In this document: positions 1 through 64,000 of the stretch, piece by piece
How positions within the stretch are numbered: position 1 is the first letter of the stretch
Layout of the letters: each line of letters opens with the position of its first letter
NCBI GenBank assembly: GCA_036401375.1
Contig: DASWVB010000013.1
Location: 145,651 to 209,650 of the forward strand
Origin: Acidisarcina sp.
GTDB taxonomy: Bacteria; Acidobacteriota; Terriglobia; Terriglobales; Acidobacteriaceae
Direction of reading: 5' to 3'
Length of the DNA stretch: 64,000 bases
Notes under the pieces: generated by a model
Told to the model about the DNA's origin: nothing
What the model saw: the letters and a program-made list of their open reading frames with translations, nothing else
The model's database searches: none
Program-made: the position numbers and the translations under genes

Positions 1-580
1 GGCTGTAGTGGCGCAGCATTCGCTTTGAAACATGGCCGGCGAGTCTTTGAGTCAGACTTGGTGGATTCGCGGATGCGTCGGCCAGCAAAACGAAGATCGT
101 GCTACCAAATAGGGTTATCGAGTTTTATCGATCCAGATGTTCTGCAATCCCTCCGCCAGCTAAGCCTCTCGGATTGCATTCTCTCGTCCGGCAACCAGGC
201 ATCTCGACGGTCTGCATCAACTCGCGGGTTGTTGTCGATCCGGAAATTACTACGCGGCACATAGCGAAGGAATTAAGCGCTGTCTGTGATGGAGAGGAAT
301 CAACGGTGCAGCCGACTCGCGCCGGCACTGGCACTGTGATGAGTTGGGATCGGCAGACGGTGGCGCGCTATCTTGGTGATCGCGAAATATGGTGGCAGGC
401 CTGGCAGCGGGCGCAAACGAGAAGGAGCGGGATAACTTGCGGCGCCACTATGGGGCTCAGTCTTCGCGTCACGTTTCTCGTTGGATAAAGATGCAAGTCT
501 TCTTATGATCGATGCTGTAACAGCCATGCCGTACTGGCACTGGAAGGCACGATAGCTTCCGAAACGGAGATCACAGAGGC

Positions 581-1327
581 ATGGCTGCACCGATGCGTAC
601 CGCTATCGAGCACTACGAAAGCTTTCTCGCGGACCATTACACCTGGATGTCTGGCCCATATGCGGATAAGGTCACGCATCAGCATGGTTTGCTCAAGCGA
701 GCCGGCATTGTCCCGGCGGCAACCAGAGCGGCGGTCGACCTCGGCTGCGGTCCCGGGTCGCAGTCGATTGCACTTGCAGAGCTCGGCTTCTCAGTCACGG
801 CTATCGATGCGAATGCACAGCTGCTGGAGGAACTTCGCCAGCACGCGAAGGGTCTGCCAATCCGCCCAGTTTTGCATGACCTTTGCGCCCTGGCGACTTG
901 TTCCATGCTCCCTGCTCAGGTTGATGTTGCGATCTGCGTTGGAGACATCATTCCACACCTGCCCAGCATGGCTTGTGTCACGACGCTATTCAACCAAGTG
1001 AGCGAACTGCTGGTGTCCGGCGGCAAATTCATGCTTGGTTTCCGGGATCTTTCCGAAGAGCTTCATGGTCTTGATCGCTTCATCCCAATTCGCAGCGACG
1101 ACCAACGCATCATGACGTGCGTTCTGGAATACGAGCCAGAGACAGTCATCGTTCACGATCTTATTTATGTACGGCAGGACGGTCGATGGGAGCTTAACAA
1201 GAGTTCCTACCGCAAGCTTCGGCTCAGTCTTGATTGGGTTTGTACTAATCTCGAAGGCCAGGGCTTGATGGTCTCGCATAAGGAACAGACTGCCGGTGTC
1301 TGGACGATTGTGGCGTCCAAGGCTTGA
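581..1327 (+). CDS. Class I SAM-dependent methyltransferase
   Basis: Motif I 'VDLGCGPGSQSIALAELG' plus an acidic post-I residue ('AIDAN'). ATG start preceded by 'gagg'. Its stop abuts the selD stop on the opposite strand. Confidence 0.8.
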   Translation: MAAPMRTAIEHYESFLADHYTWMSGPYADKVTHQHGLLKRAGIVPAATRAAVDLGCGPGSQSIALAELGFSVTAIDANAQLLEELRQHAKGLPIRPVLHDLCALATCSMLPAQVDVAICVGDIIPHLPSMACVTTLFNQVSELLVSGGKFMLGFRDLSEELHGLDRFIPIRSDDQRIMTCVLEYEPETVIVHDLIYVRQDGRWELNKSSYRKLRLSLDWVCTNLEGQGLMVSHKEQTAGVWTIVASKA

Positions 1328-2404
1328 TTAGAGGAACCGGATGGGCTTACCTTCTCCACGCTCCAGCACTCTCCCGATGCGGGTGGCCGGCGTTCCAGCG
1401 GCGCGAGTGAGTTCTTCGAGCTGGACGGCGTCGCGAGGGTCAATCGAGATCAGAAGGCCGCCGGCGGTCTGCGGGTCGAAGAAGAGAGTCATAAGCTCTG
1501 GAGCGATGTTGAGGTTGGGTTCGACGACGCACTCGGCAAACTCGCGGTTCGTCACCAGACCGCCGGGAATGGTCCTGGCCTGCACACACTCGACCGCGCC
1601 GTCGAGCAGCGGAATATCGTTCATCACGAGCTCAAACGCGACGCTACTGGCGAGGGCCATCTCGCGCGCATGGCCGGCCAGACCGAAGCCAGTCACGTCG
1701 GTCATCGCGCTCACCCGAAGTCCGGCCTTGGTGATGGCGATCGCCGCGTTCTTGTTCAGTGTCGTCATGCTCTTGATCGCCGAGTCGATCCATGCCTGCT
1801 TCGCGAGGCCGCGTTTGATCGCAGTCGTGATCACGCCCGTCCCGATGGGCTTGGTGAGAAAAAGCACATCGCCGACCTGGGCGCCTTTGTTCTTGAGCAC
1901 GCGGTCCGGATGGATGGTGCCGGTAACAGCGTAGCCGAACTTCATCTCTGCGTCTTTCACGCTATGGCCACCGATCACGGCGCAGCCTGCCTCCAGCATC
2001 TTGGAAAGGCCGCCGGCCATGATCGCGCCGAGCGTATCGAGATCGCCGTCTTCCGGATAGGCGAGAATCGCAAGTGCGCTGATGGGAATTCCGCCCATCG
2101 CATATACGTCGCTCAGGGCGTTGGTCGCTGCAATCTGGCCGTAGGTGTAGGGATCGTCGACCATTGGAGTAAAAAAGTCGACAGTCTGCACCAGGGCGAG
2201 ATTGTCGGTCAGCTTGTAGATGCCGGCGTCGTCGGCCGTCTCGAATCCGACAAGCACGTTCGGGTTAGTTTGTTTAGGAAGTTGCGAGAGGACACGGTCG
2301 AGAATTTCAGGGCTGATCTTGCTGGCACATCCGCCGGCCTTTACCTGTGCGGTCAACCTGACCGGCGTGTTCGCTGGGACATTTTCAATCAGGGTTTCGC
2401 TCAT
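1328..2404 (-). CDS. selD: Selenide, water dikinase (selenophosphate synthetase), Cys-type
   Basis: N-terminal 'AQVKAGGCASKISPEILDRVL' matches the SelD Cys/Lys active-site loop. AIR-synthase-like fold motifs ('DDAGIY', 'VDFFTP', 'ALSDVYAMGG'). The ATG overlaps the upstream stop (ATGA). Confidence 0.9.
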   Translation of the reverse strand: MSETLIENVPANTPVRLTAQVKAGGCASKISPEILDRVLSQLPKQTNPNVLVGFETADDAGIYKLTDNLALVQTVDFFTPMVDDPYTYGQIAATNALSDVYAMGGIPISALAILAYPEDGDLDTLGAIMAGGLSKMLEAGCAVIGGHSVKDAEMKFGYAVTGTIHPDRVLKNKGAQVGDVLFLTKPIGTGVITTAIKRGLAKQAWIDSAIKSMTTLNKNAAIAITKAGLRVSAMTDVTGFGLAGHAREMALASSVAFELVMNDIPLLDGAVECVQARTIPGGLVTNREFAECVVEPNLNIAPELMTLFFDPQTAGGLLISIDPRDAVQLEELTRAAGTPATRIGRVLERGEGKPIRFL

Positions 2405-3480
2405 CCATTCACTCCTTGTGGATCCAAACCCAGATCAGAGGTGTGGGCCTCTCGCGCGAGCACAATCGTGGTGCATGCGCTCTCACTCTTGGGCATGTCG
2501 CGATGCGGCGCCATGGTCACGGTCAGCGGTTTGGTCTCCCCGCGCACGATAGGGCAGTAAAAGTCGGGCCTGGCCAGCTCATGATGCAGCCGCCTGCGGC
2601 CGGCGCATCCGCCGTGGCAAGCATCGACATGGGGGCAACTCTCGCAGGCTAGAGGCAGGGAGCGGGCATCCCGGAAGGGCTGCGTCTCCGTCACCTGCGA
2701 GCCCTGCTCGAGCAGCAGGCTCAGCGGATCGCCCTCGCCGGGCCAGTAGACGCATGGCTGCACGGTCGCACGAGGCGTAACCCGCACAGTGCCGCACCCG
2801 CATCCGCCCCTGCGTGCGGGAAGCCCGGCCATGGCGCGGACCAGCGGCTCACCCGTGCTGATGAGGTCCGTCTCTTCCAGCAGGATTTGAAAGCCCTCCC
2901 AGTACTCCTTGTAGGTGAGCGCGTAAATGTCGGTGCGCACCGATTGATATACGTTGATCCGCAGCGGCGCATCGTAGCGCTTGGCGATGCGCGCCACATT
3001 GGCTAGATTCCTGTAGTTCGACTTCATCATGACGGCGATGATGGTCACCGGCACTCCGGCCTTGCGGCACCGGGCAGCCTGGCGATGAATCAGCTCCCAG
3101 TTGCCGGCGCCGCGCTGGCCATCCTGCTGAGCGCGGTTGTCGTAGTCGAGCGAGAACTCAATGTCGGTAAAAAAGCCCAACTCCTCGTCGGTAAGCAGCT
3201 CTACGCTGTGGCCGTTCGAGGTCATCGTCATGCGCAGCGGCTGGTCCTTCAGCCATCCGATGATGGGGTGGAAATCGGGATGCATGCCATTCTCGCCGGT
3301 GCCCAGGTTGACCGATTTCACGGGCAGGGCGGCGAGTATCTGCTGCACCTCGTTGAGCGAGATACGGTCAAGACGCGCCGGGTCCCGGTAGCAGAACGAG
3401 CAGGCGAGATTGCACTCGTTCGTCAGCCCCAGACCGAGCGCGAATTGTGGCTCTTCTACCGCGGGAGTCTCCCCTGCCAT
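2401..3480 (-). CDS. Radical SAM enzyme with C-terminal SPASM-like Cys-rich domain
   Basis: CX3CX2C 'CNLACSFC' near the N-terminus. C-terminal Cys clusters 'GGCGCG...PCVYWP' and 'CESCPHVDACHGGCAG'. Start re-picked at Met164 of the track ORF (MAGETPAVEE), which lies downstream of the upstream permease stop at 3546. The 5' 163 codons of the track ORF overlap that permease and look like GC-rich noise. Confidence 0.8.
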   Translation of the reverse strand: MAGETPAVEEPQFALGLGLTNECNLACSFCYRDPARLDRISLNEVQQILAALPVKSVNLGTGENGMHPDFHPIIGWLKDQPLRMTMTSNGHSVELLTDEELGFFTDIEFSLDYDNRAQQDGQRGAGNWELIHRQAARCRKAGVPVTIIAVMMKSNYRNLANVARIAKRYDAPLRINVYQSVRTDIYALTYKEYWEGFQILLEETDLISTGEPLVRAMAGLPARRGGCGCGTVRVTPRATVQPCVYWPGEGDPLSLLLEQGSQVTETQPFRDARSLPLACESCPHVDACHGGCAGRRRLHHELARPDFYCPIVRGETKPLTVTMAPHRDMPKSESACTTIVLAREAHTSDLGLDPQGVNG

Positions 3481-3545
3481 CTCTTCGCCTCCCTTCCCTT
3501 CCACCGCAAAGTCCGCAAATCGTGGCACGTTCGTTGTCCGCCCTC

Positions 3546-5261
3546 TTACGTTTGCATCTCCATGCGCGCGCTGGGCTGACTTAGCCAGTCCGATGCGACC
3601 ACGAGCACGATGACCGCAGCGATCAGCGTTGAAACTTTGCCATAATCCCCTAACTGTACATCGTTGTAGAGTGCCTGACCGAGGCCGCCGCCGCCAACCA
3701 GGCCGAGGATCGTCGCCGCGCGCAGATTCATGTCCCAACGCAGCAGGATATAGCGGCGCATCATCGGCCAGGACTGCGGCAGCAGGGCCCAGAACATGCA
3801 TTGAAGCGGAGTGGCTCCAAAGGCCAGCAGCGCCTCCACCTGCTCCTGCGGGCTCTCCTCCATCGTCTCCGCGAAGAGCTTGCCCAGCACCCCGCCGGTG
3901 TGGAGTCCTAACGCGATCGCACCGGCAAAAGGGCCAAAGCCTACAGCGATCACGCAGACCAGGACCCACACGAGTTCGGGCGTCGCACGCAGCAGGTTCG
4001 AGACCAGGCGGGCTAGCCAGAAGACGACTTCACCCCGCATCCTGAGCAGCCAGGAGCGCTCAAGAGACTCATGCCGGGCGGAGCGCAGCCGGGTGGCGGG
4101 AAAGGCCAGCATCAGCCCAAGCACCGCGCCGGTCACGGTGCCGAGGACCGAAATACTGATGGTCTGTAGAGCGAGCACACCGACCTCGCGCAGAAACGCG
4201 GGCGACCACTCCGGCCTGAAGAGCGATCGAGCGAAGCGCGCCAGGTTGGGGATCGTATCGCTTGCGGCGAAGTTGTCCCAGCGGAGTCCAGCAACGGGCA
4301 GCGAGGCAAAAAGCACGCCGAGCAGCGCGACACCGATGAAGGAACGGCTGACGAGAGGCCGCTTGAAAACGTCCCCTCGCTTCGACGCTCTGACACCCGT
4401 TTCGGACGGGGTGACAATGCGCCCTCGCATCGCGCGGCTCAGCAGGTCGACGAGAAAGAGCAGCAGCACGAAGCAGCCAATGAGAGTTAGCACCTGGGAG
4501 AATTCGAAGAGCCGGGATGACAAGCTGATTTCATATCCAAGGCCGCCCGCTCCCACAAAACCCAACACAGCCGCCGACCGCACGCAGCATTCGAAGGAGT
4601 AGAGCGTGTAAGAGGTGAGCAATGCACGGCTCTGCGGCAGGATGCCAAAGAGCAGCATCTGCAGGCGGGTCGCACCCAGCCCACGCAGTGCTTCGAGCGG
4701 CCTTACGTCTGCTTCGTCGAAGATGTCCGCATAGACGCGGCCAAGCAGCGCGGTGTACGAAATAACGAGCGCAAGCGTGCCTGGCAGCGGACCGAGACCC
4801 AGTCCCGCGACGAAGAGCAGGGCCCAGACCAGGTCGGGAACGGAGCGGATGACGCCCATAACGTGCAGGGTCATCCAACTCAGCGCCTTCAAAATTGATG
4901 GGCCGCCCTGGTCATCCGCGATACCGTTCCTCCACAGGCGCCCGCTGGCCAGAACGCCCAGCGGCATCGCGAGCGACGCCGAGAGCACGGTCGCCACCAC
5001 GGCGGTCGCTGCCGTCGTCAGCGTGGCGCGAAGAGCCACCTTCAGGAAGCTGAAGGAGAGGTCGGGCGGGAAGAGCCGAACCAGTAGGTCGGCAATCGAT
5101 GTCCACATCTGGTGCGAGACCAGCAGGCGCAGATCGACATGGGCGTTCCACCCAGCCAAGACCACGAGGACGATAAGTCCCAGCGGAAATCTCCACCTGT
5201 CGACTGCGCCGAAGCGCGGTTTAACGAAGGCAGGCGCGCTTCTGGTGATCGTCGGCGCCAC
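3546..5261 (-). CDS. ABC transporter permease, fused double PhnE-like (phosphonate/oxyanion type)
   Basis: 571 aa, polytopic, with two repeated permease halves of the PhnE/BPD_transp_1 type. Lies between PhnC-like and radical SAM genes in the same orientation. Confidence 0.8.
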   Translation of the reverse strand: MAPTITRSAPAFVKPRFGAVDRWRFPLGLIVLVVLAGWNAHVDLRLLVSHQMWTSIADLLVRLFPPDLSFSFLKVALRATLTTAATAVVATVLSASLAMPLGVLASGRLWRNGIADDQGGPSILKALSWMTLHVMGVIRSVPDLVWALLFVAGLGLGPLPGTLALVISYTALLGRVYADIFDEADVRPLEALRGLGATRLQMLLFGILPQSRALLTSYTLYSFECCVRSAAVLGFVGAGGLGYEISLSSRLFEFSQVLTLIGCFVLLLFLVDLLSRAMRGRIVTPSETGVRASKRGDVFKRPLVSRSFIGVALLGVLFASLPVAGLRWDNFAASDTIPNLARFARSLFRPEWSPAFLREVGVLALQTISISVLGTVTGAVLGLMLAFPATRLRSARHESLERSWLLRMRGEVVFWLARLVSNLLRATPELVWVLVCVIAVGFGPFAGAIALGLHTGGVLGKLFAETMEESPQEQVEALLAFGATPLQCMFWALLPQSWPMMRRYILLRWDMNLRAATILGLVGGGGLGQALYNDVQLGDYGKVSTLIAAVIVLVVASDWLSQPSARMEMQT

Positions 5262-6129
5262 CGGGGCCTCCCGCAGGATCGAGTGTGGGAAGGCGTGCGG
5301 CTTGCTCGTGTGGTTCGTTCAGTTCTCTCGGCTCGTGCGGTTTGACTGAACGGTGATAAAGCTGGGTGAGCGATTTTTCCTCGAGATCCGAGGTAGGCAG
5401 GTCGAAGGCGACCTCGCCGGTGCGCAGCCCGACCACTCGCTTCGAGTGACGGCGGGCGAGTTCCACCTGATGGAGCGAGATCAGCAGGGTGAGATGCGAG
5501 TCCTCCGCAAGCCGCACCAGCAGGTCGAGGATCTCATCCGACAGCACGGGATCGAGCGAGGCGACCGGCTCGTCGGCAAGAATCACCTCCGGCTGCTGCA
5601 TGAGCGTGCGAGCAATCGCGAGGCGCTGCTGCTGGCCGCCGGAGAGTTGGCTGCAGGCACTTCGCCACTTTTCCTTAAGACCTACCGCCTCGAGGCAATG
5701 CTCGGCGCGTTCGACCTCCGCTGCCTTCGGGGTGACCAGGTTTCGCACCGTGCTGGCGATCCCCCATCGCCCCAGCGCGCCGCTCAATGTGTTCATCAGG
5801 GCAGACATGCCTGGGACCAGGTAGTGCTGCTGGTAGATGCAGCCGATCCGGCAACGCATCTGCCGCAGGTCGGCCTGCCCCATGGAAGAGACGTCGGCAG
5901 TGCGATAGAGCAACTTGCCCGCGGAGGGAAAGATACTTGCATTGAGCAAGCGAAAGAGAGTCGTCTTGCCCGAGCCGGAGGGGCCAAGCAGGACTACCTG
6001 GTCGCCCTGTGGAATGTCGAGGGTGATGTTTTGAAGCGCAACCGAAGGCCGGTCTCCGTCTCCGAAGGTGCGGCCGACTCCGCGAAGACTATAGATCGAT
6101 GGGCTATCGATCTTTGGGCTGAAGTTCAA
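5221..6129 (-). CDS. ABC transporter ATP-binding protein, PhnC-like
   Basis: Walker A 'GPSGSGKTT', ABC signature '[15 protein letters not shown]', Walker B 'ILADEP'. 4-nt overlap with the upstream binding-protein gene. Confidence 0.85.
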
Positions 6130-7019
6130 TGCAGCAGTCCCGCACTCGTCGCCGCGCCCCGCAGCTTTTCATAGTCCGCATCGTTCGCGGTCACATACCC
6201 CTTCGAGTTCAGAAGGTCGAGCAGCGCCTTCTGATCCGGGTTGTCCGCGCTCAGGCCCTTCATCGCATTGGCGAAGGACTCGGCCACCTTGGGATCGAGG
6301 TTCTTGTTGGCCACCCACACGTAGTCGAAAAACGGCGGCGTGGTGTAGAAGACGCGCACCGCATCCGGCTTCAGTTGGCCGTTGGAGGTCATCTTCTTGT
6401 ACACCAGCTCATCCATCGATCCAGCCTCGGCCTTGCCGTTGGCCACGGCGAGCGCCGTGGCGTCGTGCGCGCCGCTATAGCTCGCGTTCTTGATCACAGC
6501 CGGGTCGACCTTCTCCTGCTGCATGTAATACAGCGGCATCAGGTGGCCGGAGGTCGAGTTGACGTCGCCAAAGACGAAGTGGCCGTGCAGGTCGGCCAGC
6601 GAGTGGATCTTCGAATTCGTCTGGGTGATGAAGACGGAATGAAACTGCTGGTCGATGGTGCGCTGCACCAGGGGCTTGACGCCGGCCCGCGCAGACGCCT
6701 GCACATAGGTGAAGCCGCCCAGGTATGCGATGTCCACCTTGTTGTTGACCAGGGCCTCGACCACCGCCGCGTAGCTGGTCGGTATCGTCAGATCCGGGGT
6801 CAGCCCGGTCTGCTTCTGCCAGTAGCCCAGTAGAGGCTGATTGTCACGCAGGGCCTTGCCCGGGTCCGTAGTCGGAATCATGCTGATGCGCAGCTTGGTT
6901 TCGGGTGCAGGCCCGGAGTGGCAACCAGCAAGAACAACCAGCGCGAACATTGCCGCGAGGGCAAACCTATTCAGAGTAGGGGCAGCGAACTGCTTTGGCC
7001 GGGCATTCCAATCGCGCAA
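6126..7019 (-). CDS. PhnD-family periplasmic substrate-binding lipoprotein (phosphate/phosphite/phosphonate-like; possibly selenate-type)
   Basis: Lipobox 'VLAGC'. PhnD-like motifs 'TSYAAVVEALVNNKVDIAYLGGFTYV' and 'GDVNSTSGHLMP'. First gene of the operon. Confidence 0.85.
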   Translation of the reverse strand: MRDWNARPKQFAAPTLNRFALAAMFALVVLAGCHSGPAPETKLRISMIPTTDPGKALRDNQPLLGYWQKQTGLTPDLTIPTSYAAVVEALVNNKVDIAYLGGFTYVQASARAGVKPLVQRTIDQQFHSVFITQTNSKIHSLADLHGHFVFGDVNSTSGHLMPLYYMQQEKVDPAVIKNASYSGAHDATALAVANGKAEAGSMDELVYKKMTSNGQLKPDAVRVFYTTPPFFDYVWVANKNLDPKVAESFANAMKGLSADNPDQKALLDLLNSKGYVTANDADYEKLRGAATSAGLLH

Positions 7020-7329
7020 GGCTTTGTCTCCGGAGGACGTTCAACTGCGTGTTTGACGAACCCATCCTAGCAGACGGGAGATGGGCCCCGTGCCGCCTCG
7101 GTCGCGCTCGGCAAGCAGCACGTCGAGTCCCAGGCTACGACCCGGCGCGACCAGCGAAAACTGTACCACCACGTGCGTCGTCCAACCGCCTTCACCAAAT
7201 ATGGGTTGAACGCATCGACGATCTAGTTCGTTCTCATTCGGCGTCAGCCCCCATCGCGATATACGCAAGGTTAGATCATCCACCGGCCTACAAGGTTACG
7301 AGTATTTTCTTGATGAGTGCACTGACTCG

Positions 7330-7497
7330 CTATCGCCAGTCGAGCACGGGATTAGTGACGACAAGCCGACTTGTGAGGACTAACCGATCGTAACTGTAGA
7401 ACGATTGAGAACACATTTCTCCATCACGGCACTCTTCGTCGTTGCATGCGCAGAGTTCGTTCATGCACAAGGTCAGAATCAGGGCTAGACTAGTCAT
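7330..7497 (-). CDS. Possible small Cys-rich secreted/lipo-peptide (55 aa), hypothetical
   Basis: Internal ATG (Met16 of track ORF 7330..7542) preceded by GGAGAGG about 7 nt upstream. Hydrophobic N-terminus 'MTSLALILTLC', then 'MNELCACNDEECRDGEMC'. Lies in AT-richer DNA, divergent from the RT gene. No recognisable family. Confidence 0.25.
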   Translation of the reverse strand: MTSLALILTLCMNELCACNDEECRDGEMCSQSFYSYDRLVLTSRLVVTNPVLDWR

Positions 7498-7552
7498 TCG
7501 GCCGCCTCTCCATTGGGAAGGATGAAGGCGGCACAGCCTCACAGGAGGAGCC

Positions 7553-9106
7553 TTGTTTCAACTTAGCGAGCAGTCCCTCCAGCGAGGCTTCGAAACGATC
7601 CAGCATCACGGATACAGTGATTTCTTCCCCTCGCCGCCAGAATGGGCTGGGGTCGAAGCGGGCTGGCAGGAGCTGAGACCTATGCTTGCGGAGTTTGACC
7701 TGCAGAAGTACACCCCGTATCGCCCTATCTATGCCCACGCACCGAAGTCGAAGATCAACTTGCGTCCCGTTACGCTGCTCCATCCGGTAGATCTCATCTT
7801 GTACAGTTCGCTGGTGGTGGATCTCACAAACGAGATTGACGATAAACGAATTCGGGAGACGGACGACCGCGTCTTTTCTTTCAGATTGGGATCTGCTCGC
7901 AACGAGCTGTATGCATCGGAACCGAGTCACGCAGAGTTTGAAGCCCAAAAGCGCGTGCGTGCGCAAGCTCAGCTGTCTGGTTACATAGGCTTCGCAGACA
8001 TTACGGATTTCTACTCTCGCCTATATCAGCACAAAGTCCGGGGCGCTTTGGACGCCTGTGTGGATGGCGTTCCCAAGCTAGGGCCCTACCCAGGAATCAT
8101 CGAAGGTTTGCTACGCAATCTTACGCACGATGGACTTAGCTATGGCATTCCAATCGGACCACCGGCTTCCAGACCCTTGGCGGAAGCTGCTTTGATCGAC
8201 ATCGACGATGAGCTGCTCGGGAGTGGCATCGACTTCATCCGCTACATTGACGACTACGTTTTCTTCGCTTCAAGCAGAGAGAAGGTGGAGTGGGCTATAC
8301 GAACGCTCGGTCAACTCTTGGATAAGCGGCAGGGGTTATCGCTCCACGCAGCGAAGACGAAGGTGATGAAGTGTAAGAAATATCTGGAAGCGCACGGCGA
8401 TGATGAGGAAGCAGAAGATTCGGTCGAATCCCGTTTCGCGAAGCTGATTGAAGAGCACTTCTATGATGACGATAGTGGGCGTTTGCTCGACGAGCTGTCA
8501 GCTGAAGAAAAGGAAGCTCTAGAAGCGGTCGATTTGGAGGAGATCCTGACCGAAGCGCTTGATGAGGATGAGATTGACTACAAGAAGGTCGCATTCATCC
8601 TTCATCGACTTTCCAGCTTCGAACGCAATGACTTAATCGATATCGTGTTGGATCATCTTCCTCGTCTGTATCCGGTGGCCCATGCTCTTCACGCATTCTT
8701 CCGGAATGTCGAGCCTATCGATCCAGAAATGCGAAAGAAGTGTGCCGTTAAGCTTCTAGCTCCCATCACAGCCTCCGGCGATGCCCAAGCGCCTGAGTTC
8801 TATGCGATTTGGATACTCGATCTTTTCGGGACGAACCCTATTTGGAATCAGGCAAACGAGCTTGGGACGGTGTTCAAGACTACTCCGTCTCAAGCGGTGA
8901 GGCGTTACGCTGCTCTCGCTCTCTCTGCCAGCGGTCGCCGATCACAAGCTCTGTCATTCAAAGATGCTTTCCAATCGTCGGAACCTCTGACCCGTCTGGC
9001 ACTCTTGCGGGGCAGCCGCAAACTAGGAGCAGACGAACGCAAGCATTGGCTTGCACGGGTGCAGCTAGATTGGTTTGAGAAGTTCGTGAAGAAGCATCAG
9101 ACCTAG
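7553..9106 (+). CDS. Reverse transcriptase, UG/Abi-like (defence-type), with C-terminal alpha-helical repeat domain
   Basis: RT motifs in canonical order: 'APKSKINLRPVTLLHPVDLILYSSLV' (1-2), 'FADITDFYSRLYQH' (3), 'GIPIGPPASRPLAEAAL' (4), 'IRYIDDYVFF' (5, YxDD at nt 8243-8254), 'LSLHAAKTKV' (6-7). About 230 aa helical C-terminus. No maturase/X domain, no En domain, no retron 'VTG' motif. TTG start 5 nt after AGGAGG. Confidence 0.85.
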   Translation: MFQLSEQSLQRGFETIQHHGYSDFFPSPPEWAGVEAGWQELRPMLAEFDLQKYTPYRPIYAHAPKSKINLRPVTLLHPVDLILYSSLVVDLTNEIDDKRIRETDDRVFSFRLGSARNELYASEPSHAEFEAQKRVRAQAQLSGYIGFADITDFYSRLYQHKVRGALDACVDGVPKLGPYPGIIEGLLRNLTHDGLSYGIPIGPPASRPLAEAALIDIDDELLGSGIDFIRYIDDYVFFASSREKVEWAIRTLGQLLDKRQGLSLHAAKTKVMKCKKYLEAHGDDEEAEDSVESRFAKLIEEHFYDDDSGRLLDELSAEEKEALEAVDLEEILTEALDEDEIDYKKVAFILHRLSSFERNDLIDIVLDHLPRLYPVAHALHAFFRNVEPIDPEMRKKCAVKLLAPITASGDAQAPEFYAIWILDLFGTNPIWNQANELGTVFKTTPSQAVRRYAALALSASGRRSQALSFKDAFQSSEPLTRLALLRGSRKLGADERKHWLARVQLDWFEKFVKKHQT

Positions 9107-9147
9107 CCTGCCAACTTCAGATTCGCTGCTCGTGGTCTCTGCCCACA

Positions 9148-9912
9148 ATGTCTGGTGAAGCGCGTAAAATAAGCGCCATGTCGAGATGCACAGCGCCTTC
9201 CAGAGGCCACCACACAGCGTCAGGTCGAGCGAATTGCCCCGCCTGCGGCGGCAGTTCCGGGCGTTGGGGTGGCGGATATAACAGCTACTCCTATCCGTCA
9301 TATTCGATTTCTGCCTCCTCATCGGTTAGTGCAAGCCGTTCTTCCGGAGGTAGCGGAGGCGGTGCAGGCGGTAGTGCTCGACCACGGTGGTCACCGGTAG
9401 GATCGTCTGTCTCTTACACGCCTTCCGAAGTCCGTGCGCTCACGCCATTCCGCGAGGCGTTAGAGAAAAGCGGCCCAAAGCCAGACAAGCGCGACATCTT
9501 CCTGTGCCACGCTTGGGACGACCGTGCTACATCGGCAAAAGAGCTTCACGACCTACTCGAATCTCTTGGGGTCAAGGTTTGGTTCAGCGAAAAAGATGTG
9601 CTGCTCGGCACGCCGCTGATGCGTGAGATCGACAAGGGCTTGGCGCAGTCTCGTGTGGGCATTGTGTTGGTCACCCCGGCCTTTTTGACGCGCATAAAGA
9701 ACTCCGGGATCGCAGAAAAAGAGCTGTCGGTGCTTCTGGCTAGGGATCAACTCATTCCGATCATGCACGGCACCACCTTCGAACAGTTATTGGACGTTAG
9801 TCCGATGCTCGCATCCCGCAGCGGCCTGAGTACGAAGGAAGTCGACATGGCAAACGTAGCCACGAAACTCAAGGAACTGATGCCACTGTTTCCCGACACG
9901 CCTCTCAACTAG
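9148..9912 (+). CDS. TIR-domain protein with N-terminal Cys/His zinc-knuckle-like segment and Ser/Gly-rich linker
   Basis: TIR hallmarks 'DIFLCHAWDDR...', 'VKVWFSEKDVLLGTPLMREIDKGLAQSRVGIVLVTPAFL', and 'SGIAEKEL' as the candidate catalytic Glu region. N-terminus 'CTAPSRGHHTASGRANCPAC'. Low-complexity linker 'SYSYPSYSISASSSVSASRSSGGSGGGAGGS'. Lies 41 nt downstream of the RT gene, same strand. Confidence 0.85.
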   Translation: MSGEARKISAMSRCTAPSRGHHTASGRANCPACGGSSGRWGGGYNSYSYPSYSISASSSVSASRSSGGSGGGAGGSARPRWSPVGSSVSYTPSEVRALTPFREALEKSGPKPDKRDIFLCHAWDDRATSAKELHDLLESLGVKVWFSEKDVLLGTPLMREIDKGLAQSRVGIVLVTPAFLTRIKNSGIAEKELSVLLARDQLIPIMHGTTFEQLLDVSPMLASRSGLSTKEVDMANVATKLKELMPLFPDTPLN

Positions 9913-9920
9913 ACCTATTC

Positions 9921-9941
9921 AGACGGTTTGGATGACCGTCT
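9921..9941 (+). terminator. Hairpin immediately after the TIR gene stop (weak intrinsic-terminator candidate)
   Basis: AGACGGT-ttggatg-ACCGTCT, a 7-bp perfect stem starting 9 nt after the TAG. No clear U-tract. Confidence 0.3.
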
Positions 9942-10471
9942 CCTCCAATCTTTCACCGCCATCTCCAACCGACCTTTAGTCCACAAGTAGTTAGGCCTAA
10001 CAACGCGGGCGGCGAGCCGTAGCGTGTGATCGGTCCGCTTCTCGACACGAACTTCGTCCTCAACGAGCGATACCAAGCCAATGAACTCCTTGAAGGCGTC
10101 GCGAACGATTAGTCCTCGTAAACGCGATTACCTTCATTTGGGATATGGGAGCGGGAGGCGCGCTCTCGGAGCCTGCGGCAGAGGAGGCGTCTCCTATGTC
10201 CAAAAGAATCAAGAAACCTATCCCTCGGAAGATCATCCTGCGGTACCCGAAAGCGATGCAGTGAGGGACCTCTGCCATACCGAAGGATGAATTCTTACGC
10301 GAATCCGATGGGCAGACCCGTTGATCAGCTACACTGCGAAGACGCTGTTTCAAACTCGCAAGTGACTTAATAGCGGCTCAAAATGGGAAAGAGGAACGGT
10401 GTGACTTCAAGAGAATCGGAGTTGCGATGGTCGGGGCATTTCGCGCCAGACCTTCGTAACGAGGCGAGGGG

Positions 10472-10972
10472 GTGACAATGACTACGGACTCAATCTCGAC
10501 CAAAACAGTTACCAGCCAGCCCGAAGCGGCAATAGGGTTGGCGATGGTGCGTTTGACGATCGGCGCATTGTTCGTTTGGGCGTTTTTTGAAAATCTGGGG
10601 AAGGGCCTCTACACCCCGGCTGGTTATGCGAGCCTGATAAACCACTACATTCAGGCCGGTCATTCTCCTGCTGCGTGGAAGGCGGTGATGGCGCTGGCGG
10701 CGAGCCACTCCGCGATGGCTGCTCCGATGCAGGGCTTGACGGAGATTTCTCTCGGCATTCTGCTGGTCATCGGTCTGCTCACACGCCCTGTCGCCTTCGT
10801 GGCGTTCCTGTTTCTCACAAGCCTTTGGGTATCGGAGTGGGGAACCGCGTGGATCTGGGAGCTGCTTGTTCCGGTGCTCGCATCGCTCGCGCTCAGTGTG
10901 GGACGTGCCGGGCGGCGATGGGGCATTGACGCGTGGTTGTCGCAACGGTGGCCATCTTCTCCCTGGTTCTGA
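10472..10972 (+). CDS. DoxX-family integral membrane protein
   Basis: Four predicted TM helices. 'LAMVRLTIGALFVWAFFENLGKG' resembles DoxX/DoxD. Its stop lies 4 nt before the GT2 start. Confidence 0.65.
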   Translation: MTMTTDSISTKTVTSQPEAAIGLAMVRLTIGALFVWAFFENLGKGLYTPAGYASLINHYIQAGHSPAAWKAVMALAASHSAMAAPMQGLTEISLGILLVIGLLTRPVAFVAFLFLTSLWVSEWGTAWIWELLVPVLASLALSVGRAGRRWGIDAWLSQRWPSSPWF

Positions 10973-10976
10973 TCGG

Positions 10977-11678
10977 GTGAGAGTGTCGGTCATCATCCCC
11001 ACCCACAATGAAGCAGGAGCGATAGAGCGCGTATTGGCGGACCTTCCCGCCGATCTCACGGCGGAGGTCATCGTCGTCGACAGCAACTCCGGTGATGGGA
11101 CGCCCGAGATCGCCGCGAGAATGGGGGCTCGGGTCCTTCGAGAGCCGCGGCGTGGATATGGGCGGGCCTGCCTGACCGGTCTGGCTGCTGCAGATTCTCC
11201 TGACGTGGTCGTCTTCCTTGACGGCGACTACAGCGATCGGCCTTCTGAGTTGTCGATTCTGTTAGCGCCAATCCTGGAAGGGCGTGCAGACATCACGCTT
11301 GGGTCCCGCGTGCAGCGTTCGGCCGGCGCGTTGCCCTGGCATCAGATGTTCGGTAATCGTGTCGCAGTCAGCCTGATCGGGCCTTTATATGGACTCAAAA
11401 TCACTGATCTAGGCCCGTTTCGAGCTGCCCGTGCAGAGGTAATACGCGCGCTCGCCCTCGAAGAGACGACCTATGGCTGGGCGGTTGAGATGGTGCTCAA
11501 AGGTGCGCTTGCCGGATACCGCGTGATCGAAGTTCCGGTGAGCTATCATCCGCGCATCGGAACATCGAAAATCAGCGGTACGCTGAAGGGCACGATCGGG
11601 GCCGGCTGGTTCATTCTCAGTTTAGTAGTGCGCTACTATTTCCGAGACCTGAAGGCAGGAAGACCACGGCGCGCGTAG
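10977..11678 (+). CDS. Family 2 glycosyltransferase (polyprenyl-phosphate sugar synthase-like)
   Basis: 'VSVIIPTHNEAGAIERVL', 'VIVVDSNSGDGT', 'FLDGDYSD' (DxD). GTG start re-picked at Val38 of the track ORF, just after the DoxX stop. Confidence 0.85.
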   Translation: MRVSVIIPTHNEAGAIERVLADLPADLTAEVIVVDSNSGDGTPEIAARMGARVLREPRRGYGRACLTGLAAADSPDVVVFLDGDYSDRPSELSILLAPILEGRADITLGSRVQRSAGALPWHQMFGNRVAVSLIGPLYGLKITDLGPFRAARAEVIRALALEETTYGWAVEMVLKGALAGYRVIEVPVSYHPRIGTSKISGTLKGTIGAGWFILSLVVRYYFRDLKAGRPRRA

Positions 11679-11717
11679 GCCGGCGTCGAATTCCATGAGA
11701 TTTCGTGCGAGGCGATT

Positions 11718-12425
11718 GTGAGTCTGCCGGGTAGTGACCGTGTGCTGGTAATCATGGCGAAAGCACCGCGGCCGGGTACGGTGAAGACCCGCTTGACTGC
11801 GGGCCTTCCCGTCGATGCGGTCACCGGGCTTTATCGCTGTCTCTTGCGCGACACGCTGGCGCTGGCCGGGTCATTGGGCGACGTGGAGGTTGCCATCATG
11901 TGCCCGCGCGCGGACGTGGACGAACTGACGCAGTTTGCCGGTGAGGAAGCAAGCGTACTGGCGCAGACAGGAGAAGGTCTTGCTGCAGGCCTTGCATCAG
12001 TGTTTGCGCACTTCGCACGAGATCAGCAACGACCCACCATTGCCTTCAACAGCGACAGCCCTCATCTGCCGCGTTCCGTTCTCGAGCACGCCTTTGAAAA
12101 GCTGGTGGCGCATGATGTGGTGGTGGGGCCAACGGAAGACGGAGGTTACTATCTCGTCGGTGCAAAGGCATCACATCCGACTCTTTTTGAACGCGACGGA
12201 ATGGGTACCAGCAGTGCGCTCGAGACACTCCTGTCCCGCGCGAAAGTCCTTGAGCTCGATGTAGTTTTCGCAGACCCTTTTTACGACATCGATGTAGCTG
12301 CCGACCTGACACGTCTTACAGAGGAGTTGCGTCTGGCTCCGACGAGAGCGCCCCGGACGGCGCGGTGGCTTGCAGAGTGGGAGCTTGCGGCGGCCCAATC
12401 ACGAACGGGCACGGGAGAGTTGTGA
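11718..12425 (+). CDS. DUF2064 / TIGR04282-like nucleotidyl- or glycosyl-transferase-like protein
   Basis: 'VLVIMAKAPRPGTVKTRLTAGL...LYRCLLRDTL' and 'GPTEDGGYYLVG' are typical of DUF2064. Confidence 0.8.
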   Translation: MSLPGSDRVLVIMAKAPRPGTVKTRLTAGLPVDAVTGLYRCLLRDTLALAGSLGDVEVAIMCPRADVDELTQFAGEEASVLAQTGEGLAAGLASVFAHFARDQQRPTIAFNSDSPHLPRSVLEHAFEKLVAHDVVVGPTEDGGYYLVGAKASHPTLFERDGMGTSSALETLLSRAKVLELDVVFADPFYDIDVAADLTRLTEELRLAPTRAPRTARWLAEWELAAAQSRTGTGEL

Positions 12426-13723
12426 AGTTCACCCCCGCGTGGAGAGTGTGCATACTCGGCGCCATCTTGTGCCTGGCCCTGAGTGTCTGCTCACGCAACT
12501 TCGGCGACAGGGGTGGACCGTACTTCATGGCGTCCTTGACGGTGGCGGGCATCGCGTACCTCCTGGCAGTCCGTGAGTTTTTCGCGACGCCAGGAATCTC
12601 CCGACGCGGGATCGTCATTGCGCTTATCCTGGCTGCCGGGTGGCGCATCGAATTCCTACGGCTGTCCCCACAGGCGGACGAGGATATTTATCGATACGTC
12701 TGGGATGGACACCTTCAGAGGCTCGGCTATAACCCATATATAGTCGTCCCGAGCGATCCTGCCGCCAACGGGCTGCATACCCCGGAAACTCGCAATTTGA
12801 ACAACCCCGATCTACCCAGCCCCTATCCGGCCGGGGCGCAGCTATTCTTCCGCGCGGTAACATCCATCCACGAATCTACATTTGCGATGAAAGTCGCGTT
12901 TGTAATTTGCGATTTTGCAATTGTCCTCGTCCTGCTCGATGTCCTGCACTATAGTGGGCGGGCGGCGCACCTGGTTCTGGTGTACGCCTGGAACCCATTG
13001 CTGGCTGTTGAGGTGGCGGGAAGCGGTCACATCGATATCGTTGGCGCGCTATTGTTGCTGGTGTCGGTTGCTGCGCTGGGGCGCCGATGGCGGGCGACGG
13101 CGGCGGTGGCACTTGGTCTGGCTATAGCAGTGAAATTTCTGCCGATCGTGCTCCTGCCCCTTTACTGGAAGCGCGTCCGCATTCGCGACGCGGCGCTGGC
13201 GGCAGCGGTGTTCGGACTCCTGTATCTGCCATTTCTCAACCACGGCCACGTTCCGATCGGCTCGCTTGGTGCGTATGTGCAGAGTTGGCGCTTCAATGGT
13301 CCGGTGTTCGCCGTATTCGATCGATTGGCGTCTCCAAAGGTGCTGGCGGCGCTGGCACTGTTCGCCGGGTTTGGAACTGCGACCTGGCTAAGAAGAGCAG
13401 GGCCCGAGTGGTTTCCGGAGCTACTTGTATGGCCAATGGCCGCTGCTCTTGTGTGCGCTCCGGTGGTCTACCCGTGGTATCTGCTATGGCTGCTGCCATT
13501 TCTGACGTCAGCCTCGACGTGGCTGATCGTTCTTTGGACTGTGAGCATCTTCCCGACCTACATTGTCTGGCACCTGCGGACGCTCGGACGTCCATGGGGG
13601 CCGCTTCCTAAGTGGGCGATGGTGCTCGAATACGGATGCCTGGCTATTGCTGCTGCAATTTTCTGGTTGCGCCGTGGGAGGAGGCCCGAGCACGCTGGCG
13701 CTGCATCAGGCGGGAGAGTATAG
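12422..13723 (+). CDS. Polytopic GT-C-type membrane glycosyltransferase (DUF2029/GT87-like)
   Basis: More than 9 TM segments. 'DIYRYVWDGHLQRLGYNPY' loop motif. GTG start overlaps the upstream stop (GTGA). Confidence 0.7.
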   Translation: MKFTPAWRVCILGAILCLALSVCSRNFGDRGGPYFMASLTVAGIAYLLAVREFFATPGISRRGIVIALILAAGWRIEFLRLSPQADEDIYRYVWDGHLQRLGYNPYIVVPSDPAANGLHTPETRNLNNPDLPSPYPAGAQLFFRAVTSIHESTFAMKVAFVICDFAIVLVLLDVLHYSGRAAHLVLVYAWNPLLAVEVAGSGHIDIVGALLLLVSVAALGRRWRATAAVALGLAIAVKFLPIVLLPLYWKRVRIRDAALAAAVFGLLYLPFLNHGHVPIGSLGAYVQSWRFNGPVFAVFDRLASPKVLAALALFAGFGTATWLRRAGPEWFPELLVWPMAAALVCAPVVYPWYLLWLLPFLTSASTWLIVLWTVSIFPTYIVWHLRTLGRPWGPLPKWAMVLEYGCLAIAAAIFWLRRGRRPEHAGAASGGRV

Positions 13724-13777
13724 TTTGGTTTCCGCCATACTTGACAACGTCCGTTCAACCGTAAGAGGGGGACTTCA

Positions 13778-14524
13778 ATGACGAAATCGAGCTCTCGTTT
13801 TATAACTCCTGTTCTCGTTCTCTCCGCACTCGCCTCTGCGCTGGTGGTTGCACCCAACTCCATGGCGCAGAAACGCCCACCAATTCTCGAACAGATTGCC
13901 AAGACTTATGGCATTGATTCCTTCAAACAGATTGAAGCAATCCGTTATACGTGGAACGGGCAGTTTCCCGGGGTGAACATCGCCCACGCCTGGGTTTGGG
14001 AGCCCAAGACCGGAAAAGTTTCCTATGAAGGAAAGGACAAGGACGGCAAGCCGGTAACAGCTACCTTTGTTGAGTCGCAGCTCAGCAGCGCACCCGCAAA
14101 CGTCAGGGATGAAGTTGCGCCATCTTTCGTCAACGATAACTACTGGCTTATTTTTCCCCTACATGCCTACTGGGACGGCAGCGCTACCGTGACTGATCAA
14201 GGTATGCAGAAACTGCCGATCGGCAACGGTTCGGCCACCCTGGTCTCAGTTAAGTATCCCGTTGAGGCGGGCGGCTCCACCCCTGGAGACACCTGGGACC
14301 TGTATGTCGGCGCCGACAAGCGGGTGCAGCAGTTCGTCTACCACCGGCGCGGAACGAGGAAGCCCAGTACCGTCATTGCGACCTGGGCGGGCAATAAGAA
14401 AGCTGGCCCTCTTCTCATCTCAACGGAGCACCGCGGAACCGCCGATGGAGGCCCGCTGCACATTTTTATTTCTGATGTGGCAGTTAAGCTGACAGGCTCC
14501 GATAGGTGGATAAAAGCGCAATAA
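13778..14524 (+). CDS. Secreted hypothetical protein
   Basis: Signal peptide 'MTKSSSRFITPVLVLSALASALVVAPNSMAQ'. No recognised family. Confidence 0.65.
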   Translation: MTKSSSRFITPVLVLSALASALVVAPNSMAQKRPPILEQIAKTYGIDSFKQIEAIRYTWNGQFPGVNIAHAWVWEPKTGKVSYEGKDKDGKPVTATFVESQLSSAPANVRDEVAPSFVNDNYWLIFPLHAYWDGSATVTDQGMQKLPIGNGSATLVSVKYPVEAGGSTPGDTWDLYVGADKRVQQFVYHRRGTRKPSTVIATWAGNKKAGPLLISTEHRGTADGGPLHIFISDVAVKLTGSDRWIKAQ

Positions 14525-14818
14525 ATGGAGCCGGACAGAGTTCTCTCCAAGTGCGCTCAGAACTAAAATTCACACGCGATATGCAGGAATCTGCCACGGT
14601 GCAATACTCTGCGCATCAGGGCGTCGAGAATGGCGAAATGAACGCGCTCGTTTTGGGGTCGAGGATTGTGGGGCCTGCGCTCGCATTCGATATTGTAGAG
14701 CGGTTCCTGGCGGCAACATTCAATGTGTTCGCGCCCCGGTTCGTCCGTCGCCTGAACAAGGTCAAAGCGATTGAGCAGCGCTTCATGACGACTGCCAGAT
14801 AGGCGCTCTGGAGATGTC

Positions 14819-17800
14819 TCAGACGCCCAACCGGGCGTACTCCGCCTTGGCTTGCATCAGGACTGGGACGTCAGGGTCTGCGTCTTTCCAGATGGTTAGA
14901 AAAGCTTGATAGGACTTGCGCGCCGCGACCTTGTCGCCCATGAGAACGTCGGAGCGACCAAGCTGCAGGTAGGCCAGAGCTCCGATGACATTGATCTTGA
15001 CGATGGCCGGTCGGTCGATCAACTTTTGAAACTCCGCCGCCGCCTCTCTGCCACTGCCTAATTGCAGGTATGCAAGACCGCGGATATAGGCTGGATATAG
15101 ATTATCGAATGACTGTGTGTAAGCTAGCTCGTACTTTTCCAATGGTCGCAAAATCTCAATCGCCCTTTCCGGATTGTTGTTGTTCAATTGGATGGCTGCC
15201 CGTATCGTAGGCAGAATGAACCGTTGCGAGAGTGTATCCTGCGGGGATTCGCGGTCTAGTGCAGTTGCTAGACCGGCAGCCCGCTCACCGTCGCCCAAAA
15301 AAGCAAGCAGGAGGGCCAGAAACTGGCGACTTCCGCGATCCTGAGGCATTAGGCTAAATTGCTTAGCGCGTCTTGCTGCATCCGCTTTCTGCCCAACCTC
15401 AGCTTCGTCTAGAGCGATCTCAAGATTGCTTGGATCAGCCTGATCGAGAGCGTTGTTCTTCTTTGGAGCACGCACAGCTTGCTGAAGCAATTGGCGAGCT
15501 TGGGTGAAGCGTCCACCGTAAGCCTCTAATCTACCCTTCATCCTAAAAGAAGGATCTGAGATATTGTCACCTCGCGCCTGAAGAAATTGCTCCTCCATGG
15601 CGCGCTTGTTATGCTGCAAAAAAGCCACCAAAAAAAGGCCTCCGCGCAAACTTGGGCTATCTTCTTTGCGAGCTTTAGCCTGAGCGTAGACAAGCTTGGC
15701 TTCCTCTAAATGGCCCGCAGAGACGGTCGCAGTCATCAATTCGTAATAGCTTCCGGGGCCAAGCAACGGCATCAGACGCAGAGCTTCCCGTTCTTCCGCA
15801 GCCGATTCGTCATAGCGGCCTAGTTGTAATAGGCAAGCCGCAAAATTTATGTGTGCTACTCCGTCCAGCGGAAAGGTTCGCACCCATTCCTGGTAGATGG
15901 GATACGAGCTATCCAGATCCCCCAACCCAACATTTAAATAGAGAGTCTCCGCGAGGAATTTAAGCTGGCCGGTCAGTCTGTCGCGCAATTCGTATGCTTT
16001 CTTCTCAGCTGCCAGGGCCCGCTCGGCTCTGCCCACATCCCTGTAAATGATCCCGAGCGACGCATAGGCCAAAGCAAAGTTCGGATCCAGATCGACGGCG
16101 CGCTCGTAGTAAGACGCCGTGGTGGCGTGATCCCCCGACAAATGGATCTTGAATCCGCTGTGGAGAGACTGTATGGCTTCGAGAGAGGATGACGTTGCCA
16201 GTTCCAACGGCGTGTTGAATCTGTTCACAGACTCGGCCGGCTCGCCCATGCGGCCCCGGAGTTCGGCGCCGGCTAAGCCCAGCGCATGCACGATGTCCGT
16301 GCGCAGAGGCGCAACCTGCTTTGCCCTGGCGAAGATCTTGCCGCTCCGGCAATTGACGCCGGTCAGGGTAATTTGAAAGTGGTTGCCTACATCCGCAATG
16401 GAGCTGTCGATCACCGCCTTGCTGTTGGTTTGGAGGCAAACCTCGCGCGCAATCTCCGGGGTGATTTTGCCGTCCACCGGATGTTTGTGGTCCTTCATCG
16501 TTTCCCGCACTTTATCTTGCGCGAGCACCTGGAGGAAGGGTGTCTGCGACAGTTCAACCGGAATCGCAAGATTGAGAGCATCGTCCAGAACGGTGTCGCT
16601 GGTCTGGTTGGTTAAGTCGGCAATCACAATCGTGTCGGTAGCGGTCAGTTGGTAACGGGTGAGATAGCGGTAGAGAGCGTCCGCTCCACCGGCAAAAACA
16701 AGGAGAAGGACAGCCAAGCCTAGCCATTTGCGGATGCGGTGCATCCGTAGTTTGCGCTGGCCTCGGACCAGTTCGATGTCGGCGCGCATCTCGGCCGCTG
16801 ACTGGTAGCGTTGTGCGCGATCCTTGCTCATCGCTTTCGCAATAACGGCTTCCAAAGCGCCTGGTACAGTGGGATTCAAGTCGTGGACCGGAATGGGCGT
16901 CCGATGCAGGGTTGCTTCATGAATGCCAGTAGCGTTGTTGCCCGTGAACGCCCGCGCGCCCGTTGCCATCTCATACAGAACAAGGCCGAAGGAAAACAGG
17001 TCGGTGCGGGCGTCCAGTTTTTCTGTCCGAATCTGCTCAGGAGACATATAGCTGGCCGTACCCATGGCCAAGCCGGTGCGGGTCAGATTTGTGTCGTCGA
17101 TTGGAAGCATCGGAGCGCCAGCCGATCCATTGACATACCCCGCCCGCGCCTCTGCTTCCATCTCTGTCTGCTCTTCGGACTCGACTAACTTGGCCAGTCC
17201 GAAGTCCAGAATCTTTGCGGGACCGGCATTGGTGAGAAAAATGTTGGCGGGCTTGATGTCGCGGTGAACGATGCCTCTTTCATGAGCGGCCTGCAGACCG
17301 TCGCAGATTTGAATCGCAATTTCGAGGAACTGGTCCAGGGGCATCCGCGTCGGATGATCAGCGGCCAAACGATCCCGAAGTGTCAAGCCGTTGAGCAACT
17401 CCATCACGATGAGGGGCTGCCCCCCGAACTCTTCGATTGTGAAGATGGTGCAGATGTTGGGATGGTTCAGAGACGAGGCCGTTTTCGCTTCCCGCTCAAA
17501 TCGTTTGAGGGCGGCCGGGTCGCTGGCCAGCTCTTCCGGCAGGAATTTGAGCGCCACCGGGCGGCTCAGCTTCAGGTCCTCAGCCCGATATACGACTCCC
17601 ATGCCGCCGCCACCGATCATCTCGATTACACGGAAGTGCGATACTTTTTTTCCGATGAGTCCGGAACTGGCGGGCAGGACTTCCGATTGCTCAGGGAAAG
17701 GGCTTACCTTTGCTTCAAATTGTGGAGGATCATCAATTGGCTCAATCCACTCCGCTGGAACGACTAGCCGGTAGCCTCGTCGGGCGACGGTCTCGATGTA

Positions 17801-18181
17801 ACTGGGCTGGGCTGCCGAGTCGCCGAACGCTCTGCGCAAAGTGCCGATCGCTACATTGATATTGTGGTCAAAATCGACGACAGTGTCGTTGGGCCACAGT
17901 CTCCTCCTGATTTCCTCACGCGACGCCAGGCCGCCGCCACACTCGACCAGGAAAACGAGCACCCGGAATGGCTGCTCCTGAAGCAGAACCCGCCGGCCAA
18001 CAGAATCACCCTCACACGCGCACAGTTCTCCGGTTTTCAAATCGAGCTCGAACGACCCGAGCCGCACACGGGTTGAATCCTCTGTTTTCACTGATTCGGA
18101 ACCATTGCAAAGGCGGGGTGCGGAAGCTTGGTCGAAAGGAATGGGCTCAGACACGTCGATTCTAAGGGATTTCCATATCAA
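14819..18181 (-). CDS. Multidomain Ser/Thr protein kinase: N-terminal OmpR/CadC-type winged-helix domain, Hanks kinase, TM segment, C-terminal TPR array
   Basis: wHTH 'RLWPNDTVVDFDHNINVAIGTLRRAF...RRGYRL'. Kinase motifs 'GGGGMGVVY', 'VALK', 'HRDIKPANI', 'DFG', 'SPE'. Long TPR-like repeats. Confidence 0.9.
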   Translation of the reverse strand: MIWKSLRIDVSEPIPFDQASAPRLCNGSESVKTEDSTRVRLGSFELDLKTGELCACEGDSVGRRVLLQEQPFRVLVFLVECGGGLASREEIRRRLWPNDTVVDFDHNINVAIGTLRRAFGDSAAQPSYIETVARRGYRLVVPAEWIEPIDDPPQFEAKVSPFPEQSEVLPASSGLIGKKVSHFRVIEMIGGGGMGVVYRAEDLKLSRPVALKFLPEELASDPAALKRFEREAKTASSLNHPNICTIFTIEEFGGQPLIVMELLNGLTLRDRLAADHPTRMPLDQFLEIAIQICDGLQAAHERGIVHRDIKPANIFLTNAGPAKILDFGLAKLVESEEQTEMEAEARAGYVNGSAGAPMLPIDDTNLTRTGLAMGTASYMSPEQIRTEKLDARTDLFSFGLVLYEMATGARAFTGNNATGIHEATLHRTPIPVHDLNPTVPGALEAVIAKAMSKDRAQRYQSAAEMRADIELVRGQRKLRMHRIRKWLGLAVLLLVFAGGADALYRYLTRYQLTATDTIVIADLTNQTSDTVLDDALNLAIPVELSQTPFLQVLAQDKVRETMKDHKHPVDGKITPEIAREVCLQTNSKAVIDSSIADVGNHFQITLTGVNCRSGKIFARAKQVAPLRTDIVHALGLAGAELRGRMGEPAESVNRFNTPLELATSSSLEAIQSLHSGFKIHLSGDHATTASYYERAVDLDPNFALAYASLGIIYRDVGRAERALAAEKKAYELRDRLTGQLKFLAETLYLNVGLGDLDSSYPIYQEWVRTFPLDGVAHINFAACLLQLGRYDESAAEEREALRLMPLLGPGSYYELMTATVSAGHLEEAKLVYAQAKARKEDSPSLRGGLFLVAFLQHNKRAMEEQFLQARGDNISDPSFRMKGRLEAYGGRFTQARQLLQQAVRAPKKNNALDQADPSNLEIALDEAEVGQKADAARRAKQFSLMPQDRGSRQFLALLLAFLGDGERAAGLATALDRESPQDTLSQRFILPTIRAAIQLNNNNPERAIEILRPLEKYELAYTQSFDNLYPAYIRGLAYLQLGSGREAAAEFQKLIDRPAIVKINVIGALAYLQLGRSDVLMGDKVAARKSYQAFLTIWKDADPDVPVLMQAKAEYARLGV

Positions 18182-18336
18182 TACACCGCAATTTCTCCTG
18201 GAAAATAGGCAAAACCGCGATTGACCGACAATTGACCGCCAGTGTCTTTACTCCGGACCCATGTCGGGTCACCTTGGAACGGCTGCTGCTGCTTTCCTGT
18301 GGCAGACACCGAATTCATCCAGAGGCGGTTTCCAAG

Positions 18337-19176
18337 ATGCACACGCAAATTCAGTGTTCTGATCAGTTCAGGCGGCCCAATCCGAATTCCCATCGTGACT
18401 GGGCGGCCTCATGCAGCCCGTATCCACCGAAGGGCTCTTATGAGGTCATCTACCTCATCGGCGCGAGTCCTTGCGTTCGCGGAGCCATCCTGGCCGGCAG
18501 TGAATCGTTTGGCCCGGAGATGGTCGGCTTTAGTTCCGTCCGAGAGTTCGGGGAGGCCTATAGGGACGACGAGTCTGCTTGCCTCATTCTTGATTTGCAT
18601 CCTCAGGACCATCCCGATCATGCGCTCCAGTGCGAACTCGCGGGAAAGGCGTGCCCTCCTGTCATTTTCACCTGCGGGCACAGTGACATTCCTGCAGCTG
18701 TCGGCGCGATGAAGGCAGGAGCGGTCGAGTTGCTGACTCTACCTATCAATTCCATAGCACTGATAGAAGCCATCAAATCCGCGTTTCTCCTACATAGAAG
18801 ACTGCGTCAAAGAAGGGCCGAGCAGTCTAAATTGCAAGAGCGCTTTTCGAGCCTGACGCCGCGCGAGCGGGAGGTCTTGCCCCTTACCGTCGGAGGTTTA
18901 CTCAATAAACAGGCTGCATCTGTGCTGGGAATCTCCGAAGTGACGTTGCAAATCCATCGAAGCCAGATCATGCGGAAGATGCAAGCGGAATCGCTTGCGG
19001 ACCTGGTCAGGATGTCTGTGAAGCTGCGCATACCGTATTGGCGTGAAGGTCCTGGCAGCATTCAAACAATTCTCATGAGCCCTTTTAACTTCATACGCCC
19101 GATGCGAACGGGTGTGCGCACTAGAGTTTGCTCGAGTCTTCTAATACAAACCCCCAATAGGCAGTGCACGAAGTAG
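18337..19176 (+). CDS. LuxR/FixJ-family response regulator with atypical receiver domain
   Basis: C-terminal HTH 'LTPREREVLPLTVGGLLNKQAASVLGISEVTLQIHRSQIMRKM'. Receiver 'CLILDLHP...VIFTCGHSDIPAAVGAMKAGAVELLTLP'. The start is uncertain: first in-frame ATG chosen, while the track ORF begins at 18232. Confidence 0.75.
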   Translation: MHTQIQCSDQFRRPNPNSHRDWAASCSPYPPKGSYEVIYLIGASPCVRGAILAGSESFGPEMVGFSSVREFGEAYRDDESACLILDLHPQDHPDHALQCELAGKACPPVIFTCGHSDIPAAVGAMKAGAVELLTLPINSIALIEAIKSAFLLHRRLRQRRAEQSKLQERFSSLTPREREVLPLTVGGLLNKQAASVLGISEVTLQIHRSQIMRKMQAESLADLVRMSVKLRIPYWREGPGSIQTILMSPFNFIRPMRTGVRTRVCSSLLIQTPNRQCTK

Positions 19177-19237
19177 CAATTATGTTCGATAGCAAGACGA
19201 GGGTCATTTCCTCTTGATTGATTCACAAGGAGCCACC

Positions 19238-20119
19238 ATGAAAGCCACCGCAAACTCCACAGAGGCATCGAAGGTCCATTACAAAACCATCCGCATCCGG
19301 GACCTCGATGTGTTCTATCGTGATGCGGGCCCAAGAGACGCGCCCGTGCTGCTTCTCCTCCACGGCTTCCCCACTTCATCGAATATGTTCCGCAACTTGA
19401 TTCCGCGGCTGGCGGAATCGTTTCGGGTTATCGCTCCTGATTACCCCGGGTATGGTTTTAGCAGCATGCCTGACCACAAAGCCTTCCCCTACACCTTCGA
19501 AAACGTGACGAGCATCGTCGAGGAGCTCACAAAAACACTTGAGCTGACCAAGTACACACTCTATGTCATGGACTATGGAGCACCGATCGGCTATCGGCTC
19601 GCCTTACTTCATCCCGAGAAGATTTCGGGGCTCATCGTGCAGAACGGGAACGCCTATGAGGAGGGGCTGCTCAAGTTCTGGGATCCCATCAAGAAATACT
19701 GGCACGATGCGACTCCAGAGAATCGCGCAGCCCTGACGTTCATGGTGAGCCCGGAGACCACGAAGTGGCAGTATCACAACGGCGTGAGCGATCCAGGTCT
19801 GCTTGACCCAACGACATGGACGCTCGATCAGGTTCTTCTCGATCGGCCGGGCAACGGCGACATCCAATTGGATATGCTGTTCGACTATGGTTCGAATGTC
19901 CCCCTGTACCCTCAGTTTCAGGCCTTCTTTCGCCAGTACAAGCCGCCGACCCTGATCGTCTGGGGGAAGAACGACTTCATCTTTCCGCCGGAAGGCGCAG
20001 TGCCCTACAAGCGGGACTTGCCCAACGTCGAGACACACTTGCTGGATACGGGCCATTTCGCCTTAGAGACTCATGGGGAAGAAATCGCTAACCATATCAA
20101 GAGATTTTTCGCTTCTTGA
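19238..20119 (+). CDS. Alpha/beta-fold hydrolase (epoxide hydrolase/haloalkane dehalogenase-like)
   Basis: 'VLLLLHGFPTSSNMFRNLIP', nucleophile elbow 'VMDYGAP', C-terminal 'DTGHFALE'. ATG preceded by AAGGAG. Confidence 0.85.
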   Translation: MKATANSTEASKVHYKTIRIRDLDVFYRDAGPRDAPVLLLLHGFPTSSNMFRNLIPRLAESFRVIAPDYPGYGFSSMPDHKAFPYTFENVTSIVEELTKTLELTKYTLYVMDYGAPIGYRLALLHPEKISGLIVQNGNAYEEGLLKFWDPIKKYWHDATPENRAALTFMVSPETTKWQYHNGVSDPGLLDPTTWTLDQVLLDRPGNGDIQLDMLFDYGSNVPLYPQFQAFFRQYKPPTLIVWGKNDFIFPPEGAVPYKRDLPNVETHLLDTGHFALETHGEEIANHIKRFFAS

Positions 20120-20627
20120 AGGCCCGATGGAGTACATGGTCTGGCAATCGAAGCGCGGAAGAAGGGGTGGACGGCAGGGCAGTTCGCCCCTCGTGTCGTG
20201 ATACGTAATCGCTCTGGCAAGTCATCCATCAAGGGACCTGGCGGGGCAATCGAGCCAGTTGTTAGACGGTGGCTCTAACGGCAAACGGGCTTCGGGCCGC
20301 CCTTGAATCGTGGGATGTTTGGGCAGGCAAATCACGAACGCGTTTGGGATGCGACAAAACCCTTCCTCCACCTTACGGGAGGATGCAGTTGTACGATTCG
20401 CGATCGCTGGTTAGCTCAAGGGAGTTCGCGAAAGAGCATCACAACTGCAACCCCGGGCATAAGCTCAACAGCTCGCTGCCTCAGTCCGACGGCCTGGAAG
20501 GTATTCACCAGATCTGCTGGCTTTGAGTGTAATCGCGCCAGCCCACAGTGTGGACCGCCACGATCTGAGCGTCACCGGAAGGCCAGCGCAGCTTTGATGG
20601 CATCATCATGATCGTCACCTTAATAAC

Positions 20628-21152
20628 TCAGGAGACCCTGGATCGGGTCGATTCAAAAAGGAACCACGAGCGCCGTTGCGCCTGGTCGATCCAGTTTTCC
20701 AAGAGGCTTGCGGTTGCTACATCACCCGCATCGGCACATAGGGTATGCGCCGCTCGCATGCTCAACATGATTGCCTTTTCGTTTTCATGGAGTTCGCTCA
20801 GCATATCGCCCGGGGTAACATAGTCGGCATCGTTATCGGAGATACGCTGCAGGCGAGCGATATGCCCGACTGAACGGATCGTCGTGCCGCCGATTTTCCG
20901 AACACGCTCAGCAATCTCGTCCGTGACGGCGAATAGCTGGTCCGCATGATCGTCCAACAGTAAGTGGTAGTCCCGAAAGTGCGGTCCACTCATATGCCAG
21001 TGGAAGTTCTTAGTTTTCAGGTAAAGACAAAACACATCAGCCAGTAATGTATTCAAGGCGCATGAAATGTCCTCCACCGCGTGCATACTAATGTCCGAAT
21101 TATCAATCGGCGGTGCCTGTTGCTTCTTTGCTAGTTTATCTTTGTTAAGCAT
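20628..21152 (-). CDS. dps: Dps family DNA-protection/ferritin-like protein
   Basis: 'LYLKTKNFHWHMSGPHFRDYHLLLDDHADQLFAVTDEIAERVRKIGG' is the canonical Dps ferroxidase region. Confidence 0.9.
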   Translation of the reverse strand: MLNKDKLAKKQQAPPIDNSDISMHAVEDISCALNTLLADVFCLYLKTKNFHWHMSGPHFRDYHLLLDDHADQLFAVTDEIAERVRKIGGTTIRSVGHIARLQRISDNDADYVTPGDMLSELHENEKAIMLSMRAAHTLCADAGDVATASLLENWIDQAQRRSWFLFESTRSRVS

Positions 21153-21282
21153 CTCGACCTCTTGTATTGGTGTTTAGTAGTCTTTCAGGAAACGACATGT
21201 GTTTCCGCACTCTACGTCACAGTAACTGCCAGTTCAACGCTACTTAGACGTGGTCTTCATTGTCCGAGCCCACTCTTGCTGC

Positions 21283-22101
21283 TCAATGCCATACCCGTAT
21301 GCCGAAGATGAACCTGGGATTCGATACGGAGTCACCGGAGCGATGGGAGTATGAAGCCGTACTCCCGTACTGATCGGTATAGGCTAACCCAACGTACGGT
21401 GCCACTTTGCGCCGTATTTCGTAGCGCAGCCGTATCCCGGTATCCAGATCGGTCATGCCCGTTCCCAAACCCCTGGCTGGGTCGGGCTTGCTGTAGAAGT
21501 TCATCTCCAACTCTGGCTGGGCAACTAACCGTTGGGTAATTCTCAGGTCGTACGACGCGGTGATCTTTCCCGCGACGTGACCGCCATCCCGGAAATAGAA
21601 GGTCGGCTCTATCTGGAAAAAGCTCGGTGCGAGTCCCTCGATGCCGATTGCGCCCCAGGTGCGATTTGCAGACGAGTCCAGATCTTCACGAATGCCAACT
21701 TGAGCGTCCAAATACCGCAAACGTGGAATGGGCCGATCGTACAGGAGCTCCTGATCACCGTCACTCAAACTACTACCATGCAGGGTGCCCTCTGACTTAA
21801 TCCACAAGCGGTTCATATCCGTCCCAATCCAGCCTTCACCATCCCAACGAAGATCGGGTGACGCACCGTCTGTTCGACCCTCGAGCTGATTGAACAACAC
21901 ATGCGCGACGACCCGGTCTGTGATTGGGGGTTTCCAACCGTGCCTATCCGTCGACACCGCATTCGCTGAAGGCGCAGTTCCGGATTGAGCGCGTGCCTCA
22001 GAAGCCAGCGCTAAAAGAGATAAAAAGATGGCTAGTCCCGCAAAGAGGATACTTAAGGCTACCCTGGTTGAGAATTGACGTTTCTTCCCGCGCGAGATCA
22101 C
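21283..22101 (-). CDS. copB: Copper resistance protein B (outer-membrane CopB/PcoB)
   Basis: 'LFNQLEGRTDG...LRWDGEGWIGTDMNRLWIKSEGT' is CopB family. GTG start re-picked so that it overlaps the copA stop (GTGA), followed by a signal peptide. Confidence 0.85.
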   Translation of the reverse strand: MISRGKKRQFSTRVALSILFAGLAIFLSLLALASEARAQSGTAPSANAVSTDRHGWKPPITDRVVAHVLFNQLEGRTDGASPDLRWDGEGWIGTDMNRLWIKSEGTLHGSSLSDGDQELLYDRPIPRLRYLDAQVGIREDLDSSANRTWGAIGIEGLAPSFFQIEPTFYFRDGGHVAGKITASYDLRITQRLVAQPELEMNFYSKPDPARGLGTGMTDLDTGIRLRYEIRRKVAPYVGLAYTDQYGSTASYSHRSGDSVSNPRFIFGIRVWH

Positions 22102-24077
22102 GACACCACCACCGTACGGAACATTCCTGCCTCCATGTGAAACATCAAGTGACAGTGCAATGCCCATCGTCCCGGAGTGTCGGCGCTCACGAGAAACGTC
22201 ACTCGCTCCGACGGTTTGACAATGACCGTATGTTTGTAGGGGTTGAACTCTCCCTGGCCTGTCTCGACCTCGCTCCACATACCGTGAAGGTGGATGGGAT
22301 GGTCCATCATGCTGTCGTTGATCAGCGTGAAGCGGACCCGCTCCCCGAGCTTCAACTCAATCGATCCAGAATCGGAGAATTTCCGGCCGTCGAATCCCCA
22401 GATGTAACGCTGCATGTTGCCCGTCAAATGCAGTTCGATTTCCCGAGTAGGCAGCCGGCCATCAACCCCGCGGTATCGGGCTCTCAAGTCGGCGTAAGTG
22501 AGTACGCGTCGGCCATTGCTCTGCAGTCCGTCACCAGGATCAGACAGGCGTTCCGACACTGCCATCGATATTCCGTCCACTTGCGGACCGACGTGTGAAA
22601 GCGTGCGATCCACGGGGATTTTTGCTCCGGCCAGCGGCGACGCAGACGAATAGGCACTGGTGGATGGACCCGGCTGAGGAAACGGCATATAGTTGCTTAC
22701 ATTTACAATCGATTTCGCAGCAACGGATGCGGCAGTCACGTCCGCTTCACCGCGATCAATTGCAGTTGTGGACGAGCCCTGCTCAGGCGGCATATTCATG
22801 TCCATTCCCGGCATTTGCTCTGGCGTCGTGGGGTTCTGCGCAGGTGAAATATTCATGCCCATTGCTGGCATCTGCCGTGGCGTCTTTGGGTCCGTCGTCG
22901 TAGGCATACTCATCGCCTTCATCCCGGCCATACCCATGCCCATGTCAACCATGGTGCGCATGGGCCGCGGATCCATCGCCGGCACCTCAGCGGTCATCCC
23001 GAGTCGCGGTGCAAGCGTCCCTCTTGCGTAGCCCGTACGATCTATGGCCTGTGCAAAGATGCTGTAGGCCGTATCCTGTCTGGGTTCCACGATCACGTCG
23101 TACGTTTCCGCATTACCGATTCGAAATTCATCCACCACAACCGGCTCGATCTCGTTGCCGTCAGCCTGCACGACTGTCATCGTGAGGCCGGGCAAGCGTA
23201 CGTCAAAGAGGGTCATCGCCGAACTGTTGATGAAACGGAGCCGAACCCGCTCGCCAGGTTTGAAGAGGGCTGTCCAGTTCGATGCCGGGTTATTTCCGTT
23301 CATCAGAAACGTATAGGTCGCGCCAGTTACGTCTGATATGTCGGTCGGAGTCATATTCATCCGGCCCCACATCCTGCGGTTAGATATTGTAGGACCGAGG
23401 CCGTTCTTCCTCGCGTCATCGATGAATGTTCCCAAAGTCCTCTGGTGGAAGTTGTAGTACTCGCTGTCCTGCTTCAGGTTGCTGAAGACGGTCCTGGGGT
23501 CGGTATCTGTCCAGTCCGCCAGGATGACGACATACTCGCGGTCATACGGCCCGGATGGATCTACTGCCGGATCGATAATGACCGCGCCGGCCAGGCCTGT
23601 CTGTTCCTGAGCCGCGCTGTGGCTGTGATACCAGTAGGTGCCGCTCTGACGCACGGGAATCCGATACACAAACGTTTCGCCGGGACGAATGCCCGCGAAG
23701 CTGAGGCCCGGAACTCCATCCATAGCGCTGGATACACGAACTCCATGCCAATGCAGCGATGTAGGAACCTTGAGGCGATTTGTAACTGCGAGCGTTACCA
23801 GGTCGCCTTGTCGCCACCGCAGGGTTGGTGCAGGCAGGGAGTTGTTGACGACAGTTGCCGCTGATTGTCTCCCAGTGAAGTTGACCTTTTTTTCTGCTAT
23901 CTCCAATTCGAAGTGAGTGCCTGAAAGCGTTGACGGACTCTGCACTACCGTCTCGCAGAAGAGAGGGCTCCGACTTAGCCCCAGACCGCCCACAAGGCCA
24001 CCTATGGCCAAGCCCTTAACAAATGTCCGACGCGTAACCGGCACCTTGCACTCAACCACATCTGCTTCTATCTGCAC
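22098..24077 (-). CDS. copA: Multicopper oxidase CopA/PcoA with Tat signal and Met-rich insert
   Basis: Tat motif 'TRRTFVKGL'. Cu sites 'HWHG', 'WYHSH', 'HPIHLHG', 'HCHLMFHMEAGM'. Met-rich segment at aa 361-431. AGGAGG lies 4-5 nt upstream of the GTG. Confidence 0.9.
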   Translation of the reverse strand: MQIEADVVECKVPVTRRTFVKGLAIGGLVGGLGLSRSPLFCETVVQSPSTLSGTHFELEIAEKKVNFTGRQSAATVVNNSLPAPTLRWRQGDLVTLAVTNRLKVPTSLHWHGVRVSSAMDGVPGLSFAGIRPGETFVYRIPVRQSGTYWYHSHSAAQEQTGLAGAVIIDPAVDPSGPYDREYVVILADWTDTDPRTVFSNLKQDSEYYNFHQRTLGTFIDDARKNGLGPTISNRRMWGRMNMTPTDISDVTGATYTFLMNGNNPASNWTALFKPGERVRLRFINSSAMTLFDVRLPGLTMTVVQADGNEIEPVVVDEFRIGNAETYDVIVEPRQDTAYSIFAQAIDRTGYARGTLAPRLGMTAEVPAMDPRPMRTMVDMGMGMAGMKAMSMPTTTDPKTPRQMPAMGMNISPAQNPTTPEQMPGMDMNMPPEQGSSTTAIDRGEADVTAASVAAKSIVNVSNYMPFPQPGPSTSAYSSASPLAGAKIPVDRTLSHVGPQVDGISMAVSERLSDPGDGLQSNGRRVLTYADLRARYRGVDGRLPTREIELHLTGNMQRYIWGFDGRKFSDSGSIELKLGERVRFTLINDSMMDHPIHLHGMWSEVETGQGEFNPYKHTVIVKPSERVTFLVSADTPGRWALHCHLMFHMEAGMFRTVVVS

Positions 24078-24228
24078 GGCCCCTCCTCATGCGCACACTT
24101 AGTGCGCGAGCTATACAAAATGAAAGCCTAGTAAAAGATGCCCAGTCTCACCATCACTTATTCTCCCTAATACAAACCCATGATTTGCACGCTCTGCCGC
24201 GTCATCTATGTTCGTAGGCAAATGAGGA

Positions 24229-24627
24229 GTGCATATGAAAATGCGGACCGCGGTGTTGGCCGTTGTCGTGATGATTCCGGCTGTCGCTTTTGCCATGGGG
24301 CAACACGACACTTATGCGCAGGGCCAGCCCCAAGCCAATGATGTGAAGTGGAACGCGTTGATGGCAGGCATGAACAAGATGCACGTTGCCATGGCGTCCA
24401 CAAGGCCCTCTGGCGATGCAAATGTTGATTTTGTGAGGTTGATGTTGCCTCACCACGAAGCCGCGTTAGACATGGCCAAGACGCAACTTATCTACGGAAC
24501 CGATCCCCAGATGCGGAGACTTGCACAGGAGATCATCACCGACCAGCAATCTGAGATTGAACTGATGCAGCTTTGGCTAAAGCAGCACGAGGATCATCAC
24601 ATCCCCGCTGCTTACCCAACGAAGTAG
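24229..24627 (+). CDS. DUF305 family protein (copper-island associated)
   Basis: Signal peptide, then 'DFVRLMLPHHEAALDMAKTQL...QEIITDQQSEIELMQLWL'. Confidence 0.85.
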   Translation: MHMKMRTAVLAVVVMIPAVAFAMGQHDTYAQGQPQANDVKWNALMAGMNKMHVAMASTRPSGDANVDFVRLMLPHHEAALDMAKTQLIYGTDPQMRRLAQEIITDQQSEIELMQLWLKQHEDHHIPAAYPTK

Positions 24628-24690
24628 CACGGCACATTAACCAGATGCGGTTATATGTCCATTCACAATTGGCTTATCAGGAGAAGCAAT

Positions 24691-26151
24691 ATGAAATTGT
24701 CATGTTGGTCTTTACTCTTTTGTCTGGCGCCATGCGGGTTTGCGCAACAAGCGCCCTGGGGCCGACCGGATATTCCAATCTCCAGTCATGATCGCGTGTA
24801 CGCGGCTGACCAGACCTCTAACACGGTCTCGGTCATCGACCCTTCTACGAATCTTTCTCTTGGCGAAATCCGGCTCGGGGACCCAGTTCCAGCCGCCTTG
24901 AGTCCACTTTACAAAGGAGAGTTGCTGGTACATGGACTGGGATACTCTCCCGACAGTAAAACTCTCGCAGTCGTCTCCGTCGCATCAAATTCGGTCACTC
25001 TCATTGACACGGCGACTAACGGCGTTAAAGGAAAGATTTACGTCGGGCGTTCTCCACATGAGGCCTTCTTCACAACCGATGGGCGGGAGTTGTGGGTCAC
25101 GGTGCGCGGAGAGAATTACATCTCCGTCATCGATCCTGTCCGGATGAAGGAAATCCAACGAATCCAGTTGGCGAACGGTCCGGGAATGACTTCCTTCGGC
25201 ACTGATGGGCGATATGCGTTTGTCTGCTCCAGCTTCACTCCGGAATTCTCCGTGTTGGATGTGAAGGCGCATCGCGTTATCAAGCGCCTGGTGCAGGCGA
25301 GCCCCTTCTGTCCAAATATTGCTGTCAGCCCAGAAAACGACGAGGTATGGATCACCTTGAAGGACGCCGGTAAGGTGCAAATATTTGATGCCAAACCTCC
25401 ATTCGAGCAGAGGGCGGTGTTGGAGACTGGTCCGATCACCAACCATGTCAATTTCGTCAACAACAGTCGCGGGAAGTTCGCTTATGTCACCATCGGCGGC
25501 GCGAATGAGGTCAAGGTGTTTCGTAGAGGACCTGCGCCAGAACTGGTTGCTACCATTCCGGTGGGAAGCCTTCCTCACGGTATCTGGCCGTCCGGAGACG
25601 GCTCGAGGGTCTACGTCGCGTTAGAAAATGGAGACGCGGCTCAAGTCATCGACACCTTGTCCAATGCGGTGATAGCAAGCATTCCAATTGGACAAACAAC
25701 CCAGGCCCTGGTGTACGTGCCCAACGCGATTCCAAATGGTCAGGGAAAAGAAAACCTTAGTCCCTTGGGGAATGCGGGAACCACAGCCCACCTTCATCTG
25801 AGGGCCGGCAGCACCTCTCTACCAAAGGCACAGGCGTCAGTGGCAATCAACTCGCTGGGATTGCTGGACCTTGTAGAACTTGCAGCTGCGGGACTAACTC
25901 CGACGACCACATATAGGGTCTACCTGGCAGAATCGAATCATTTGCCATTCGGCAAGTTGCAGGAATTGGCCATACTGAAGACAAATGCTGATGGAGCGGG
26001 ACTCGTGCAGACGATTGGACCACTCAAGTCGGTGGGGCCGAGTGTGGGGCCTACTTCATCAACCGATCCACGCTTCTTGATTGTCGCTGGATCGGATGAC
26101 GATTCCAACGTAGTGCTCATCGAATCGACCGTGATCGAGGGCCCACACTGA
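24691..26151 (+). CDS. YVTN/YncE-like beta-propeller repeat protein, secreted
   Basis: Repeated 'N.VSVID' / 'P.G...SPDG..LYV' propeller blades. Signal peptide 'MKLSCWSLLFCLAPCGFAQQ' (start re-picked at Met13). Confidence 0.8.
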   Translation: MKLSCWSLLFCLAPCGFAQQAPWGRPDIPISSHDRVYAADQTSNTVSVIDPSTNLSLGEIRLGDPVPAALSPLYKGELLVHGLGYSPDSKTLAVVSVASNSVTLIDTATNGVKGKIYVGRSPHEAFFTTDGRELWVTVRGENYISVIDPVRMKEIQRIQLANGPGMTSFGTDGRYAFVCSSFTPEFSVLDVKAHRVIKRLVQASPFCPNIAVSPENDEVWITLKDAGKVQIFDAKPPFEQRAVLETGPITNHVNFVNNSRGKFAYVTIGGANEVKVFRRGPAPELVATIPVGSLPHGIWPSGDGSRVYVALENGDAAQVIDTLSNAVIASIPIGQTTQALVYVPNAIPNGQGKENLSPLGNAGTTAHLHLRAGSTSLPKAQASVAINSLGLLDLVELAAAGLTPTTTYRVYLAESNHLPFGKLQELAILKTNADGAGLVQTIGPLKSVGPSVGPTSSTDPRFLIVAGSDDDSNVVLIESTVIEGPH

Positions 26152-26565
26152 GGAGGCAGGCCGGGCCGACCGCGCGGGGCATAGGCTATACCGTTCTAAA
26201 AGGCTTATACGTCCAGCGGGAGAGACTCGCCAATCTTCTCTTGAGCGTGCTGGGCGAGATTTGCGTTCCATTCAAATGGAGCACAAAGAATCAGCACAAT
26301 TGCCTTCATGGAGCATCCCAATGACGGACAGTATGCCAGACACTTCCCGCCGCCGCTTTCTAGCCGTCGTAAGCGCATCCACCGTTGCGACTTTGCGGGA
26401 CGCAGAAGGTCGCAGCTGAAGGAGTAGGCATTCTCCCAGTGAAAGCCACTGCTCCTGCTGGTCACCAAAGCCGCGAAGATGTGAACTAAAGAACTGATCC
26501 GACTAACGCTGATTGATGGCCCGACGATCTTGATCGAGTTCGGTGGCCTGCGCACCGCTGAGCTG

Positions 26566-27207
26566 CTAGACCGCGACGCCATCATACGCGGCCGTGAGTA
26601 AGGGTCCGAGCAGACTCATTATCTGATCGGCCATCTCCTCTGACGGGCACCGGTGCTCGTGGCGCACCCAGTCTTTGGCGGCCCCGAACATGGCCCAGCT
26701 CACAGCAGCGGCAAGCATCGACGCGGTCACTCCGTTGGCAGGCGGATGCTTCTCCATCCCTGCCAGGATCATCTGCGTCACGACCGAGATCACCGGCGCT
26801 TCCATGTGCGGTTCCATCTGTGTCACCTGCTTCGATTTCCGTCCCGGCGCCGCGGCCAGATAGTCGCAGACCCCAAGGGCCATCGATCGCAGGGCAGATT
26901 GACAGCCGCCGTCAAATTTGACCCCCCGCGCCTCTAACAGTGCGCTGAACCGGCTGGCGACCATGCACTCCAGCAGCGAGTATTTATCCGGGTAGTGGGC
27001 ATAGAACGTGGCCCGGTTCAGAGTTGCTGCCTCCGTGATGTCCTGCACGGAGATCTTGTCGAACTCCCTCTCGCCGAGTAACTTCTCGAGCGCCTGCCCA
27101 AGCAGCAGGTGGGTTCGCCGTACACGAGGATCGGCGGTCTCAGCTGATGGCTTCTGACTCATAAGCTCCAGAATAGCAAAAGCAACACTTAGTTGCTTAC
27201 TCGACAT
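26566..27207 (-). CDS. TetR/AcrR family transcriptional regulator
   Basis: N-terminal HTH 'FDKISVQDITEAATLNRATFYAHYPDKYSLL'. Confidence 0.85.
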   Translation of the reverse strand: MSSKQLSVAFAILELMSQKPSAETADPRVRRTHLLLGQALEKLLGEREFDKISVQDITEAATLNRATFYAHYPDKYSLLECMVASRFSALLEARGVKFDGGCQSALRSMALGVCDYLAAAPGRKSKQVTQMEPHMEAPVISVVTQMILAGMEKHPPANGVTASMLAAAVSWAMFGAAKDWVRHEHRCPSEEMADQIMSLLGPLLTAAYDGVAV

Positions 27208-27256
27208 TTGTTGGTGTAAGCTGAATCGACATTTGATGGTTAAGCATCATATGTCG
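27201..27256. promoter_or_regulatory. Candidate TetR operator region (about 20-bp direct repeat x2 plus inverted partner)
   Basis: 'TCGACATTTGTTGGTGTAAGC' (27201-27221) and 'TCGACATTTGATGGTTAAGC' (27226-27245). CGACAT at 27227-27232 and ATGTCG at 27251-27256 form an inverted repeat. Located in the divergent TetR/azoR intergenic region, and copy 1 overlaps the TetR start codon. Confidence 0.45.
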
Positions 27257-27273
27257 CAGGAGAGCAGCCGACT

Positions 27274-27897
27274 ATGACATTGTTACATCTGGATTCCAGC
27301 CCTGCAGGCGAACGGTCCGTTTCGCGTCATCTGAGTGCGGAGTACGTACACAATTGGAAGCTCGCTAACCCCGGCGGCTCGGTAATCACCCGCGATACGA
27401 CAACGAGCGAGATTCCCCCGGTGACCGCCGAGTGGATCACGGCGATCTACACCCCGGAGGCGGCCCGCAGTGAGCGGCAGCGCGAACTCCTGACCCTCTC
27501 CGATTCCCTTGTCGCCGAGCTAGTCGCTGCCGACGAATACATTCTCGGCGTGCCCATGCATAACTTCTCGATCCCCTCCACGCTCAAGCTGTGGATCGAC
27601 CAGGTCGCAGTTCCGAACAAGACCTTCTCCTATGCGACGGGAAGACCCGTGGGGCTTTTGACGGGCAAGAGGGCGACGATTCTCATCGCGTCGGGCGGAA
27701 TGTATGACGCGGGCACGGCGATGATGTCGCTGAACCATGCGGAGCCCTACCTGCGGACTATCTTCGGGTTCTTCGGCGTAACCGACGTTACATTTATCTC
27801 CGCCGGCGGCACCAGCTCGCTGAACAGCGGGGCGGATCGCCAGTCCTTCCTGGAACCGCTCGTTGCCTTGGTTCGTGCCCAGTTCCAAGTGGCATGA
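27274..27897 (+). CDS. azoR: FMN-dependent NADH-azoreductase
   Basis: 'LLHLDSSPAGERSVSRHL', 'ADEYILGVPMHNFSIPSTLKLWIDQV'. Confidence 0.85.
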   Translation: MTLLHLDSSPAGERSVSRHLSAEYVHNWKLANPGGSVITRDTTTSEIPPVTAEWITAIYTPEAARSERQRELLTLSDSLVAELVAADEYILGVPMHNFSIPSTLKLWIDQVAVPNKTFSYATGRPVGLLTGKRATILIASGGMYDAGTAMMSLNHAEPYLRTIFGFFGVTDVTFISAGGTSSLNSGADRQSFLEPLVALVRAQFQVA

Positions 27898-27946
27898 CCC
27901 TCACCACCACTGATATTCAAACCGACCTTGAATGAAAGGACCACCC

Positions 27947-28393
27947 ATGAAGATCGCATCGCAAATCGCCAGGTATTTGCTGGGGCTCGTATTCCTTGTC
28001 TTCGGAGCCAACGGCTTCTTAAACTTTATCCCGATGCCGCCGCCCACCGGAGTCGCCGGACAGTTCATGGGAGCCATATTCGCGTCCCATTTCTTCGTCA
28101 TCCTGTTTCTCTTCCAGCTGATAGCGGCCATCCTGCTGTTGATCAACCGTTACGTGCCGCTGGCGCTGGCAATGCTGGCACCGGTGATCTTTAACATCGT
28201 TTGCTTCCACGCCTTGATGGCGCCTAGTGGGCTTCCGGTCGCTATCGTGGTCACCATCCTCTGGATGCTGGTGTTTGCGCGGGTACGTGCCGCATTTGCC
28301 GGGATACTACTGCAGCGCGTGCCGGAGCAGGCCTCTAATAGCGTTGGAGCTTATTCCTCGGGCAGTCACGCCGCTCCCGCCGCACAGGGGTGA
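27947..28393 (+). CDS. DoxX-like small integral membrane protein
   Basis: Four TM helices, 'IARYLLGLVFLVFGANGFLNF'. Co-directional with azoR. Confidence 0.6.
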   Translation: MKIASQIARYLLGLVFLVFGANGFLNFIPMPPPTGVAGQFMGAIFASHFFVILFLFQLIAAILLLINRYVPLALAMLAPVIFNIVCFHALMAPSGLPVAIVVTILWMLVFARVRAAFAGILLQRVPEQASNSVGAYSSGSHAAPAAQG

Positions 28394-28606
28394 CGACCTT
28401 GGTGTATGGTCCGGGCCTTGCTTGGCCGCGGTCCGGACGCGGCTGGCCGGCGTGAAAACTTTTTCCACGCTGATTATGGCTGAATCGTTCACGGTGAGGG
28501 CATTGGGCAGGCGTGGTCAACTGCTGCTGCTGACGATGCGATCACGGATCGGTGCTGTTGGGTCTCCTTTGAATGACGCTGTGGGGAAGCAGCTCCCCAC
28601 AATCCA

Positions 28607-29194
28607 CTAGAGCAGAAAAGGAACGAGCTGCCGGACCTCGCTGCGGTAGCGAAGGTAGCTCCCGCCGAAGCGTTCTACCATGAGTCTCTCCTCGGCGAGG
28701 CTTTTGATGTAAAAGCAGAGCGCGAAGGCGGCAATAGCGACAAAGCTCCGAATCAGTCCCCTTTCGAGAGCTGAGCCGAAGAGCGCCAGCAAAAAGCCTG
28801 AGTAGATGGGGTGCCGGGTGATGCGGTACGGTCCTCTGCGCACGAGCTCGTGGTCCCGCTTGAGCTCCGCAGTGCCGCTCCAATTTTTGTTGAGCGCGAA
28901 TCGCGCCCACACGCTGGTGGTGATCCCGCAGACTGCGACGACAAACCCCACCACCGCAACAGGCAGCGACACTGTGTATGCCGGTCTGTTAAACCAGTAC
29001 GGCGTCGTACGGGAAGCAAAGAGCAGATAAGCTGCAAGCGCCCCTGGCAGCAGGTAGTTCAACTCTGATCTCAGAGATTCCCTCTTGTAGGCGGTCTTGG
29101 TGAATGGGCTCATGACGAGGCATACCAGGATGAGACCCAACCACAAGTAATGCGTCCAGTCACTCAAAGCCTGGATTGAGATGGTACTCGCCAT
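28607..29194 (-). CDS. Isoprenylcysteine carboxyl methyltransferase (ICMT/PEMT)-family membrane methyltransferase
   Basis: 'LVRRGPYRITRHPIYSGFLLALFGSAL' signature. Confidence 0.8.
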   Translation of the reverse strand: MASTISIQALSDWTHYLWLGLILVCLVMSPFTKTAYKRESLRSELNYLLPGALAAYLLFASRTTPYWFNRPAYTVSLPVAVVGFVVAVCGITTSVWARFALNKNWSGTAELKRDHELVRRGPYRITRHPIYSGFLLALFGSALERGLIRSFVAIAAFALCFYIKSLAEERLMVERFGGSYLRYRSEVRQLVPFLL

Positions 29195-29609
29195 TTCGTC
29201 TCCTTCTGCACTCTAGAGCAGCTTCCATGTAACGAGACAACACGTGCGAGCCGTGTCCGCAGCGCGTCGGGTCACCTAGCTCGCCGTCTCTGCCTGGGGG
29301 AGGCCAGGGATGTCAGCGGGTGTGGCTTCTCGACGCGTCGGTAGCAATGCACGAAGAGCACTACGAGAGTGGAGAATAAAAGGTTCTCGCATCTGCCCGG
29401 CGGCGCGTGACCTCTGGAGCCGCCAGCTTTTTCCGAACACAATCTGCTCGGGGCTCCGACCGCCAAGCGCGGGGCAAACCTCATCATTCCTACTGCGTGC
29501 CTGAGGTTAAGGCGAAGATGTCTTTCGGGCGTCTTTCGACGGCAGCGAACGCAGCAGCAGTCGAGCGGCCGCCGGAGAGACAGCCGTGCTGCAAACAGAT
29601 GAACTTTGG

Positions 29610-29631
29610 GTGACAAGTCCGTGACAAGTCC
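29610..29631 (+). repeat. Perfect tandem 11-mer (GTGACAAGTCC x2) about 40 nt upstream of the first radical SAM gene
   Basis: Read directly. Anchored to the stop (29611-29613) of track ORF 29407..29613. Confidence 0.8.
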
Positions 29632-29673
29632 AGGTCCCGCGATGGCTATGCTCGCAATAACGGCGGACAGTGC

Positions 29674-31182
29674 ATGCGTAGATCCAACAAGATTGTGTTC
29701 TTTTTTCCATCCTTCTCCAGTTCAGAGGCGACGGCGCCTCTAGGTATTCTGGCTGTCGCAACACCGCTTCTCAGGGCCGGCTTCAAGATCGTCATCATCG
29801 ACTCGACCATCACGCCCAACTACAAGGAGCGCGTCCTCAACGAGGTCAAGGATGCGTTGTGCCTTGGCATATCGCTCGTGACTGGCCCGATGATCCGCGA
29901 GACGGTTGAGATCGCAAAAGCGATCAAGGCGTGGGACCCTGATTTTCCGGTAATCCTGGGAGGCTGGCATGCCTCTCTGCTTCCCAAGCAGACGCTGGAG
30001 GCTCCTTACATCGATTACGTGGTGCGCGGGCAGGGCGAAGACAGCTTCCTCGAGCTGGCCCAACACCTGCGCGACGGCACAGCACCCGACTTCGTAGCCG
30101 GCATCGGCTTCAAGCGCGATGGCAAGCTGACGATGACGCAGGAGCGTCCACTGCGCCCCCTTTCCGAGATGCCGCCCAAGGCGTACCACCTCGCCGACTT
30201 CGATGCATATGAGCGTAAATGCGGACGTCGATGGGCCATGTATACATCGAGTCTTGGATGCCCGTTCAACTGCGCGTATTGCACAAATTCAGGCGTCTAT
30301 GGGCGGAAGTGGAATGCGTTGACGCCGGATCAGTTCGTCGAAGAGACGGTCGATCTGAGCCGCCGCTACGCGCTCGATATGATCTGGGTGGTCGACGACA
30401 ACTTTCTCGTCGATATGGACCGCGCTCGCGGGATCGCCGACGGCCTGGTGCGCGAGAACTCGCATTTTCTGTGGAGCATACAAGCGACCAGCAACGTCGT
30501 CGCTCGACTGACGCCGGAGGATCTGCGTATGCTGCGGCGCGCCGGCCTGCACCAGATCTGCCAGGGCGTCGACTCCGGCTCTCCTGCCGTTCTCAAGGCG
30601 ATGAACAAGGATTGGCAGGACTTCGACTCGATCTACGAGAGCGCAGCACGCTGCCTTGAGGCCGGTATCCGGCCCTCGTTCAACATCATCTTCGCCTTTC
30701 CGGGCGAGGGACGCAGGGAGCGCCGCGAGACGATCGACTTCATGATGAGCGTCTGCCGCAGATTTCCCGGCGCGGAGTTCTGGACGAATATTTTTACTCC
30801 CTACCCCGGCTCACCGATGTTTTCAAGGGCAGCAGAGCTGGGCATCGATGTACCCACTTCACTTGAAGGCTGGGCAGACTTTTTCCCCCGGTATACAAGG
30901 CTGCCGTGGCTCAACGGCAAGGAACACGACCGGCTGCAGACGATGCGGGACTACCTCAGGGTCGCCTTCGACCGCATCCCGATCGGGGCGGACCGCCGCG
31001 GTAACATCACCCGGCTCATCCAGAGAGGCATCTCGCTGCCGGCGCGCTGGCGGCTCGATCACGACCTCTACCGGCTGCCGGTCGAGCTGTGGCTCAACAA
31101 CAAGCTGAAGCGCTACACGGAGATGAAGCCTGCTGTCGATGCGAAGCGGCTGGCGAGTACTCGAGCGGAGGCCGCGTGCTGA
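29674..31182 (+). CDS. B12-binding-domain radical SAM protein (class B), paralog type 1
   Basis: N-terminal Rossmann-like B12 domain ('IVFFFPSFSS...PLGILAVATPLLRAGFKIVIID', 'VRGQGEDSFLEL'). 'CPFNCAYC' cluster. Long C-terminal helical domain. Confidence 0.85.
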   Translation: MRRSNKIVFFFPSFSSSEATAPLGILAVATPLLRAGFKIVIIDSTITPNYKERVLNEVKDALCLGISLVTGPMIRETVEIAKAIKAWDPDFPVILGGWHASLLPKQTLEAPYIDYVVRGQGEDSFLELAQHLRDGTAPDFVAGIGFKRDGKLTMTQERPLRPLSEMPPKAYHLADFDAYERKCGRRWAMYTSSLGCPFNCAYCTNSGVYGRKWNALTPDQFVEETVDLSRRYALDMIWVVDDNFLVDMDRARGIADGLVRENSHFLWSIQATSNVVARLTPEDLRMLRRAGLHQICQGVDSGSPAVLKAMNKDWQDFDSIYESAARCLEAGIRPSFNIIFAFPGEGRRERRETIDFMMSVCRRFPGAEFWTNIFTPYPGSPMFSRAAELGIDVPTSLEGWADFFPRYTRLPWLNGKEHDRLQTMRDYLRVAFDRIPIGADRRGNITRLIQRGISLPARWRLDHDLYRLPVELWLNNKLKRYTEMKPAVDAKRLASTRAEAAC

Positions 31183-31249
31183 CCCCCCGCATCATTGCAT
31201 CCGCAGTGCAGGCCCACCGCGACCGCAGCCGCGATCTGAGAGGTGGCTC

Positions 31250-32746
31250 GTGGTAGATATCCTGCTCACCCATGCCTATCACCTTGCCTACGATCAGAAG
31301 CAGGTGCGCAAGATGCAGCCATACAGGCCGCTTGGAACCCTGTATGCCGCGGCCGCTCTGCGCTCGGCGGGATTCAGCGTGGCCCTCTTCGACACCATGT
31401 TACGGGACCCGGAGAGCGAGTTTTCCGACTTCTTTGCGCAGCATAGCCCGCGGGTAGTGGCGCTTTATGAGGACGACTTCAACTTCCTCTCCAAGATGTG
31501 CCTGACGCGCATGCGCGAGGTGGCGTGGCACATCTCGCGGATCGCGAAGGAGAGGGGCGTTCCGGTGGTCGCGCACGGCTCCGATGCGACTGATCACTCC
31601 GAGATGTTTCTCGACCACGGAGTCGATTACATCCTGCGCGGCGAGGCCGAGCAGTCACTCGTCGACCTCTGTCGCGCCTTGCTGGCTCGAACCCAGCCAG
31701 GCGACATCGACGGGCTCGTCTATCGCGATGCAGATGGCGCCAGGGTATGCGGCTCCGGTTCGATGGCGAAGAATGCGGCCTGGGCCGACCTCCCGCAGCC
31801 TCCAGCCGATCTGACTGATTTTCACTCGTATCGGGAGGCGTGGCAGCAGGCACACGGCTACTTCTCAGTGAACATGGTCTCAAGCCGCGGCTGCCCCTAC
31901 CGTTGCAACTGGTGCGCCAAGCCTATCTCCGGAAACAAGTTTCACCTTCGCGAGGCGTCGGCAGTGGCAGAAGAGATGCGGCAGCTCAAGGTCGATGCTG
32001 GAGCCGAACACATCTGGTTCAGCGATGATGTCTTCGCGCTGAATCGCCGCTGGGTGCAGGAATTTGCAATCGAGGTAAACCGCAGGGATGCAGCGCTTCC
32101 GTTCAAGATACAGTCGCGGGCCGACCTGATGTCGGTCGAGACGGTCGAGGCGCTGCAGTCGGCCGGCTGCGCCGAGGTATGGATGGGCGTCGAATCCGGA
32201 TCGCAGAAGATCCTCGACGCTATGGACAAGGGCCTGCTGCTGGCGGAGGTGCAAACCGCGCGGCAGAGGCTGCGCCGCGCAGGCATTCGGGCCTGCTACT
32301 TCCTGCAGTTTGGCTACCCGGGCGAGCAGTGGCAGCAGCTGCAGGAGACGATCCAATTCGTCCGCCAGACCCGGCCCAACGACGTTGGCATCTCGTTCTC
32401 TTATCCGCTGCCCGGTACAGTCTTCTACGAACGAGTGCGGGCAGAGTTGGGACCGAAGCGCAACTGGACCGACAGCGACGATCTCTGCATCATGTTTCAT
32501 GCCGCTTACACGAGCGAGTTTTATCGTGCCGTGCGGAATGCCCTGCACGCGGAGGTGGACGCCTGGTCTGGCGGCGGAGCGCACTCGCTTGACCTGACCC
32601 CTCCGGTGCAGCAGATGTGGCAGGCGGTGAACGCACTGGAGCCCGTCAGCAGGAACCCCGATGCGCTCGATCTCTCAATGTCCGGCGGGTTTCGCGAAGC
32701 AGAGATCGTTCCACTTCATCAGCTCACGGGAAGCATGGGGGTATAG
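31250..32746 (+). CDS. B12-binding-domain radical SAM protein (class B), paralog type 2
   Basis: 'ILLTHAYHLAYDQKQVRKMQPYRPLGTLYAAAALRSAGFSVALFD', 'LRGEAEQSLVDL', 'CPYRCNWC'. GTG start re-picked after 'gagagg'. Confidence 0.85.
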   Translation: MVDILLTHAYHLAYDQKQVRKMQPYRPLGTLYAAAALRSAGFSVALFDTMLRDPESEFSDFFAQHSPRVVALYEDDFNFLSKMCLTRMREVAWHISRIAKERGVPVVAHGSDATDHSEMFLDHGVDYILRGEAEQSLVDLCRALLARTQPGDIDGLVYRDADGARVCGSGSMAKNAAWADLPQPPADLTDFHSYREAWQQAHGYFSVNMVSSRGCPYRCNWCAKPISGNKFHLREASAVAEEMRQLKVDAGAEHIWFSDDVFALNRRWVQEFAIEVNRRDAALPFKIQSRADLMSVETVEALQSAGCAEVWMGVESGSQKILDAMDKGLLLAEVQTARQRLRRAGIRACYFLQFGYPGEQWQQLQETIQFVRQTRPNDVGISFSYPLPGTVFYERVRAELGPKRNWTDSDDLCIMFHAAYTSEFYRAVRNALHAEVDAWSGGGAHSLDLTPPVQQMWQAVNALEPVSRNPDALDLSMSGGFREAEIVPLHQLTGSMGV

Positions 32747-34153
32747 ATGCCCGATCTACTCCTCACCCATGGATACTTTCTCTTTGAAGATCCCAAAGAG
32801 CGGCAGATCATGAAGCCTTATGCGCCGCTGGGAATTCTTTACCTTTGCTCGCACCTGCGCAGCCGCGGCTTCGATGTCGACGTCTTCGATACAACGTTCT
32901 CAAGCCGTGAGCAGCTGTTCGAGCACCTGCGGACGGAGACGCCCTCGGTCCTCGGCGTCTACGCCAACCTGATGACTCGCAGCAACGTGGTCGCGACGCT
33001 GGCCGTCGCGCGCGAGGCTGGCTGGACCACGGTGGTGGGGGGCCCTGAACCGGGCGCATATTCGCTCGAGTATTTGCAGGCGGGCGCTGACTTTGTCGTC
33101 TCGGGCGAAGGCGAGCTGACGATGGAGGATCTGTTGACAGCCATGCGCAGCGGAGATGCAAACCTGTCGAAGATCGCCGGCCTGGCATACCTGGACGCAG
33201 ATGGAAACTTATGCCAGAATGCGCCGCGGGACCAGATCCAGAACCTCGATCTGCAACCATGGCCGGCACGTGACGCCATCGACATTCACCGCTATGTGAA
33301 TACCTGGCGTACCCATCACGGCAGCGGGTCGGTGAACTTCATCACCGCGCGTGGGTGTCCCTTCCGCTGCAACTGGTGCAGCCATCAAGTCTTTGGGCAG
33401 TCGCATCGCCGGCGCGACCCTGTGAGAGTAGTCGACGAGGTGGAGTGGCTGCTCGGCGAGTACAACCCTGACATGTTCTGGATCTCGGATGACGTGTTCA
33501 CTATCAACCACGCGTGGCTGCGCACCTACTCGGGAGAGATGAAACGCCGCGGGTTACGCATTCCGTTTGAGTGCATCTCGCGAGCCGACCGGCTCACCCC
33601 CGAGATGATGGACCTGCTGGCTGAGATCGGCTGCTTTCGGATGTGGATCGGCTCGGAGAGTGGATCGCAACGCATTCTCGATGCGATGGACCGAGGCGTC
33701 AAGATCGAACAGGTACACAGTGCAGTCGAGATGTGCCGGGAGCGCGGTATTCAGAGTGGCATGTTCCTGATGTGGGGCTATGAGGGCGAAGATCTCGACG
33801 ACATCGAGGCCACGATCAAGCACGTCAGCACATCGAAGCCCGACATCTTCTTCACCACTGTCTCTTACCCGATCAAGGGGACGCCGTACTACAAGCGGAT
33901 TGCGTCGAGGCTGGTGCAGATCGGTCCGTGGGGCGATAGCTCTGACCGCGAGCTCAGGATCCAGGGGCGGCACTCGCGAAGCTTCTACGCACATGCGGAC
34001 AAGCTGCTGCGCGATGAAGTCGCCCTCGCCCGCATTCTGGACAACTCGACCGGCATCTCGCGTGCCGCGGAGCCGGAGCAGGCCGCGCTGCGGCAGATGA
34101 TCGCTCAAGAGCGAGCCGCCCTGCTTGCGACCTACTCGGAGGTGGAGCAGTGA
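32747..34153 (+). CDS. B12-binding-domain radical SAM protein (class B), paralog type 2
   Basis: 'LLLTHGYFLFEDPKERQIMKPYAPLGILYLCSHLRSRGFDVDVFD', 'VSGEGELTMEDL', 'CPFRCNWC'. The ATG immediately follows the upstream TAG. Confidence 0.85.
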   Translation: MPDLLLTHGYFLFEDPKERQIMKPYAPLGILYLCSHLRSRGFDVDVFDTTFSSREQLFEHLRTETPSVLGVYANLMTRSNVVATLAVAREAGWTTVVGGPEPGAYSLEYLQAGADFVVSGEGELTMEDLLTAMRSGDANLSKIAGLAYLDADGNLCQNAPRDQIQNLDLQPWPARDAIDIHRYVNTWRTHHGSGSVNFITARGCPFRCNWCSHQVFGQSHRRRDPVRVVDEVEWLLGEYNPDMFWISDDVFTINHAWLRTYSGEMKRRGLRIPFECISRADRLTPEMMDLLAEIGCFRMWIGSESGSQRILDAMDRGVKIEQVHSAVEMCRERGIQSGMFLMWGYEGEDLDDIEATIKHVSTSKPDIFFTTVSYPIKGTPYYKRIASRLVQIGPWGDSSDRELRIQGRHSRSFYAHADKLLRDEVALARILDNSTGISRAAEPEQAALRQMIAQERAALLATYSEVEQ

Positions 34154-34250
34154 TGCTGAGGATTTGTTCCGTCACAGGACCTGTCTCGGACTGGCTTGGG
34201 CCGAACTACGTGTCGCTCTTTGTTGCATCGGGAGACAGGATAGTCGACCT

Positions 34251-35234
34251 ATGCTGAGCACAAAGGAGCAGCCGGAGACCGATCTCCAGTTTCAATTCTA
34301 TGGATTGACGCTGCGCTGCCCGCGGTGCGGCGCGCCGCTGCCAGCGGAGCCCGCAATGTCGTACAGGGCCTGCGACTCGTGTTCGTTCCAGCTGCTGCGG
34401 CGCGATGGAATCTGGCGGGCGCTGCCTGCGGAGAGAGAACAGTACTACGCGCAGTTTGTCGCGGACTATGAGCGAATCCGCACAGCCGAAGGGCGCGGCA
34501 GTGAGAGCTCCAGCTACTACCTCGCCCTTCCCTACCGCGACCTTTCGGAAAAGAATTCTTTGCAGTGGACGATACGACGGCGCACGTACGAGTACTTCCT
34601 GGATCACATCCTGCCCGAGATACTGGCCACGGGCGGTGCCGGCGCTCGCGTACTGGATGCCGGCGCGGGCAATGGCTGGTTCAGCTATCGCCTTGCCATG
34701 ATGGGACTGCGGCCCGTCGCCGTTGATCTGCTCGTCAACCAACAGGACGGGCTGGGAGCGGCCCGGCATTTTGAGGAGCATCTGCCAACCATGTTTCCCC
34801 GCTTCCAGGCAGAGAGCACGCACCTGCCTTTTGGCCCAGCCCTCTTTGATGCGGTCATATTTAACGCCTCCTTGCACTACGCGGAGAACTACACAGCGAC
34901 CCTGCTCGAAGCGCTGCGCTGCCTGAAGGCGGGCGGGATGATCGTTGTCGCTGATTCGCCCTGGTACTCGAAAGAAGCCAGTGGTGAACGGATGGTCGCT
35001 GAACGTCAGGCTGCTTTTCTCAGCCGCTACGGCACACGTTCAGACTCGATACGCAGCCAGGAGTTTTTGACGGACGAGCGTCTTGACGATCTGGAGGTCC
35101 AGCTCGGCCTGAGGTGGAGACGGCACACACCCTCTTACGGAGTGCGATGGGCCATGCGCCCCTGGATTGCACGATTGCGCGGTCGCCGGGAGCCGGCCCG
35201 CTTTCGGATCTATACCGCCAGGAAGCTCGCATGA
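34251..35234 (+). CDS. Class I SAM methyltransferase with N-terminal zinc-ribbon
   Basis: 'CPRCGAPL...CDSCSF' ribbon, then 'VLDAGAGNGWFSYRLAMMGLRPVAVDL' motif I. Start re-picked at Met43 (MLSTKEQ). Confidence 0.8.
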   Translation: MLSTKEQPETDLQFQFYGLTLRCPRCGAPLPAEPAMSYRACDSCSFQLLRRDGIWRALPAEREQYYAQFVADYERIRTAEGRGSESSSYYLALPYRDLSEKNSLQWTIRRRTYEYFLDHILPEILATGGAGARVLDAGAGNGWFSYRLAMMGLRPVAVDLLVNQQDGLGAARHFEEHLPTMFPRFQAESTHLPFGPALFDAVIFNASLHYAENYTATLLEALRCLKAGGMIVVADSPWYSKEASGERMVAERQAAFLSRYGTRSDSIRSQEFLTDERLDDLEVQLGLRWRRHTPSYGVRWAMRPWIARLRGRREPARFRIYTARKLA

Positions 35235-36694
35235 TTCTTCTCTTTCATCCACGCGCTACAAGGCCGCGCAATTGCCGGCTGCCTCTGGCTGTTCTCGCCC
35301 TGGCTGCCGTGCTCGAGGGGCGCGAAGAGTGGGAGCTCGTCGACGGAAACATCGAAGACAGACCGGTAGACGCCATGCTGCGCATCATCGACGCGCACCC
35401 AGTGGAGCTGCTCGGCGTCTCCGCGATGCCGGGTCCGCAGATGGTAGCAGCGATGGAGGCCTCGCGCGAAATTCGTAAGCTGCGGCCGCACGTGAAGATC
35501 GTATGGGGCGGCTACTTCCCTTCTATCTATCCCGATGCCGCGCTCAACGCAAAGTATGTCGACTTCGTTGTAAGGGGACAGGGTGAAGACACTCTCCTCG
35601 AGCTGATCGACGCGCTGCGTGGCCAACGAACCCTGGAGTCGATCCGCGGGCTGTCCTACAAGGATGCCTTCGGTCTGCATCGCAGCAACCCTGAGCGACC
35701 CATGAAGGGCCCCGACAGCTTTCCGTGGTCGCCCTTTCATCGCGTGCCGGTCGAGAAGTATCTGCGACCCTCCTTCTTCGGCAGACGCACTGCAGTGCAT
35801 CACGCCAGCATCGGGTGTCCCTTCAACTGCAGCTTCTGCGGAGTTCACGCTGCGTATGGGCGCGATGAAAAGATGGAGTCGCCCGAACGCACCGTCGAGA
35901 TATTGAGGCACCTGGTCGACCGCTACGGAGCAGATTCAGTGCAGTTCTACGATATGAACTTTTTTCTGCGCGAGGATCATGCGCGCAGGCTCTGCGAGCT
36001 AATGATCCCTCTAAAGCTGCGCTGGTGGTGTGAGGGGCGGGTCGACATCATGTCACGCTACTCCGACGAGACGATGGCGGCGATCGTCGCGGCGGGGTGC
36101 ACGATGATCTTTTTCGGCGCGGAGTCAGGCTCAGACTGGGCGCTCGAGGCGATGCAGAAGGGCATTACCACCGAGCAGACGCTCACCATGGCGAGGCGCA
36201 CACAGCAGTTCGGCATCATCCCGGAGTTCTCCTTCGTCATAGGGAATCCTAACGATCCGGAGAGAGACACGCGCGAGACGCTGCAATTTATCCGCAAGAT
36301 CAAGAAGATCAATCCGGATTCGGAGATCATCGTTCAGCACTACACTCCCACCCCGCAGAAGGGCGCAATGTACGGCGACGTGGACGACAAGATCTCGTTT
36401 CCCGATTCGCCGGCTGAGTGGGCGACGAAGAAGTGGATGGACTACACGCTGAGAATCGATACCAGCGCTCCGTGGCTTAGAAAAAAGACGAAGAAGCTCA
36501 TCGATAACTTCGAACTGGTCGTGGCATCGCGGTGGCCGACGGTGCAGGACATCCGCGCGCCCCGCTGGAGCCGCCTCCTGCTGAAGAGTCTGAGCGCGTG
36601 GCGATATGCACTGGGCGTCTACAGTTATCCGGTTGAGCTGCAGTGGGCGCACAGCTTCATCAATCTGCGTAAGCCCAAACGGGAGAGCCTGTGA
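35231..36694 (+). CDS. B12-binding-domain radical SAM protein (class B), paralog type 1
   Basis: 'MILLFHPRA...PLAVLALAAVL', 'VRGQGEDTLLEL', 'CPFNCSFC'. C-terminal tail 'YSYPVELQW' parallels 'YRLPVELWL' of the 29674 gene. The ATG overlaps the upstream stop (ATGA). Confidence 0.85.
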   Translation: MILLFHPRATRPRNCRLPLAVLALAAVLEGREEWELVDGNIEDRPVDAMLRIIDAHPVELLGVSAMPGPQMVAAMEASREIRKLRPHVKIVWGGYFPSIYPDAALNAKYVDFVVRGQGEDTLLELIDALRGQRTLESIRGLSYKDAFGLHRSNPERPMKGPDSFPWSPFHRVPVEKYLRPSFFGRRTAVHHASIGCPFNCSFCGVHAAYGRDEKMESPERTVEILRHLVDRYGADSVQFYDMNFFLREDHARRLCELMIPLKLRWWCEGRVDIMSRYSDETMAAIVAAGCTMIFFGAESGSDWALEAMQKGITTEQTLTMARRTQQFGIIPEFSFVIGNPNDPERDTRETLQFIRKIKKINPDSEIIVQHYTPTPQKGAMYGDVDDKISFPDSPAEWATKKWMDYTLRIDTSAPWLRKKTKKLIDNFELVVASRWPTVQDIRAPRWSRLLLKSLSAWRYALGVYSYPVELQWAHSFINLRKPKRESL

Positions 36695-38637
36695 GTGCGG
36701 CGCTGGAGCTTGAAGGACTGAACGCAAACGCATTCGCGTCGTGGGCGGCAGTTTACGACGAGCAGGAAAATCCGCTGCTCAGCCTTGAAGAGCGGTTCCT
36801 CTCTCGCATGCTGCCCGATAGCAGAGGCAGAGATGTGGTCGACGTCGGCTGCGGCACCGGCCGATGGCTGGCTCACTTCGCCGGTGCGGGTGTCGCTTCG
36901 CTTTGTGGGCTCGACAGCTCAAAGGCGATGCTCAAGGCCGCCGCGCGGAAGCGACTTTCCAACACTCGCCTGATCCACGCGGAACTCCCTTTCATTCCGC
37001 TGGACTCGAGCTCGAAGGATCTGGCCATCGCCTCCTTCGTCTTGAGTTACATCTTGAACCTTGAGGTTTGCGCGTCGCAGTTGGCACGCGTTATGCGTGC
37101 CGAAGGCGATCTGTTTATCTCAGACATGCACCCTGATACGGCGGCGGCGCTCGGCTGGAGGCGCAGCTTCCGTAGTGCGGGGCAGACACATGAGTTCGCG
37201 GCGCAGAGTCGCGCCATCGGGGCTGTGATCGATATTTTCGCTGGGAAGGGCTTCGAGCTCAGGGCATGTTTAGAGCCGCACTTTGGTCAGATGGAGCGCG
37301 ATCTGTTTGCGGCTCGCGGAAGAGAGGATGCATTGCACCAGGCAGCCGGGATGCCCCCCGTCTACCTCCTTCATCTGCGCCGAGTGCCATCCGGCACGGC
37401 TGTCGGAAAAGGCCGCGCCAAGGCAGCGCTCGTACTGAGCGGCGCAGAGTGTGCGCTTGGCCCTGGCGGGCGCGTAGCGGCGTCGGTATGCGTTAGCGGC
37501 GGAGTCGTGACATCGATGGTGAGCGAGGTCGCATCGCCGGTCGCCAGCCATGCTCACCAACTCGACCTGGACGGCTACCTGCTCTTTCCCGGTCTTGTAA
37601 ATGCCCACGATCATCTTGAGTTCGCGCTCTTTCCGCGTCTCGGATCGCGCAAGTACAGCAACGCGACAGAGTGGGCGCTCGACATTCAGGCTAATGAGGT
37701 CGAGACCATTAATCTGCACAAACGAGTGCCAAAGGAGGTCCGGCTCTGGTGGGGCGGCGTTCGCAACCTTCTCTCGGGAGTTACACGCGTTTGTCATCAC
37801 AACCCATTGCACCCTGCGCTTCAGGACGCACACTTTCCGGTACGGGTCATCGAGAACTTTGGATGGGAGCACTCGCTGGCGTTCGGCAGCGACATCTCCG
37901 GGGCTTTCCTGCGTACGCCTCCCGGCCAGCCGTTCATTATTCATGCCGGCGAAGGCGTTGACCACACTGCGGCCGGAGAATTCGCCGTGCTCGATGCGAT
38001 GGGCGCCGTCGACGCACGTACTGTTCTGGTGCATGGATTGGCGCTCGATGACGCTGGAGTTGCTCGGCTCAACGGCCGCGGCGCAGCCCTGGTTGTCTGC
38101 CCGTCGTCCAACGACTTCCTTCTTGGGAAGACTCTCACCCGCGAGCTACTGCAGCGCGTCGACAGAGTTGCGTTGGGAAGCGATTCGCCTTTAACGGCTG
38201 CCGGCGATCTTCTCGACGAGTTGAGGTTCGCTCAGCGTACCTGCGGCCTGGATGCCGACCAACTTCACGAAATGATCACGGAGGGGGCGAGCCGGATCCT
38301 GCACCTGGAAGGCGGCGAAGGAACTTTGCGAGTCGATGCGGCTGCAGATGTTATCGCAGTGCGTCAGCGCGCCGGCACTCCCGCGGAGATTCTCTGTTCA
38401 TCAAGCTGGCGCGACGTCGAGCTTGTCATCATCGGTGGGCAGGTGCGCCTCGCCTCGCTGGAACTTTTCGGCCGTCTGCCGCCGCCTCTACGGCAACACC
38501 TTACTCCTATTGCTGTAGAGGACGAGCTGCGCTGGATGTCCGGCCCCGTGTTGTCGAGGCTGCGGTCAGCGGAAGACGTGCTGGGAGTGGGAAACGTGCG
38601 TGCCGGTGGCCTGCGTGTCGCGCGGGCGGAGGCATGA
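36691..38637 (+). CDS. Fusion protein: N-terminal class I SAM methyltransferase + C-terminal metal-dependent amidohydrolase
   Basis: 'VVDVGCGTGRWLAHFAGAG' motif I. Then 'FPGLVNAHDHLEF' (HxH), 'IHAGEG', 'LVHG', 'ALGSDSP' amidohydrolase metal ligands. GTGA overlap with the upstream gene. Confidence 0.8.
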   Translation: MSAALELEGLNANAFASWAAVYDEQENPLLSLEERFLSRMLPDSRGRDVVDVGCGTGRWLAHFAGAGVASLCGLDSSKAMLKAAARKRLSNTRLIHAELPFIPLDSSSKDLAIASFVLSYILNLEVCASQLARVMRAEGDLFISDMHPDTAAALGWRRSFRSAGQTHEFAAQSRAIGAVIDIFAGKGFELRACLEPHFGQMERDLFAARGREDALHQAAGMPPVYLLHLRRVPSGTAVGKGRAKAALVLSGAECALGPGGRVAASVCVSGGVVTSMVSEVASPVASHAHQLDLDGYLLFPGLVNAHDHLEFALFPRLGSRKYSNATEWALDIQANEVETINLHKRVPKEVRLWWGGVRNLLSGVTRVCHHNPLHPALQDAHFPVRVIENFGWEHSLAFGSDISGAFLRTPPGQPFIIHAGEGVDHTAAGEFAVLDAMGAVDARTVLVHGLALDDAGVARLNGRGAALVVCPSSNDFLLGKTLTRELLQRVDRVALGSDSPLTAAGDLLDELRFAQRTCGLDADQLHEMITEGASRILHLEGGEGTLRVDAAADVIAVRQRAGTPAEILCSSSWRDVELVIIGGQVRLASLELFGRLPPPLRQHLTPIAVEDELRWMSGPVLSRLRSAEDVLGVGNVRAGGLRVARAEA

Positions 38638-39758
38638 CTGCGTCCTTAACATCCAGTGAAGGAATTGTTTCGATGCCGATACCGCAAATTGAAATAGTAG
38701 ACCAGCTTTCGTTGGGAGAGGAGAGAGCAACGCCCGAGGTACACGAAAATAGCATCACCACGGTCGCCAGATCAGGCGAGTTAAGCCAGCTTCCCATTCT
38801 ACTGCTGAATGTGCACGATAACTGTAACTGCCGCTGCGTCATGTGCGACATCTGGCAGAGGCCCCGCGGAAGAGAGATTGCGCTTGCCGAGCTGACGCGG
38901 CACCGGGAGTCCATTGCTGCCCTCAACGTGCAGCAAGTGGTGCTCACGGGGGGCGAGCCGCTGCTTCACTCGAACTTCGAGGCGCTCTGTGCCCTGCTCA
39001 AGAGCTGCGACGTGCGGATAACGCTGTTGACCACGGGCCTGCTACTCTCAAAGCGCGCGGACGCAGTGGCGAGATGGGTTGACGAGATCATCGTATCGCT
39101 CGACGGCCCACAGGCCATTCACGACGGAATTCGCCGTGTTGCCCGCGGCTTTGAGTTGATCGGAAGCGGCATCGCGGCCGTCCGCCAGCTTGCGCCGGGA
39201 ATGCCGATCCAGGCCCGCAGTACGGTACAGCGCGCCAACTTCGCTTACCTGCGCGAGACGGTAGCGGCGGCTCAGCGCCTCGGGTTCGATTCGATCTCCT
39301 TTCTTGCCGCCGATGTGTCCTCCGCAGCATTTAATCGCGAGCTGCTCTGGCCGATCGAACGGCAAAACGAGGTAGCGCTGCTGCCGTGTGAAGTGGATGC
39401 TCTCGATGAGGAGGTGCGCCTGCTCATTGAGCAATACAGCGATGAGGTAAGTAGACGTTACATCGTGGAGTCGCCCGAGAAGCTGCGTCGCATCGCGCGC
39501 CGTTTTCGTGAGCATACGGGCGAGCTGCCACCCCGATCCCCTCTCTGCAATGCACCGTGGACCTCCGCCGTACTTGAGGTTGACGGCACGGTCCGCCCGT
39601 GTTTCTTTCATCGCAAGGTCGGTAGCACCGCACTGGGATCGCTTGAAGACGCAATTAACTCTGAAGACGCCCAGCGATTTCGCAAGACGCTCAATGTATC
39701 CAGCAATCCTATCTGTCAGCGGTGCGTCTGCTCGTTGAACTACAAGCAGGCCGGCTAA
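38634..39758 (+). CDS. Radical SAM enzyme with C-terminal SPASM/twitch-like Cys motif
   Basis: 'CNCRCVMC' (CX3CX2C), 'VVLTGGEPLL'. C-terminal 'CNAPW...VRPCFF...NPICQRCVCS'. ATGA overlap with the upstream gene. Confidence 0.8.
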   Translation: MTASLTSSEGIVSMPIPQIEIVDQLSLGEERATPEVHENSITTVARSGELSQLPILLLNVHDNCNCRCVMCDIWQRPRGREIALAELTRHRESIAALNVQQVVLTGGEPLLHSNFEALCALLKSCDVRITLLTTGLLLSKRADAVARWVDEIIVSLDGPQAIHDGIRRVARGFELIGSGIAAVRQLAPGMPIQARSTVQRANFAYLRETVAAAQRLGFDSISFLAADVSSAAFNRELLWPIERQNEVALLPCEVDALDEEVRLLIEQYSDEVSRRYIVESPEKLRRIARRFREHTGELPPRSPLCNAPWTSAVLEVDGTVRPCFFHRKVGSTALGSLEDAINSEDAQRFRKTLNVSSNPICQRCVCSLNYKQAG

Positions 39759-39779
39759 CGTGGACCCGTCAGAGGATTC

Positions 39780-40841
39780 GTGAAGGTCGCGCATGCCGAA
39801 ACGCCGAGCCTCCGGACATCACCCGCCAGACAGAGAGCGCTCCTCGAAAGGATCTGCAGAGCGTATGCGAATGCGCAGGAGCTCGCGGACGAGCATGCGG
39901 AGGAATACGGTCCTACTCCGTGGTGGCAGCATGTGCGAAACAGGAGCCTGTCGCCGGTGCAGGCCGCGCTCTCGAGCGGCGATGTCGATAGCCTCGGCAG
40001 GATGTATGAGAATTTCTATAGAGATCCTTGTTCAAAGGGACTTGTCGCAACGCCGCGAAGCTGGGTGGGCGCGAGCGACCGCGAGTATATCGACGATGCG
40101 GAGCTGCGCGTCATGCTGCAGCAGACGCAATATCGCATCGAGTGCTGGCGCTCTTACACCTCAGGCCGCTACCCCATTGCGGCTTTGGAATCGCCCGGTG
40201 TTGGAAGACCCTTTGGCGTCTGGGTCGAGGAAACCTTCATCGTACCGCGAGCTGAATATCACCACGCCAGCGCTGTCCGCACGGCAGCACTGGCGGGTGC
40301 AGATTCCACCATAGTCGAGATTGGCGGCGGCCACGGAGCTATGGCATACCATCTTCTTCGGGCCGCTAACCGAATTCGGTACATCGACTTCGACCTGCCG
40401 GAGACGCTGGCTTTGGCAGCCTACTACCTCGCTCATGCGCTTCCGCAGCACGACCTGGTGCTTTGCGGTGAGGAGGGTGGCTCATTAGAAGAGAGTCCAG
40501 CGGGCTCCATCACGCTGCTGCCGCCCTGGAAGATGCCGTGCCTGGCGGACAAGAGCGCGGGCGTCACCTTCAGTTCACACCTATTGTGCGACCTGGCACC
40601 CGCGGCGCGGGAGAGATACCTCGTTGAGATTGGCCGCTTCACCACTGGCTGCCTGGTTGACTGGGGGCGCGAGGACCCCGACGCTCTGAAGGAATTTGAA
40701 CGACACTTCGAACTGGTCGAGCGGCGTAGAGCGGCCTGGCATCTTTATCGTGATCCTGACGCCCGGGAGTGCGAACTGCTGCTTCGCCCTCGGGATCAAC
40801 CCTCTACTAATCGAGCCAGCTGCTCAAGTCCCGTCCGATGA
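39780..40841 (+). CDS. Hypothetical protein, putative (sugar O-)methyltransferase-like
   Basis: 'TIVEIGGGHGAMAYHLLRAANRIRYIDFDLPE' resembles a Rossmann SAM motif I/II. The rest is unrecognised. GTG start 21 nt after the upstream stop. Confidence 0.55.
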   Translation: MKVAHAETPSLRTSPARQRALLERICRAYANAQELADEHAEEYGPTPWWQHVRNRSLSPVQAALSSGDVDSLGRMYENFYRDPCSKGLVATPRSWVGASDREYIDDAELRVMLQQTQYRIECWRSYTSGRYPIAALESPGVGRPFGVWVEETFIVPRAEYHHASAVRTAALAGADSTIVEIGGGHGAMAYHLLRAANRIRYIDFDLPETLALAAYYLAHALPQHDLVLCGEEGGSLEESPAGSITLLPPWKMPCLADKSAGVTFSSHLLCDLAPAARERYLVEIGRFTTGCLVDWGREDPDALKEFERHFELVERRRAAWHLYRDPDARECELLLRPRDQPSTNRASCSSPVR

Positions 40842-41688
40842 GGGACTGAAGCCGCAGGATGTCGCGCTCATAGTAAGCGACGAGTCGCGCGCGGTCCTCT
40901 GGCACCCGTCGCCGCTCCGCAGTGCCGGGCGGCAGATGCGGCGTAGACGGAACATCGACCTCCTCGGGCGGGACGCTGCAATCAACCTCGAGAAAAGTCA
41001 GCAGCTGAGCGAACCATTGGTGGTAGTCGCGCTGGGTGTCTTCATAGAAGGACAAGAACAATTGTTCCGGGGGGAAACGCTTCAGATACCGATCGACCTG
41101 CTCTGCGTATTCGCCAAATGCAAGGAATGGATTGAAGAGCCGAATCTGGGATTGAGGCTTCAGCAGGTCGTCAAAGGCGAGGTCGAGATGTGTCGAGAAG
41201 GAGTGCGTCACTGACCCGTCAGACAGGCTCTTTAGGTATTGCTGATAGGCACGCTCTGCAGGGTCCATGAGTACGATGATCACCCGCGCATGCGGAATGA
41301 GACTGGCAATGCCAGCCGCCGCTGTCCGGGACCACAGATAGCAGACGCTTCCCTCGCCGATGGCGCGCTCCCCATGCGCAGACGCGAAGAGGCCGCAGTA
41401 GTCCTCGAGGCCAGTGACGATGCCCCCAAAGCGCTTGCCCGGTGCACCGGCATCCAGGTAGGCCCTGAGTTCGGCATGGCTGGTTTTGATGCGAGGCTGC
41501 AACGAGGGGTCGAAGCGCTCTATGCGAATCTCCTCCGCAAAGTAGTTTGGCTCCTTCAGAGGGCTCATGAACACCTGCGGATGACGGTCAAGCTGGTAGT
41601 AGAGCAGGTCGGTTCCTGCCTTCGGTGCACCAGCGATAAAGAAGTTGGGCAGGCGCGTGTGGCGCTTCGGAAGGCATGTCACGTCCAC
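40807..41688 (-). CDS. Sulfotransferase family protein
   Basis: 5'-PSB loop 'FFIAGAPKAGTDLLY', 'HPQVFMSPLKEPNYF', 3'-PB region 'RVIIVLMDPAERAYQQY'. Convergent with the preceding gene and overlaps it by 35 nt. Confidence 0.85.
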   Translation of the reverse strand: MDVTCLPKRHTRLPNFFIAGAPKAGTDLLYYQLDRHPQVFMSPLKEPNYFAEEIRIERFDPSLQPRIKTSHAELRAYLDAGAPGKRFGGIVTGLEDYCGLFASAHGERAIGEGSVCYLWSRTAAAGIASLIPHARVIIVLMDPAERAYQQYLKSLSDGSVTHSFSTHLDLAFDDLLKPQSQIRLFNPFLAFGEYAEQVDRYLKRFPPEQLFLSFYEDTQRDYHQWFAQLLTFLEVDCSVPPEEVDVPSTPHLPPGTAERRRVPEDRARLVAYYERDILRLQSLIGRDLSSWLD

Positions 41689-41946
41689 ACTTTAACAATC
41701 CTCGGAGCTCCAGTTGTCACTCATTTGTCACGTGCTTGCGGAGCCAGTCGCCACGGTATCGACATGCCGGCTCGCGCCCAGTTCTGCTGCCTGTGCGAGG
41801 AGTGGCAGCGAGTAGCCTTGCCCTCACCTCTCAAGGTGCTTTAACGCGGCCGTAACCATCCTTTAACGGAAAACCCCTAGTCTCTGGCTAAGCCGAATTA
41901 CAGGCAAAGAAGCAATACCGGAGAACTGCCCGGACTTAGGAGAGCC

Positions 41947-44739
41947 ATGTATACCCGCAGAATTCCCCTATCTACCGTTTTTCTATTCGTCCTGCTTATT
42001 GTCGCTCCGGCCTTTAGCCAGAGCAGCAAAGGCACCATCACCGGAGTAGTGAAAGACACCCAGGGGGCGGTGCTGCAAGGCGCGCGCATCGAGTTGCAGC
42101 CGGCGGCGAGCTCTGCGGTCAGCGGTGGACAGGGAGACTTCACCGTCACGGACGTCGCGCCGGGAACTTACACTCTGACTGTCTCGTATGTGGGCTTCGC
42201 GACCTTTACCTCACCTGTCACCGTGCAGGCGGGACAGGCAGCCCACCTGGATGCCACCCTGAGCGTCGCCTCCACCAGCCAGAACATTATCGTCACCGCT
42301 GACCGCCCACGTGGGGAGGCGGAGGCCATCAACCGCACGCGCGCTGCTGAAAACATCCTGCAGGTCTTGCCCTCAGAGGTAATCACCTCGCTACCCAACG
42401 CCAATATCGCGGACGCGCTCGGGCGTATGCCGTCCGTAACCATCGAGCGCGACGAGGGTGAGGGCAAGTATGTACAGATCCGCGGAACAGAGCCACGCCT
42501 TAGCAACGTCATGGTGGATGGCATCACCATTCCGTCGCCCGAGAGCGGAGTGAGGCAGATCAAGCTCGATACCATCGCCTCAGACCTGGTCGACTCCGTC
42601 GAGATCAACAAGACACTGCAGGCCAACATCGACGCTGACGGCATCGGCGGCTCCGTCAACCTCGTGACGAAGACTGCCGGCGAGACACCGACCATTAACC
42701 TCTACGGCGTTGGCGGATACACGCCAATCATTGGCGGCCGCGAGGTTGACCAGTTCGGTGGGACTGTAGGCAAGCGCTTCGGCGCCACCAGGAAGCTTGG
42801 TGTGCTGGCCGGCGGAACCTACGACTACAACGGGCGCGGCATCAACGATATCGAGCCCGTACCGACGGCCGGCAGCGCCGTGCCGCATTATGACAGCATC
42901 GATCTTCGTGACTACGTTTATAACCGCACCCGCTGGGGTGCAACCGGCAGCGCCGATTATAAGCTTGGCGACGGCTCTGACGTCTCTGCCCGCATGCTCT
43001 TCTCGACCTTCAGAAACTGGGGCAACAAGTGGGTACACACTTTGAACGACGGGGGAACGCCGCAGTACAGTCAGGACTGGCGCCGCCCCAACATGGCGAT
43101 CGGCAGCCTGGCGTTGGAAGGCAAACACCTGATGACTACCTCCTGGTTCAACTGGACGGTTGCCGTCTCTCGCTCGCGCTCGCTCGGTGGCAGCGGCGGC
43201 GCCAGATATCAGTGGATGGGTGACCCGAACATCGATTGCGTTAACGACCAGAGTGTAGCTGCCAGCGTCTACCGGCCGGGCTGGAGCGCAGGCTGCTTTG
43301 GATCTGGCGCGGATAATGCTCTCGACCGCAACAACTACGGCCTCAAGGAACTCGATCTGCCTACGTTCGGCCGAAGCGTTCAACTGAACCTGCAGGCCTC
43401 TGCCTCGTATGCGCGGCAGTACCACCTGGGAGCACGCTTTGGCACCTTCGAGTTCGGCGGCAAGATTCGCAACGCTCATAAGTTCGACGATACCTTTAAC
43501 GAAGCGTACGTCGTACCCCAGGACGAAAGCGGAAATCCGATTCCCATTCCTGACTCGCTTCATCCGGAATGGAACAGTGATTTCACTGATTCGAACTATT
43601 ATGACAAGACCTACGCCGTCGGCACGGTCACTGACTGGGGCAAGATAAAGAAGTACGTACTCGCAAACCCCGGCCAGCTGACACTTACAGGCGGGCCCGG
43701 AGCTAACTCGAACAACTACGACCTCGTCGAGCGGATTCCGGCGGGATATCTGATGAATACACTGGAGCTCGCGAGCCGTGTCCGCCTGGTAACCGGCATA
43801 CGCTTTGAAGCGACTCACGTGAGTACTCTCAGCTTTGACCAACGCGTGAACACCCTTTCCTTCAAGGCAGGCGGCGATTACCTCGACGTGCTTCCCAGTG
43901 CGTCACTCCGCTTTGAAGTTGACAAGGACTCCGATCTTCGCCTGGTTTACGGCAGGGGGCTCGCTCGTCCCGATCCGCAGGATATATCGGCAGCCGTAGG
44001 TCAGCCGGACACGACCCAGACACCGCCGACGATCAGCATCGGCAATCCTAACCTGAAGGCCGAGCATGCCAATAACTACGACATACTTTACGAGAGGTAT
44101 CTGACTCCACTCGGACTGATCCAGGCCGGCTACTTCTACAAGGACCTCACCGACCCAATTACTACGGTGTTGACTGAGCCGACGACCGGACCGTTCGCCG
44201 GATACAAGGTAACCCAGCCAGGGAACGCGGGCAGCGCGTATGTGCAGGGATTTGAAATAGGCTTTCAGCAGCGCCTCTCCTATCTTCCGGGGATGATGCG
44301 CGGCGCAGGCATCTCGGCGAACTACAGCTATACAACTTCAAAGGCGCGCGACCTGCCGGGACGATCGGATCAACCCGCCCTGCTGCGCCAGGCTCCGAAT
44401 ACCTGGAACGTCAGCCCCACCTATGACACTAGAAACTTCTCCCTGCGCGCCGGCATGACCTTCAATGACAAGATGATCTATGCCTATCAGTGGTCTGACG
44501 GCGCTGATTCAGTAGGCGTCAAAGGGCCGGTAGGGGATAACTATCTGTATCCCCATTACCAGGTAGACGTACAGGCGACCTACAAGCTAGGTCGCGGCTT
44601 CTCTGCCTACGCTTACGGTCTTAACCTCAATAATGAAGTATTTGGCTTCTACAACGGCAGCCCGCAGTATGTAGTACAGCGTGAGTACTACCATCCGACT
44701 TATGCCGGTGGTATTCGCTGGTCCTCCGCCAGCGAATAG
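41947..44739 (+). CDS. TonB-dependent receptor with N-terminal carboxypeptidase-regulatory-like domain
   Basis: Signal peptide. 'GTITGVVKDTQGAVLQGARIEL' CarboxypepD_reg. Plug domain 'VQIRGTEPRLSNVMVDGI'. C-terminal beta-barrel. Confidence 0.9.
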   Translation: MYTRRIPLSTVFLFVLLIVAPAFSQSSKGTITGVVKDTQGAVLQGARIELQPAASSAVSGGQGDFTVTDVAPGTYTLTVSYVGFATFTSPVTVQAGQAAHLDATLSVASTSQNIIVTADRPRGEAEAINRTRAAENILQVLPSEVITSLPNANIADALGRMPSVTIERDEGEGKYVQIRGTEPRLSNVMVDGITIPSPESGVRQIKLDTIASDLVDSVEINKTLQANIDADGIGGSVNLVTKTAGETPTINLYGVGGYTPIIGGREVDQFGGTVGKRFGATRKLGVLAGGTYDYNGRGINDIEPVPTAGSAVPHYDSIDLRDYVYNRTRWGATGSADYKLGDGSDVSARMLFSTFRNWGNKWVHTLNDGGTPQYSQDWRRPNMAIGSLALEGKHLMTTSWFNWTVAVSRSRSLGGSGGARYQWMGDPNIDCVNDQSVAASVYRPGWSAGCFGSGADNALDRNNYGLKELDLPTFGRSVQLNLQASASYARQYHLGARFGTFEFGGKIRNAHKFDDTFNEAYVVPQDESGNPIPIPDSLHPEWNSDFTDSNYYDKTYAVGTVTDWGKIKKYVLANPGQLTLTGGPGANSNNYDLVERIPAGYLMNTLELASRVRLVTGIRFEATHVSTLSFDQRVNTLSFKAGGDYLDVLPSASLRFEVDKDSDLRLVYGRGLARPDPQDISAAVGQPDTTQTPPTISIGNPNLKAEHANNYDILYERYLTPLGLIQAGYFYKDLTDPITTVLTEPTTGPFAGYKVTQPGNAGSAYVQGFEIGFQQRLSYLPGMMRGAGISANYSYTTSKARDLPGRSDQPALLRQAPNTWNVSPTYDTRNFSLRAGMTFNDKMIYAYQWSDGADSVGVKGPVGDNYLYPHYQVDVQATYKLGRGFSAYAYGLNLNNEVFGFYNGSPQYVVQREYYHPTYAGGIRWSSASE

Positions 44740-44873
44740 ATCTCGGGCTGCAGGCTTGCATCTTGCAAGACGCGCTCCAGCGCACTACTTCAAGTATCGC
44801 GCTGGAGTCGTTTGCTCCCGGGTAGAGACAGTAAGTAGCTGTTGTGGCAAATAATGACAGACAATGAGGATGG

Positions 44874-45929
44874 ATGCGCACTGTAACTCTAATAATGAGA
44901 GCTGGCCGGCGGATGAGACTTATCCTGCCAGTCTTAGTAGCGCTCTTAATGAGCGCAGCTTTAACAGGTACGGCGCGTGCACAGGCTAGTGCGGCATCGC
45001 AGGGCAGTGATGTAAGTGCCAGCACTCTAGTGAGCACTAGCGGTCCTACGTTTCGAGTGATCTCTAAGGAATTGCCTGAACACTGGACCTTGATCGCCTA
45101 CGGTGACATGCGGTTTACCGACCCTGCCAACGAGAAGGTGACGAACCCCAAGGTTCGCCGCTGGCTGGTGGATCGGGTCGCCAGCGAGCATCCGGACGCG
45201 CTGCTACTCTCCGGCGACGTACCCTATGATGGATCCGTCGCGAACGACTACGAGGTCTACCGGCAGGAGACAGCTGCGTGGCGCGAGGCGAAGCTGCGCG
45301 TTTACCCCGCGATGGGCAACCACGAGTTACACGGCGACGAGGTCCAGCACCCGACTAACTGGTGGAATAACTTTCCCGAATTGAATGGCCGACGCTGGTA
45401 CTCGGTCGAGTTCGGCAATGCTTACATCATCACTGTAGACTCCAACCTGCCGCTCACAGACAATAGCCGGCAGCAAGCCTGGGTGCTCGATCAACTCACA
45501 CACCTGCCCCGATCAACAAAGTTCGTCTTTGTTTCGCTCCACCATCCTCCCGTAGCAGATGGGATCCTGAATGACCACTCCCACGATGTTCGGCCGAACG
45601 AACGCGCATTAGCCGACCTCCTCGAGAAGCAGGCTGCCGTGTCCAGGGCTAAGTTCATCGTCATCGCTGGACATATTCATAACTACCAGCGCTTCTTTGA
45701 GGATGGAGTGACTTACCTGGTCTCCGGCGGCGGCGGAGCGAAGCCCTACCCGATCGCACGTACTACTGCAGATCTGTTCCAGGATTTTTACTTTCCGAAT
45801 TACCACTATGTAAAGTTCACCTACGATGGCAAAGCTCTGAACGCCATCATGTATCGCGTAGAAGACCCGGCAGCAGCGAAGCCGTCCTGGGTCGTGAAAG
45901 ACAGTTTTCGAATTCCCGCTGCCAGGTAG
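44874..45929 (+). CDS. Secreted metallophosphoesterase (calcineurin-like)
   Basis: 'AYGDMRF', 'LSGDVPYDG', 'GNHE', 'SLHHPP', 'GHIHNYQR'. The start could instead be Met14 (44913). Confidence 0.85.
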   Translation: MRTVTLIMRAGRRMRLILPVLVALLMSAALTGTARAQASAASQGSDVSASTLVSTSGPTFRVISKELPEHWTLIAYGDMRFTDPANEKVTNPKVRRWLVDRVASEHPDALLLSGDVPYDGSVANDYEVYRQETAAWREAKLRVYPAMGNHELHGDEVQHPTNWWNNFPELNGRRWYSVEFGNAYIITVDSNLPLTDNSRQQAWVLDQLTHLPRSTKFVFVSLHHPPVADGILNDHSHDVRPNERALADLLEKQAAVSRAKFIVIAGHIHNYQRFFEDGVTYLVSGGGGAKPYPIARTTADLFQDFYFPNYHYVKFTYDGKALNAIMYRVEDPAAAKPSWVVKDSFRIPAAR

Positions 45930-46219
45930 CGAAGTTACACCGCTCTCGAGTCATCCCTTACAAAGATTGGAGTGCGGGCCCGAGTAGATCGGCTATGCCG
46001 GGTCCTGTGGGAGCCTGCGCTGCACTCGCCACCAGACGCGCACGAGGCCGGAGTCTTTTCGCGCCACTCCGGGTACTCAGATATATTACCGAGAGCGGGC
46101 CGCCACTGGTGCACTTGCTACAGTGCTTGAGACAGGCAGGCAGTCGAGAGTCGATACGGCCCCTTGCGCGCTGACGGCATCTTGAGAAGAGACAGGCAGA
46201 GAGCGCGGGAGACACACCC

Positions 46220-46984
46220 ATCAAGATTGCAAGCTGGAACGTAAATTCAATCCGCGCCCGACTTCTACACGTCACCGACTGGCTTGAGCAAAACCTGCCT
46301 GACGTGCTGCTGCTGCAGGAGCTGAAGGGTACAGAGTTCCCTGCGGAGACGTTCAAGTCGATGGGCTTCGAGAGCGTGGCGGTTACCCAGAAGGCCTACA
46401 ACGGCGTCGCCGTCCTCTCCCGCTCTGCCATCGAGACGATCAGCACTACCCTGACCGGCGACGAGGCAGATAGCCACGCACGCTACCTTGAGGTGACCAC
46501 CCAGGATATACGCATCGCGAATATCTATCTGCCCAACGGCAACCCGGTCGGTACCGACAAGTTCGCCTATAAGCTGGCATGGATGGACCGCCTTATATAC
46601 CAGCTGAATAAGTGGCGCAATGAAGACCTGCCGGTCCTTATCGGCGGCGACTTCAACGTCATCCCCGAAGACATCGACTGCCACAAGCCTGCCTCCTGGG
46701 CCCGGGACGCGCTCTTCCAGCCGGAGCCGCGGGCTCGCTACCGGGCCCTGCTTGAACTCGGATATACCGATGCCTTCCGCTCTCTGCACCCTGGAGAAGG
46801 CGGCCTGTTCACCTTCTGGGACTACTTCCGGGATGCCTTCGAACATAACCGCGGCATCCGCATCGACCACGTCCTGCTCTCGCCCGCACTAAAGCACAGG
46901 CTGGTGAGCTGCGAGATCGATCGGGCTCCGCGCGCCAGGGCAAAGCCGTCAGACCACACGCCGATCATCGTCGAGCTCGCATGA
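46220..46984 (+). CDS. xthA: Exodeoxyribonuclease III
   Basis: 'KIASWNVNSIRARL...PDVLLLQELK' aligns from residue 2 of E. coli XthA. C-terminal 'RIDHVLLSP', 'SDHTPIIVEL'. No ATG/GTG/TTG/CTG lies between the in-frame TGA (46172-46174) and the conserved N-terminus, so the start is provisionally placed at ATC 46220 (GGGAG lies 8 nt upstream). Confidence 0.8.
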   Translation: MKIASWNVNSIRARLLHVTDWLEQNLPDVLLLQELKGTEFPAETFKSMGFESVAVTQKAYNGVAVLSRSAIETISTTLTGDEADSHARYLEVTTQDIRIANIYLPNGNPVGTDKFAYKLAWMDRLIYQLNKWRNEDLPVLIGGDFNVIPEDIDCHKPASWARDALFQPEPRARYRALLELGYTDAFRSLHPGEGGLFTFWDYFRDAFEHNRGIRIDHVLLSPALKHRLVSCEIDRAPRARAKPSDHTPIIVELA

Positions 46985-47108
46985 GTTACTGCTGCGGCCG
47001 CGATACAATTGAACTGGTTCTAAACGGGTTAGGTCTCGATTGAGAAACAGGTAGTCAAAACACCGGTCGCGCGATACGGCAGGGCGCGCCTCTGCAAGCA
47101 ACTTCCAT

Positions 47109-47951
47109 TTGCGAGTCGCCCACACAATCCGCGCTCAGCCGCTGGCGTTCCTGGGAGCAGCCCTGCTCCTGCTCTTCCTGGGCTGGGCACTCTTTGCGCC
47201 GATCATCGCGCCGCACGATCCTGACGCCATCGACCTGAACAGCCGCCTGCTTCCACCCGCTCACGGTCACTGGTTCGGCACCGACGAGCTCGGCCGCGAC
47301 ATTTTCTCGCGCATCCTCTTTGGAGCGCGCCTTTCACTACTCGTCGCTGTCTCGGTCGTGGCCTGCTCACTCGCGATCGGACTGGTTATCGGCGGGCTCG
47401 CGGGCTTTTACGGCGGCGCCCTCGATACCGTGCTCAACATCTTCGTGATGAACGCCTTTCTCACCCTGCCCGGAATCCTGCTCGCTATCGCCTTCGTAGC
47501 GTTCCTCGGTCCGGGGGTCTTCAACCTCATTCTCGCGCTCGCCATTGGAGGTTGGGTCGGCTACGCGCGCCTGATCCGCGCACAGGTGCTGGCGGTGCGT
47601 GAGTTGGAATTTGTCGAGGCGGCGCGTGCGCTCGGCGCGAGCGATCTACGCATCTTCACGCGGCACATCCTGCCTAACATCCTGCAGCCCATTATTGTGC
47701 AGTCCGCCATCGGCATGGCTGGAGCAGTTCTGGCGGAGGCGACCCTCAGCTTCCTTGGCCTCGGTGTGCCACCGCCCACTGCCAGCTGGGGATCGATGCT
47801 CAACGACGCACGCTCCCACCTCTTCGACTCACCGCACATGGTCGTCTTTCCCGCGCTTGCCGTTATGCTGTGCGTGCTCTCGTTCAACTTCCTGGGCGAC
47901 GCGCTGCGCGACTATCTGGATCCGAGAACACGCCTCGCCATCGGCATATAA
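47109..47951 (+). CDS. ABC transporter permease, DppC/OppC/NikC-type
   Basis: 'HWFGTDELGRDIFSRILFGAR'. EAA loop 'FVEAARALGASDLRIFTRHILPN'. Confidence 0.85.
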   Translation: MRVAHTIRAQPLAFLGAALLLLFLGWALFAPIIAPHDPDAIDLNSRLLPPAHGHWFGTDELGRDIFSRILFGARLSLLVAVSVVACSLAIGLVIGGLAGFYGGALDTVLNIFVMNAFLTLPGILLAIAFVAFLGPGVFNLILALAIGGWVGYARLIRAQVLAVRELEFVEAARALGASDLRIFTRHILPNILQPIIVQSAIGMAGAVLAEATLSFLGLGVPPPTASWGSMLNDARSHLFDSPHMVVFPALAVMLCVLSFNFLGDALRDYLDPRTRLAIGI

Positions 47952-48004
47952 CAGTATCCACGCGACGAATCCGTCTACTGAGGCTCGACGGCCTCAGGCT
48001 TGAC

Positions 48005-48778
48005 TCAACCACCATCGTTGCGCAGCTTCCACAGTATTTGCCGCAGCATGCCCAGCATCCGCTCCGCATCCTGCCGCTCAACGGCGAGCCTCCGCACCAG
48101 GCGTCGAACATTTTCCTCTGTGATCAGGGCCTGATCCGGCAGAGTGTAGCCGCTCGCCGCCAGGCACTCGAGCAGGACTCCTGTGAGCCGCTCAAGCTCA
48201 GCCGAACTGGCAAGCTCCGCGGCCTGCGACTGGCCGGCTGCAGCGGTCTCCGCACTAAAAACAGGGGCAGGACTGACCCGAGCCAGCTCATAGAGGCAAA
48301 CTGCGACTGCCTGCCCCAGGTTCATCGACGGCTGGCGCGCCCTGGTGGGAATATGCAGCAGCCAATGGCAGTGACTCAAGTCCTCGTTCGCCAGCCCGCG
48401 CTTCTCGGAGCCAAACAGGAGTGCCGTTCGCGTCGCGGACCTTAGCGCGGAGCCGATCAGCAGGGCGGCCTCCCGCAGCGGGCGCAGCAGGTGCTGGGGG
48501 TCACGCCGGCTACCGGCTGCGGTAGTTCCCACCACCAGCGAACAGTCCGCGACTGCCTCAGCAAGGGTGGTGAACACCTCCGCCGTGGCAAGCACGTCTT
48601 CGGCGCCGACTGCCGAGCGAGCATCGCGAAACGCCACGTCGTAGGGCTGCACGAGCCGCAGAGTAGATGCACCGAAGTTGCTCATCGCCCGCGCCGCTGC
48701 CCCGATATTCAGCGGATTGCGAGGCGCTACCAGCACCACGCACAGCGAGTCGAGTTCAGAGGTCGAATGCATCGCCAC
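48005..48778 (-). CDS. SpoU/TrmH-family RNA 2'-O-methyltransferase (TrmJ-like)
   Basis: 'VVLVAPRNPLNIGAAARAMSNFG', 'LLFGSEKRGL', 'IPT...PSMNLGQAVAV'. Confidence 0.85.
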   Translation of the reverse strand: MAMHSTSELDSLCVVLVAPRNPLNIGAAARAMSNFGASTLRLVQPYDVAFRDARSAVGAEDVLATAEVFTTLAEAVADCSLVVGTTAAGSRRDPQHLLRPLREAALLIGSALRSATRTALLFGSEKRGLANEDLSHCHWLLHIPTRARQPSMNLGQAVAVCLYELARVSPAPVFSAETAAAGQSQAAELASSAELERLTGVLLECLAASGYTLPDQALITEENVRRLVRRLAVERQDAERMLGMLRQILWKLRNDGG

Positions 48779-48944
48779 GTCTTCGATTCTCGACCCACAA
48801 CCAGGCGCCGGTTAGGCAGAGCACTAGCAATTTGGAGCAAGGGGTCAGCCCGGCCAGTCAGCAACAACGATCCGCGAACCAGCTACTTGAACTGACAAAT
48901 AGAATGTACCTGCAAGGATACTGATGCGAGGCGAAAGACGAGCA

Positions 48945-49400
48945 ATGCGAATCGGCGTTATCTCCGACACTCATAACCGCCTCCGTCCGCAGGCGCTTAA
49001 GGCGATGGCGGGCGTTGACTTCATCCTGCATGCAGGCGACATTGGAGAGCCCGAGATCTTAGAGCAACTCCGCAGCCTTGCTCCGGTGGCGGCCATACGG
49101 GGCAACACCGACGTGACCGGACCCTGCTCAGCCTTACCTGCCACCGAAGTTGTCGAACTCGCCGGGCAATCGGTTTACATGCTCCACAGCCTTGCCGAAA
49201 TCGATCTCGATCCCGAGGCGGCGGGCTTTGCCGCGGTCATCTCAGGCCACACTCACCGGCCGCTGATCGAGCAAAGAGGCAAGGTCCTCTACCTCAACCC
49301 GGGCAGCGCAGGCCCACGGCGATTCTCGCTTCCCGTCTCGCTTGGCTTCCTCACGATCGACGGCTCAAACCTCCGGGGCGAAACGATGACACTGCTGTAG
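48945..49400 (+). CDS. YfcE/MJ0936-family metallophosphodiesterase
   Basis: 'MRIGVISDTHN', 'ILHAGDIG', 'VISGHTHRP'. Start re-picked at Met8. Confidence 0.85.
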   Translation: MRIGVISDTHNRLRPQALKAMAGVDFILHAGDIGEPEILEQLRSLAPVAAIRGNTDVTGPCSALPATEVVELAGQSVYMLHSLAEIDLDPEAAGFAAVISGHTHRPLIEQRGKVLYLNPGSAGPRRFSLPVSLGFLTIDGSNLRGETMTLL

Positions 49401-49472
49401 AGAGGTGACTGCACGCGTCGACGAGTCAGCCGCCTCGCCCGGTGTGGCAACTCACCGTGAAGGCTCGCTACG

Positions 49473-50396
49473 TCACCCGCGAATACGCGGATTCGCCACC
49501 ATATATAGCACGTCGGTAAGCAGGTTCACGAGTACGTAAGTGAGGCCGACCGCGAGGATGCAGCCCTGCACGAGCGCGTAGTCCCGGTTCGAGATAGCCG
49601 ACACGGTAAGCCTCCCCACACCGGGCCAGCTGAAGATCGTCTCCGTCACAATCGCGCCCGCGAGCAGCGCGCCAAACTGCAGACCTACCAGCGTCATCAC
49701 CGGGATCAGCGCATTGCGCAGCGCATGCTTATAGACCACGGTGCGCTCACTGAGGCCCTTGGCGCGGGCCGTCCGAATGTAGTCCTGACCAAGCTCCTCG
49801 AGCATCGACGTGCGCACCATGCGCGTCAGGATCGCTGCCAGTGAGACTCCCATGGTGACCGCCGGCAGCACCAGGTGGTCCAGCCCGCCGGCGCCTGAGA
49901 CCGGCAGCCAGCCCAGCTTGATCGACAGCAGCAGCATGAGGATGGGCCCGAGCGCCAGCCCCGGAAACGAGAGCCCCAACAGGCTTACCACGCCCAGCAC
50001 GTTGTCCTGCCAAAGCCCTCGATGCACCGCCGCATGTACCCCCGCGGGAATCGAAATCAGCAGCCCCAGCAGCAGCGCCGCCATTGTCAGCTCGACGGTG
50101 TAGGGGTAGCGCGCCAGCACAATATGTGCGACTGAATCGTTCAGCCGCAGCGAGCGGCCAAGATCGCCATGCAGCACTCCACGCCAGTAGTGCAGGTATT
50201 GCTGCAGGGGCGGCACATCGAGACCGTAGGCGTGGCGCAGCGACTCGATATCGGCCGTCGAGGCGCCCTCACCAAGCATCTGCTGCACGGGGTCTCCAGG
50301 CACCAGGTGGATCAGCAGAAACACCAGCGAGACTACCAGCCAGATTACCGGAATGGTGTAAAGAACTCTGCTGAGCAGTGCGCGTAACACCGTCAC
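49473..50396 (-). CDS. ABC transporter permease, DppB/OppB-type
   Basis: 'LIHLVPGDPV', 'DYIRTARAKGLSERTVVYKHALRNALIP'. Confidence 0.85.
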   Translation of the reverse strand: MTVLRALLSRVLYTIPVIWLVVSLVFLLIHLVPGDPVQQMLGEGASTADIESLRHAYGLDVPPLQQYLHYWRGVLHGDLGRSLRLNDSVAHIVLARYPYTVELTMAALLLGLLISIPAGVHAAVHRGLWQDNVLGVVSLLGLSFPGLALGPILMLLLSIKLGWLPVSGAGGLDHLVLPAVTMGVSLAAILTRMVRTSMLEELGQDYIRTARAKGLSERTVVYKHALRNALIPVMTLVGLQFGALLAGAIVTETIFSWPGVGRLTVSAISNRDYALVQGCILAVGLTYVLVNLLTDVLYMVANPRIRG

Positions 50397-52039
50397 TGCG
50401 TCTTTGCCGCCTTAGCCGCAGCTTCACCAGCCTTCGCAGATACCGGTTCGGCGAATCCAGAGGTCGCGCTCGGCGATCCAACGGCGGCGGACTTGAGAGG
50501 CAGAGCACCGGCGTCTGAACGTGCTCCCCAATTCGCCCGCCCGGGCGCGGAGAGAAACGATTCGACGCGGCTTCCTGAGCTCGCCCGTCGCCCCTTTACC
50601 ACTCCAGCGCCGAGCTCAGCCCGGCCCGAGCCAGGCCAGCTGCGCCTCCCATCTCCGGCAAGCGAGGTCAAAGGCAACTGCTCAGCGCCTGCGGAGACGC
50701 CGTCCTCGATCTTCTCCACGCTGACCTTGCTGATCCGGTTCCCCGTCATCTCGACCACTGTGAGCCGGCGTCCCTCGAAATCGACGTGCTCCTGCGCCTT
50801 GGGAATAGCGCCCAGCCGGGTCAGGATGAAGCCGGCCAGGGTCTCGATCCCGCCGTCCCTGGGCAGCCGCCAGTTCATCTGCTTTTCCAGGTCGCGCAGG
50901 TTCACACTGCCATCCAGCAGCAGCGCACCAGACGCAGAGGTAAGCACCGTCTTCGCCGCCACATCGAACTCGTCCTCGACCTCACCGACGAGCTGCTCGA
51001 TGGCATCCTCGACGGTCACCAGCCCAACTGTCGAGCCGTACTCGTCCACCACGATCGCCATGTGACGACGCCGCTGCTGGAAGTCCTGCAGCAGATCGAG
51101 CACCGGCTTCGTCTCGGGGACCACCAGCGGCTTACGCATGACCTGGCTCAGCCGAAGCTCGCTGAAGGGCGCTCCATCGAAGCGCGTCCGGGCCGTCGTC
51201 CTGAAGTGCATCAGCCTCGCCACGTCCTTTGAATAGACGATACCGACAATGAACTCCGGCCCCTGCACCGGATCGTAGACCGGGATGCGCGAATGCATCT
51301 CCTCGACCACCCGAGCGCTCGCCTCCTCGATCAGCATGTCGGAGGGCAGCGAGAAGATCGCCTGGCGGGGCGTCATGATCTCGCGGGTTGGAATATGGTC
51401 GGACTCGACTGCCCGGTGAATGAGCGCTTCCTGCAGCTCCGGCAGCATCCCTGAGCGCCGCGCCGCGGTCGCAATCAACTTGAGCTCCTCGGGCGAGTGC
51501 GCCGACCCCTCGGCACTCAACGGTGCGCGAAACAGCTGCAGCACCAGCTTCGCCGACTCATTCATGAAGCGGACCGCCGGCCTGGTCACGCTGATGAAGA
51601 GGTCCATCGGACCTGCTACTGCAACGGCCAGCTGCTCCGCCTTGCGGAGGGCCAGCGACTTTGGCACCAGCTCGCCCAGCAGCACGTGCAGATACGTGAT
51701 GAAGGCGAAGGCAATCGGCACCGCGATGGTATGCGCATAGATCGTTGCGTGAGGCACTCCGGCCAGCCAGCCCTCAAAGAGGGCCGCGACGACGGGCTCC
51801 CCGATCCAGCCAAGGGCCAGGCTGCAGAGGGTAACGCCAAACTGCACCGCCGGCAGGAAGTCGTCGAGATGCTGCTGCAGCCGGAGCACCGCGCGCGCCC
51901 CCGGGCGGCCCTGCGCGATCAGCTGCTCGATGCGCGTCTTCCGCACACTCACCAGCGCAAACTCGGCCGCGACAAAGAAGCCGTTTGCGAGGATCAGCAT
52001 CGCGACCGAAACCATTTTGAAGAGCAGTAGCCCCAGCAT
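50393..52039 (-). CDS. CNNM/HlyC/CorC-family transporter (DUF21 + CBS pair + CorC_HlyC) with about 100-aa low-complexity C-terminal tail
   Basis: 'ANGFFVAAEFALVSVRKTRIEQL' (DUF21). 'TPRQAIFSL...' CBS region. 'VDEYGSTVGLVTVEDAIEQLVGEVEDEFD'. Confidence 0.85.
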   Translation of the reverse strand: MLGLLLFKMVSVAMLILANGFFVAAEFALVSVRKTRIEQLIAQGRPGARAVLRLQQHLDDFLPAVQFGVTLCSLALGWIGEPVVAALFEGWLAGVPHATIYAHTIAVPIAFAFITYLHVLLGELVPKSLALRKAEQLAVAVAGPMDLFISVTRPAVRFMNESAKLVLQLFRAPLSAEGSAHSPEELKLIATAARRSGMLPELQEALIHRAVESDHIPTREIMTPRQAIFSLPSDMLIEEASARVVEEMHSRIPVYDPVQGPEFIVGIVYSKDVARLMHFRTTARTRFDGAPFSELRLSQVMRKPLVVPETKPVLDLLQDFQQRRRHMAIVVDEYGSTVGLVTVEDAIEQLVGEVEDEFDVAAKTVLTSASGALLLDGSVNLRDLEKQMNWRLPRDGGIETLAGFILTRLGAIPKAQEHVDFEGRRLTVVEMTGNRISKVSVEKIEDGVSAGAEQLPLTSLAGDGRRSWPGSGRAELGAGVVKGRRASSGSRVESFLSAPGRANWGARSDAGALPLKSAAVGSPSATSGFAEPVSAKAGEAAAKAAKTQ

Positions 52040-52215
52040 TCAGCCCCGACCCCAACCCTCAAGTTTAGCTGATTTTAACTTTGGAACCGCTGCGCCGGGA
52101 CCTGCGTATCCTGTAACTGTGAACAAGGACGTAATCGCACTCCCCGCCTCCCCGGATTCCAGAACAGCCGCTTTGGCGGCTACGACAGCAGGCAACGACA
52201 AACAGGAGAGGCCCT

Positions 52216-53421
52216 TTGGCTACGCGTAAAGGAATCCGTTGGTGGGTGTGGGCGATCATCGCCCTTGTAGTCGTCCTGCTGGTCGGCTCGGTCGTCGCTG
52301 TCAAGGTGATGGCCAGCAGCAATCACGTCGACCCCAGCAGGATCGCGAAGGTCACACGGGGAGACATCGCCAAGAGTGTGATCGCCACCGGCAAGATCCA
52401 GCCGATCACCAAGGTCGAGCTCAAATCGAAGGCCAGCGGCATCGTAGAAAAGCTTTATGTGGACATCAATCAGAACGTCCGCAAGGGACAGGTACTCGCC
52501 CAGCTCGACCAGCAGGAGATACTCGCCCAGGTCGCCGCACAGAAGGCCCAGCTCAACGCCGCCGAGGCCAACGTCTCGACCTTCCAGGCGAACATCGCAG
52601 CCGACCGGGTAAACTCCGAGGCGCCCGACCTGCCGATGTACAAGTCGACGCTCGAGCGCAACCGTGCGATGCAGAAGGAGGGGGTCGTCTCGCTGCAGGC
52701 GCTCGACGATGCCAACCGCAACTACATGGCGGCAGTGAACAAGCGCGATACGTCTTACGCGGCCATCTCCGTTGACCAGGCCAAGCTGCGGCAGGCGGAG
52801 GCGCAGGTCGCCCAAAACCGCGCCAGCCTCAACCAGCTACAGGAGCAGCTCAGCTACACCACTTTGACCTCGCCCATGGATGGCGAAATCCTCTCTCGCG
52901 ACGTAGAGCTCGGCGACGCGGTCAGTTCCATCCTCGTCCTCGGATCGACGGCCACCCTCGTCATGACCATCGGCGACACTACCCAGGTCTACGTGCAGGG
53001 TAAGGTCGATGAGGCTGACATCGGCAGCGTTTACATGAATCAGCCCGCACGCATCAAGGTTGAGTCCTTCCGCGATAAGGTCTTCAACGGGCGGGTGACC
53101 AAGATCGCCCCCCTGGGGGTCGAAAAGGACAACGTGACCACCTTTGAGGTGAGGGTCTCGATCGACAACCCGACCGGCGAACTCAAGGCAAACATGACGG
53201 CCAACGCCGAAATCCTGATCGAGGAGCATAAGGACAAGCTCTCCGTGCCGGAACAGGCCATCGTCTACGACAACCAGAAGAACGCCTTCGCCATGGTCCC
53301 TGACCCCAAGCAGAAGGACGGCCAGCGCAAGGTTCCCGTCCAGGTCGGCATCTCGAACGGCAGCAAGACAGAGATTGTGAGCGGTCTCAGGGAAGGCGAC
53401 TCGGTCGTCTTGCAGCAATGA
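52216..53421 (+). CDS. Efflux transporter periplasmic adaptor subunit (HlyD/MacA-like MFP)
   Basis: TM anchor. 'ATGKIQPITKVELKSKASGIVEKLYVDINQNVRKGQVLAQLD'. Coiled-coil hairpin and beta-barrel regions. Confidence 0.85.
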   Translation: MATRKGIRWWVWAIIALVVVLLVGSVVAVKVMASSNHVDPSRIAKVTRGDIAKSVIATGKIQPITKVELKSKASGIVEKLYVDINQNVRKGQVLAQLDQQEILAQVAAQKAQLNAAEANVSTFQANIAADRVNSEAPDLPMYKSTLERNRAMQKEGVVSLQALDDANRNYMAAVNKRDTSYAAISVDQAKLRQAEAQVAQNRASLNQLQEQLSYTTLTSPMDGEILSRDVELGDAVSSILVLGSTATLVMTIGDTTQVYVQGKVDEADIGSVYMNQPARIKVESFRDKVFNGRVTKIAPLGVEKDNVTTFEVRVSIDNPTGELKANMTANAEILIEEHKDKLSVPEQAIVYDNQKNAFAMVPDPKQKDGQRKVPVQVGISNGSKTEIVSGLREGDSVVLQQ

Positions 53422-53472
53422 TCCATCACGGGCGCTCTAATTGCCCAATTTATACGGCCACTGGAGACGAAG

Positions 53473-54348
53473 ATGAAAGGACGAACGATGCACCTCCGCT
53501 CAAGATTCGCGATCACATCGGCCCTGCTGCTGCTTCCCTCTCTCGCGCTCGCTGCTGAGGGTACCTTCGACCGCACACTCAACGTCAGCGGCGCCACCTA
53601 CCTCTCGGTCGCTACCGGCTCAGGAAACATCCATCTGTCGCCCGGCTCAGACAGTCAGGTCCACATCAAGGGTCACGTCAAGTCAGGCTCCAGATCGAAC
53701 TGGCCCTTAGGCGGCGGTTCGCTGGAAGAGCAGGTCAGGGAGATCGTCGATCATCCGCCTATCGAGCAGCAGGGCAGCTCGATCAAGATCGGCAGGCACA
53801 CCGAGCGGCTCAACAACATTTCCATCGACTACGACATCACCCTGCCGGCCGGCGGCGAGGTCGAGGCGACCTCAGGCTCGGGTGACGTTCGGGTGGAGCG
53901 GATCAGCGGCGGAGTCAAAGTCGAGACCGGCTCCGGGGGTATTGAGGCGTCCGAGATCGGCGGCCTTGTCTCTCTGGAGACGGGTTCAGGGGACATCCGC
54001 GCGGGCCTGGCGAACGCCCGGGATGTCAAGGCCCACACCGGCAGCGGCAACCTGCGGCTCGGGAACGTGCAGGGCCCCCTACGAGCCGATACCGGTTCGG
54101 GCAACATCGACATAAGCGGCAAACCGTCTTCCAGCTGGAAGCTCGAAGCAGGCTCCGGCAGTGTTACGCTCAACACCGGCCAGTCGCACTTCACACTCGA
54201 TGCAGAGACCGGCTCTGGCGACGTACACAGCGACCCGCCGCTGTTGACGCACGGCTCGCAGGAGCATGGCCACATCAGCGGAGACGTCAATGGCGGCGGC
54301 CCGATGGTGCGCATCGAAACCGGCTCGGGGGATATTGCTATCCACTAA
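53473..54348 (+). CDS. DUF4097-family beta-helical repeat protein (putative adhesin), secreted
   Basis: Repeated 'GSG(D/N)(I/V)' units ('TSGSGDVRVE', 'ETGSGGIEAS', 'ETGSGDIRAG', ...). Confidence 0.8.
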   Translation: MKGRTMHLRSRFAITSALLLLPSLALAAEGTFDRTLNVSGATYLSVATGSGNIHLSPGSDSQVHIKGHVKSGSRSNWPLGGGSLEEQVREIVDHPPIEQQGSSIKIGRHTERLNNISIDYDITLPAGGEVEATSGSGDVRVERISGGVKVETGSGGIEASEIGGLVSLETGSGDIRAGLANARDVKAHTGSGNLRLGNVQGPLRADTGSGNIDISGKPSSSWKLEAGSGSVTLNTGQSHFTLDAETGSGDVHSDPPLLTHGSQEHGHISGDVNGGGPMVRIETGSGDIAIH

Positions 54349-54450
54349 CCCTCTGCAATTTTAAAGATGACCTGAGGCGCCGTGCTCAGATAAGGCTCGG
54401 GCGCCCCATTCATCGCGTCCCTGGATGACCGGAAATGCAAAAGAGCGGAA

Positions 54451-54480
54451 CCTACTCAACCTAGCTCACCCTAGCTCACC
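54451..54480. repeat. Three tandem 10-mers (CCTACTCAAC / CTAGCTCACC / CTAGCTCACC) directly downstream of the uvrB stop
   Basis: Read directly. The last two copies are identical. Confidence 0.7.
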
Positions 54481-54481
54481 G

Positions 54482-56470
54482 CTAAGAAAACAAAAATTCC
54501 TTGGTACGAAGCTCCCTTATCGTGTCCCGCAGCTTGGCCGCTTTTTCAAATTCAAATTTCTTGGCCGACTCCCGCATGTCCGACTCGAGCTTTGAGATGT
54601 AATCGTTCAGCGCCGCCTGGCTGTTGAACTCCGGCACGCCGTCCTTCTCATCGGTCATGTCCGCGTACTCAGCCTTCAGGATGTGCACCAGCGACATGTC
54701 GATATCCCGGATGATCGAGGTGGGCGTGATCCCGTTCTCCTCGTTGTAGGTGCGCTGCGTGGCCCGCCGGCGATCGGTCTCATCGATGGCCTGCCGCATC
54801 GAGTCCGTCATCTTATCGCCGTAGAGGATCGCACGCCCATTGATGTTGCGCGCGGCGCGCCCGATGGTCTGGATCAGCGATCCTGAGCTCCGCAGAAAGC
54901 CTTCTTTATCCGCATCGAGGATCGCCACCAGGGAAACCTCCGGCAGATCGAGCCCCTCGCGCAGCAGGTTAATGCCAATCAGCACGTCGTACTCCCCCTT
55001 GCGCAGATCGCGCAGTATCCTGATCCGCTCCAGGGTCTCGATCTCAGAGTGCATGTACCGGCAGCGCACTCCGACCTCGGTGTAGTAGCCAGCGAGGTCC
55101 TCCGCCATGCGCTTGGTCAGCGTCGTCACGAGTACCCGCTCGTTCTTCGCGGCGCGGTCTCGAATCTCGGCCAGGAGGTCGTCGATCTGCCCCCGCACCG
55201 GCCTGATCTCGATCTCAGGATCGACCAGCCCCGTCGGGCGAATGATCTGCTCAACCACTACGCCCGCCGACTTGGTCAGCTCATAGGGGCCGGGCGTGGC
55301 CGAGACGTAGATCGTCTGTCCCACCCGCGACTCAAATTCCTCGAATTTCAGGGGGCGATTATCCATGGCCGAGGGCAGGCGGAAGCCGTAGTCGACCAGG
55401 TTCTGCTTGCGCGAACGGTCCCCATGCCACATTCCGTGAATCTGCGGAACCGTCACATGCGATTCGTCCACGAACACGAGAAAGTCGCGGGGGAAGTAGT
55501 CCAGCAGAGTAGGTGGCGGCTCGCCCGGCAGACGTCCCGAAAAATGCCGCGAATAATTTTCGATACCGTGGCAGTAGCCCATCGACTTGATCATCTCGAG
55601 ATCAAAACGTGTTCGCTGGTGCACCCTCTGCGACTCCACCAGCCGCCCCTGCGACTCGAGGTCCTTCTCCCACCACTCCAACTCGGCCAGGATCGAATCC
55701 ATGGCCGTGCGCTTGCGCTCAGGCTGCACGACGTAGTGCGACTTGGGATAGATCGGCAGCCGGGCATACTTCTGCTTCACCGTGCCGAAGAGTGGATCGA
55801 TCTGCGACAGCGAGTCGATCTCGTCGCCGAACAATTCGATGCGGTAGGCATTCTCGTCATAGGTGGGATAGACCTCGATCACATCGCCGCGCACCCTGAA
55901 CGTTCCGCGCCGGAAGTCGGCCTCGTTGCGCTCATACAGTATCTCGACGAGGCGCCGCGTGATGTCCTCGCGCCGAATCCGCTGGCCCTTCTCGAGCAGC
56001 AGCAGCATGCCGTAGTAGGCCTCCGGCGACCCGAGGCCATAGATGCACGACACGGAAGAGACGATGATCGCGTCGCGCCGCTCAAACAAGGTACGGGTCG
56101 CCGACAGCCGCAGCTTGTCGAGCTCTTCGTTGATGGTCGCCTCTTTTTCAATGTAGAGGTCCCCGGACGGGATGTAAGCCTCGGGCTGATAGTAGTCGTA
56201 GTAGGAGACAAAATATTCGACCGCATTGCCCGGAAAGAACTGCTTGAACTCGTGGTAGAGCTGCGCCGCGAGGGTCTTGTTATGAGCGAGAATCAGCGCG
56301 GGCCGGTTTAGCTCCGCAATGATCTTGGCGACGGTGAAGGTCTTGCCCGATCCGGTCACGCCAAGCAGAGTCTGGTGCTGCTCTCCGGCGGCCAGTCCGG
56401 CAACAAGCTCGCCGATCGCGCGGCCCTGGTCTCCGCGCGGCTGATAGTCACTCACTAGCTGAAAATCCAT
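54482..56470 (-). CDS. uvrB: Excinuclease ABC subunit B
   Basis: '[12 protein letters not shown]', '[10 protein letters not shown]', 'DESH', '[10 protein letters not shown]', C-terminal UVR domain 'FEKAAKLRD'. ATG chosen at Met5 of the track ORF. Confidence 0.95.
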
Positions 56471-56651
56471 CCGTGGCCCCAATGCTCATGGTAAACGAAG
56501 GGCGAAGATTCAGCGAACGTGCAACGGCTTGCCTTAGATGGTTCCTCGGCTTGCCATGCTTGCAATTGCTTTAGTTCGCCATTCGCTTGGATGTTTAAAG
56601 CGCACGCTGCCTTTTTTGGTTCCGGCGAGCCGGGTCGCTGGCTCTGCTCCC

Positions 56652-57404
56652 TTACTGCGCGGGCCGCTTGGAGGTCGTGATCGGCTCAGGAGATGGATCC
56701 GTTTGTGCCTCCATCGCAGCGACGGCTGCCACCCACTCTGCAGGTGAATCGACCAGCCTGTCCGCGGGAACATCCTCCAGGGTGTGCGGAGAGAGCCCGA
56801 ACCGGCAGCCGAGCGCCCAGGCGCCCGCATTCCGCGCCGTGAGGATGTCTACCCCCGAGTCGCCCACCATCAGCGTCTGTTGCGGCGTCACTCCCGCCTC
56901 GGCCATGAGGGCGTGCAGGCCCGTTGGATCGGGCTTCTTGGTCGCGAAGCTGTTACCGCCGTAGATCCGAAAGAAGTAGGGACTGAGCTTCAGCGCATCG
57001 CATATCTCGACGGACGGACCTATCGGCTTGTTGGTCAACACCGCCATGGCCCGCGCTGCGCCGTCCGCTCCGGCGCGTAGTGCATCGAGGGCACCGAAGA
57101 CGCCCTCGTACACATACGTATGGTCGAGCTTGTGCTCGCGATAGTAGTCGAGGAAGCAGCTCAGAGCGCGATCGACATAGCGCTCATCCACAGGGTCGCC
57201 CAGCGCACGGCGCACCAGCATTCCGGCTCCGTCGCCAATGTAGGAGGCAATCACCGCCTCAGGCAGCGGCGGGCGTTCAAACTCGGTCAGCATTGCATTG
57301 ACCGCATTGCTGAGGTCGCGGCTGGAGTCGATCAGGGTTCCATCCAGATCGAAGACCAGCAGCCGCAACGAAGCCGCTGACAGAGAAGTGCCGCATTCGG
57401 ACAT
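56652..57404 (-). CDS. HAD-superfamily hydrolase (phosphoglycolate phosphatase-like)
   Basis: 'LLVFDLDGTLIDS', 'LTNK', 'MVGDSGVDI'. Confidence 0.8.
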   Translation of the reverse strand: MSECGTSLSAASLRLLVFDLDGTLIDSSRDLSNAVNAMLTEFERPPLPEAVIASYIGDGAGMLVRRALGDPVDERYVDRALSCFLDYYREHKLDHTYVYEGVFGALDALRAGADGAARAMAVLTNKPIGPSVEICDALKLSPYFFRIYGGNSFATKKPDPTGLHALMAEAGVTPQQTLMVGDSGVDILTARNAGAWALGCRFGLSPHTLEDVPADRLVDSPAEWVAAVAAMEAQTDPSPEPITTSKRPAQ

Positions 57405-57594
57405 CTTTCCAGCTTAAAGCAGTTGATTGCCGGTGCGTGCTGCAACGGCCAGAGGCACTGCCATGAAACATCGCGGCGAGATGCTCAGGCATACTGGGGC
57501 GTCGTGTCGACCAGAGTACCCGCTACAAGGCGAGAACAGATCAGGACGCGATCAGATAGCAATTGAGTTAACATAAGGCAGGTGTTACCCGAGC

Positions 57595-57879
57595 ATGGCT
57601 CCGACGAATCGTCAGTCTGAAGAGCGCGCGAACCTGATCTGCCCCAAGTGCCAGTACAACGGCATGCGCCGTGTACGCCGCCAGGGCTGGTTAGAGCGGG
57701 AGCTTTTGCCGCGCCTCGGTTTTTACCCGTGGGAATGCATCGACTGCCGGCAGATTTCGATGATCAAGATGAGGAAGGCGCCAGCCGCGCTCGTACAGGC
57801 TGAGCCGGAATCTTACGGGCCGCTCCTGCCCCCGATCAACCCTCCACGACCGTCCAGCGATCACCACGCCAGCGAGTAG
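57595..57879 (+). CDS. Small zinc-ribbon protein, hypothetical
   Basis: 'CPKCQ...' and 'CIDCRQ' CxxC pairs. Basic N-terminal half, Pro-rich tail. Confidence 0.5.
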   Translation: MAPTNRQSEERANLICPKCQYNGMRRVRRQGWLERELLPRLGFYPWECIDCRQISMIKMRKAPAALVQAEPESYGPLLPPINPPRPSSDHHASE

Positions 57880-57972
57880 AGCAGTCTGCGGGAGCGATTG
57901 GCGGCACACGACACCGCTAGAGGGGCATGGCATCGTTTTCCGCTGACAGGCCGCGCAAGCAGCAGGCAAGGA

Positions 57973-59139
57973 TCAGGCGCGAACCAGCACTCCAGCTGAC
58001 CGGTAGACCTCTCCACCGATGGCCGTATCGACCGCCGGCAGATCGGGCGTGTTCGTGAGGCACGTGATTGCGCCATTCAGCGACAGCACCGTGTCCTCAA
58101 CCTTGCCGCCGCGGATACTGGGGTTCCACGCGAAGGCCTGCGCGTCTACGACAACATTCTCACCGCCTGGCTTGGCAAGCCACTCCCGCTCGCCATATCC
58201 GCAGGCGCCGCCCTGGTGGTGAAACTCCTCTTCCCCCGGAAAGCCGGCCTGGCTGTATGCCTGCTGCGCCACGGAGAAGAGCTCGCCCGAGGTCGCTCCC
58301 ACACGGGTCGCATGCAGCAGAGCCGCATTCACCTGTGCCGCGGCCGCGAAGCGCTCCGCGAGCTCTGCCGGCAGCGGGCCAAAGTGAACGAAGCGGGTGA
58401 TGGATATCGCCAGCCCCCACTTCCGCGAACAGAGGTTAAGCATGCCATAGCTCTTTAGCGTGGCGCCTCGCGCCACCGCGTGCTTGTAGTTGAAGATGCG
58501 TTCGTCGGCGGCCATCAGCAGCACCGAGGGCAGGATGCCGCGCGACAGCAGCGCCTCGGCGATCCGGCCCTCCATGTCGAACTCGGTCACGCCCGGCTCA
58601 AGCCCGTGCAGCACCGCCGAGGTCGCCTCCGCAGTGCGCGCACCAAGCCAGCGGTAGCGAGAGATCTCCGCTGGTGTGAGACTGGCCCGCAGAGGCGCAA
58701 GGTCGACAACTGAGAAATCCGCGATAGCGGTATCGCTGCCGATCTTCGCTGCGCCGGCAGCGCCGACGATGCGCTGTGTCTCGGCAACCGTGCGGTCTTC
58801 AAACCAGGGAAACAGCACCGGCTCATAGTTCAGCGCGCCAAACTCCTCCGCGGCAAGCCGGGGCGCCTCGTTGCTGGTTGTCAGGTAAAACCGCCGTCCA
58901 TCGCGGGTTATCAGCAGCGAAGCAACGCCCGTTTCTCCCGGTATCAACACGCGGACCTCGGCCTGCCCGCCGGTGGCCCACGCGATGTTTTCGCCACGGC
59001 GCAACAGGAGTGCGTCGAGCTTATGCTCTGAGAGAAACTGCTCCAGCCGCGCGCTCTTCTCCGTCAGCTCCGACCGCAGCGCTTCATCGGTAACAATCTG
59101 CTGGTCGGTGCGGATCAATCCATTCCCTTCACTGCGCAT
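57973..59139 (-). CDS. M24-family metallopeptidase (Xaa-Pro peptidase/creatinase-like)
   Basis: Creatinase_N-like N-terminus. C-terminal pita-bread fold with 'HHQGGACGY' and 'EDTVL'. Confidence 0.75.
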   Translation of the reverse strand: MRSEGNGLIRTDQQIVTDEALRSELTEKSARLEQFLSEHKLDALLLRRGENIAWATGGQAEVRVLIPGETGVASLLITRDGRRFYLTTSNEAPRLAAEEFGALNYEPVLFPWFEDRTVAETQRIVGAAGAAKIGSDTAIADFSVVDLAPLRASLTPAEISRYRWLGARTAEATSAVLHGLEPGVTEFDMEGRIAEALLSRGILPSVLLMAADERIFNYKHAVARGATLKSYGMLNLCSRKWGLAISITRFVHFGPLPAELAERFAAAAQVNAALLHATRVGATSGELFSVAQQAYSQAGFPGEEEFHHQGGACGYGEREWLAKPGGENVVVDAQAFAWNPSIRGGKVEDTVLSLNGAITCLTNTPDLPAVDTAIGGEVYRSAGVLVRA

Positions 59140-60593
59140 CGCGCGCGCTCTCTAGCGTGCCAGTCCTCGAGCTCAGGATGATAATGGCTCTGGAAGCCAA
59201 GGTAGCGAGTAGCCGCCTCGTGGATGGCCGGCGCAGTCTCTGAGAAATTCGCCGCCACGTGATGCTCGAAGCCGTTGCGGCAGATGTACTTCAAGAGTGA
59301 TTGCATCTTTGGAATCTCAACCACGCCCGCGCCGCCAAACGTCTCCAGCGGATCGTCGGTGAAGCGTCCGTGCCCGGTATACCCGCGGATCACACCGTGC
59401 TGATCGTCGGTCGAGTAGCGCGCGTAGCTCATCGCGCCCGCCTTGACGTGCCCGACGCAGGTGCCGAAGGTATTCTCTTTGCCAACCGTGCCGGCAATGA
59501 TTGCCTGGAAGTCCATCTTCACGTCTTTCTCACGGAAGAAATGCTTTGGCAGGTTGGAGCAGTGAAAGCAGACCGCCTTGTTCGGGTCGTCGCCGTAGTT
59601 ATTGTTCCAGTCCAGCAGCGCGCTCGGCGTCCCCGAGGCCAGCGACAGCATGTGCATGCTCAGAGTTCCCGGCACATCGACCTCGCAGGCGCTCGGAATC
59701 AGCTCCTGGCTCATCATGCTCATCACCGTACACGGCACCACACCAAAGTATTCTTCGAGCGCTGTCCAGCACTGCACTGCGCTGATGTCGAGGTGGTTGG
59801 TCTTCATCCAGGTGTCGATCACCGTCCCGAGCTTCGCCATCTTCAACAGAGCCTCTTCGGGAATATCCTTGGTCGACACATACTTCTTGATGGCGGCGAG
59901 CTTCGCCTGCGCTCCATCATCGTTGTCCTTGAGGCGGTTGATGCGACCGAGCACCTCCGACAGATCTATGGGGTCTACGGTGATGCCGTGCTCCTCATAC
60001 AGCCGTTCGCTGTAGCGCACGGTGTTGAAGGCTCCCGGCCTGGCCCCGATCGAACCGATGCGCAGATTCTTGAGCCCGCGAACTACGCGGCAGACCGAGG
60101 CGAACCACGCCAGGTCCGCCTGGAAGGCCTCCGACTCAGGATCGACGGTGTGCAGCCTGGTCAGCGAATAGGGGATGTTGTACTGCATCAGGTTGTTGCA
60201 GATCGACATCTTGCCGCAGAAGCTGTCGCGCCGGAACGCGATCGTCATCTTGCCGGTTCGATCCGGCGTGGCCTGGACCAGGACCGGCACCCTCAACCCC
60301 GAGAGCCGCAGGGCGTCCGCGATCCCGCGCTCCTCGCCGAAGTTCGGCAGGGTCACGATGATGCCGTCGATCTCGTCGGCATGCTCTTTGAAGAGCCTCG
60401 CGCAGGTCAGCGCCTCATCGTAAGTCTCAACCGCTCCGTAGGAGGTCTGCGCCTCCGACGTGACGATGGGAGTGATGCCTGCCTGCTGCAGCGCCTTGAT
60501 CATCTGCTCGCGGCCAGTCTTCGCCAGGTGATGGGGAAAGAAGCCGCGGTTGCCTACCACAATCCCGAAGGTGAGCGCTTTCTGTGTTGCCAT
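59115..60593 (-). CDS. L-fucose/L-arabinose isomerase-family sugar isomerase
   Basis: 'FGIVVGNRGFFPHHL', 'IIVTLPNFGEE', C-terminal 'EHHVA'. Neighbours araD and a sugar-type SSS transporter. Confidence 0.75.
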   Translation of the reverse strand: MATQKALTFGIVVGNRGFFPHHLAKTGREQMIKALQQAGITPIVTSEAQTSYGAVETYDEALTCARLFKEHADEIDGIIVTLPNFGEERGIADALRLSGLRVPVLVQATPDRTGKMTIAFRRDSFCGKMSICNNLMQYNIPYSLTRLHTVDPESEAFQADLAWFASVCRVVRGLKNLRIGSIGARPGAFNTVRYSERLYEEHGITVDPIDLSEVLGRINRLKDNDDGAQAKLAAIKKYVSTKDIPEEALLKMAKLGTVIDTWMKTNHLDISAVQCWTALEEYFGVVPCTVMSMMSQELIPSACEVDVPGTLSMHMLSLASGTPSALLDWNNNYGDDPNKAVCFHCSNLPKHFFREKDVKMDFQAIIAGTVGKENTFGTCVGHVKAGAMSYARYSTDDQHGVIRGYTGHGRFTDDPLETFGGAGVVEIPKMQSLLKYICRNGFEHHVAANFSETAPAIHEAATRYLGFQSHYHPELEDWHARERARCAVKGMD

Positions 60594-60615
60594 AGACTTC
60601 GTAGTCTCCGAAAAA

Positions 60616-60837
60616 CTAATCTAACTTCTTCGCGGGCGAGAAACGCAGGCAGTAAAACACCCCGATCGCAAGCATGATCGCGCCCCACCAGACGGGAGCG
60701 TGCAGCTGAACGAGCACCACGTGCGCCCAGTTGCCCGAAACATACTCGTAGATACCGTAGCCGAGAATCAGCGCTCCGTAGATGGTGAGGAGCACCCCGA
60801 TAAAGAACCAGATCGAAATCGATCCCGCAGAATGCAT
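60616..60837 (-). CDS. Small two-TM membrane protein, hypothetical (possible accessory subunit of the adjacent symporter)
   Basis: 73 aa, two hydrophobic helices. Lies 36 nt downstream of the SSS gene. Confidence 0.5.
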   Translation of the reverse strand: MHSAGSISIWFFIGVLLTIYGALILGYGIYEYVSGNWAHVVLVQLHAPVWWGAIMLAIGVFYCLRFSPAKKLD

Positions 60838-60873
60838 AATCCCTTTCAGCGCAGGTGCTGTTGCAGACTGCGG

Positions 60874-62748
60874 TTAGAAGAAGACGATGTTGAGGATGAA
60901 GAACACGACCACCACGATCGCCGCCCAGAACCAGTGGTTCTTGATCAGCGGCACCGGCCCCTCGTCGGGGATCTCGGTCGCACCATAGACCAGGCCATTC
61001 AGCTCGAGCAGGGTCTTCGGCCTGGTCATCATGCTTACAACCGCCGTCACGCCCACACAGACCACAAAGGACCAGAGGGCCCGATATAGGTTCTCTGCCA
61101 TGTCCTTGGCGTCGGGCGAAAAGGCCACCATCGACAGCGCCCGCGGATCGAGCTTGACCCACGTAAACAGCCCGATCGAGGTCGCCGTTCCGGCCAGCAA
61201 TCCCCAGAATCCGCCCGCCTCCGTAGCCCGCTTCCAGAACATTCCACACAGGATCGTGCCCAGCAGCGGCGCGATGAAGAAGCTGAAGAGCGCCTGCACA
61301 TAGTCCATGATCCCGGCCATGTGCGTGACCAGGTAGGCCGCCACGATGCTCACCAGCACGCCCAGGATGGTCGCCCAGCGACCAACCGCCACGTAGTGCG
61401 CGTCGGTGGCCTTTTTGTTGATCAATGGCTGATAGATGTCATAGGTCCACACCGCCGAGAAGGCGCTGACGTTGCCCGCCATCCCCGACATGAAACCCGC
61501 AATGAGCGCGGTGATCCCAAGCCCAAGCAGTCCCGGTCCGCAGTAGCGCACCAGCATCAGCGGCAGCACTTCGTTGTAGCTGTGCGGATTGGCGACCGTC
61601 CTCGCATTCTCCCCTACCAGGTGCATCAGCGAGCCGTCTGAGTTCTGCAGCACGACCAGGCCAAGCAACCCCGGCAGGATGACGATGAAGGGCACGGCCA
61701 TCTTGAAGACCGACGCAATGATGGGGGCCATCTGCGCCGACCGCAGGCTGTTCGCCGACAGCACCCGCTGCACCACCAGGAAGTCGGTCGTCCAGTAGCC
61801 GAAGGAAATCACGAATCCGAGTCCGAAGACGATACCCGTCCAGTGCACCCCCATGGGGTTTGAGCCGAAGTGAGCGAGCGGCCGCCACATATGCGTGTAG
61901 TCCTGGGTTGGTGCGCCGGTGAGCAGGTGCACCTGTACCGCATTGGCGAGGATGTTGGCCTTGAGCTTCGTCCAGCCGCCCGCCTCGATCAAGCCCAGGA
62001 TCGGGATCAGCAGCGCCCCGCCCCAGATTAGAACAAACTGCAGCACTTCGTTGAAGATCGCCGAGCGCAGACCGCCGAGCGTTACGTACGCCGCCACGGC
62101 GAGGGACGACATGAGGATGCTGAAGGTGATGTCCCACCCCAGCACGACCTTCATCACGACCGCCATCGCGAACATGTTGACGCCGCTCATCAGGATCGTC
62201 ATCAGCCCAAACGAGATGGCAGCGAGGATGCGGCTCTGTTCTCCGAAGCGAAGCTTGAGGTATCCCGGCACCGAGTGCGTCTTGGACACGTAATAGAACG
62301 GCATCATTACCAGGCCGAGGAAGAGCATCGCCGGAATTGCGCCGATCCAGTACCAGTGCGCCGCGAGAATACCGTACTGATAGGCCGAGCCCGCCCAGCC
62401 CATCAGTTCGAGCGAGCCGAGGTTTGCCGAGACGAAGCTCAGGCCCGCGATCCAAGCCGTCATCTCCCGGCCGGCCATAAAGAACTCTTCGCTGGTGTTG
62501 GCCTGGCGCTTCAGGTAAAAGCCAATCCAGATCACCATCGCGAAGTAGATCGCGATCACCGCAATGTCGATTCCGGAGAGGTGAGCCAGCTGGCGCTGCG
62601 CCTGCAACATCACCAGGCCTGCACCCGGCGTAAGTCCGTGGGCGAACATGCACGAGAGGTTGCCGGGAGACATTGACTTCATGGAACTAAGAGAGTTGAG
62701 AGCACTCAAGGGATCCAGTGTGTTCAGCATGCGGCAAGCTCCGGGCAT
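60874..62748 (-). CDS. Sodium:solute symporter (SSS/SGLT family)
   Basis: 13-14 TM segments. 'FFMAGREMTAWIAGLSFVSANLGSLELMG', 'GGLRSAIFNEVLQF'. The true start may be an internal Met (for example 'MLQAQRQ'). Confidence 0.9.
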   Translation of the reverse strand: MPGACRMLNTLDPLSALNSLSSMKSMSPGNLSCMFAHGLTPGAGLVMLQAQRQLAHLSGIDIAVIAIYFAMVIWIGFYLKRQANTSEEFFMAGREMTAWIAGLSFVSANLGSLELMGWAGSAYQYGILAAHWYWIGAIPAMLFLGLVMMPFYYVSKTHSVPGYLKLRFGEQSRILAAISFGLMTILMSGVNMFAMAVVMKVVLGWDITFSILMSSLAVAAYVTLGGLRSAIFNEVLQFVLIWGGALLIPILGLIEAGGWTKLKANILANAVQVHLLTGAPTQDYTHMWRPLAHFGSNPMGVHWTGIVFGLGFVISFGYWTTDFLVVQRVLSANSLRSAQMAPIIASVFKMAVPFIVILPGLLGLVVLQNSDGSLMHLVGENARTVANPHSYNEVLPLMLVRYCGPGLLGLGITALIAGFMSGMAGNVSAFSAVWTYDIYQPLINKKATDAHYVAVGRWATILGVLVSIVAAYLVTHMAGIMDYVQALFSFFIAPLLGTILCGMFWKRATEAGGFWGLLAGTATSIGLFTWVKLDPRALSMVAFSPDAKDMAENLYRALWSFVVCVGVTAVVSMMTRPKTLLELNGLVYGATEIPDEGPVPLIKNHWFWAAIVVVVFFILNIVFF

Positions 62749-62994
62749 AAACGAGCCGGCTGGCTGGCCTTCAGGCTTTCAACATCCTTACCGGGGGCGC
62801 TGCAGTCAGTAGAACAGGTGAACATTCCTGCCATTCTCCAGCGGCCGTCGAGGCGCGCTCACTTCTGTGTATTGCCACTTTACCCTAGCGCGCATCCACG
62901 AGGGCAGAGGTCGCTCCAGGCATAACTTCGGTCCGGCATCGAGACTATCCTTAGCACGGCCTGGCGCCGAACCCTCGAGGTCGAACTCCTGTCA

Positions 62995-63013
62995 GGCCAA
63001 ACTCTGTTTGGCC
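62995..63013 (-). terminator. Hairpin about 20 nt downstream of the araD stop (terminator candidate)
   Basis: GGCCAAAC-tct-GTTTGGCC, a perfect 8-bp stem. No strong U-tract on the araD strand. Confidence 0.35.
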
Positions 63014-63033
63014 CTCGCTCGAATTTATTCGCG

Positions 63034-63726
63034 CTACCTCTGGCCGTAGGTCGCCTTCGGCCCGTGCTTGCGTTCGTAGTGCTTCTTGAGCAATGCGCCA
63101 GACACTTCGCCGAGTTCCGGGTTCAACAGCCTGCTGCGAAAGGCCAACTTCGCAATATACTCCAGCAGCACGGCGTTGTGCGCAGCCGCATCCGGCGTCT
63201 TTCCCCACGCAAACGGCGCATGCCCTGCCACCAGCACACCGGGTGTGGCGGCGGAGTTCAGATTGGCGAAACGCCGGAGGATCACCTTGCCGGTATTCAA
63301 CTCGTAGGACGTCTCAATCTCCTCGTCGGTGAGTGGATCCGTCACGGGAATGTCACCGCGGAAGTAGTCCGCGTGTGTCGTCCCGAAGCAGGGGATAGGC
63401 TGCCCGGCCTGCGCCCATGAAGTGGCGAACTCGGAGTGAGTATGCACCACGCCGCCTATCCACGGCATCTCCCGATACAGCAGCAGGTGGGTCTCGACAT
63501 CGGAGGAGGGGTTCAACTTGCCCTCAACAATCTTGCCGTCGAGGTCAGTGATCACCATGTCCTCAGCCCTCAGCCGCGCATAGGGCACGCCGCTCGGCTT
63601 GATGGCCACCAGGCCCTGCTCGCGGTCGATGCCGCTGGCGTTGCCAAACGTATAGAGCACTAGGCCCTGCCGCTGCAGCTCCAGGTTGGCGTCCAGAACC
63701 TTCTCTCGTAATTCAGTCAGCAGCAT
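63034..63726 (-). CDS. araD: L-ribulose-5-phosphate 4-epimerase
   Basis: 'LVLYTFGNASGIDREQGLVAIKPSGVPY', 'VVHTHSEFATSWAQAG', 'GHAPFAWG'. Confidence 0.9.
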   Translation of the reverse strand: MLLTELREKVLDANLELQRQGLVLYTFGNASGIDREQGLVAIKPSGVPYARLRAEDMVITDLDGKIVEGKLNPSSDVETHLLLYREMPWIGGVVHTHSEFATSWAQAGQPIPCFGTTHADYFRGDIPVTDPLTDEEIETSYELNTGKVILRRFANLNSAATPGVLVAGHAPFAWGKTPDAAAHNAVLLEYIAKLAFRSRLLNPELGEVSGALLKKHYERKHGPKATYGQR

Positions 63727-64000
63727 AAGCCTCTCTCTTTGCCGGGCTGCACCGGCGATCCCGCCGCAGTAAACGTTTCCGCAGTTGGAGAGTAGTGCAT
63801 CCGCACTCCAAGGTCAATCCGCAGCTCCTCTCCCAATCGAACCATCATCTTCGCTGCCTATGTTCTCGAGAAGCCTGACTGGTACTCGCAGTACTTGTAT
63901 CAGACGAACAACCCCGAGTCCCAGCCCGAACCTGCCTGTTCGAGTATCGAGCACTCCTGATCAGGAGGGTCGATACCACGCCCGTTCCTAACCCGCATCC

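Follow-up and report, generated by a model that had tools for sequence, protein, structure and literature searches.

What does a selD gene do when it is translationally coupled to a radical SAM gene and sits behind an ABC importer of the PhnCDE kind? The question arises from a 64,000-nucleotide stretch of Acidisarcina sp. DNA (the window), in which an earlier note had proposed an orphan operon that imports a selenium oxyanion, activates it and hands it to an uncharacterised selenium-handling enzyme. Our reading, drawn from gene context, is that the five genes may form the selenium-supply arm of a two-operon system making a (methyl)seleno-pentose for an envelope glycan, related to arsenosugar and methylthioxylose synthesis; we give it a probability of roughly 45%. 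If true, the cell envelope would carry a selenium-containing sugar not described before, and the finding would concern a radical SAM gene set present in hundreds of soil bacteria.

All five genes reported before are present and co-directional, on the minus strand. They encode a PhnD-superfamily periplasmic binding protein (SBP; 6126-7019; PF12974, 227 bits), a PhnC-like ABC ATPase (5221-6129; TIGR02315, 236.6 bits, cutoff 266; PF00005), a fused double PhnE-type permease (3546-5261; TIGR01097, 402 bits over two stretches; BPD_transp_1 twice), a radical SAM protein of an uncharacterised family with a SPASM-type 7-Cys C-terminal domain (rSAM; 2401-3480; CNLACSFC motif; PF04055, 42 bits) and a Cys-type selenide, water dikinase (selD; 1328-2404; TIGR00476, 369.5 bits, cutoff 125; NF002098, 323 bits, cutoff 299). 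The rSAM/selD junction, ...GTGAATGGATGAGC..., is the true ATGA overlap that had been claimed, and this coupling is kept in at least six close relatives and throughout the window's clade. The SBP and ATPase genes do overlap by 4 nt as described, but the shared letters are TTGA, not ATGA. The 41-nt overlap of the ATPase and permease genes holds if the permease starts at GTG 5261, and relatives have a comparable overlap. The rSAM reading frame extends mechanically to 3969; its plausible start is ATG 3480 behind GGGAGG, with GTG 3528 as an alternative, which places it 17-65 nt past the permease stop. On the same strand, at 7056-7299, tblastn finds a remnant (pseudogene) of 'c24', a DoxX-like membrane protein encoded ahead of the SBP in relatives. 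The match covers no more than ~40-50 C-terminal residues, with 87% identity to a related locus (L001), relative to which blastn gives a ~430 bp internal deletion.

By its sequence, the selD product is genuine and catalytically intact: C26 and K29 of its GGCASK motif align with C17 and K20 of E. coli SelD (3U0O), in agreement with the Cys type given earlier. Profile searches found no selA, selB, selU, yqeB/C or senA/B among the large ORFs of the window, as the earlier note had said, and neither a tRNA nor an Rfam match was found in the window. Elsewhere in Acidobacteria, however, SelD relatives (62-77% identity) stand without rSAM and one adjoins selA-selB, so the 'orphan' status is not demonstrable; since the lineage's SelD also lies beside selA-selB, the window's copy may work for selenocysteine as well, or even chiefly. 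Abutting selD, and convergent with it, is a gene not mentioned before, for the SAM-dependent methyltransferase 'MT248' (581-1327, plus strand; Methyltransf_25, 46.5 bits), which is weakly TehB-like (26.6 bits, gathering score 20.4). Homologues of MT248 adjoin selD in 14 related loci, in varied orientations, and some methyltransferase accompanies rSAM in 65 of the 80 loci compared.

The selenate-type SBP claimed earlier stands as far as the nearest family goes: the best NCBIfam match is the 'putative selenate' family TIGR04553, ahead of TIGR01098 (189 bits, cutoff 112) and PhnD (167 bits, cutoff 261). The score of 226 bits, however, is below the TIGR04553 cutoff of 250, and the protein, which shares just 27% identity with a bona fide TIGR04553 protein, is equidistant from it and from a Ptx-like one. 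We know of no measured ligand for the TIGR04553 family. Among related loci, 18 of the 21 with this SBP gene also have selD; SBP presence follows selD presence (Fisher p ~1e-10, uncorrected for phylogeny).

The rSAM family occurs in at least 590 species genomes and is covered by no curated family. None in NCBIfam is matched at its cutoff (the best is MftC, 72 bits against 265). The earlier SPASM assignment agrees with an invariant seven-cysteine pattern (C227, C243, C279, C282, C288, C292 and C309) and with fold matches to SuiB and anSME, which together with BlsE have TM 0.5-0.6, but the SPASM model TIGR04085 reaches 25.7 against a cutoff of 27, and Pfam reports PF04055 alone.

How tightly is rSAM tied to selenium? 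In 23-24 of the 80 loci selD lies within 10 kb of rSAM, where ~0.4% would be expected by chance, a ~75-fold excess. These loci come from five rSAM clades and four phyla and show four layouts (co-directional, divergent, convergent and with a fused SelD), so rSAM orthologues are repeatedly linked to selD in other taxa. The earlier note had given a lack of such linkage as grounds for rejecting its reading, and that test does not refute it. In Alphaproteobacteria, the cultured Bosea vaviloviae among them, rSAM is partnered by an oxidoreductase-SelD fusion, together with a methyltransferase, a PNP-family phosphorylase and a transporter whose SBP is bona fide TIGR04553 (360 bits). The earlier interpretation is partly supported: selD is genuine, rSAM is linked to it and the SBP lies nearest the 'putative selenate' clade. 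The word 'orphan' is not supported, and the SBP stays under the TIGR04553 cutoff. Because ~70% of rSAM loci have no selD within 10 kb, and no residues consistently distinguish selD-linked from unlinked rSAMs, the chemistry of rSAM may involve no selenium at all.

The more constant company of rSAM is a glycosylation cassette that it almost always heads, with the order rSAM, DoxX, GT2, TIGR04282, GT-C and secreted protein. The window's copy, at 10472-14524 on the plus strand, had gone unmentioned. Its first gene encodes a small DoxX-family membrane protein (10472-10972; PF07681, 26.7 bits) and directly follows rSAM in most related loci. Then come a GT2 resembling polyprenyl-phosphate sugar synthases (10866-11678, true start probably near 10980; PF00535, 89 bits), matched best in NCBIfam by AglJ (120 bits), dolichyl-phosphate hexose transferase (102 bits) and PpgS, and at only 50.7 bits by TIGR04283 (cutoff 182); a CofC-like TIGR04282/DUF2064 (nucleotidyl)transferase (11718-12425), which at 145.4 bits exceeds the curated cutoff of 134 for a family named by NCBI after arsenosugar biosynthesis; a polytopic membrane protein, probably a GT-C glycosyltransferase (12365-13723; weak GT87 match, 19.3 bits, gathering score 25), whose Bosea homologue weakly matches alpha-1,6-mannopyranosyltransferase and which occurs in 58 of 80 loci; and, last, a secreted protein of ~246 aa (13778-14524) that matches no Pfam or NCBIfam family and is found in 55 of 80. 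Across both orientations and four phyla, rSAM and the GT2/TIGR04282/GT-C cassette go together in 60 of the 80 loci, and in 47 of the 56 loci whose flanks are complete. In a sister rSAM clade, at ~45% identity, the partners are the same and a second rSAM is added. With the cassette as its invariant partner, the likely product becomes a lipid-linked modified sugar instead of 'some Se-C compound'. The selenium operon and the cassette are divergent in the window, with an inserted Drt8/TIR defence module between them; this split, and the decay of 'c24', count against the seleno-pentose reading.

Known systems share parts of this arrangement. Methylthioxylose (MTX) is made from methylthioadenosine; the GT2 MtxS attaches it to decaprenyl phosphate, and the GT-C MtxT then transfers it (PMC11127046, PMC8780516, PMC12088412). 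This sugar, a 5-deoxy-5-(methyl-chalcogen) pentose, originates from a 5'-substituted adenosine (PMC11127046, PMC8780516). Going by described gene roles, MTX capping of lipoarabinomannan in Mycobacterium tuberculosis (MtxS Rv0539, MtxT Rv0541c) resembles the window system in its polyprenyl-phosphate pentose GT2 and extracytoplasmic GT-C. Rv0540, between the two genes, is presumably of the DUF2064/TIGR04282 type. The MTX pathway differs from the window system in lacking a radical SAM enzyme, SelD and a dedicated transporter, and it draws its sulfur from ordinary methylthioadenosine. The arsenosugar cassette (ArsM, ArsS TIGR04167, TIGR04282, TIGR04283) shares a methyltransferase, a radical SAM enzyme, TIGR04282 and a GT2; its ArsS adenosylates dimethylarsenite, placing a 5'-deoxyadenosyl group on a methylated metalloid (PMC13598754). 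The window rSAM, in contrast, is SPASM-type and bears no relation to ArsS, the AglJ/DPM-like GT2 falls below the TIGR04283 cutoff, and none of the methyltransferases is ArsM; there are also a GT-C, a DoxX and a secreted protein, and selenium takes the place of arsenic as the linked element. Clusters for selenoneine and ovoselenol contain a dedicated SelD and often neighbour a 'putative selenate' ABC transporter (bioRxiv 10.1101/2022.04.13.486033). The SenA/SenB/SenC pathways are alike in placing SelD in a small-molecule cluster and in a sugar that bears selenium at some stage, but the window has no SenB (TIGR04348) or SenA/EgtB homologue, and here selenium transfer would run on radical SAM chemistry and end in a lipid-linked or glycan-bound product. 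With the TIGR04553/PhnCDE family the window shares the SBP, ATPase and PhnE permease architecture and the selD neighbour; the fused double PhnE and the SBP score set it apart.

In the proposed seleno-pentose pathway, the importer would take up a selenium oxyanion (selenite or selenate), which would be reduced and then converted by SelD to selenophosphate. Between them, the TehB-like methyltransferase and rSAM would fix selenium, as a (methyl)seleno group, to a carbon of a pentose or nucleoside. Most economically, the 5'-deoxyadenosyl radical would attack a methylated selenium species, much as ArsS acts on dimethylarsenite, and so yield the selenium analogue of methylthioadenosine; rSAM might alternatively epimerise the sugar or insert the chalcogen by way of auxiliary clusters. 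The freed sugar would be activated by TIGR04282 to an NDP-sugar, put onto polyprenyl phosphate by the GT2, flipped across the membrane and moved by the GT-C to a periplasmic or envelope glycan, much as MTX caps mycobacterial lipoarabinomannan.

Might SelD instead feed selenocysteine or selenouridine made elsewhere, with rSAM merely a neighbour or co-regulated and the cassette making a sulfur or non-chalcogen sugar (e.g. a methylthioxylose-like one from methylthioadenosine, with rSAM as an epimerase)? The many rSAM loci without selD nearby fit this, as do SelD relatives that stand alone or beside selA-selB, a SelD phylogeny that does not separate linked from unlinked copies, and an rSAM without selD-specific residues. 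We nevertheless consider it unlikely, given the conserved ATGA coupling, the excess of selD over chance, the methyltransferase dedicated to selD's company, and the independent recruitment in five clades and four layouts, one with a different SelD architecture and transporter lineage. Import of phosphite or phosphonate, with the cassette adding a phosphorus compound to a glycan, has the slimmest chance of the explanations weighed here. Neither ptxD nor C-P lyase, which the earlier note had named as signs of such a function, lies with the transporter, and htx and phosphonate-synthesis genes are likewise absent, in the window and among the gene families conserved across related loci. The permease does exceed the PhnE cutoff and the SBP belongs to the phosphate/phosphite/phosphonate superfamily, equally close to Ptx-like and TIGR04553 proteins, but its best HMM is TIGR04553 and it co-occurs with selD. 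A ptx-like operon adjoins the Bosea rSAM locus; it is a separate, second transporter seen at that locus only.

An organometalloid pathway for arsenic (or tellurium or antimony), in which methyltransferase, rSAM, TIGR04282 and GT2 yield an arsenosugar-like compound and selD is incidental, seems very improbable. It would account for TIGR04282 being above cutoff and for accompanying methyltransferases that are in some cases weakly ArsM- or TehB-like, but ArsS (TIGR04167) is not among the best 25 of 31 rSAM matches, the ArsM and TIGR04283 cutoffs are not reached, the window has no ars resistance genes, and the association of SelD with TIGR04553 is selenium-specific. Somewhat less improbable, though still a poor prospect, is a maturase whose target would be a ribosomal peptide or the secreted 246-aa protein, into which it would install selenium from SelD, or a thio- or selenoether. 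The nearest named families (MftC, GeoRSP) are peptide maturases and the cassette has that conserved secreted protein; yet rSAM has no RRE/PqqD domain, its core beginning at about residue 13, the intergenic gaps of 5-90 nt leave no space for a precursor gene, and its constant company consists of glycosyltransferases and a nucleotidyltransferase, with no peptidases or exporters. The best folds include SuiB, anSME, SkfB and PqqE, but the nucleotide- or sugar-acting BlsE, viperin, MoaA and DesII match about equally.

Five co-directional genes lie on the minus strand, as the earlier note had read them and as family scans agree: a PhnD-superfamily binding protein (SBP; 6126-7019), a PhnC-like ATPase (5221-6129), a fused double PhnE permease (3546-5261), a radical SAM enzyme (rSAM; 2401-3480) and selD (1328-2404). 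The junctions noted for this operon are also borne out. The rSAM and selD genes share a true ATGA, a junction found as well in at least six close relatives; the SBP and ATPase genes overlap by 4 nt, with the sequence TTGA; and the ATPase and permease genes overlap by 41 nt, given a GTG start at 5261. Homologues of the rSAM begin at ATG 3480, with GGGAGG ahead of it, and the start was placed there. A longer ORF, 2401-3969, was considered for this gene and rejected as an artefact because the 163 codons at its start run into the permease gene and no homologue has them.

The cluster motif of the rSAM, C23-x3-C27-x2-C30, is invariant, and PF04055 scores 42.3 bits against 29.5. The SPASM label given by the earlier note rests on seven invariant cysteines in SPASM spacing and by fold likeness to SuiB, anSME and PqqE, but falls short on profiles, with TIGR04085 at 25.7 bits against a cutoff of 27 and PF13186 unreported. 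No curated family takes in the protein at cutoff (best match MftC, 72 bits against 265), nor its relatives at 33-50% identity. The protein is highly conserved and has more than 7000 matches at E <= 1e-5, many being general radical SAM relatives, and relatives of the rSAM are encoded in at least 590 species-representative genomes; identity is 64-70% between members from Acidobacteriota, Verrucomicrobiia, Alphaproteobacteria, Rhodanobacteraceae and Myxococcales. Searching the PDB by sequence and by fold returned only generic SPASM, twitch and viperin-type matches (TM 0.5-0.6), which do not discriminate between functions.

Gene neighbourhoods were compared across 80 genome loci with 10-kb flanks, in which ORFs were called and clustered; several 'conserved' clusters, being antisense shadows of real genes, were set aside. 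In 23-24 of the 80 loci selD occurs no more than 10 kb from the rSAM, against a chance expectation of about 0.4% for a single-copy gene in a 5-Mb genome, and it is absent nearby in about 70%. The selD-linked loci form five separate clades of the rSAM tree and differ in layout: selD is downstream and translationally coupled in the clade of the window, divergent and upstream in four loci (L010, L029, L036 and L037), convergent in two (L024 and L057), and a few kilobases away in two others (L014 and L023). Alphaproteobacteria, including the cultured Bosea vaviloviae SD260, carry an NADH-oxidoreductase-SelD fusion (TIGR03169, 459 bits; TIGR00476, 297 bits), accompanied by a bona fide TIGR04553 SBP (360 bits), a different methyltransferase, a phosphorylase of the PNP/UDP family and the c24 protein, a DoxX-like membrane protein. 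The linkage is thus recurrent and independently assembled. The earlier note had allowed that rSAM orthologues might prove unlinked to selD in other taxa; with linkage in five clades and in different layouts, this is not what is seen.

A methyltransferase accompanies the rSAM in 65 of the 80 loci. One type, weakly TehB-like (581-1327 in the window), travels specifically with stand-alone selD, and another, CmoM-like, immediately precedes the rSAM in loci that lack selD. Those loci may rely on a selD at another genomic site, or their product may be a sulfur or other analogue. The metagenome-assembled genome CAWAAG01 holds two copies of the rSAM cassette (loci L029 and L051), one with selD and the TehB-like methyltransferase and the other with the CmoM-like methyltransferase, which suggests two functionally distinct versions. 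Residues dividing selD-linked from unlinked rSAMs amount to three weak positions, none consistent, and these therefore do not support a selenium-specific subtype of the enzyme. The sole recurrent difference, itself weak, is residue 230 (window ~2791-2793), adjoining the first SPASM cysteine, C227: loci lacking selD have Ser here in more than 85% of cases, whereas four of the five selD-linked clades have Gly, Ala or Asn.

The invariant neighbourhood of the rSAM is an apparent operon for glycosylation. It comprises, with the rSAM, the following genes, which in the window are on the plus strand: a DoxX-family membrane protein (10472-10972), a GT2 glycosyltransferase (10866-11678), a TIGR04282/DUF2064 protein (11718-12425; 145.4 bits, above its curated cutoff of 134), a membrane protein of ~444 aa and probable GT-C type (12365-13723; weak GT87 match, 19.3 bits against 25) and a secreted protein of ~246 aa (13778-14524). 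The GT2 is nearest to AglJ, dolichyl-phosphate hexose transferase and PpgS-type polyprenyl-phosphate sugar synthases, below the cutoff for each. This cassette is present in 60 of the 80 loci (47 of the 56 with full flanks), in both orientations relative to the rSAM, and also outside Acidobacteria. A sister rSAM clade at ~45% identity, from metagenome loci (L087-L166), keeps these partners and adds a second rSAM, arranged as GT2, rSAM, second rSAM, GT-C, TIGR04282 (e.g. L088, L091 and L109), often with an added methyltransferase and c24-like protein; the second rSAM is also found in Bosea (locus L047, 1117-2187).

Two known systems have in common a TIGR04282-type transferase combined with a GT2, and resemble parts of this gene set. 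The TIGR04282 and TIGR04283 families bear NCBI names taken from arsenosugar synthesis. We take Rv0540, between Rv0539 and Rv0541c of mycobacteria, to be a DUF2064 protein. In arsenosugar synthesis the radical SAM enzyme ArsS joins a 5'-deoxyadenosyl group to dimethylarsenite (PMC13598754). Mycobacterial lipoarabinomannan carries a methylthioxylose (MTX) cap whose sugar is made from methylthioadenosine; the GT2 MtxS (Rv0539) places this sugar on decaprenyl phosphate, and the GT-C MtxT (Rv0541c) transfers it outside the cytoplasm (PMC11127046, PMC8780516, PMC12088412). The window system may be like MTX capping, a GT2 being clustered with a weakly GT87-like GT-C candidate in those 60 loci. Its back end would be MTX-type (GT2 and probable GT-C) and its front end is arsenosugar-type (methyltransferase, rSAM and TIGR04282), and we therefore propose a seleno-pentose pathway. 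Gene content, family assignments and the recurrent linkage are what the analysis shows; each chemical step of the pathway we infer. The transporter, SelD and methyltransferase would supply an activated, methylated selenium species; the rSAM would attach it to a carbon atom, C5' of adenosine being the most economical choice; and the seleno-pentose so formed would be activated, linked to polyprenyl phosphate and passed on to a glycan of the envelope. On this reading, to which we give a probability of roughly one in three, the locus encodes an undescribed SelD-dependent trait in which a SPASM radical SAM enzyme makes a C-Se bond, a methylated selenium species probably being adenosylated or alkylated in some other way, and a seleno-pentose is placed on an envelope glycan by the polyprenyl-phosphate/GT-C route. 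Arsenosugars and the mycobacterial methylthioxylose cap would then have a selenium counterpart, one that is widespread among soil Acidobacteria and present in some Alphaproteobacteria.

The arsenosugar likeness raises an arsenic pathway as a rival. The window TIGR04282 protein passes its family cutoff, as an arsenosugar cassette would have it; unlike such a cassette, however, TIGR04167 (ArsS) is not among the best 25 of the 31 NCBIfam matches of the rSAM, the GT2 fails TIGR04283 (50.7 bits against 182), and the methyltransferases reach no more than about 48 bits on ArsM-type models. As a SPASM enzyme the rSAM could also be a peptide or protein maturase, but it is a core without N-terminal extension and has no RRE/PqqD domain, and the gaps flanking its gene are too short to leave room for a precursor peptide gene. 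The transporter might instead serve phosphite or phosphonate. Its permease scores above the PhnE cutoff (402 bits against 216.7), with the ATPase below that of PhnC (236.6 against 266) and the SBP below that of PhnD (167 against 261), and phn C-P lyase and ptxD are missing both from the window and from the gene families that are conserved in related loci. With PhnC and PhnD sub-cutoff and no catabolic genes of this kind there, the set does not match a PhnCDE phosphonate importer. Similarity was tried as a guide to the SBP ligand and rejected: the protein scores 226.2 bits on TIGR04553, below the curated cutoff of 250, and is 27-28% identical both to the TIGR04553 member of Bosea and to a Ptx-like SBP there. 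Context points to a putative selenium ligand: the SBP shares its operon with selD, and selD is present in 18 of the 21 related loci having the SBP (Fisher p ~1e-10, phylogeny uncorrected).

A further rival is a general selenium-supply operon that merely adjoins an unrelated sugar pathway. Selenophosphate has few specific uses in biology, namely selenocysteine, selenouridine, the Se-Mo cofactor, and selenoneine/ovoselenol. The window selD is a full-length match to TIGR00476 (369.5 bits, cutoff 125) and passes NF002098 (323 bits, cutoff 299); it is Cys-type, as first described, GGC26ASK29 aligning with GC17GCK20 of 3U0O, which holds C17 and K20, the catalytic residues of E. coli SelD. The reported lack of selA/selB, selU, yqeB/yqeC and senA/senB holds among the large ORFs of the 64-kb window, and tRNA and Rfam scans of the window gave zero matches of any kind, tRNA-Sec and SECIS-like RNAs included. 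SelD-centred context look-ups found proteins 62-77% identical to the window SelD on other acidobacterial contigs without the rSAM, and in locus L085 (6612-11071), on an acidobacterial-type contig, a SelD 65% identical to it lies beside selA and selB, so that its lineage also serves selenocysteine synthesis. With relatives often unlinked to the rSAM and one beside selA-selB, we dropped both 'orphan selD' and 'dedicated SelD clade' as claims; judged from these sequences, the window SelD is not a dedicated paralogue lineage, and Acidobacteria make use of selenocysteine.

In the literature searched we found no description of the rSAM-selD pairing or of the cassette, and none reached by way of TIGR04553 or DUF2064/Rv0540; a published survey of genes overlapping selD has no radical SAM gene among its top ten. 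The kinds of pathway concerned are already known, both SelD-dependent small-molecule pathways and modified-pentose pathways linked to rSAM/TIGR04282, and there is a substantial chance that the locus represents a new selenium-utilisation trait. If the seleno-pentose reading is true, the chemistry would be new on two counts, the forming of a C-Se bond by a radical SAM enzyme and the presence of selenium in a sugar of the cell surface; a function would be gained for an rSAM family very abundant in soil bacteria and for the TIGR04282/DUF2064 family; and the arsenosugar and methylthioxylose pathways would be joined as one enzymatic theme. The occurrence of MTX-type modification outside lipoarabinomannan was considered uncertain by the authors of PMC11127046, and the cassette suggests that it exists there, widely. 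Since the locus is in the cultured B. vaviloviae SD260, the idea is directly testable.

Comparison with two related loci (L005 and L001) indicates an ancestral layout of divergent operons ~1.3 kb apart, with c24 in the gap. In the window the two operons are separated by an insertion of ~3 kb (7553-9912, plus strand) that is absent from both of those loci and encodes a Drt8-type defence reverse transcriptase (7553-9106; PADLOC, 371 bits) and a ThsB-like TIR protein (9148-9912; 354 bits). The c24 gene, intact upstream of the SBP in relatives and co-occurring there with selD, is reduced to pseudogene fragments at 7056-7299 (minus strand), with ~430 bp deleted.

The Bosea locus (L047, NZ_LGSZ01000008) has at 12740-17113, adjoining its rSAM locus, a ptxABC-like transporter, a PtxD-like D-2-hydroxyacid dehydrogenase and a LysR regulator whose best match, below cutoff, is 'selenium metabolism-associated LysR'. 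This is a second transporter, on the opposite side from that of the TIGR04553/SelD fusion, and was seen in one locus. Elsewhere in the window, 29674-40841 (plus strand) is a separate uncharacterized cluster with four radical SAM genes of B12-binding type, a fifth radical SAM gene of twitch/SPASM type, genes for two methyltransferases, one of them carrying a fused amidohydrolase domain, and one for a NanM-like sugar O-methyltransferase, followed by a TonB-dependent receptor at 41947-44739. Directly after the glycosylation cassette, 14819-18181 (minus strand) encodes a 1120-aa protein with OmpR-type DNA-binding and Ser/Thr kinase domains and TPR repeats, and a FixJ-like response regulator comes next, at 18232-19176.

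Follow-up and report, generated by a model that had tools for sequence, protein, structure and literature searches.

Do the two neighbouring genes at this Acidisarcina locus, one encoding a reverse transcriptase (RT) and the other a TIR-domain protein, work as a single defence system, or were they joined by chance? We examined the pair within the window, that is, the whole 64-kb stretch of DNA that was analysed. A preliminary description of the stretch had cast the RT as sensor or cDNA synthase and the TIR protein as an abortive-infection effector. As our best guess we likewise infer a sensor RT and an effector TIR. The more specific reading, in which the mobile cassette carrying both genes is a variant of DRT8 whose effector is a TIR NADase, has in our judgment an even chance of being right; a working link between RT and TIR is plausible. 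The cassette, its ends and its two genes are located as follows.

7361..10126: mobile two-gene cassette (2.75 kb), delimited by the extent of blastn homology to other copies
7375..7390, + strand: left-hand arm of the inverted repeat at the cassette ends, GAGGACTAACCGATCG (16 nt; repeat search)
7553..9106, + strand: RT gene of the DRT8/UG7 family (class 1 UG/Abi), 517 aa (PADLOC, Pfam, AF2, Foldseek)
9178..9912, + strand: TIR protein gene, 244 aa from a conserved ATG (Pfam, PADLOC, family alignment)
10102..10117, − strand: right-hand arm of that repeat, reading GAGGACTAATCGTTCG on this strand (repeat search)

Both ORFs of the preliminary description (7553..9106, 517 aa; 9148..9912, 254 aa; both on the + strand) proved to be real. 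The RT gene starts at a TTG codon, with a GGAGGAG Shine-Dalgarno sequence (7544–7550) 2 nt upstream. Its product has a fingers-palm region (~aa 56–280), in which the YIDD box lies at aa 231–234 (nt 8243–8254), exactly where it had been placed earlier, and a helical alpha-repeat domain (~aa 315–517). The C-terminal ~200 aa were all-helical in a confident AF2 model (pLDDT 87.8), as the preliminary description had suggested. That description could not match the RT to any named DRT type. Among the PADLOC profiles, the best match was Drt8, which corresponds to UG7 (E = 2.1e-111, 372 bits); it spanned aa 4–512 of the RT and positions 2–485 of the 493 in the profile, and was thus full-length, while the runner-up models, UG21 and UG20, stood at 1e-33. 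RVT_1 was the sole Pfam domain. The best Foldseek neighbours of the RT model were DRT6 (9wy8), DRT4/UG15 (9vdo and 9l9s), Abi-P2 (7r08) and AbiK (7r06), with AbiA also among the top matches, and the likeness covered both the RT and the alpha-repeat domains. Together, profile and structural neighbours support placing this protein, already described as having the architecture of a UG/Abi defence RT, in class 1 of those enzymes, with alpha-repeats making up its C-terminus.

The second gene required a revised start. An in-frame ATG at 9148 would yield the 254-aa protein given earlier, 41 nt downstream of the RT gene. This codon is absent in cassette copies L005 and L007, and homology to stand-alone members of the family begins at ATG 9178 (M11 of the 254-aa numbering). 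We therefore take ATG 9178 as the start, so that the protein has 244 aa and the gap between the genes is 71 nt. The parts of the protein are listed below.

aa 14–33 (254-aa numbering), nt 9187–9246, + strand: CHCC zinc knuckle (family alignment)
aa 34–77, nt 9247–9378, + strand: Ser/Gly/Tyr linker, predicted disordered (16 S, 13 G, 4 Y)
aa 78–108 (254-aa numbering), + strand: conserved RPRW-helix segment
aa ~113–245, nt 9484–9882, + strand: TIR domain (Pfam TIR_2 at aa 117–209, E = 8e-15)
nt 9721–9723, + strand: invariant Glu192, the second Glu of 'IAEKEL'

The domain order of the preliminary description, a CX15CX2C segment, a Ser/Gly/Tyr linker and a C-terminal TIR with a Glu in 'IAEKEL', held in every part. 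The segment reads C14-x15-C30-x2-C33; since these cysteines and H21 are invariant in all 35 aligned family members, the motif is a CHCC knuckle. E192 is invariant in the same 35 and aligns with the Glu of 'QKEL' in PdTIR. Sequence matches in the PDB ranged from E = 2e-15 to 1e-12, with PdTIR (3h16) and AbTIR (8g83) at ~1e-15, and Foldseek returned PdTIR, TcpB/BtpA, BtTir and AbTir at target-normalised TM scores of 0.76–0.85. The AbTir structure entries are described as NAD+-consuming. These comparisons support a genuine TIR protein with a catalytic-type Glu, and given the invariant Glu192 and the AbTir/PdTIR type of its nearest solved relatives, the domain looks catalytically competent.

Our survey of the TIR family showed that it is large and widespread outside the cassette. 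Its members have the conserved CHCC knuckle, the disordered Ser/Gly/Tyr linker, an AbTir/PdTIR-like TIR domain and the invariant Glu. Orthologs at 58–72% identity occur from Acidobacteria to plasmids of Bacillus, Enterococcus and Acinetobacter, unpaired with an RT. In seven of the seven other contexts examined the gene stood alone, with neither an RT nor ThsA beside it; these were in Edaphobacter albus, Tardiphaga, a third genome and four plasmids (Neorhizobium, Acinetobacter baumannii, Enterococcus hirae and Bacillus cereus). Relatives of the protein were found on 359 plasmids, a UG7-like RT on only 4. Compared with the stand-alone members, the TIR protein of the cassette shows essentially no modification and has no adaptor domain (such as the APAZ of the L008 partner described below). 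The TIR protein is not a bespoke RT partner; it belongs to a very large family already modelled by PADLOC. Members carry the ThsB label by homology only, and the function of this zinc-knuckle family is worth testing in its own right.

The cassette itself is sharply bounded. Window positions 7361–10126 matched copies L004/L053 at 94.5% identity (blastn), and copies L005, L006 and L007 shared a stretch from 7350/7399 to 9981/10058 at 88–91%. Beyond the cassette ends, the flanks of the copies showed no homology to one another at the DNA or protein level. The GC content of the cassette was 54.5% vs 62.3% in the left flank and 58.9% in the right flank; genes flanking it in the window encode a phosphonate ABC transporter, DoxX and a GT2 glycosyltransferase. 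The motif GAGGACTAAYCGWTCG occurs twice in the 64-kb window, inverted and at the two cassette ends, where 0.00 occurrences were expected by chance. The left arm was also found in L004, L005, L006, L053 and L069–L071, and the right arm in the L004/L053/L069–L074 lineage; in L005, L006 and L007, the copies whose homology ends earlier, the right arm is either absent or degraded.

We found the cassette in five unrelated contexts, all within one Acidobacteriaceae lineage, which is also the only lineage in which the RT+TIR pairing was seen. In all five, the boundaries enclose exactly the RT and TIR genes, both intact. Because all copies are 88–95% identical in DNA, the synteny represents one event spread by transfer, not repeated independent pairing. 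Pairwise dS among copies was similar for the two genes (0.14–0.42), and dN/dS was 0.07–0.15 for the RT and 0.03–0.11 for the TIR, the latter ignoring pairs with L005, in which an indel breaks the ungapped comparison. These rates indicate that RT and TIR are under purifying selection and have co-diverged. The ground for refutation named earlier, a lack of synteny in other genomes, applies by half: synteny held among cassette copies (RTs 93–96% identical) and was confined to them, in that RT orthologs at 73–81% identity and the TIR orthologs noted above are unpaired.

The RT relatives outside the cassette are mostly partnerless. The nearest (73–81% identity) had no adjacent same-strand partner, and the window RT belongs to a usually partnerless UG7 sub-lineage. 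Nevertheless, a TIR association recurs three times within the close RT subclade. Apart from the cassette, two proteins of that subclade (P0135, and P0137 from Granulicella mallensis; at least 60% identical) are bSEFIR/TIR-RT fusions, and an RT at 80% identity (P0124) adjoins a pentapeptide-TIR gene. Beside ~40 more distant UG7 loci, no TIR gene was detected within the fetched flanks. UG7 RTs in other loci lie beside SIR2, Abi_alpha, REase-APAZ or a canonical DRT8 pair. Scans of metagenomes and viral sequences for more RT relatives gave few loci, and tblastn of the RT against phage genomes gave no match.

Locus L008 deserves separate mention. Its RT is 91% identical to that of the window and is directly followed by a DUF4365 protein. 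We ruled out that this protein is the canonical DRT8 nuclease, as PADLOC identified it as a REase-APAZ protein of the short-Argonaute type; the notion of a 'clean swap' from nuclease to TIR at the RT stop codon was therefore dropped. The locus still shows that the slot downstream of the RT varies. Between the TIR-linked RTs and the L008 RT there were 23 fixed differences, spread over its length without forming an evident interface patch.

We also inspected the sequences around and between the genes for signs of joint expression.

7391..7552, + strand: 5' leader, presumed RT promoter region, conserved in all five cassette copies
9107..9177, + strand: RT-TIR intergenic spacer (71 nt)
9921..9941, + strand: 8-bp stem-loop AGACGGTT-TGGAT-GACCGTCT, 9 nt past the TIR stop (MFE and centroid fold of 9907–10130)

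Only the last ~85 nt of the leader are common to L008. We rejected a structured ncRNA of the DRT2, DRT3 or DRT9 kind, given the absence of an Rfam match in the whole window and insignificant folds: the conserved 192-nt leader gave a z of −1.78, not significant vs shuffles, and the 3' region, at +0.62, gave no ncRNA signal. The spacer holds no terminator-like hairpin on the + strand. It does contain TAAAAT at 9165–9170, 7 nt before the TIR ATG, and the stand-alone copies L001 and L002 have a like layout upstream (TATTAT, 7 nt, ATG). We consider it possible, with low confidence, that TAAAAT is the −10 box of a leaderless TIR transcript. Because no sigma-70 consensus promoter was found in 6900–10600, the argument for a leaderless promoter comes down to the shared −10-like hexamer. 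Upstream of the ATG, homology to the stand-alone TIR copies extends for only ~15 nt. The stem-loop past the TIR gene, predicted by folding and without a U-tract, is a candidate operon terminator, and its region is conserved in L004, L005 and L007. The arrangement is operon-like overall: one strand, a 71-nt gap, a hairpin after the TIR gene and ~15 nt of native TIR upstream sequence.

If the cassette is a DRT8 variant with a TIR effector, it would have captured a self-contained zinc-knuckle/linker/TIR protein in place of the PD-(D/E)XK nuclease. The RT would be the infection-responsive component and, by homology with AbiK, Abi-P2, DRT4 and DRT6, would most likely make protein-primed, template-independent single-stranded DNA. 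The RT or its DNA product would control the TIR, one possible route being that the zinc knuckle binds RT-made DNA and so brings about TIR oligomerisation. The activated TIR would hydrolyse NAD+, and infection would be aborted.

Three other explanations must be weighed against this model. In one, the genes are two independent single-gene modules, a partnerless UG7 'variant 2' RT and an autonomous zinc-knuckle TIR, which were joined by chance and hitch-hike uncoupled on the same element. We regard this as a real possibility, at rather less than an even chance. It would account for the solitary TIR genes in all seven other contexts and on plasmids without a UG7 RT, for the unmodified TIR protein, for the stand-alone RT relatives together with the documented partnerless UG7 variant (PMC9226505), and for the possible TIR −10 box and leaderless layout common to stand-alone copies; the assorted defence genes beside UG7 RTs elsewhere are as expected in defence islands. 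It fits less well with cassette ends that enclose just these two intact, co-diverging genes in five contexts, with a TIR association that recurs in the close RT subclade (once as a fusion) and is absent from the ~40 distant relatives, and with a 71-nt gap that lacks a terminator and retains so little native TIR upstream sequence. Coupling is favoured by the single mobile unit, the co-divergence, the co-orientation without a terminator and the recurrent TIR association.

A Thoeris-like arrangement, in which the TIR, behaving as a ThsB, would signal through a cyclic ADP-ribose-type product to an effector encoded elsewhere in the genome, with the RT as upstream sensor or unrelated, seems to us highly improbable. 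The best PADLOC match of the TIR protein is indeed ThsB1 (PDLC00424; full-length, E = 1.2e-106), and its nearest solved relatives include AbTir and BtTir, which Manik and co-workers are said to have found in 2022 to produce cADPR isomers. Yet no ThsA or other PADLOC defence match was detected among 20 ORFs in window positions 581–27897, except a kinase matching PD-T4-6; ThsA was beside none of the seven stand-alone TIR genes; and no B. cereus-type ThsB structure was among the top 50 Foldseek matches. Effectively refuted is the idea that the RT comes from a retron or group II intron and has the TIR gene as an unrelated neighbour, an origin already discounted in the preliminary description. Its support consists of weak, generic RT-domain scores, 44 bits for the group II RT/maturase model TIGR04416 (palm region only) and 22 bits for retron St85, far under the cut-offs of 300 and 235. 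Pfam showed no maturase/GIIM or En domain in the RT, and over the full 64 kb no Rfam match came up to the gathering score of its family, which leaves neither a group II ribozyme nor a retron msr. The leader lacks significant structure, and the best profile and structures are class 1 UG/Abi.

The DRT8-variant reading can be carried further. The partnerless UG7 sub-lineage might be a plug-in sensor module for whichever suicide effector lies next to it; in the window cassette, RT-made ssDNA, captured by the CHCC knuckle and with the aid of the Ser/Gly/Tyr linker, would drive TIR clustering and NAD+ destruction. We think this unlikely as it stands. The zinc-knuckle TIR, the bSEFIR fusion, the TIR-pentapeptide gene and the L008 REase-APAZ, where an RT would sit in Argonaute's stead, are its examples. 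If true, it would offer a new TIR activation route and a first entry point to the mechanism of DRT8. Should the two genes of the cassette form a single working system, a DRT8-type RT would be able to drive a TIR effector that consumes NAD+ instead of a nuclease effector, RT-to-TIR coupling would join the mechanisms already known to activate bacterial TIRs, and NAD+ loss would provide an easy biochemical read-out of what activates the RT. If RT and TIR are independent, the cassette is simply two defence genes of known type that move together on a small element.

How, then, does the cassette compare with known systems? Its TIR family is filed by PADLOC under a Thoeris ThsB model, whereas the fold of the window TIR is nearer to AbTir/PdTIR than to any ThsB structure and ThsA is lacking, as set out above. 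By sequence and by fold, the closest solved relatives of the domain are AbTir, PdTIR, TcpB(BtpA) and BtTir. The N-terminal region of AbTir is a coiled-coil; in contrast, that of the window protein is a CHCC knuckle followed by the disordered linker. The retron-TIR systems (PADLOC RT-TIR_XII/NCBIfam NF042941) also join a defence RT with a TIR effector, in their case within a single gene. Their models matched the TIR domain of the window weakly (1.7e-4 and 4.5e-11), and the window RT differs in being UG/Abi class 1 without msr/msd, with the TIR encoded separately and bearing its own zinc knuckle and linker. SPARTA and SPARDA resemble the cassette in pairing a nucleic-acid-handling sensor with an exchangeable TIR or nuclease effector. 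Unlike them, the window has no pAgo-like gene among the ORFs checked and its TIR protein no APAZ; Aga_TIR models matched the TIR region only, and weakly (E = 0.015–0.054).

The bSEFIR/TIR-RT fusions come from the subclade of the window RT (60% full-length identity) and likewise carry a TIR-superfamily domain. In those proteins the TIR is joined covalently at the N-terminus, whereas in the window it is a separate gene, and the fused domain is of the bSEFIR type (PADLOC bSEFIR, 2e-68); no similarity in sequence between it and the window TIR was detected. Such fusions formed two 90%-identity clusters only in a collection of 5.8 billion sequences.

The closest comparison is with DRT8 itself. DRT8 is UG7, of class 1, and for defence it needs its partner nuclease as well as the RT active site (Mestre et al. 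2022, PMC9226505). Its mechanism was listed as not established in a May 2026 review (PMC13213688). The usual partner is a PD-(D/E)XK nuclease (Mestre cluster 17/PADLOC RTasPDDEXK), an experimentally validated variant (PMC9226505); the list of DRT partners in the preliminary description had omitted it, along with the PNP swap. A canonical pair is present at L060 (RT 2e-152, RTasPDDEXK 1e-53). Identity between the RTs of L060 and the window is only 32% and is limited to the RT domain, and where L060 has the ~226-aa RTasPDDEXK nuclease downstream, the window has a TIR protein; the genes of the canonical pair overlap by 4 nt, whereas those of the window are 71 nt apart. Our literature search found no paper linking UG7/DRT8 with a TIR partner, so the earlier suggestion of a new pairing stands in that respect, while the TIR family itself was already known; the RT-TIR pairing looks new and rare. 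What the window shares with DRT8 is the RT profile family, the RT plus alpha-repeat architecture with an intact YxDD, and two same-strand genes with the RT first. The PD-(D/E)XK partner does not define the UG7 RT family, because a partnerless UG7 'variant 2' has been described (PMC9226505). Replacement of the effector has a precedent within DRT8, where a PNP domain has been reported in place of the nuclease (bioRxiv 10.1101/2023.01.24.525353).

An ORF call placed both genes where the preliminary description had them, on the forward strand:

7553-9106, + strand: reverse transcriptase (RT) gene, 517 aa
9148-9912, + strand: TIR ORF as first placed, 254 aa

The RT starts at a TTG codon with GGAGGAG two bases 5' of it, an arrangement kept in every homologous copy, and its YIDD box was indeed found at nt 8243-8254 (aa 231-234). 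Alignment of the TIR protein with family members and with other copies of the RT+TIR cassette showed that conservation begins at the ATG at 9178 (M11), and the 9148 ATG is absent from two cassette copies (L005 and L007). This start shortens the TIR protein to 244 aa and widens the intergenic gap to 71 nt, in place of the 254 aa and 41 nt described earlier; TIR residues below keep the 254-aa numbering.

Mestre et al. (2022, PMC9226505) equate DRT8 with UG7, one of the class 1 UG/Abi RTs. The window RT matched the PADLOC Drt8 model end to end (E 2.1e-111), with UG21 and UG20 next at 1e-33; the view that it fits no named DRT type must thus be abandoned. The absence of group II intron maturase and retron features held, since Pfam detected RVT_1 alone and the intron and retron models scored far under their cut-offs. 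No Rfam family reached threshold in the whole 64-kb window. In a confident AlphaFold model (pLDDT 87.8, pTM 0.88), the RT core gives way to a C-terminal domain made up entirely of helices, and the model's best full-length structural matches were DRT6, DRT4/UG15, Abi-P2, AbiK and AbiA, in agreement with the 'RT plus alpha-repeat' architecture first proposed.

The TIR domain claimed for the second protein was likewise confirmed: Pfam found TIR_2 alone (aa 117-209, E 8e-15), and the domain was nearest to PdTIR, TcpB/BtpA, BtTir and AbTir, both by sequence (E about 1e-15) and by fold (target-normalised TM 0.76-0.85). When the fold was checked against ThsB and AbTIR types, AbTir was among the closest and no ThsB structure occurred among the best 50 Foldseek matches. 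In an alignment of 35 family members, the CHCC motif (C14, H21, C30, C33) and Glu192 of the TIR domain were invariant and an RPRW-plus-helix segment was conserved, and the Ser/Gly/Tyr-rich linker, predicted to be disordered, varied in sequence at constant composition. The family is very large (8000 of 8000 scored candidates in a homology search were significant), with top matches outside the cassette lineage at 62-72% identity. Members of this CHCC-knuckle, Ser-Gly-Tyr-linker and TIR family (window 9178-9912; stand-alone contexts L001-L003 and L065-L068) are unusually conserved, at 58-72% identity across Acidobacteria, Alpha- and Gammaproteobacteria and Firmicutes.

The TIR protein also matched, over its full length, a PADLOC model labelled ThsB1 (E 1.2e-106). 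Because 20 ORFs covering window 581-27897 yielded neither ThsA nor a further defence gene, and the cassette flanks are housekeeping genes (phosphonate ABC transporter, DoxX, glycosyltransferase), the window is not a Thoeris locus. Despite the PADLOC ThsB label, ThsA did not adjoin the TIR family members in the other cases examined. Further along, at 14819-18181 on the minus strand, a 1120-aa protein joins a Ser/Thr kinase domain to a DNA-binding domain of the Trans_reg_C type and to TPR repeats. Many PADLOC PD-T4-6 kinase models matched it (best 5e-88); the probable role of this kinase is regulatory, not defensive.

Among 49 genome loci surveyed from the RT side, the RT+TIR pair was limited to those with an RT 93-96% identical to the window's (L004-L007: Edaphobacter, Silvibacterium and Granulicella MAGs, and one short contig assigned to a Solirubrobacteraceae bin). 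No same-strand partner accompanied related RTs at 73-81% identity, and distant relatives had housekeeping genes on both sides. Homology between the window and four other distinct copies is confined to ~7361-10126 (88-95% DNA identity), with no flanking similarity between them at the DNA or protein level. A 16-nt inverted repeat, GAGGACTAAYCGWTCG, lies at both cassette ends (7375-7390 and 10102-10117); it is absent elsewhere in the window (0.00 expected by chance) and, across 806 kb of fetched loci, was essentially confined to cassette copies. The window and the L004/L069 lineage have both arms, and in L005-L007 the right arm is eroded. With terminal inverted repeats and no transposase inside, the segment looks like a non-autonomous mobile insertion cassette. 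The L069 copy has a defence-island-like setting, beside a REase-ARP gene and a ThiF + Prok-E2_D (E1/E2-like) pair (1799-2650 and 9092-10661), whereas the window copy sits between housekeeping operons.

Among cassette copies, strong purifying selection acted on both genes (dN/dS of the RT 0.07-0.15, of the TIR gene 0.03-0.11). Pairwise dS values of the two (0.14-0.42) track each other, indicating that the genes diverged together. No terminator-like hairpin was found between them, and an 8-bp hairpin lies 3' of the TIR stop codon. Upstream of its ATG, the captured TIR gene has just ~15 nt in common with stand-alone copies. Evidence for a unit within this narrow lineage is thus good, and to that extent the pairing first described stood; it did not hold for RTs at 73-81% identity or for lone TIR orthologs. 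The latter lie within an ICE, prophage or integrase island in Tardiphaga, Edaphobacter albus (72% identity) and one further genome; others are carried by plasmids from Neorhizobium, Acinetobacter baumannii, Enterococcus hirae and Bacillus cereus. A TIR relative was present on 359 plasmids (58 of them with full-length matches at ~58-62% identity), and a UG7-like RT of any kind on only four. Seen from the TIR side, the pairing is mostly not real. Each stand-alone case examined was a single gene carried by a plasmid, an ICE or a prophage-like island, in many cases beside serine recombinases.

We then considered about ten lineages with RTs at least 60% identical to the window RT. Besides the zinc-knuckle TIR of the cassette lineage, these included two N-terminal bSEFIR/TIR-RT fusions (P0135 and P0137, 60% identity), an RT near a divergent pentapeptide-TIR gene (P0124, 80%), an RT with a REase-APAZ protein starting 4 nt after it (L008, 91%), and one with an unfamiliar 233-aa partner (P0134, 63%):

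L083, 1413-2639, - strand: pentapeptide-repeat + TIR protein, 408 aa, divergent, 525 nt upstream of the RT at 3164-4717
L008 (MAG contig CAZZWG010000018.1), 3446-6331: RT + REase-APAZ pair

The L083 TIR domain is related to that of the window (jackhmmer 1.6e-27). No TIR gene was found within the fetched flanks of ~40 more distant UG7 loci. The resulting contrast, 3 of 10 close lineages versus 0 of 40 distant loci, gave a Fisher p of about 0.006, a rough guide; with ad hoc sampling of lineages that are not independent of one another, this recurrent TIR association is suggestive only.

Several observations concern these neighbours. The fusion in Granulicella mallensis (L009:5344-7545, NZ_JACHIO010000004.1) has a PADLOC bSEFIR domain (2e-68) N-terminal to the UG7 RT; only two 90%-identity clusters of such fusions occurred in a 5.8-billion-sequence collection, and the same SEFIR/TIR domain is elsewhere joined to many different C-terminal regions. 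The L008 RT has CTG at the position of the TTG start. Its 442-aa neighbour (DUF4365) matched PADLOC Aga_REase-PNTD1-PNTD2, the REase-APAZ partner of short Argonautes, over its full length (E 8.5e-136). Where homologs of the DUF4365 protein occur on plasmids, a hypothetical protein of ~450-480 aa, presumed to be a pAgo, comes next. Near the L008 pair, a RES-domain gene lies upstream and no Argonaute-sized ORF was found; the RT may stand in for Argonaute. At more distant UG7 RTs, which share 41-42% identity with that of the window, a SIR2 protein (L016:7758-9056, PADLOC SIR2 3e-79) and an Abi_alpha / PDC-S47 protein (L042:7572-8276) follow on the same strand after gaps of 230 and 30 nt.

The best-supported reading is a DRT8 variant with a predicted TIR NADase as effector, and we give control of the TIR by the RT an about even chance. 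Activity of the RT would follow by analogy with solved class 1 relatives. In AbiK and Abi-P2, synthesis is protein-primed and untemplated. The ssDNA produced by DRT4 is random, and no template is used (PMC12783706). The RT might act on the TIR by direct contact; alternatively, RT-made DNA could be bound by the CHCC knuckle, nucleating TIR oligomerisation. In other systems, TIR catalysis needs oligomerisation (10.1101/2023.09.23.559129).

The main rival reading sees two single-gene systems, each autonomous, that simply share a cassette; its probability is appreciable but falls short of even. The stand-alone habit of both families favours it, as do the unmodified TIR protein and a -10-like hexamer, TAAAAT (9165-9170), which lies 7 nt before the TIR ATG and is common to stand-alone copies. 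TAAAAT or TATTAT stands exactly 7 nt before the ATG in the window (9165-9180) and in stand-alone copies L001 and L002 (immediately before position 6001), and no Shine-Dalgarno precedes the ATG in these three; this suggests that the TIR mRNA may be leaderless. The stand-alone L003 gene has a normal AGGAGG instead.

Judged by their profile matches, both proteins belong to families already modelled in PADLOC, and an earlier case of effector exchange in DRT8, involving PNP, is on record. No publication linking UG7/DRT8 with a TIR partner was found in the literature. Mestre et al. (PMC9226505) do not use the word 'TIR' in their main text. The one paper in which UG7, TIR and 'reverse transcriptase' occur together concerns, going by its title, an archaeal CBASS system, and three other matches were general reviews. 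We concluded that RT+TIR is a new, rare variation on a known type of system: the suggested novelty survives for the pairing and not for its components. A May 2026 review lists the DRT8 mechanism as not established, and the pair is of interest chiefly as a route to experiments on DRT8 and a widespread, uncharacterised TIR family.

UG7 is known both with a PD-(D/E)XK nuclease partner ('cluster 17') and in a partnerless variant; in the tested DRT8 system, defence needs the active sites of both RT and nuclease (Mestre et al. 2022, PMC9226505). A canonical pair was found at L060:

L060: canonical DRT8 RT, 514 aa, Drt8 2e-152
L060: canonical DRT8 nuclease, 249-aa RTasPDDEXK, 1e-53, overlapping the canonical RT

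In this stretch (L060:1484-5554, and L059) a second UG7 RT, P0122, which is 81% identical to the window RT, follows the canonical pair on the same strand after 226 nt; the two tandem RTs might share one nuclease. The canonical L060 RT and the window RT are 32% identical, and only within the RT domain, and the window RT is a member of the other, usually partnerless UG7 sub-lineage. Whereas in canonical DRT8 the RT is overlapped by an RTasPDDEXK nuclease, in the window the RT is followed by a TIR gene.

Follow-up and report, generated by a model that had tools for sequence, protein, structure and literature searches.

A widespread Terriglobia operon with four cobalamin-type radical SAM enzymes and a conserved TGACA-repeat promoter: a possible tailoring line for a polysaccharide sugar unit

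Nine neighbouring genes in a 64,000-nucleotide stretch of Acidisarcina sp. DNA (the window, which is the whole stretch analysed) raise the question of which substrate is served by a cluster so rich in radical SAM enzymes. An earlier note on this DNA had described an orphan eight-gene operon with a convergent sulfotransferase, and had offered three scaffolds: a small peptide, a membrane lipid or a sulfated/methylated glycan. Reading the ORFs of the window confirmed the gene order, coordinates and junctions it gave; g1-g8 are co-directional on the plus strand, g9 converges on them from the minus strand, and g1-g8 comprise four B12-radical-SAM proteins, one SPASM/twitch radical SAM protein and three methyltransferase-type proteins, one of them an amidohydrolase fusion.

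g1, 29674-31182, plus strand: cobalamin-type radical SAM, 502 aa (PF02310 + PF04055; CX3CX2C)
g2, 31250-32746, plus strand: cobalamin-type radical SAM, 498 aa, GTG start (PF02310 + PF04055; gap of 67 after g1)
g3, 32747-34153, plus strand: cobalamin-type radical SAM, 468 aa (PF02310 + PF04055; gap of 0 after g2)
g4, 34251-35234, plus strand: class I methyltransferase with N-terminal CxxC...CxxC zinc-ribbon, 327 aa (Methyltransf_11/23/25; gap of 97 after g3)
g5, 35231-36694, plus strand: cobalamin-type radical SAM, 487 aa (PF02310 + PF04055; ATGA overlap with g4)
g6, 36691-38637, plus strand: class I methyltransferase fused to a cog0402-type (deaminase-like) amidohydrolase, 648 aa (Pfam; GTGA overlap with g5)
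g7, 38634 (or 38673)-39758, plus strand: radical SAM with twitch-like/partial SPASM C-terminal domain (PF04055 + PF13186; ATGA with g6)
g8, 39780-40841, plus strand: NanM-like putative sugar O-methyltransferase, accessory (TIGR04371; gap of 21 after g7)
g9, 40807-41688, minus strand: carbohydrate-type sulfotransferase, accessory, with its own promoter (Sulfotransfer_3/_1; 35-nt overlap with g8)

The tight translational coupling claimed for these genes stands, and the 4-nt overlaps g4/g5 and g5/g6 recur in loci L001 and L002; the g6/g7 ATGA overlap is uncertain, because the NCBI annotation places the g7 start at 38673, giving 361 aa. The orthologs of g9 are 283 aa long and a -10-like box abuts its GTG at 41688, and the real start is probably a few codons downstream.

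The system turned out to be no orphan. It is an operon widespread among soil Acidobacteria of the Terriglobia (Terriglobales and Acidoferrales), and a relative of g6, the marker gene, is present in 407 GTDB species; Tunturibacter empetritectus and Alloacidobacterium dinghuense are among the cultured carriers. The order g1-[g1b]-g2-g3-[xMT]-[g4]-g5-g6-g7, where the bracketed genes vary between loci, is kept in the 81 loci examined from other genomes and is therefore not a product of chance; the co-conservation on which the earlier interpretation depended is strong. The unit conserved is g1-g7 rather than eight genes, usually with xMT and often with a fifth B12-radical-SAM protein (g1b). Identity across loci is 73-90% for g1, 54-73% for g2 and 72-90% for g5, with g1, g3 and g5 together spanning 64-90%. 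Among complete loci g4 occurs in 53 of 68, and g4 or xMT is always there; the methyltransferase xMT, usual in relatives, has been lost from this genome.

The two remaining genes behave as a mobile accessory pair that lies near the core in some lineages only. In just 5 of the 81 loci does g8 lie near the core; in L030, L032 and L082-L084 a g9 homolog invariably converges on it, and g9 homologs adjoin the core in L082 and L083. The Pfam match of g8 is weak, and NCBIfam TIGR04371 is passed with 50.1 bits (cutoff 44) over model positions 149-245 only; g8 is a putative, NanM-like sugar O-methyltransferase. The PDB relatives of g9 are 3rnl and heparan-sulfate N-/3-O-sulfotransferases.

A new finding is the conserved promoter that precedes both g1 and g9:

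29600..29626, plus strand: g1 operator, TGAAC-N6-TGACA-N6-TGACA, a direct triple repeat with 11-bp spacing, conserved at fixed distance from g1
29647..29652, plus strand: -10-like hexamer TATGCT of g1, 20 nt past the third repeat and 21 nt before the ATG
41689..41741, minus strand: g9 promoter, CCGCA-N6-TGACA-N6-TGACA (41741-41715), 20 nt, TAAAGT (41694-41689)

In 68 of 70 loci the distance between the triple repeat and g1 is unchanged, and the consensus is ATGACA-N6-TGACA-N6-GTGACAA. Within the 64-kb window the g1 operator is the sole match with at most 2 mismatches (0.08 expected), and exact TGACA-N6-TGACA occurs twice only, before g1 and before g9 (0.04 expected). Matches with at most 1 mismatch number 79 in 1.66 Mb against about 0.14 expected, and at 74 of these 79 sites TAnnnT follows 20-21 nt downstream of the third repeat, as compared with about 1% at random positions. 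The earlier note was right that the unit holds no regulator gene, but g1 and g9 are each preceded by this regulator-type operator. We consider an OmpR/PhoB-family response regulator, by analogy with the operators of that family, the most likely candidate to bind the repeats; an OmpR-type regulator gene (Response_reg + Trans_reg_C) is found in 13 of the 81 loci and none in the window.

The element is shared with genes of polysaccharide assembly and export. It precedes the g8 homolog in L082, and in L084 it stands before an operon of cupredoxin, cytochrome c, NTP_transf_5, Wza, Wzz and Wzy_C. Elsewhere it is found before an outer-membrane barrel-like gene (17 loci), GT87 (5), a Wzx-like flippase (2) and Acyl_transf_3, and in other genomes before a kinase-like gene.

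Turning to the enzymes, the B12-binding and Radical_SAM domains score above the Pfam cutoffs in g1, g2, g3 and g5 (E 1e-9 to 1e-21), and CX3CX2C is present in all five radical SAM proteins (these four and g7), just as had been read from the sequence. By domain order and motif, g1, g2, g3 and g5 are predicted class B (cobalamin-dependent) radical SAM enzymes. The paralogy proposed for them was also recovered, with 30% identity between g1 and g5 and 35% between g2 and g3. When scored against isofunctional NCBIfam families (BchE, HpnP, HpnR, HpnJ, PhpK, BzaD, ladderane-type and RiPP C-methylases), none of the five radical SAM proteins reached an equivalog cutoff, and the shortfall was large: the top score was 167.5 bits for g3 against BchE (cutoff 481), and the rest lay at 50-120 bits against cutoffs of 250-750. 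Placement in characterised families, which might have overturned the earlier interpretation, was thus not what we found.

The nearest solved relative of g3 is MgmA (9ccb, E 5e-21), a protein glutamine C-methyltransferase that is also the best solved relative of g1. This raises the possibility that the operon modifies a ribosomal peptide or cellular protein encoded elsewhere, comparable to polytheonamide, bottromycin, or the action of Mmp10/MgmA on methyl-coenzyme M reductase. That g1 and g5 are so highly conserved would be in keeping with a macromolecule as substrate, and both score about 100 bits against the RiPP methylase models ApyD and TIGR03975, but all RiPP model scores are far under their cutoffs. 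Next to the core, 31 loci have an HprK/ScmC-like kinase and 6 have an NTP_transf_5 protein, both from families known in peptide-modification cassettes; in L084, however, the kinase-like and NTP_transf_5 genes lie within a polysaccharide export locus. The core also lacks what such a pathway would call for: no conserved small ORF that could encode a precursor was seen in the 81 loci (22 kb each) or within 900 nt of the operon ends, no Pfam or NCBIfam match in the cluster indicated an RRE/PqqD-like domain, leader protease or ABC exporter, and the g7 model has no N-terminal domain. The peptide option of the earlier note loses ground accordingly, and we regard a peptide or protein substrate as quite unlikely.

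The g6 fusion and g7 bear on a second possibility. In the C-terminal domain of g6 the HxH, HxxE, H and D metal/catalytic residues (H306, H308, H418, E421, H448, D498) are invariant among 54 orthologs. The AF2 model (pLDDT 92.7) has a (beta/alpha)8 barrel there, with adenosine/MTA deaminases, AtzA and TrzN as nearest folds (E 4e-20, TM to target up to 0.69), and on these residues and the modelled barrel we class the domain as a cog0402 deaminase-type amidohydrolase. In L083 the two halves of g6 are separate genes.

For g7, PF13186 (SPASM) is passed with 40.6 bits (cutoff 21.5), and to that extent the SPASM/twitch label holds. A full SPASM domain is not what it carries: its C-terminal part has five cysteines, in the motif CX12GX4C...CX2CXC (C292, C310, C348, C351 and C353 in 361-aa numbering, invariant in 54 orthologs), and not the seven-Cys motif for two auxiliary clusters. 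From this cysteine pattern the domain is twitch-like or partial SPASM. In the AF2 model the N-terminal residues are disordered, with the radical SAM core beginning near residue 42; the closest structure is BlsE (7vob, TM 0.64/0.70 over 346 columns).

With the full cog0402 catalytic set in g6, and nearest folds that use adenine, guanine, isocytosine or triazine rings, the operon might make a multiply methylated nucleobase- or GTP-derived small molecule. Such a cofactor or secreted product would resemble a pterin, flavin or nucleoside; the cog0402 domain would deaminate its ring and g7 would act on its ribose or nucleotide part. Nucleoside or nucleotide substrates are used by BlsE, MoaA and viperins, the closest relatives of g7 among solved structures, and the variable neighbours of the core include a P450 (10 loci) and a flavin-reductase-like gene. 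GTP cyclohydrolase II, in stand-alone form, directly adjoins the core in three arrangements, with the TGACA element before 3 of the 5 genes, but this concerns only 5 of 81 loci and the gene is absent from the window. Further, the fold similarities are at superfamily level, at 15-21% identity, the core has no exporter or scaffold-forming enzyme, and co-regulation with polysaccharide export genes would be left unexplained. We rate such a product as unlikely, though a serious candidate.

Cobalamin radical SAM enzymes are also known to modify lipids, namely Grs and Hgm in archaea and HpnP/R acting on hopanoids, and the operon occurs in subdivision-1 genera that produce iso-diabolic acid and branched GDGTs; Ca. 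Solibacter usitatus and Edaphobacter aggregans are confirmed producers. It could supply steps for which Acidobacteria have no known genes: the tail-to-tail coupling that yields iso-diabolic acid, the C5/C6 methylation of branched GDGTs, or both. Acidobacteria make iso-diabolic acid without mss homologs and an alternative pathway has been postulated (PMC13159169). Against this, the core proteins all appear soluble, with no hydrophobic segment in their sequences, no recurrent lipid gene was found among the core neighbours in the 81 loci, and the ladderane, HpnJ and HpnR models score no higher than unrelated ones. These lipids offer no role for three class I methyltransferases, a deaminase-fold domain, a sugar O-methyltransferase or a sulfotransferase. 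The 407 marker species are, by rough estimate, only part of Terriglobales, yet iso-diabolic acid is near-universal there. The lipid scaffold of the earlier note gains no support; our evidence leans against it, and we hold this role of the operon to be highly improbable.

The likeliest substrate is a sugar unit of a polysaccharide, because the promoter element is common to Wzx/Wzy-type genes and g9, and we tentatively suggest that g1-g7 may be a tailoring line for such a unit of a surface polysaccharide, a reading that stays open to real doubt. The glycan option of the earlier note, whose interpretation is partly supported overall, gains by the shared promoter, the BlsE-like g7, the NanM-like g8 and the heparan-sulfate-type g9. 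Polysaccharide machinery lies within 10 kb of the core in 27 of the 81 loci, and in L083 two sulfotransferase genes and Wzy_C come next after the core. On the other side, the conserved core has no glycosyltransferase, nucleotide-sugar enzyme or flippase, and in about half of the loci, the window included (g8/g9 apart), no polysaccharide gene is found within 10 kb. The shared promoter could also mark a broad envelope or biofilm regulon, in which case it says little on the substrate. We know of no characterised precedent for methylation of a bacterial polysaccharide unit by a cobalamin radical SAM enzyme. An analysis of Granulicella EPS, which used standards only, reported no unusual sugars (PMC5259719).

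Hints of sugar chemistry are seen in g7, whose model is nearest to an enzyme acting on cytosylglucuronate, in g8, which passes the NanM model, and in g9. As a counterpoint, a nucleobase-derived small molecule would also suit the deaminase-fold domain and the neighbouring GTP cyclohydrolase II of 5 loci.

On the polysaccharide reading, g1-g7, a conserved and vertically kept Terriglobia operon, would encode a soluble tailoring line, transcribed from an activator-type promoter in which three TGACA repeats on one helix face take the place of a -35 box; the same element would drive Wzx/Wzy-type assembly and export genes and, in this genome, g9. The four cobalamin radical SAM enzymes (many relatives have five) would methylate unactivated carbons or perform other C-C chemistry on them, O or N methylation would come from one to three class I methyltransferases, and the BlsE-like twitch enzyme g7 would perform a radical step at a sugar-like carbon. 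The deaminase-fold domain of g6 may deaminate an amino-heteroaromatic part of the substrate, or clear the inhibitory by-products 5'-deoxyadenosine and SAH. The substrate would be a sugar or nucleotide-sugar building block, or the lipid-linked repeat unit, of a cell-surface polysaccharide, and in this lineage g8 may afterwards add an O-methyl group to the unit and g9 a sulfate. If true, this would be the first case in which cobalamin radical SAM enzymes C-methylate a unit of a bacterial surface polysaccharide, and we consider it likelier than the lipid role.

Compared with known systems, the operon has links to Wzx/Wzy-dependent loci with O-methyl and sulfate decoration of sugars: the promoter element or the neighbourhood is common to Wza, Wzz, Wzy_C, a Wzx-like flippase, GT87, an acyltransferase, a NanM-like O-methyltransferase and a sulfotransferase; the radical SAM core itself is not known as part of any Wzx/Wzy locus and lies apart from such loci in half of the genomes. 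Like the Pho box and ArcA box of OmpR/PhoB-family operators, the TGACA repeats are pentamers at 11-bp spacing, three in tandem, which occupy the -35 place and keep a constant distance to a -10 hexamer; their sequence and orientation correspond to no described box known to us. The polytheonamide, bottromycin and SynChlorMet clusters resemble the operon in their several B12-radical-SAM methylases, their class I methyltransferases, an amidohydrolase and, in some relatives, an HprK/ScmC-like protein, but the core differs in that precursor peptide, RRE, YcaO, protease and exporter are all missing from it. The cog0402 amidohydrolases (the MTA/5'-deoxyadenosine/SAH deaminases 4gbd, 4dyk, 4f0r and Tm0936, AtzA/TrzN, and guanine and isocytosine deaminases) have the fold and metal residues of g6 at 15-21% identity; sequence models miss the N-terminal half of its amidohydrolase domain, which unlike theirs is fused to a methyltransferase (adjacent genes in L083). 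BlsE, the cytosylglucuronate decarboxylase of blasticidin S biosynthesis, is the top match of g7 in both sequence (E 1e-9) and fold, and both are radical SAM proteins with a short Cys-rich C-terminal domain, but identity is only 20%, the NCBIfam BlsE model gives 43 bits (cutoff 400) and blasticidin-type genes are absent near g7. Finally, g1, g2, g3 and g5 resemble the class B enzymes, with MgmA/QCMT (9ccb), TokK, CysS, TsrM and AprD4 as nearest solved structures (matches to E 5e-21), in having an N-terminal B12-binding Rossmann domain followed by the CX3CX2C core; they fall short of the HpnR (101 bits, cutoff 650), PhpK (114, 600) and TIGR03975 (102, 282) models, and differ from characterised class B systems in that four to five paralogs stand within a single operon.

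The window belongs to a metagenome-assembled genome of Acidisarcina sp., where g6 is matched at 100% on a contig of 214 kb. Between positions 29674 and 41688 of the window we found eight co-directional open reading frames and one convergent open reading frame, with coordinates and junctions matching those of the earlier note, and the CX3CX2C motif was read in all five radical SAM proteins, as had been claimed there. The domain content was assigned by Pfam, and for g8 by NCBIfam.

Genes of the operon and the convergent gene
29674-40841, plus strand: co-directional genes g1 to g8, of which g1 to g7 form the core
g1, g2, g3 and g5, plus strand: B12-binding domain and radical SAM core
g4, plus strand: class I methyltransferase C-terminal to a CxxC...CxxC zinc ribbon
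g6, plus strand: methyltransferase-amidohydrolase fusion
g7, plus strand: radical SAM core with a SPASM match
g8, plus strand: weak Pfam match only; passes NCBIfam TIGR04371, putative sugar O-methyltransferase
40807-41688, minus strand: g9, sulfotransferase

The nine genes are alike in GC and GC3, and two paralog pairs are present, g1/g5 with 30% and g2/g3 with 35% identity. The NCBI annotation places the start of g7 at 38673, and g7 has five C-terminal cysteines, not seven. The g9 orthologs are ten residues shorter than g9 in the window (283 versus 293 aa). No hydrophobic segments were detected in any core protein, and membrane association of these proteins was rejected on that ground. Rfam at gathering thresholds returned no riboswitch or other RNA upstream in the window.

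A scan with the g6 alignment, run on one genome per GTDB species, revealed g6 relatives in 407 species, nearly all of them Terriglobales or Acidoferrales. We compared the loci of the best 79 of these g6-bearing species and of the complete genomes of Tunturibacter empetritectus (CP132932) and Alloacidobacterium dinghuense (CP060394), and tblastn of the window proteins against the loci gave a single gene order everywhere: g1-[g1b]-g2-g3-[xMT]-[g4]-g5-g6-g7, where brackets mark optional genes. The description of the operon as an orphan in the earlier note was not borne out by these results. Among the 68 loci holding both operon ends, g3 and g6 were present in all, g5 in 67 and g2 in 66. The gene g1b, for a fifth B12-radical-SAM protein with 40% identity to g1, was found in 37/68 loci, an extra 270-aa methyltransferase, xMT, in 63/68 and g4 in 53/68. 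Every one of the 68 loci carries xMT, g4 or both, and the window is among the few with g4 and no xMT. Identity to the window proteins was 73-90% for g1, 72-90% for g5, 64-86% for g3 and only 42-63% for g6, and the 4-nt overlaps g4/g5 and g5/g6 were seen again in other genomes. As the flanking genes vary among genomes, the block is kept as a unit. Further, eight loci (including L065, L066, L069, L070, L073 and L079) have a peroxiredoxin-like gene of AhpC/TSA type, annotated by sequence reading only, on the same strand about 48 nt after g7; its product could protect oxygen-sensitive enzymes.

When the sequences 5' of g1 were aligned, TGACA was seen to recur as three direct repeats with 11-bp spacing, whose distance to the start codon is constant in 68 of 70 loci. 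The consensus runs from an A-rich stretch through ATGACA-N6-TGACA-N6-GTGACAA and a TAnnnT hexamer to a GG-rich ribosome-binding site. Allowing no more than one mismatch, 79 sites occur in the 1.66 Mb of loci, against an expectation of about 0.14, and 51 of the 79 lie 5' of g1. In a scan of all 84 loci under the same mismatch limit, the TAnnnT hexamer is found exactly 20-21 nt after the third repeat in 74 of 79 sites, versus about 1% at random positions. Two copies are present in the window.

TGACA elements in the window
29600-29626, plus strand: element 5' of g1 with the repeat geometry; TATGCT at 29647-29652
41715-41730, minus strand: two-repeat copy 5' of g9 with the same geometry; TAAAGT 20 nt on

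The exact two-repeat form has only two copies in the 64 kb, with 0.04 expected. Since the copy 5' of g9 is exact and keeps the same 20-nt spacing, g9 is probably driven by the same predicted element as the operon. The TAAAGT hexamer (41694-41689, minus strand) abuts the annotated GTG start of g9 (41686-41694 region), hence the g9 transcript may be leaderless, or translation may begin at a downstream codon.

The third repeat sits three bases upstream of the normal -35 box position, a placement typical of activator-dependent promoters. Response regulators of the OmpR/PhoB family usually bind sites whose repeats share one face of the helix, and by analogy a regulator of this family would bind the TGACA repeats. 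An OmpR-type regulator gene together with a histidine kinase was found in 13 loci and not in the window. The sole winged-helix regulator-type protein noticed in the window (14819-18181, minus strand) has 1120 aa and carries an OmpR/PhoB-type winged-helix DNA-binding domain, a Ser/Thr kinase domain and TPR repeats. A Pho regulon was dropped as an explanation of the repeats, as there is no phosphate gene among the genes preceded by the element.

Other genes with the TGACA element 5'
Outer-membrane-barrel-like gene: 17 loci
GT87 glycosyltransferase: 5 loci
Cupredoxin/cytochrome c pair: 4 loci
GTP cyclohydrolase II: 3 loci
P450: 2 loci
Wzx-like flippase: 2 loci
Wza-like exporter, Acyl_transf_3 protein and NTP_transf_5 protein: 1 locus each
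Wzy_C and GT-C-like protein: element with two mismatches

At 27 of the 81 loci, genes of polysaccharide machinery are found no more than 10 kb from the core. In L063 (765-3515, minus strand) and ten other loci, a three-gene unit divergent from the core encodes an HprK/ScmC-like kinase, c8 and an NTP_transf_5 protein; c8, of 156-182 aa, has no relative in Pfam, NCBIfam or PDB. Two MAG loci, L034 (1-12932) and L038, carry an additional copy of g6 and a shortened cassette of g2-like gene, g6 and g7, which adjoins GT87, GT2 and two HprK-like genes and has the TGACA element 5' of the g2-like gene. The g8 and g9 genes are close to the core in only 5 of the 81 loci, and form a conserved convergent pair in their own right in the window, L030, L032 and L082-L084. 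The link between the element and polysaccharide genes became clearer once g9 homologs were traced into other contigs. A separate TGACA site precedes the g8 homolog of L082, where g1 and the sulfotransferase are transcribed divergently. The core variant of L083, in which two separate genes stand in for the g6 fusion, has two sulfotransferases and Wzy_C after it. The g9/g8 pair of L084 adjoins an HprK/ScmC-like gene and the barrel gene, an adjacent single operon holds cupredoxin, cytochrome c, NTP_transf_5, Wza, Wzz and Wzy_C, and TGACA sites lie 5' of four of these units.

We tentatively propose, with a confidence just short of even, that the operon tailors the glycan unit of a surface polysaccharide. 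A response regulator would activate the operon jointly with surface-polysaccharide genes. Gene content, conservation and the promoter are observed; as for enzyme chemistry and substrate, we infer that the soluble enzymes would act in the cytoplasm on a sugar, nucleotide sugar or lipid-linked unit, where the B12-radical-SAM paralogs would methylate, or otherwise rebuild, unactivated carbons, g7 would perform a radical step on a sugar carbon and the class I methyltransferases would carry out O or N methylation. In the window lineage the product would be O-methylated by g8 and sulfated by g9.

None of the radical SAM proteins fell into a characterised isofunctional family, in keeping with the earlier note: the search of nine proteins against NCBIfam gave no equivalog for any of them. 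The top score was g3 against BchE with 167 bits, the cutoff being 481, and against the lipid-related, phosphonate, RiPP and cofactor models the scores were 50-120 bits throughout, with no preference. Assignment to a characterised family was rejected, as every radical SAM protein is below the curated equivalog cutoffs. The closest solved structures by sequence are MgmA (9ccb), TokK, CysS, TsrM and AprD4 for g1 and g3, and BlsE, MoaA and SkfB for g7.

The structure model of g6 was confident (pLDDT 92.7, pTM 0.91). Its C-terminal domain matches cog0402 enzymes acting on amino-heteroaromatic rings (adenosine/MTA/5'-deoxyadenosine deaminases, AtzA, TrzN, isocytosine and guanine deaminases; TM to target up to 0.69), and the HxH, HxxE, His and Asp residues are invariant. 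The amidohydrolase domain may deaminate the substrate, or it may clear away 5'-deoxyadenosine and SAH, both of which the pathway would yield in quantity. In the g7 model (pLDDT 83.9) the N-terminus is disordered and a recognition domain is absent; the best structural match of the model is BlsE (TM 0.64/0.70), an enzyme that removes the carboxyl group from the glucuronate of a cytosine nucleoside. A nucleobase-derived small molecule would also suit the deaminase fold of g6, the use of nucleotides by relatives of g7 and the presence of GTP cyclohydrolase II as a neighbour; we regard such a product as unlikely. Still less probable is a peptide substrate in a RiPP-like system, for which the kinase-like and NTP_transf_5 neighbours gave the first hint; these belong to polysaccharide loci after all, two clustering searches found no conserved small ORF in or near the operon, and no RRE, protease or exporter was found. 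Apart from a small cytochrome c, the searches for a precursor peptide recovered nothing but shadow frames of conserved genes, antisense or out of frame. A lipid substrate, with the operon as an alternative acidobacterial route to iso-diabolic acid, is an attractive idea because Acidobacteria lack mss and another route is presumed (PMC13159169), but nothing in the present data points that way and several of the operon's enzymes would have no role, and we hold it to be very improbable.

PADLOC gave only weak generic matches for g1, g6 and g7, and an anti-phage defence system was rejected. Elsewhere in the window, a reverse transcriptase with a PADLOC Drt8 match (E 2e-111), followed by a ThsB-like TIR protein (E 1e-106), looks like a defence-associated pair (7553-9912, plus strand). 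A separate small radical SAM unit (581-7019) comprises a class I methyltransferase (plus strand), an AIR-synthase-related protein and a non-B12 radical SAM protein (522 aa, minus strand), and adjoins a phosphonate-type ABC transporter with PhnD-like binding protein, permease and ATPase. The copper resistance pair CopB and multicopper oxidase (21283-24077, minus strand) and a GT2 glycosyltransferase adjoining a DUF2064/CofC-like protein (10866-12425, plus strand) appear ordinary and without relation to the operon.

Terriglobia are among the most abundant soil bacteria. Hundreds of their species have this operon in nearly the same form, with four or five cobalamin radical SAM genes, yet none of its enzymes falls into a characterised family. 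A surface-polysaccharide sugar bearing C-methyl, O-methyl and sulfate groups, should the operon make one, would represent a new kind of glycan chemistry and tie the soil supply of vitamin B12 to the matrix these bacteria build; a lipid product would have bearing on the origin of the brGDGT palaeoclimate markers. The TGACA element provides a direct experimental handle and defines a regulon mappable in complete genomes of cultured carriers; Edaphobacter sp. HDX4 is a further carrier in culture. The literature searched held no description of acidobacterial brGDGT methylases and no supporting chemistry on unusual Granulicella EPS sugars. The enzyme superfamilies are known; neither the curated families nor the literature searched contain a description of the operon, of where it occurs or of its promoter. 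We place the operon among radical-SAM-rich tailoring clusters, as a variant new to those sources.
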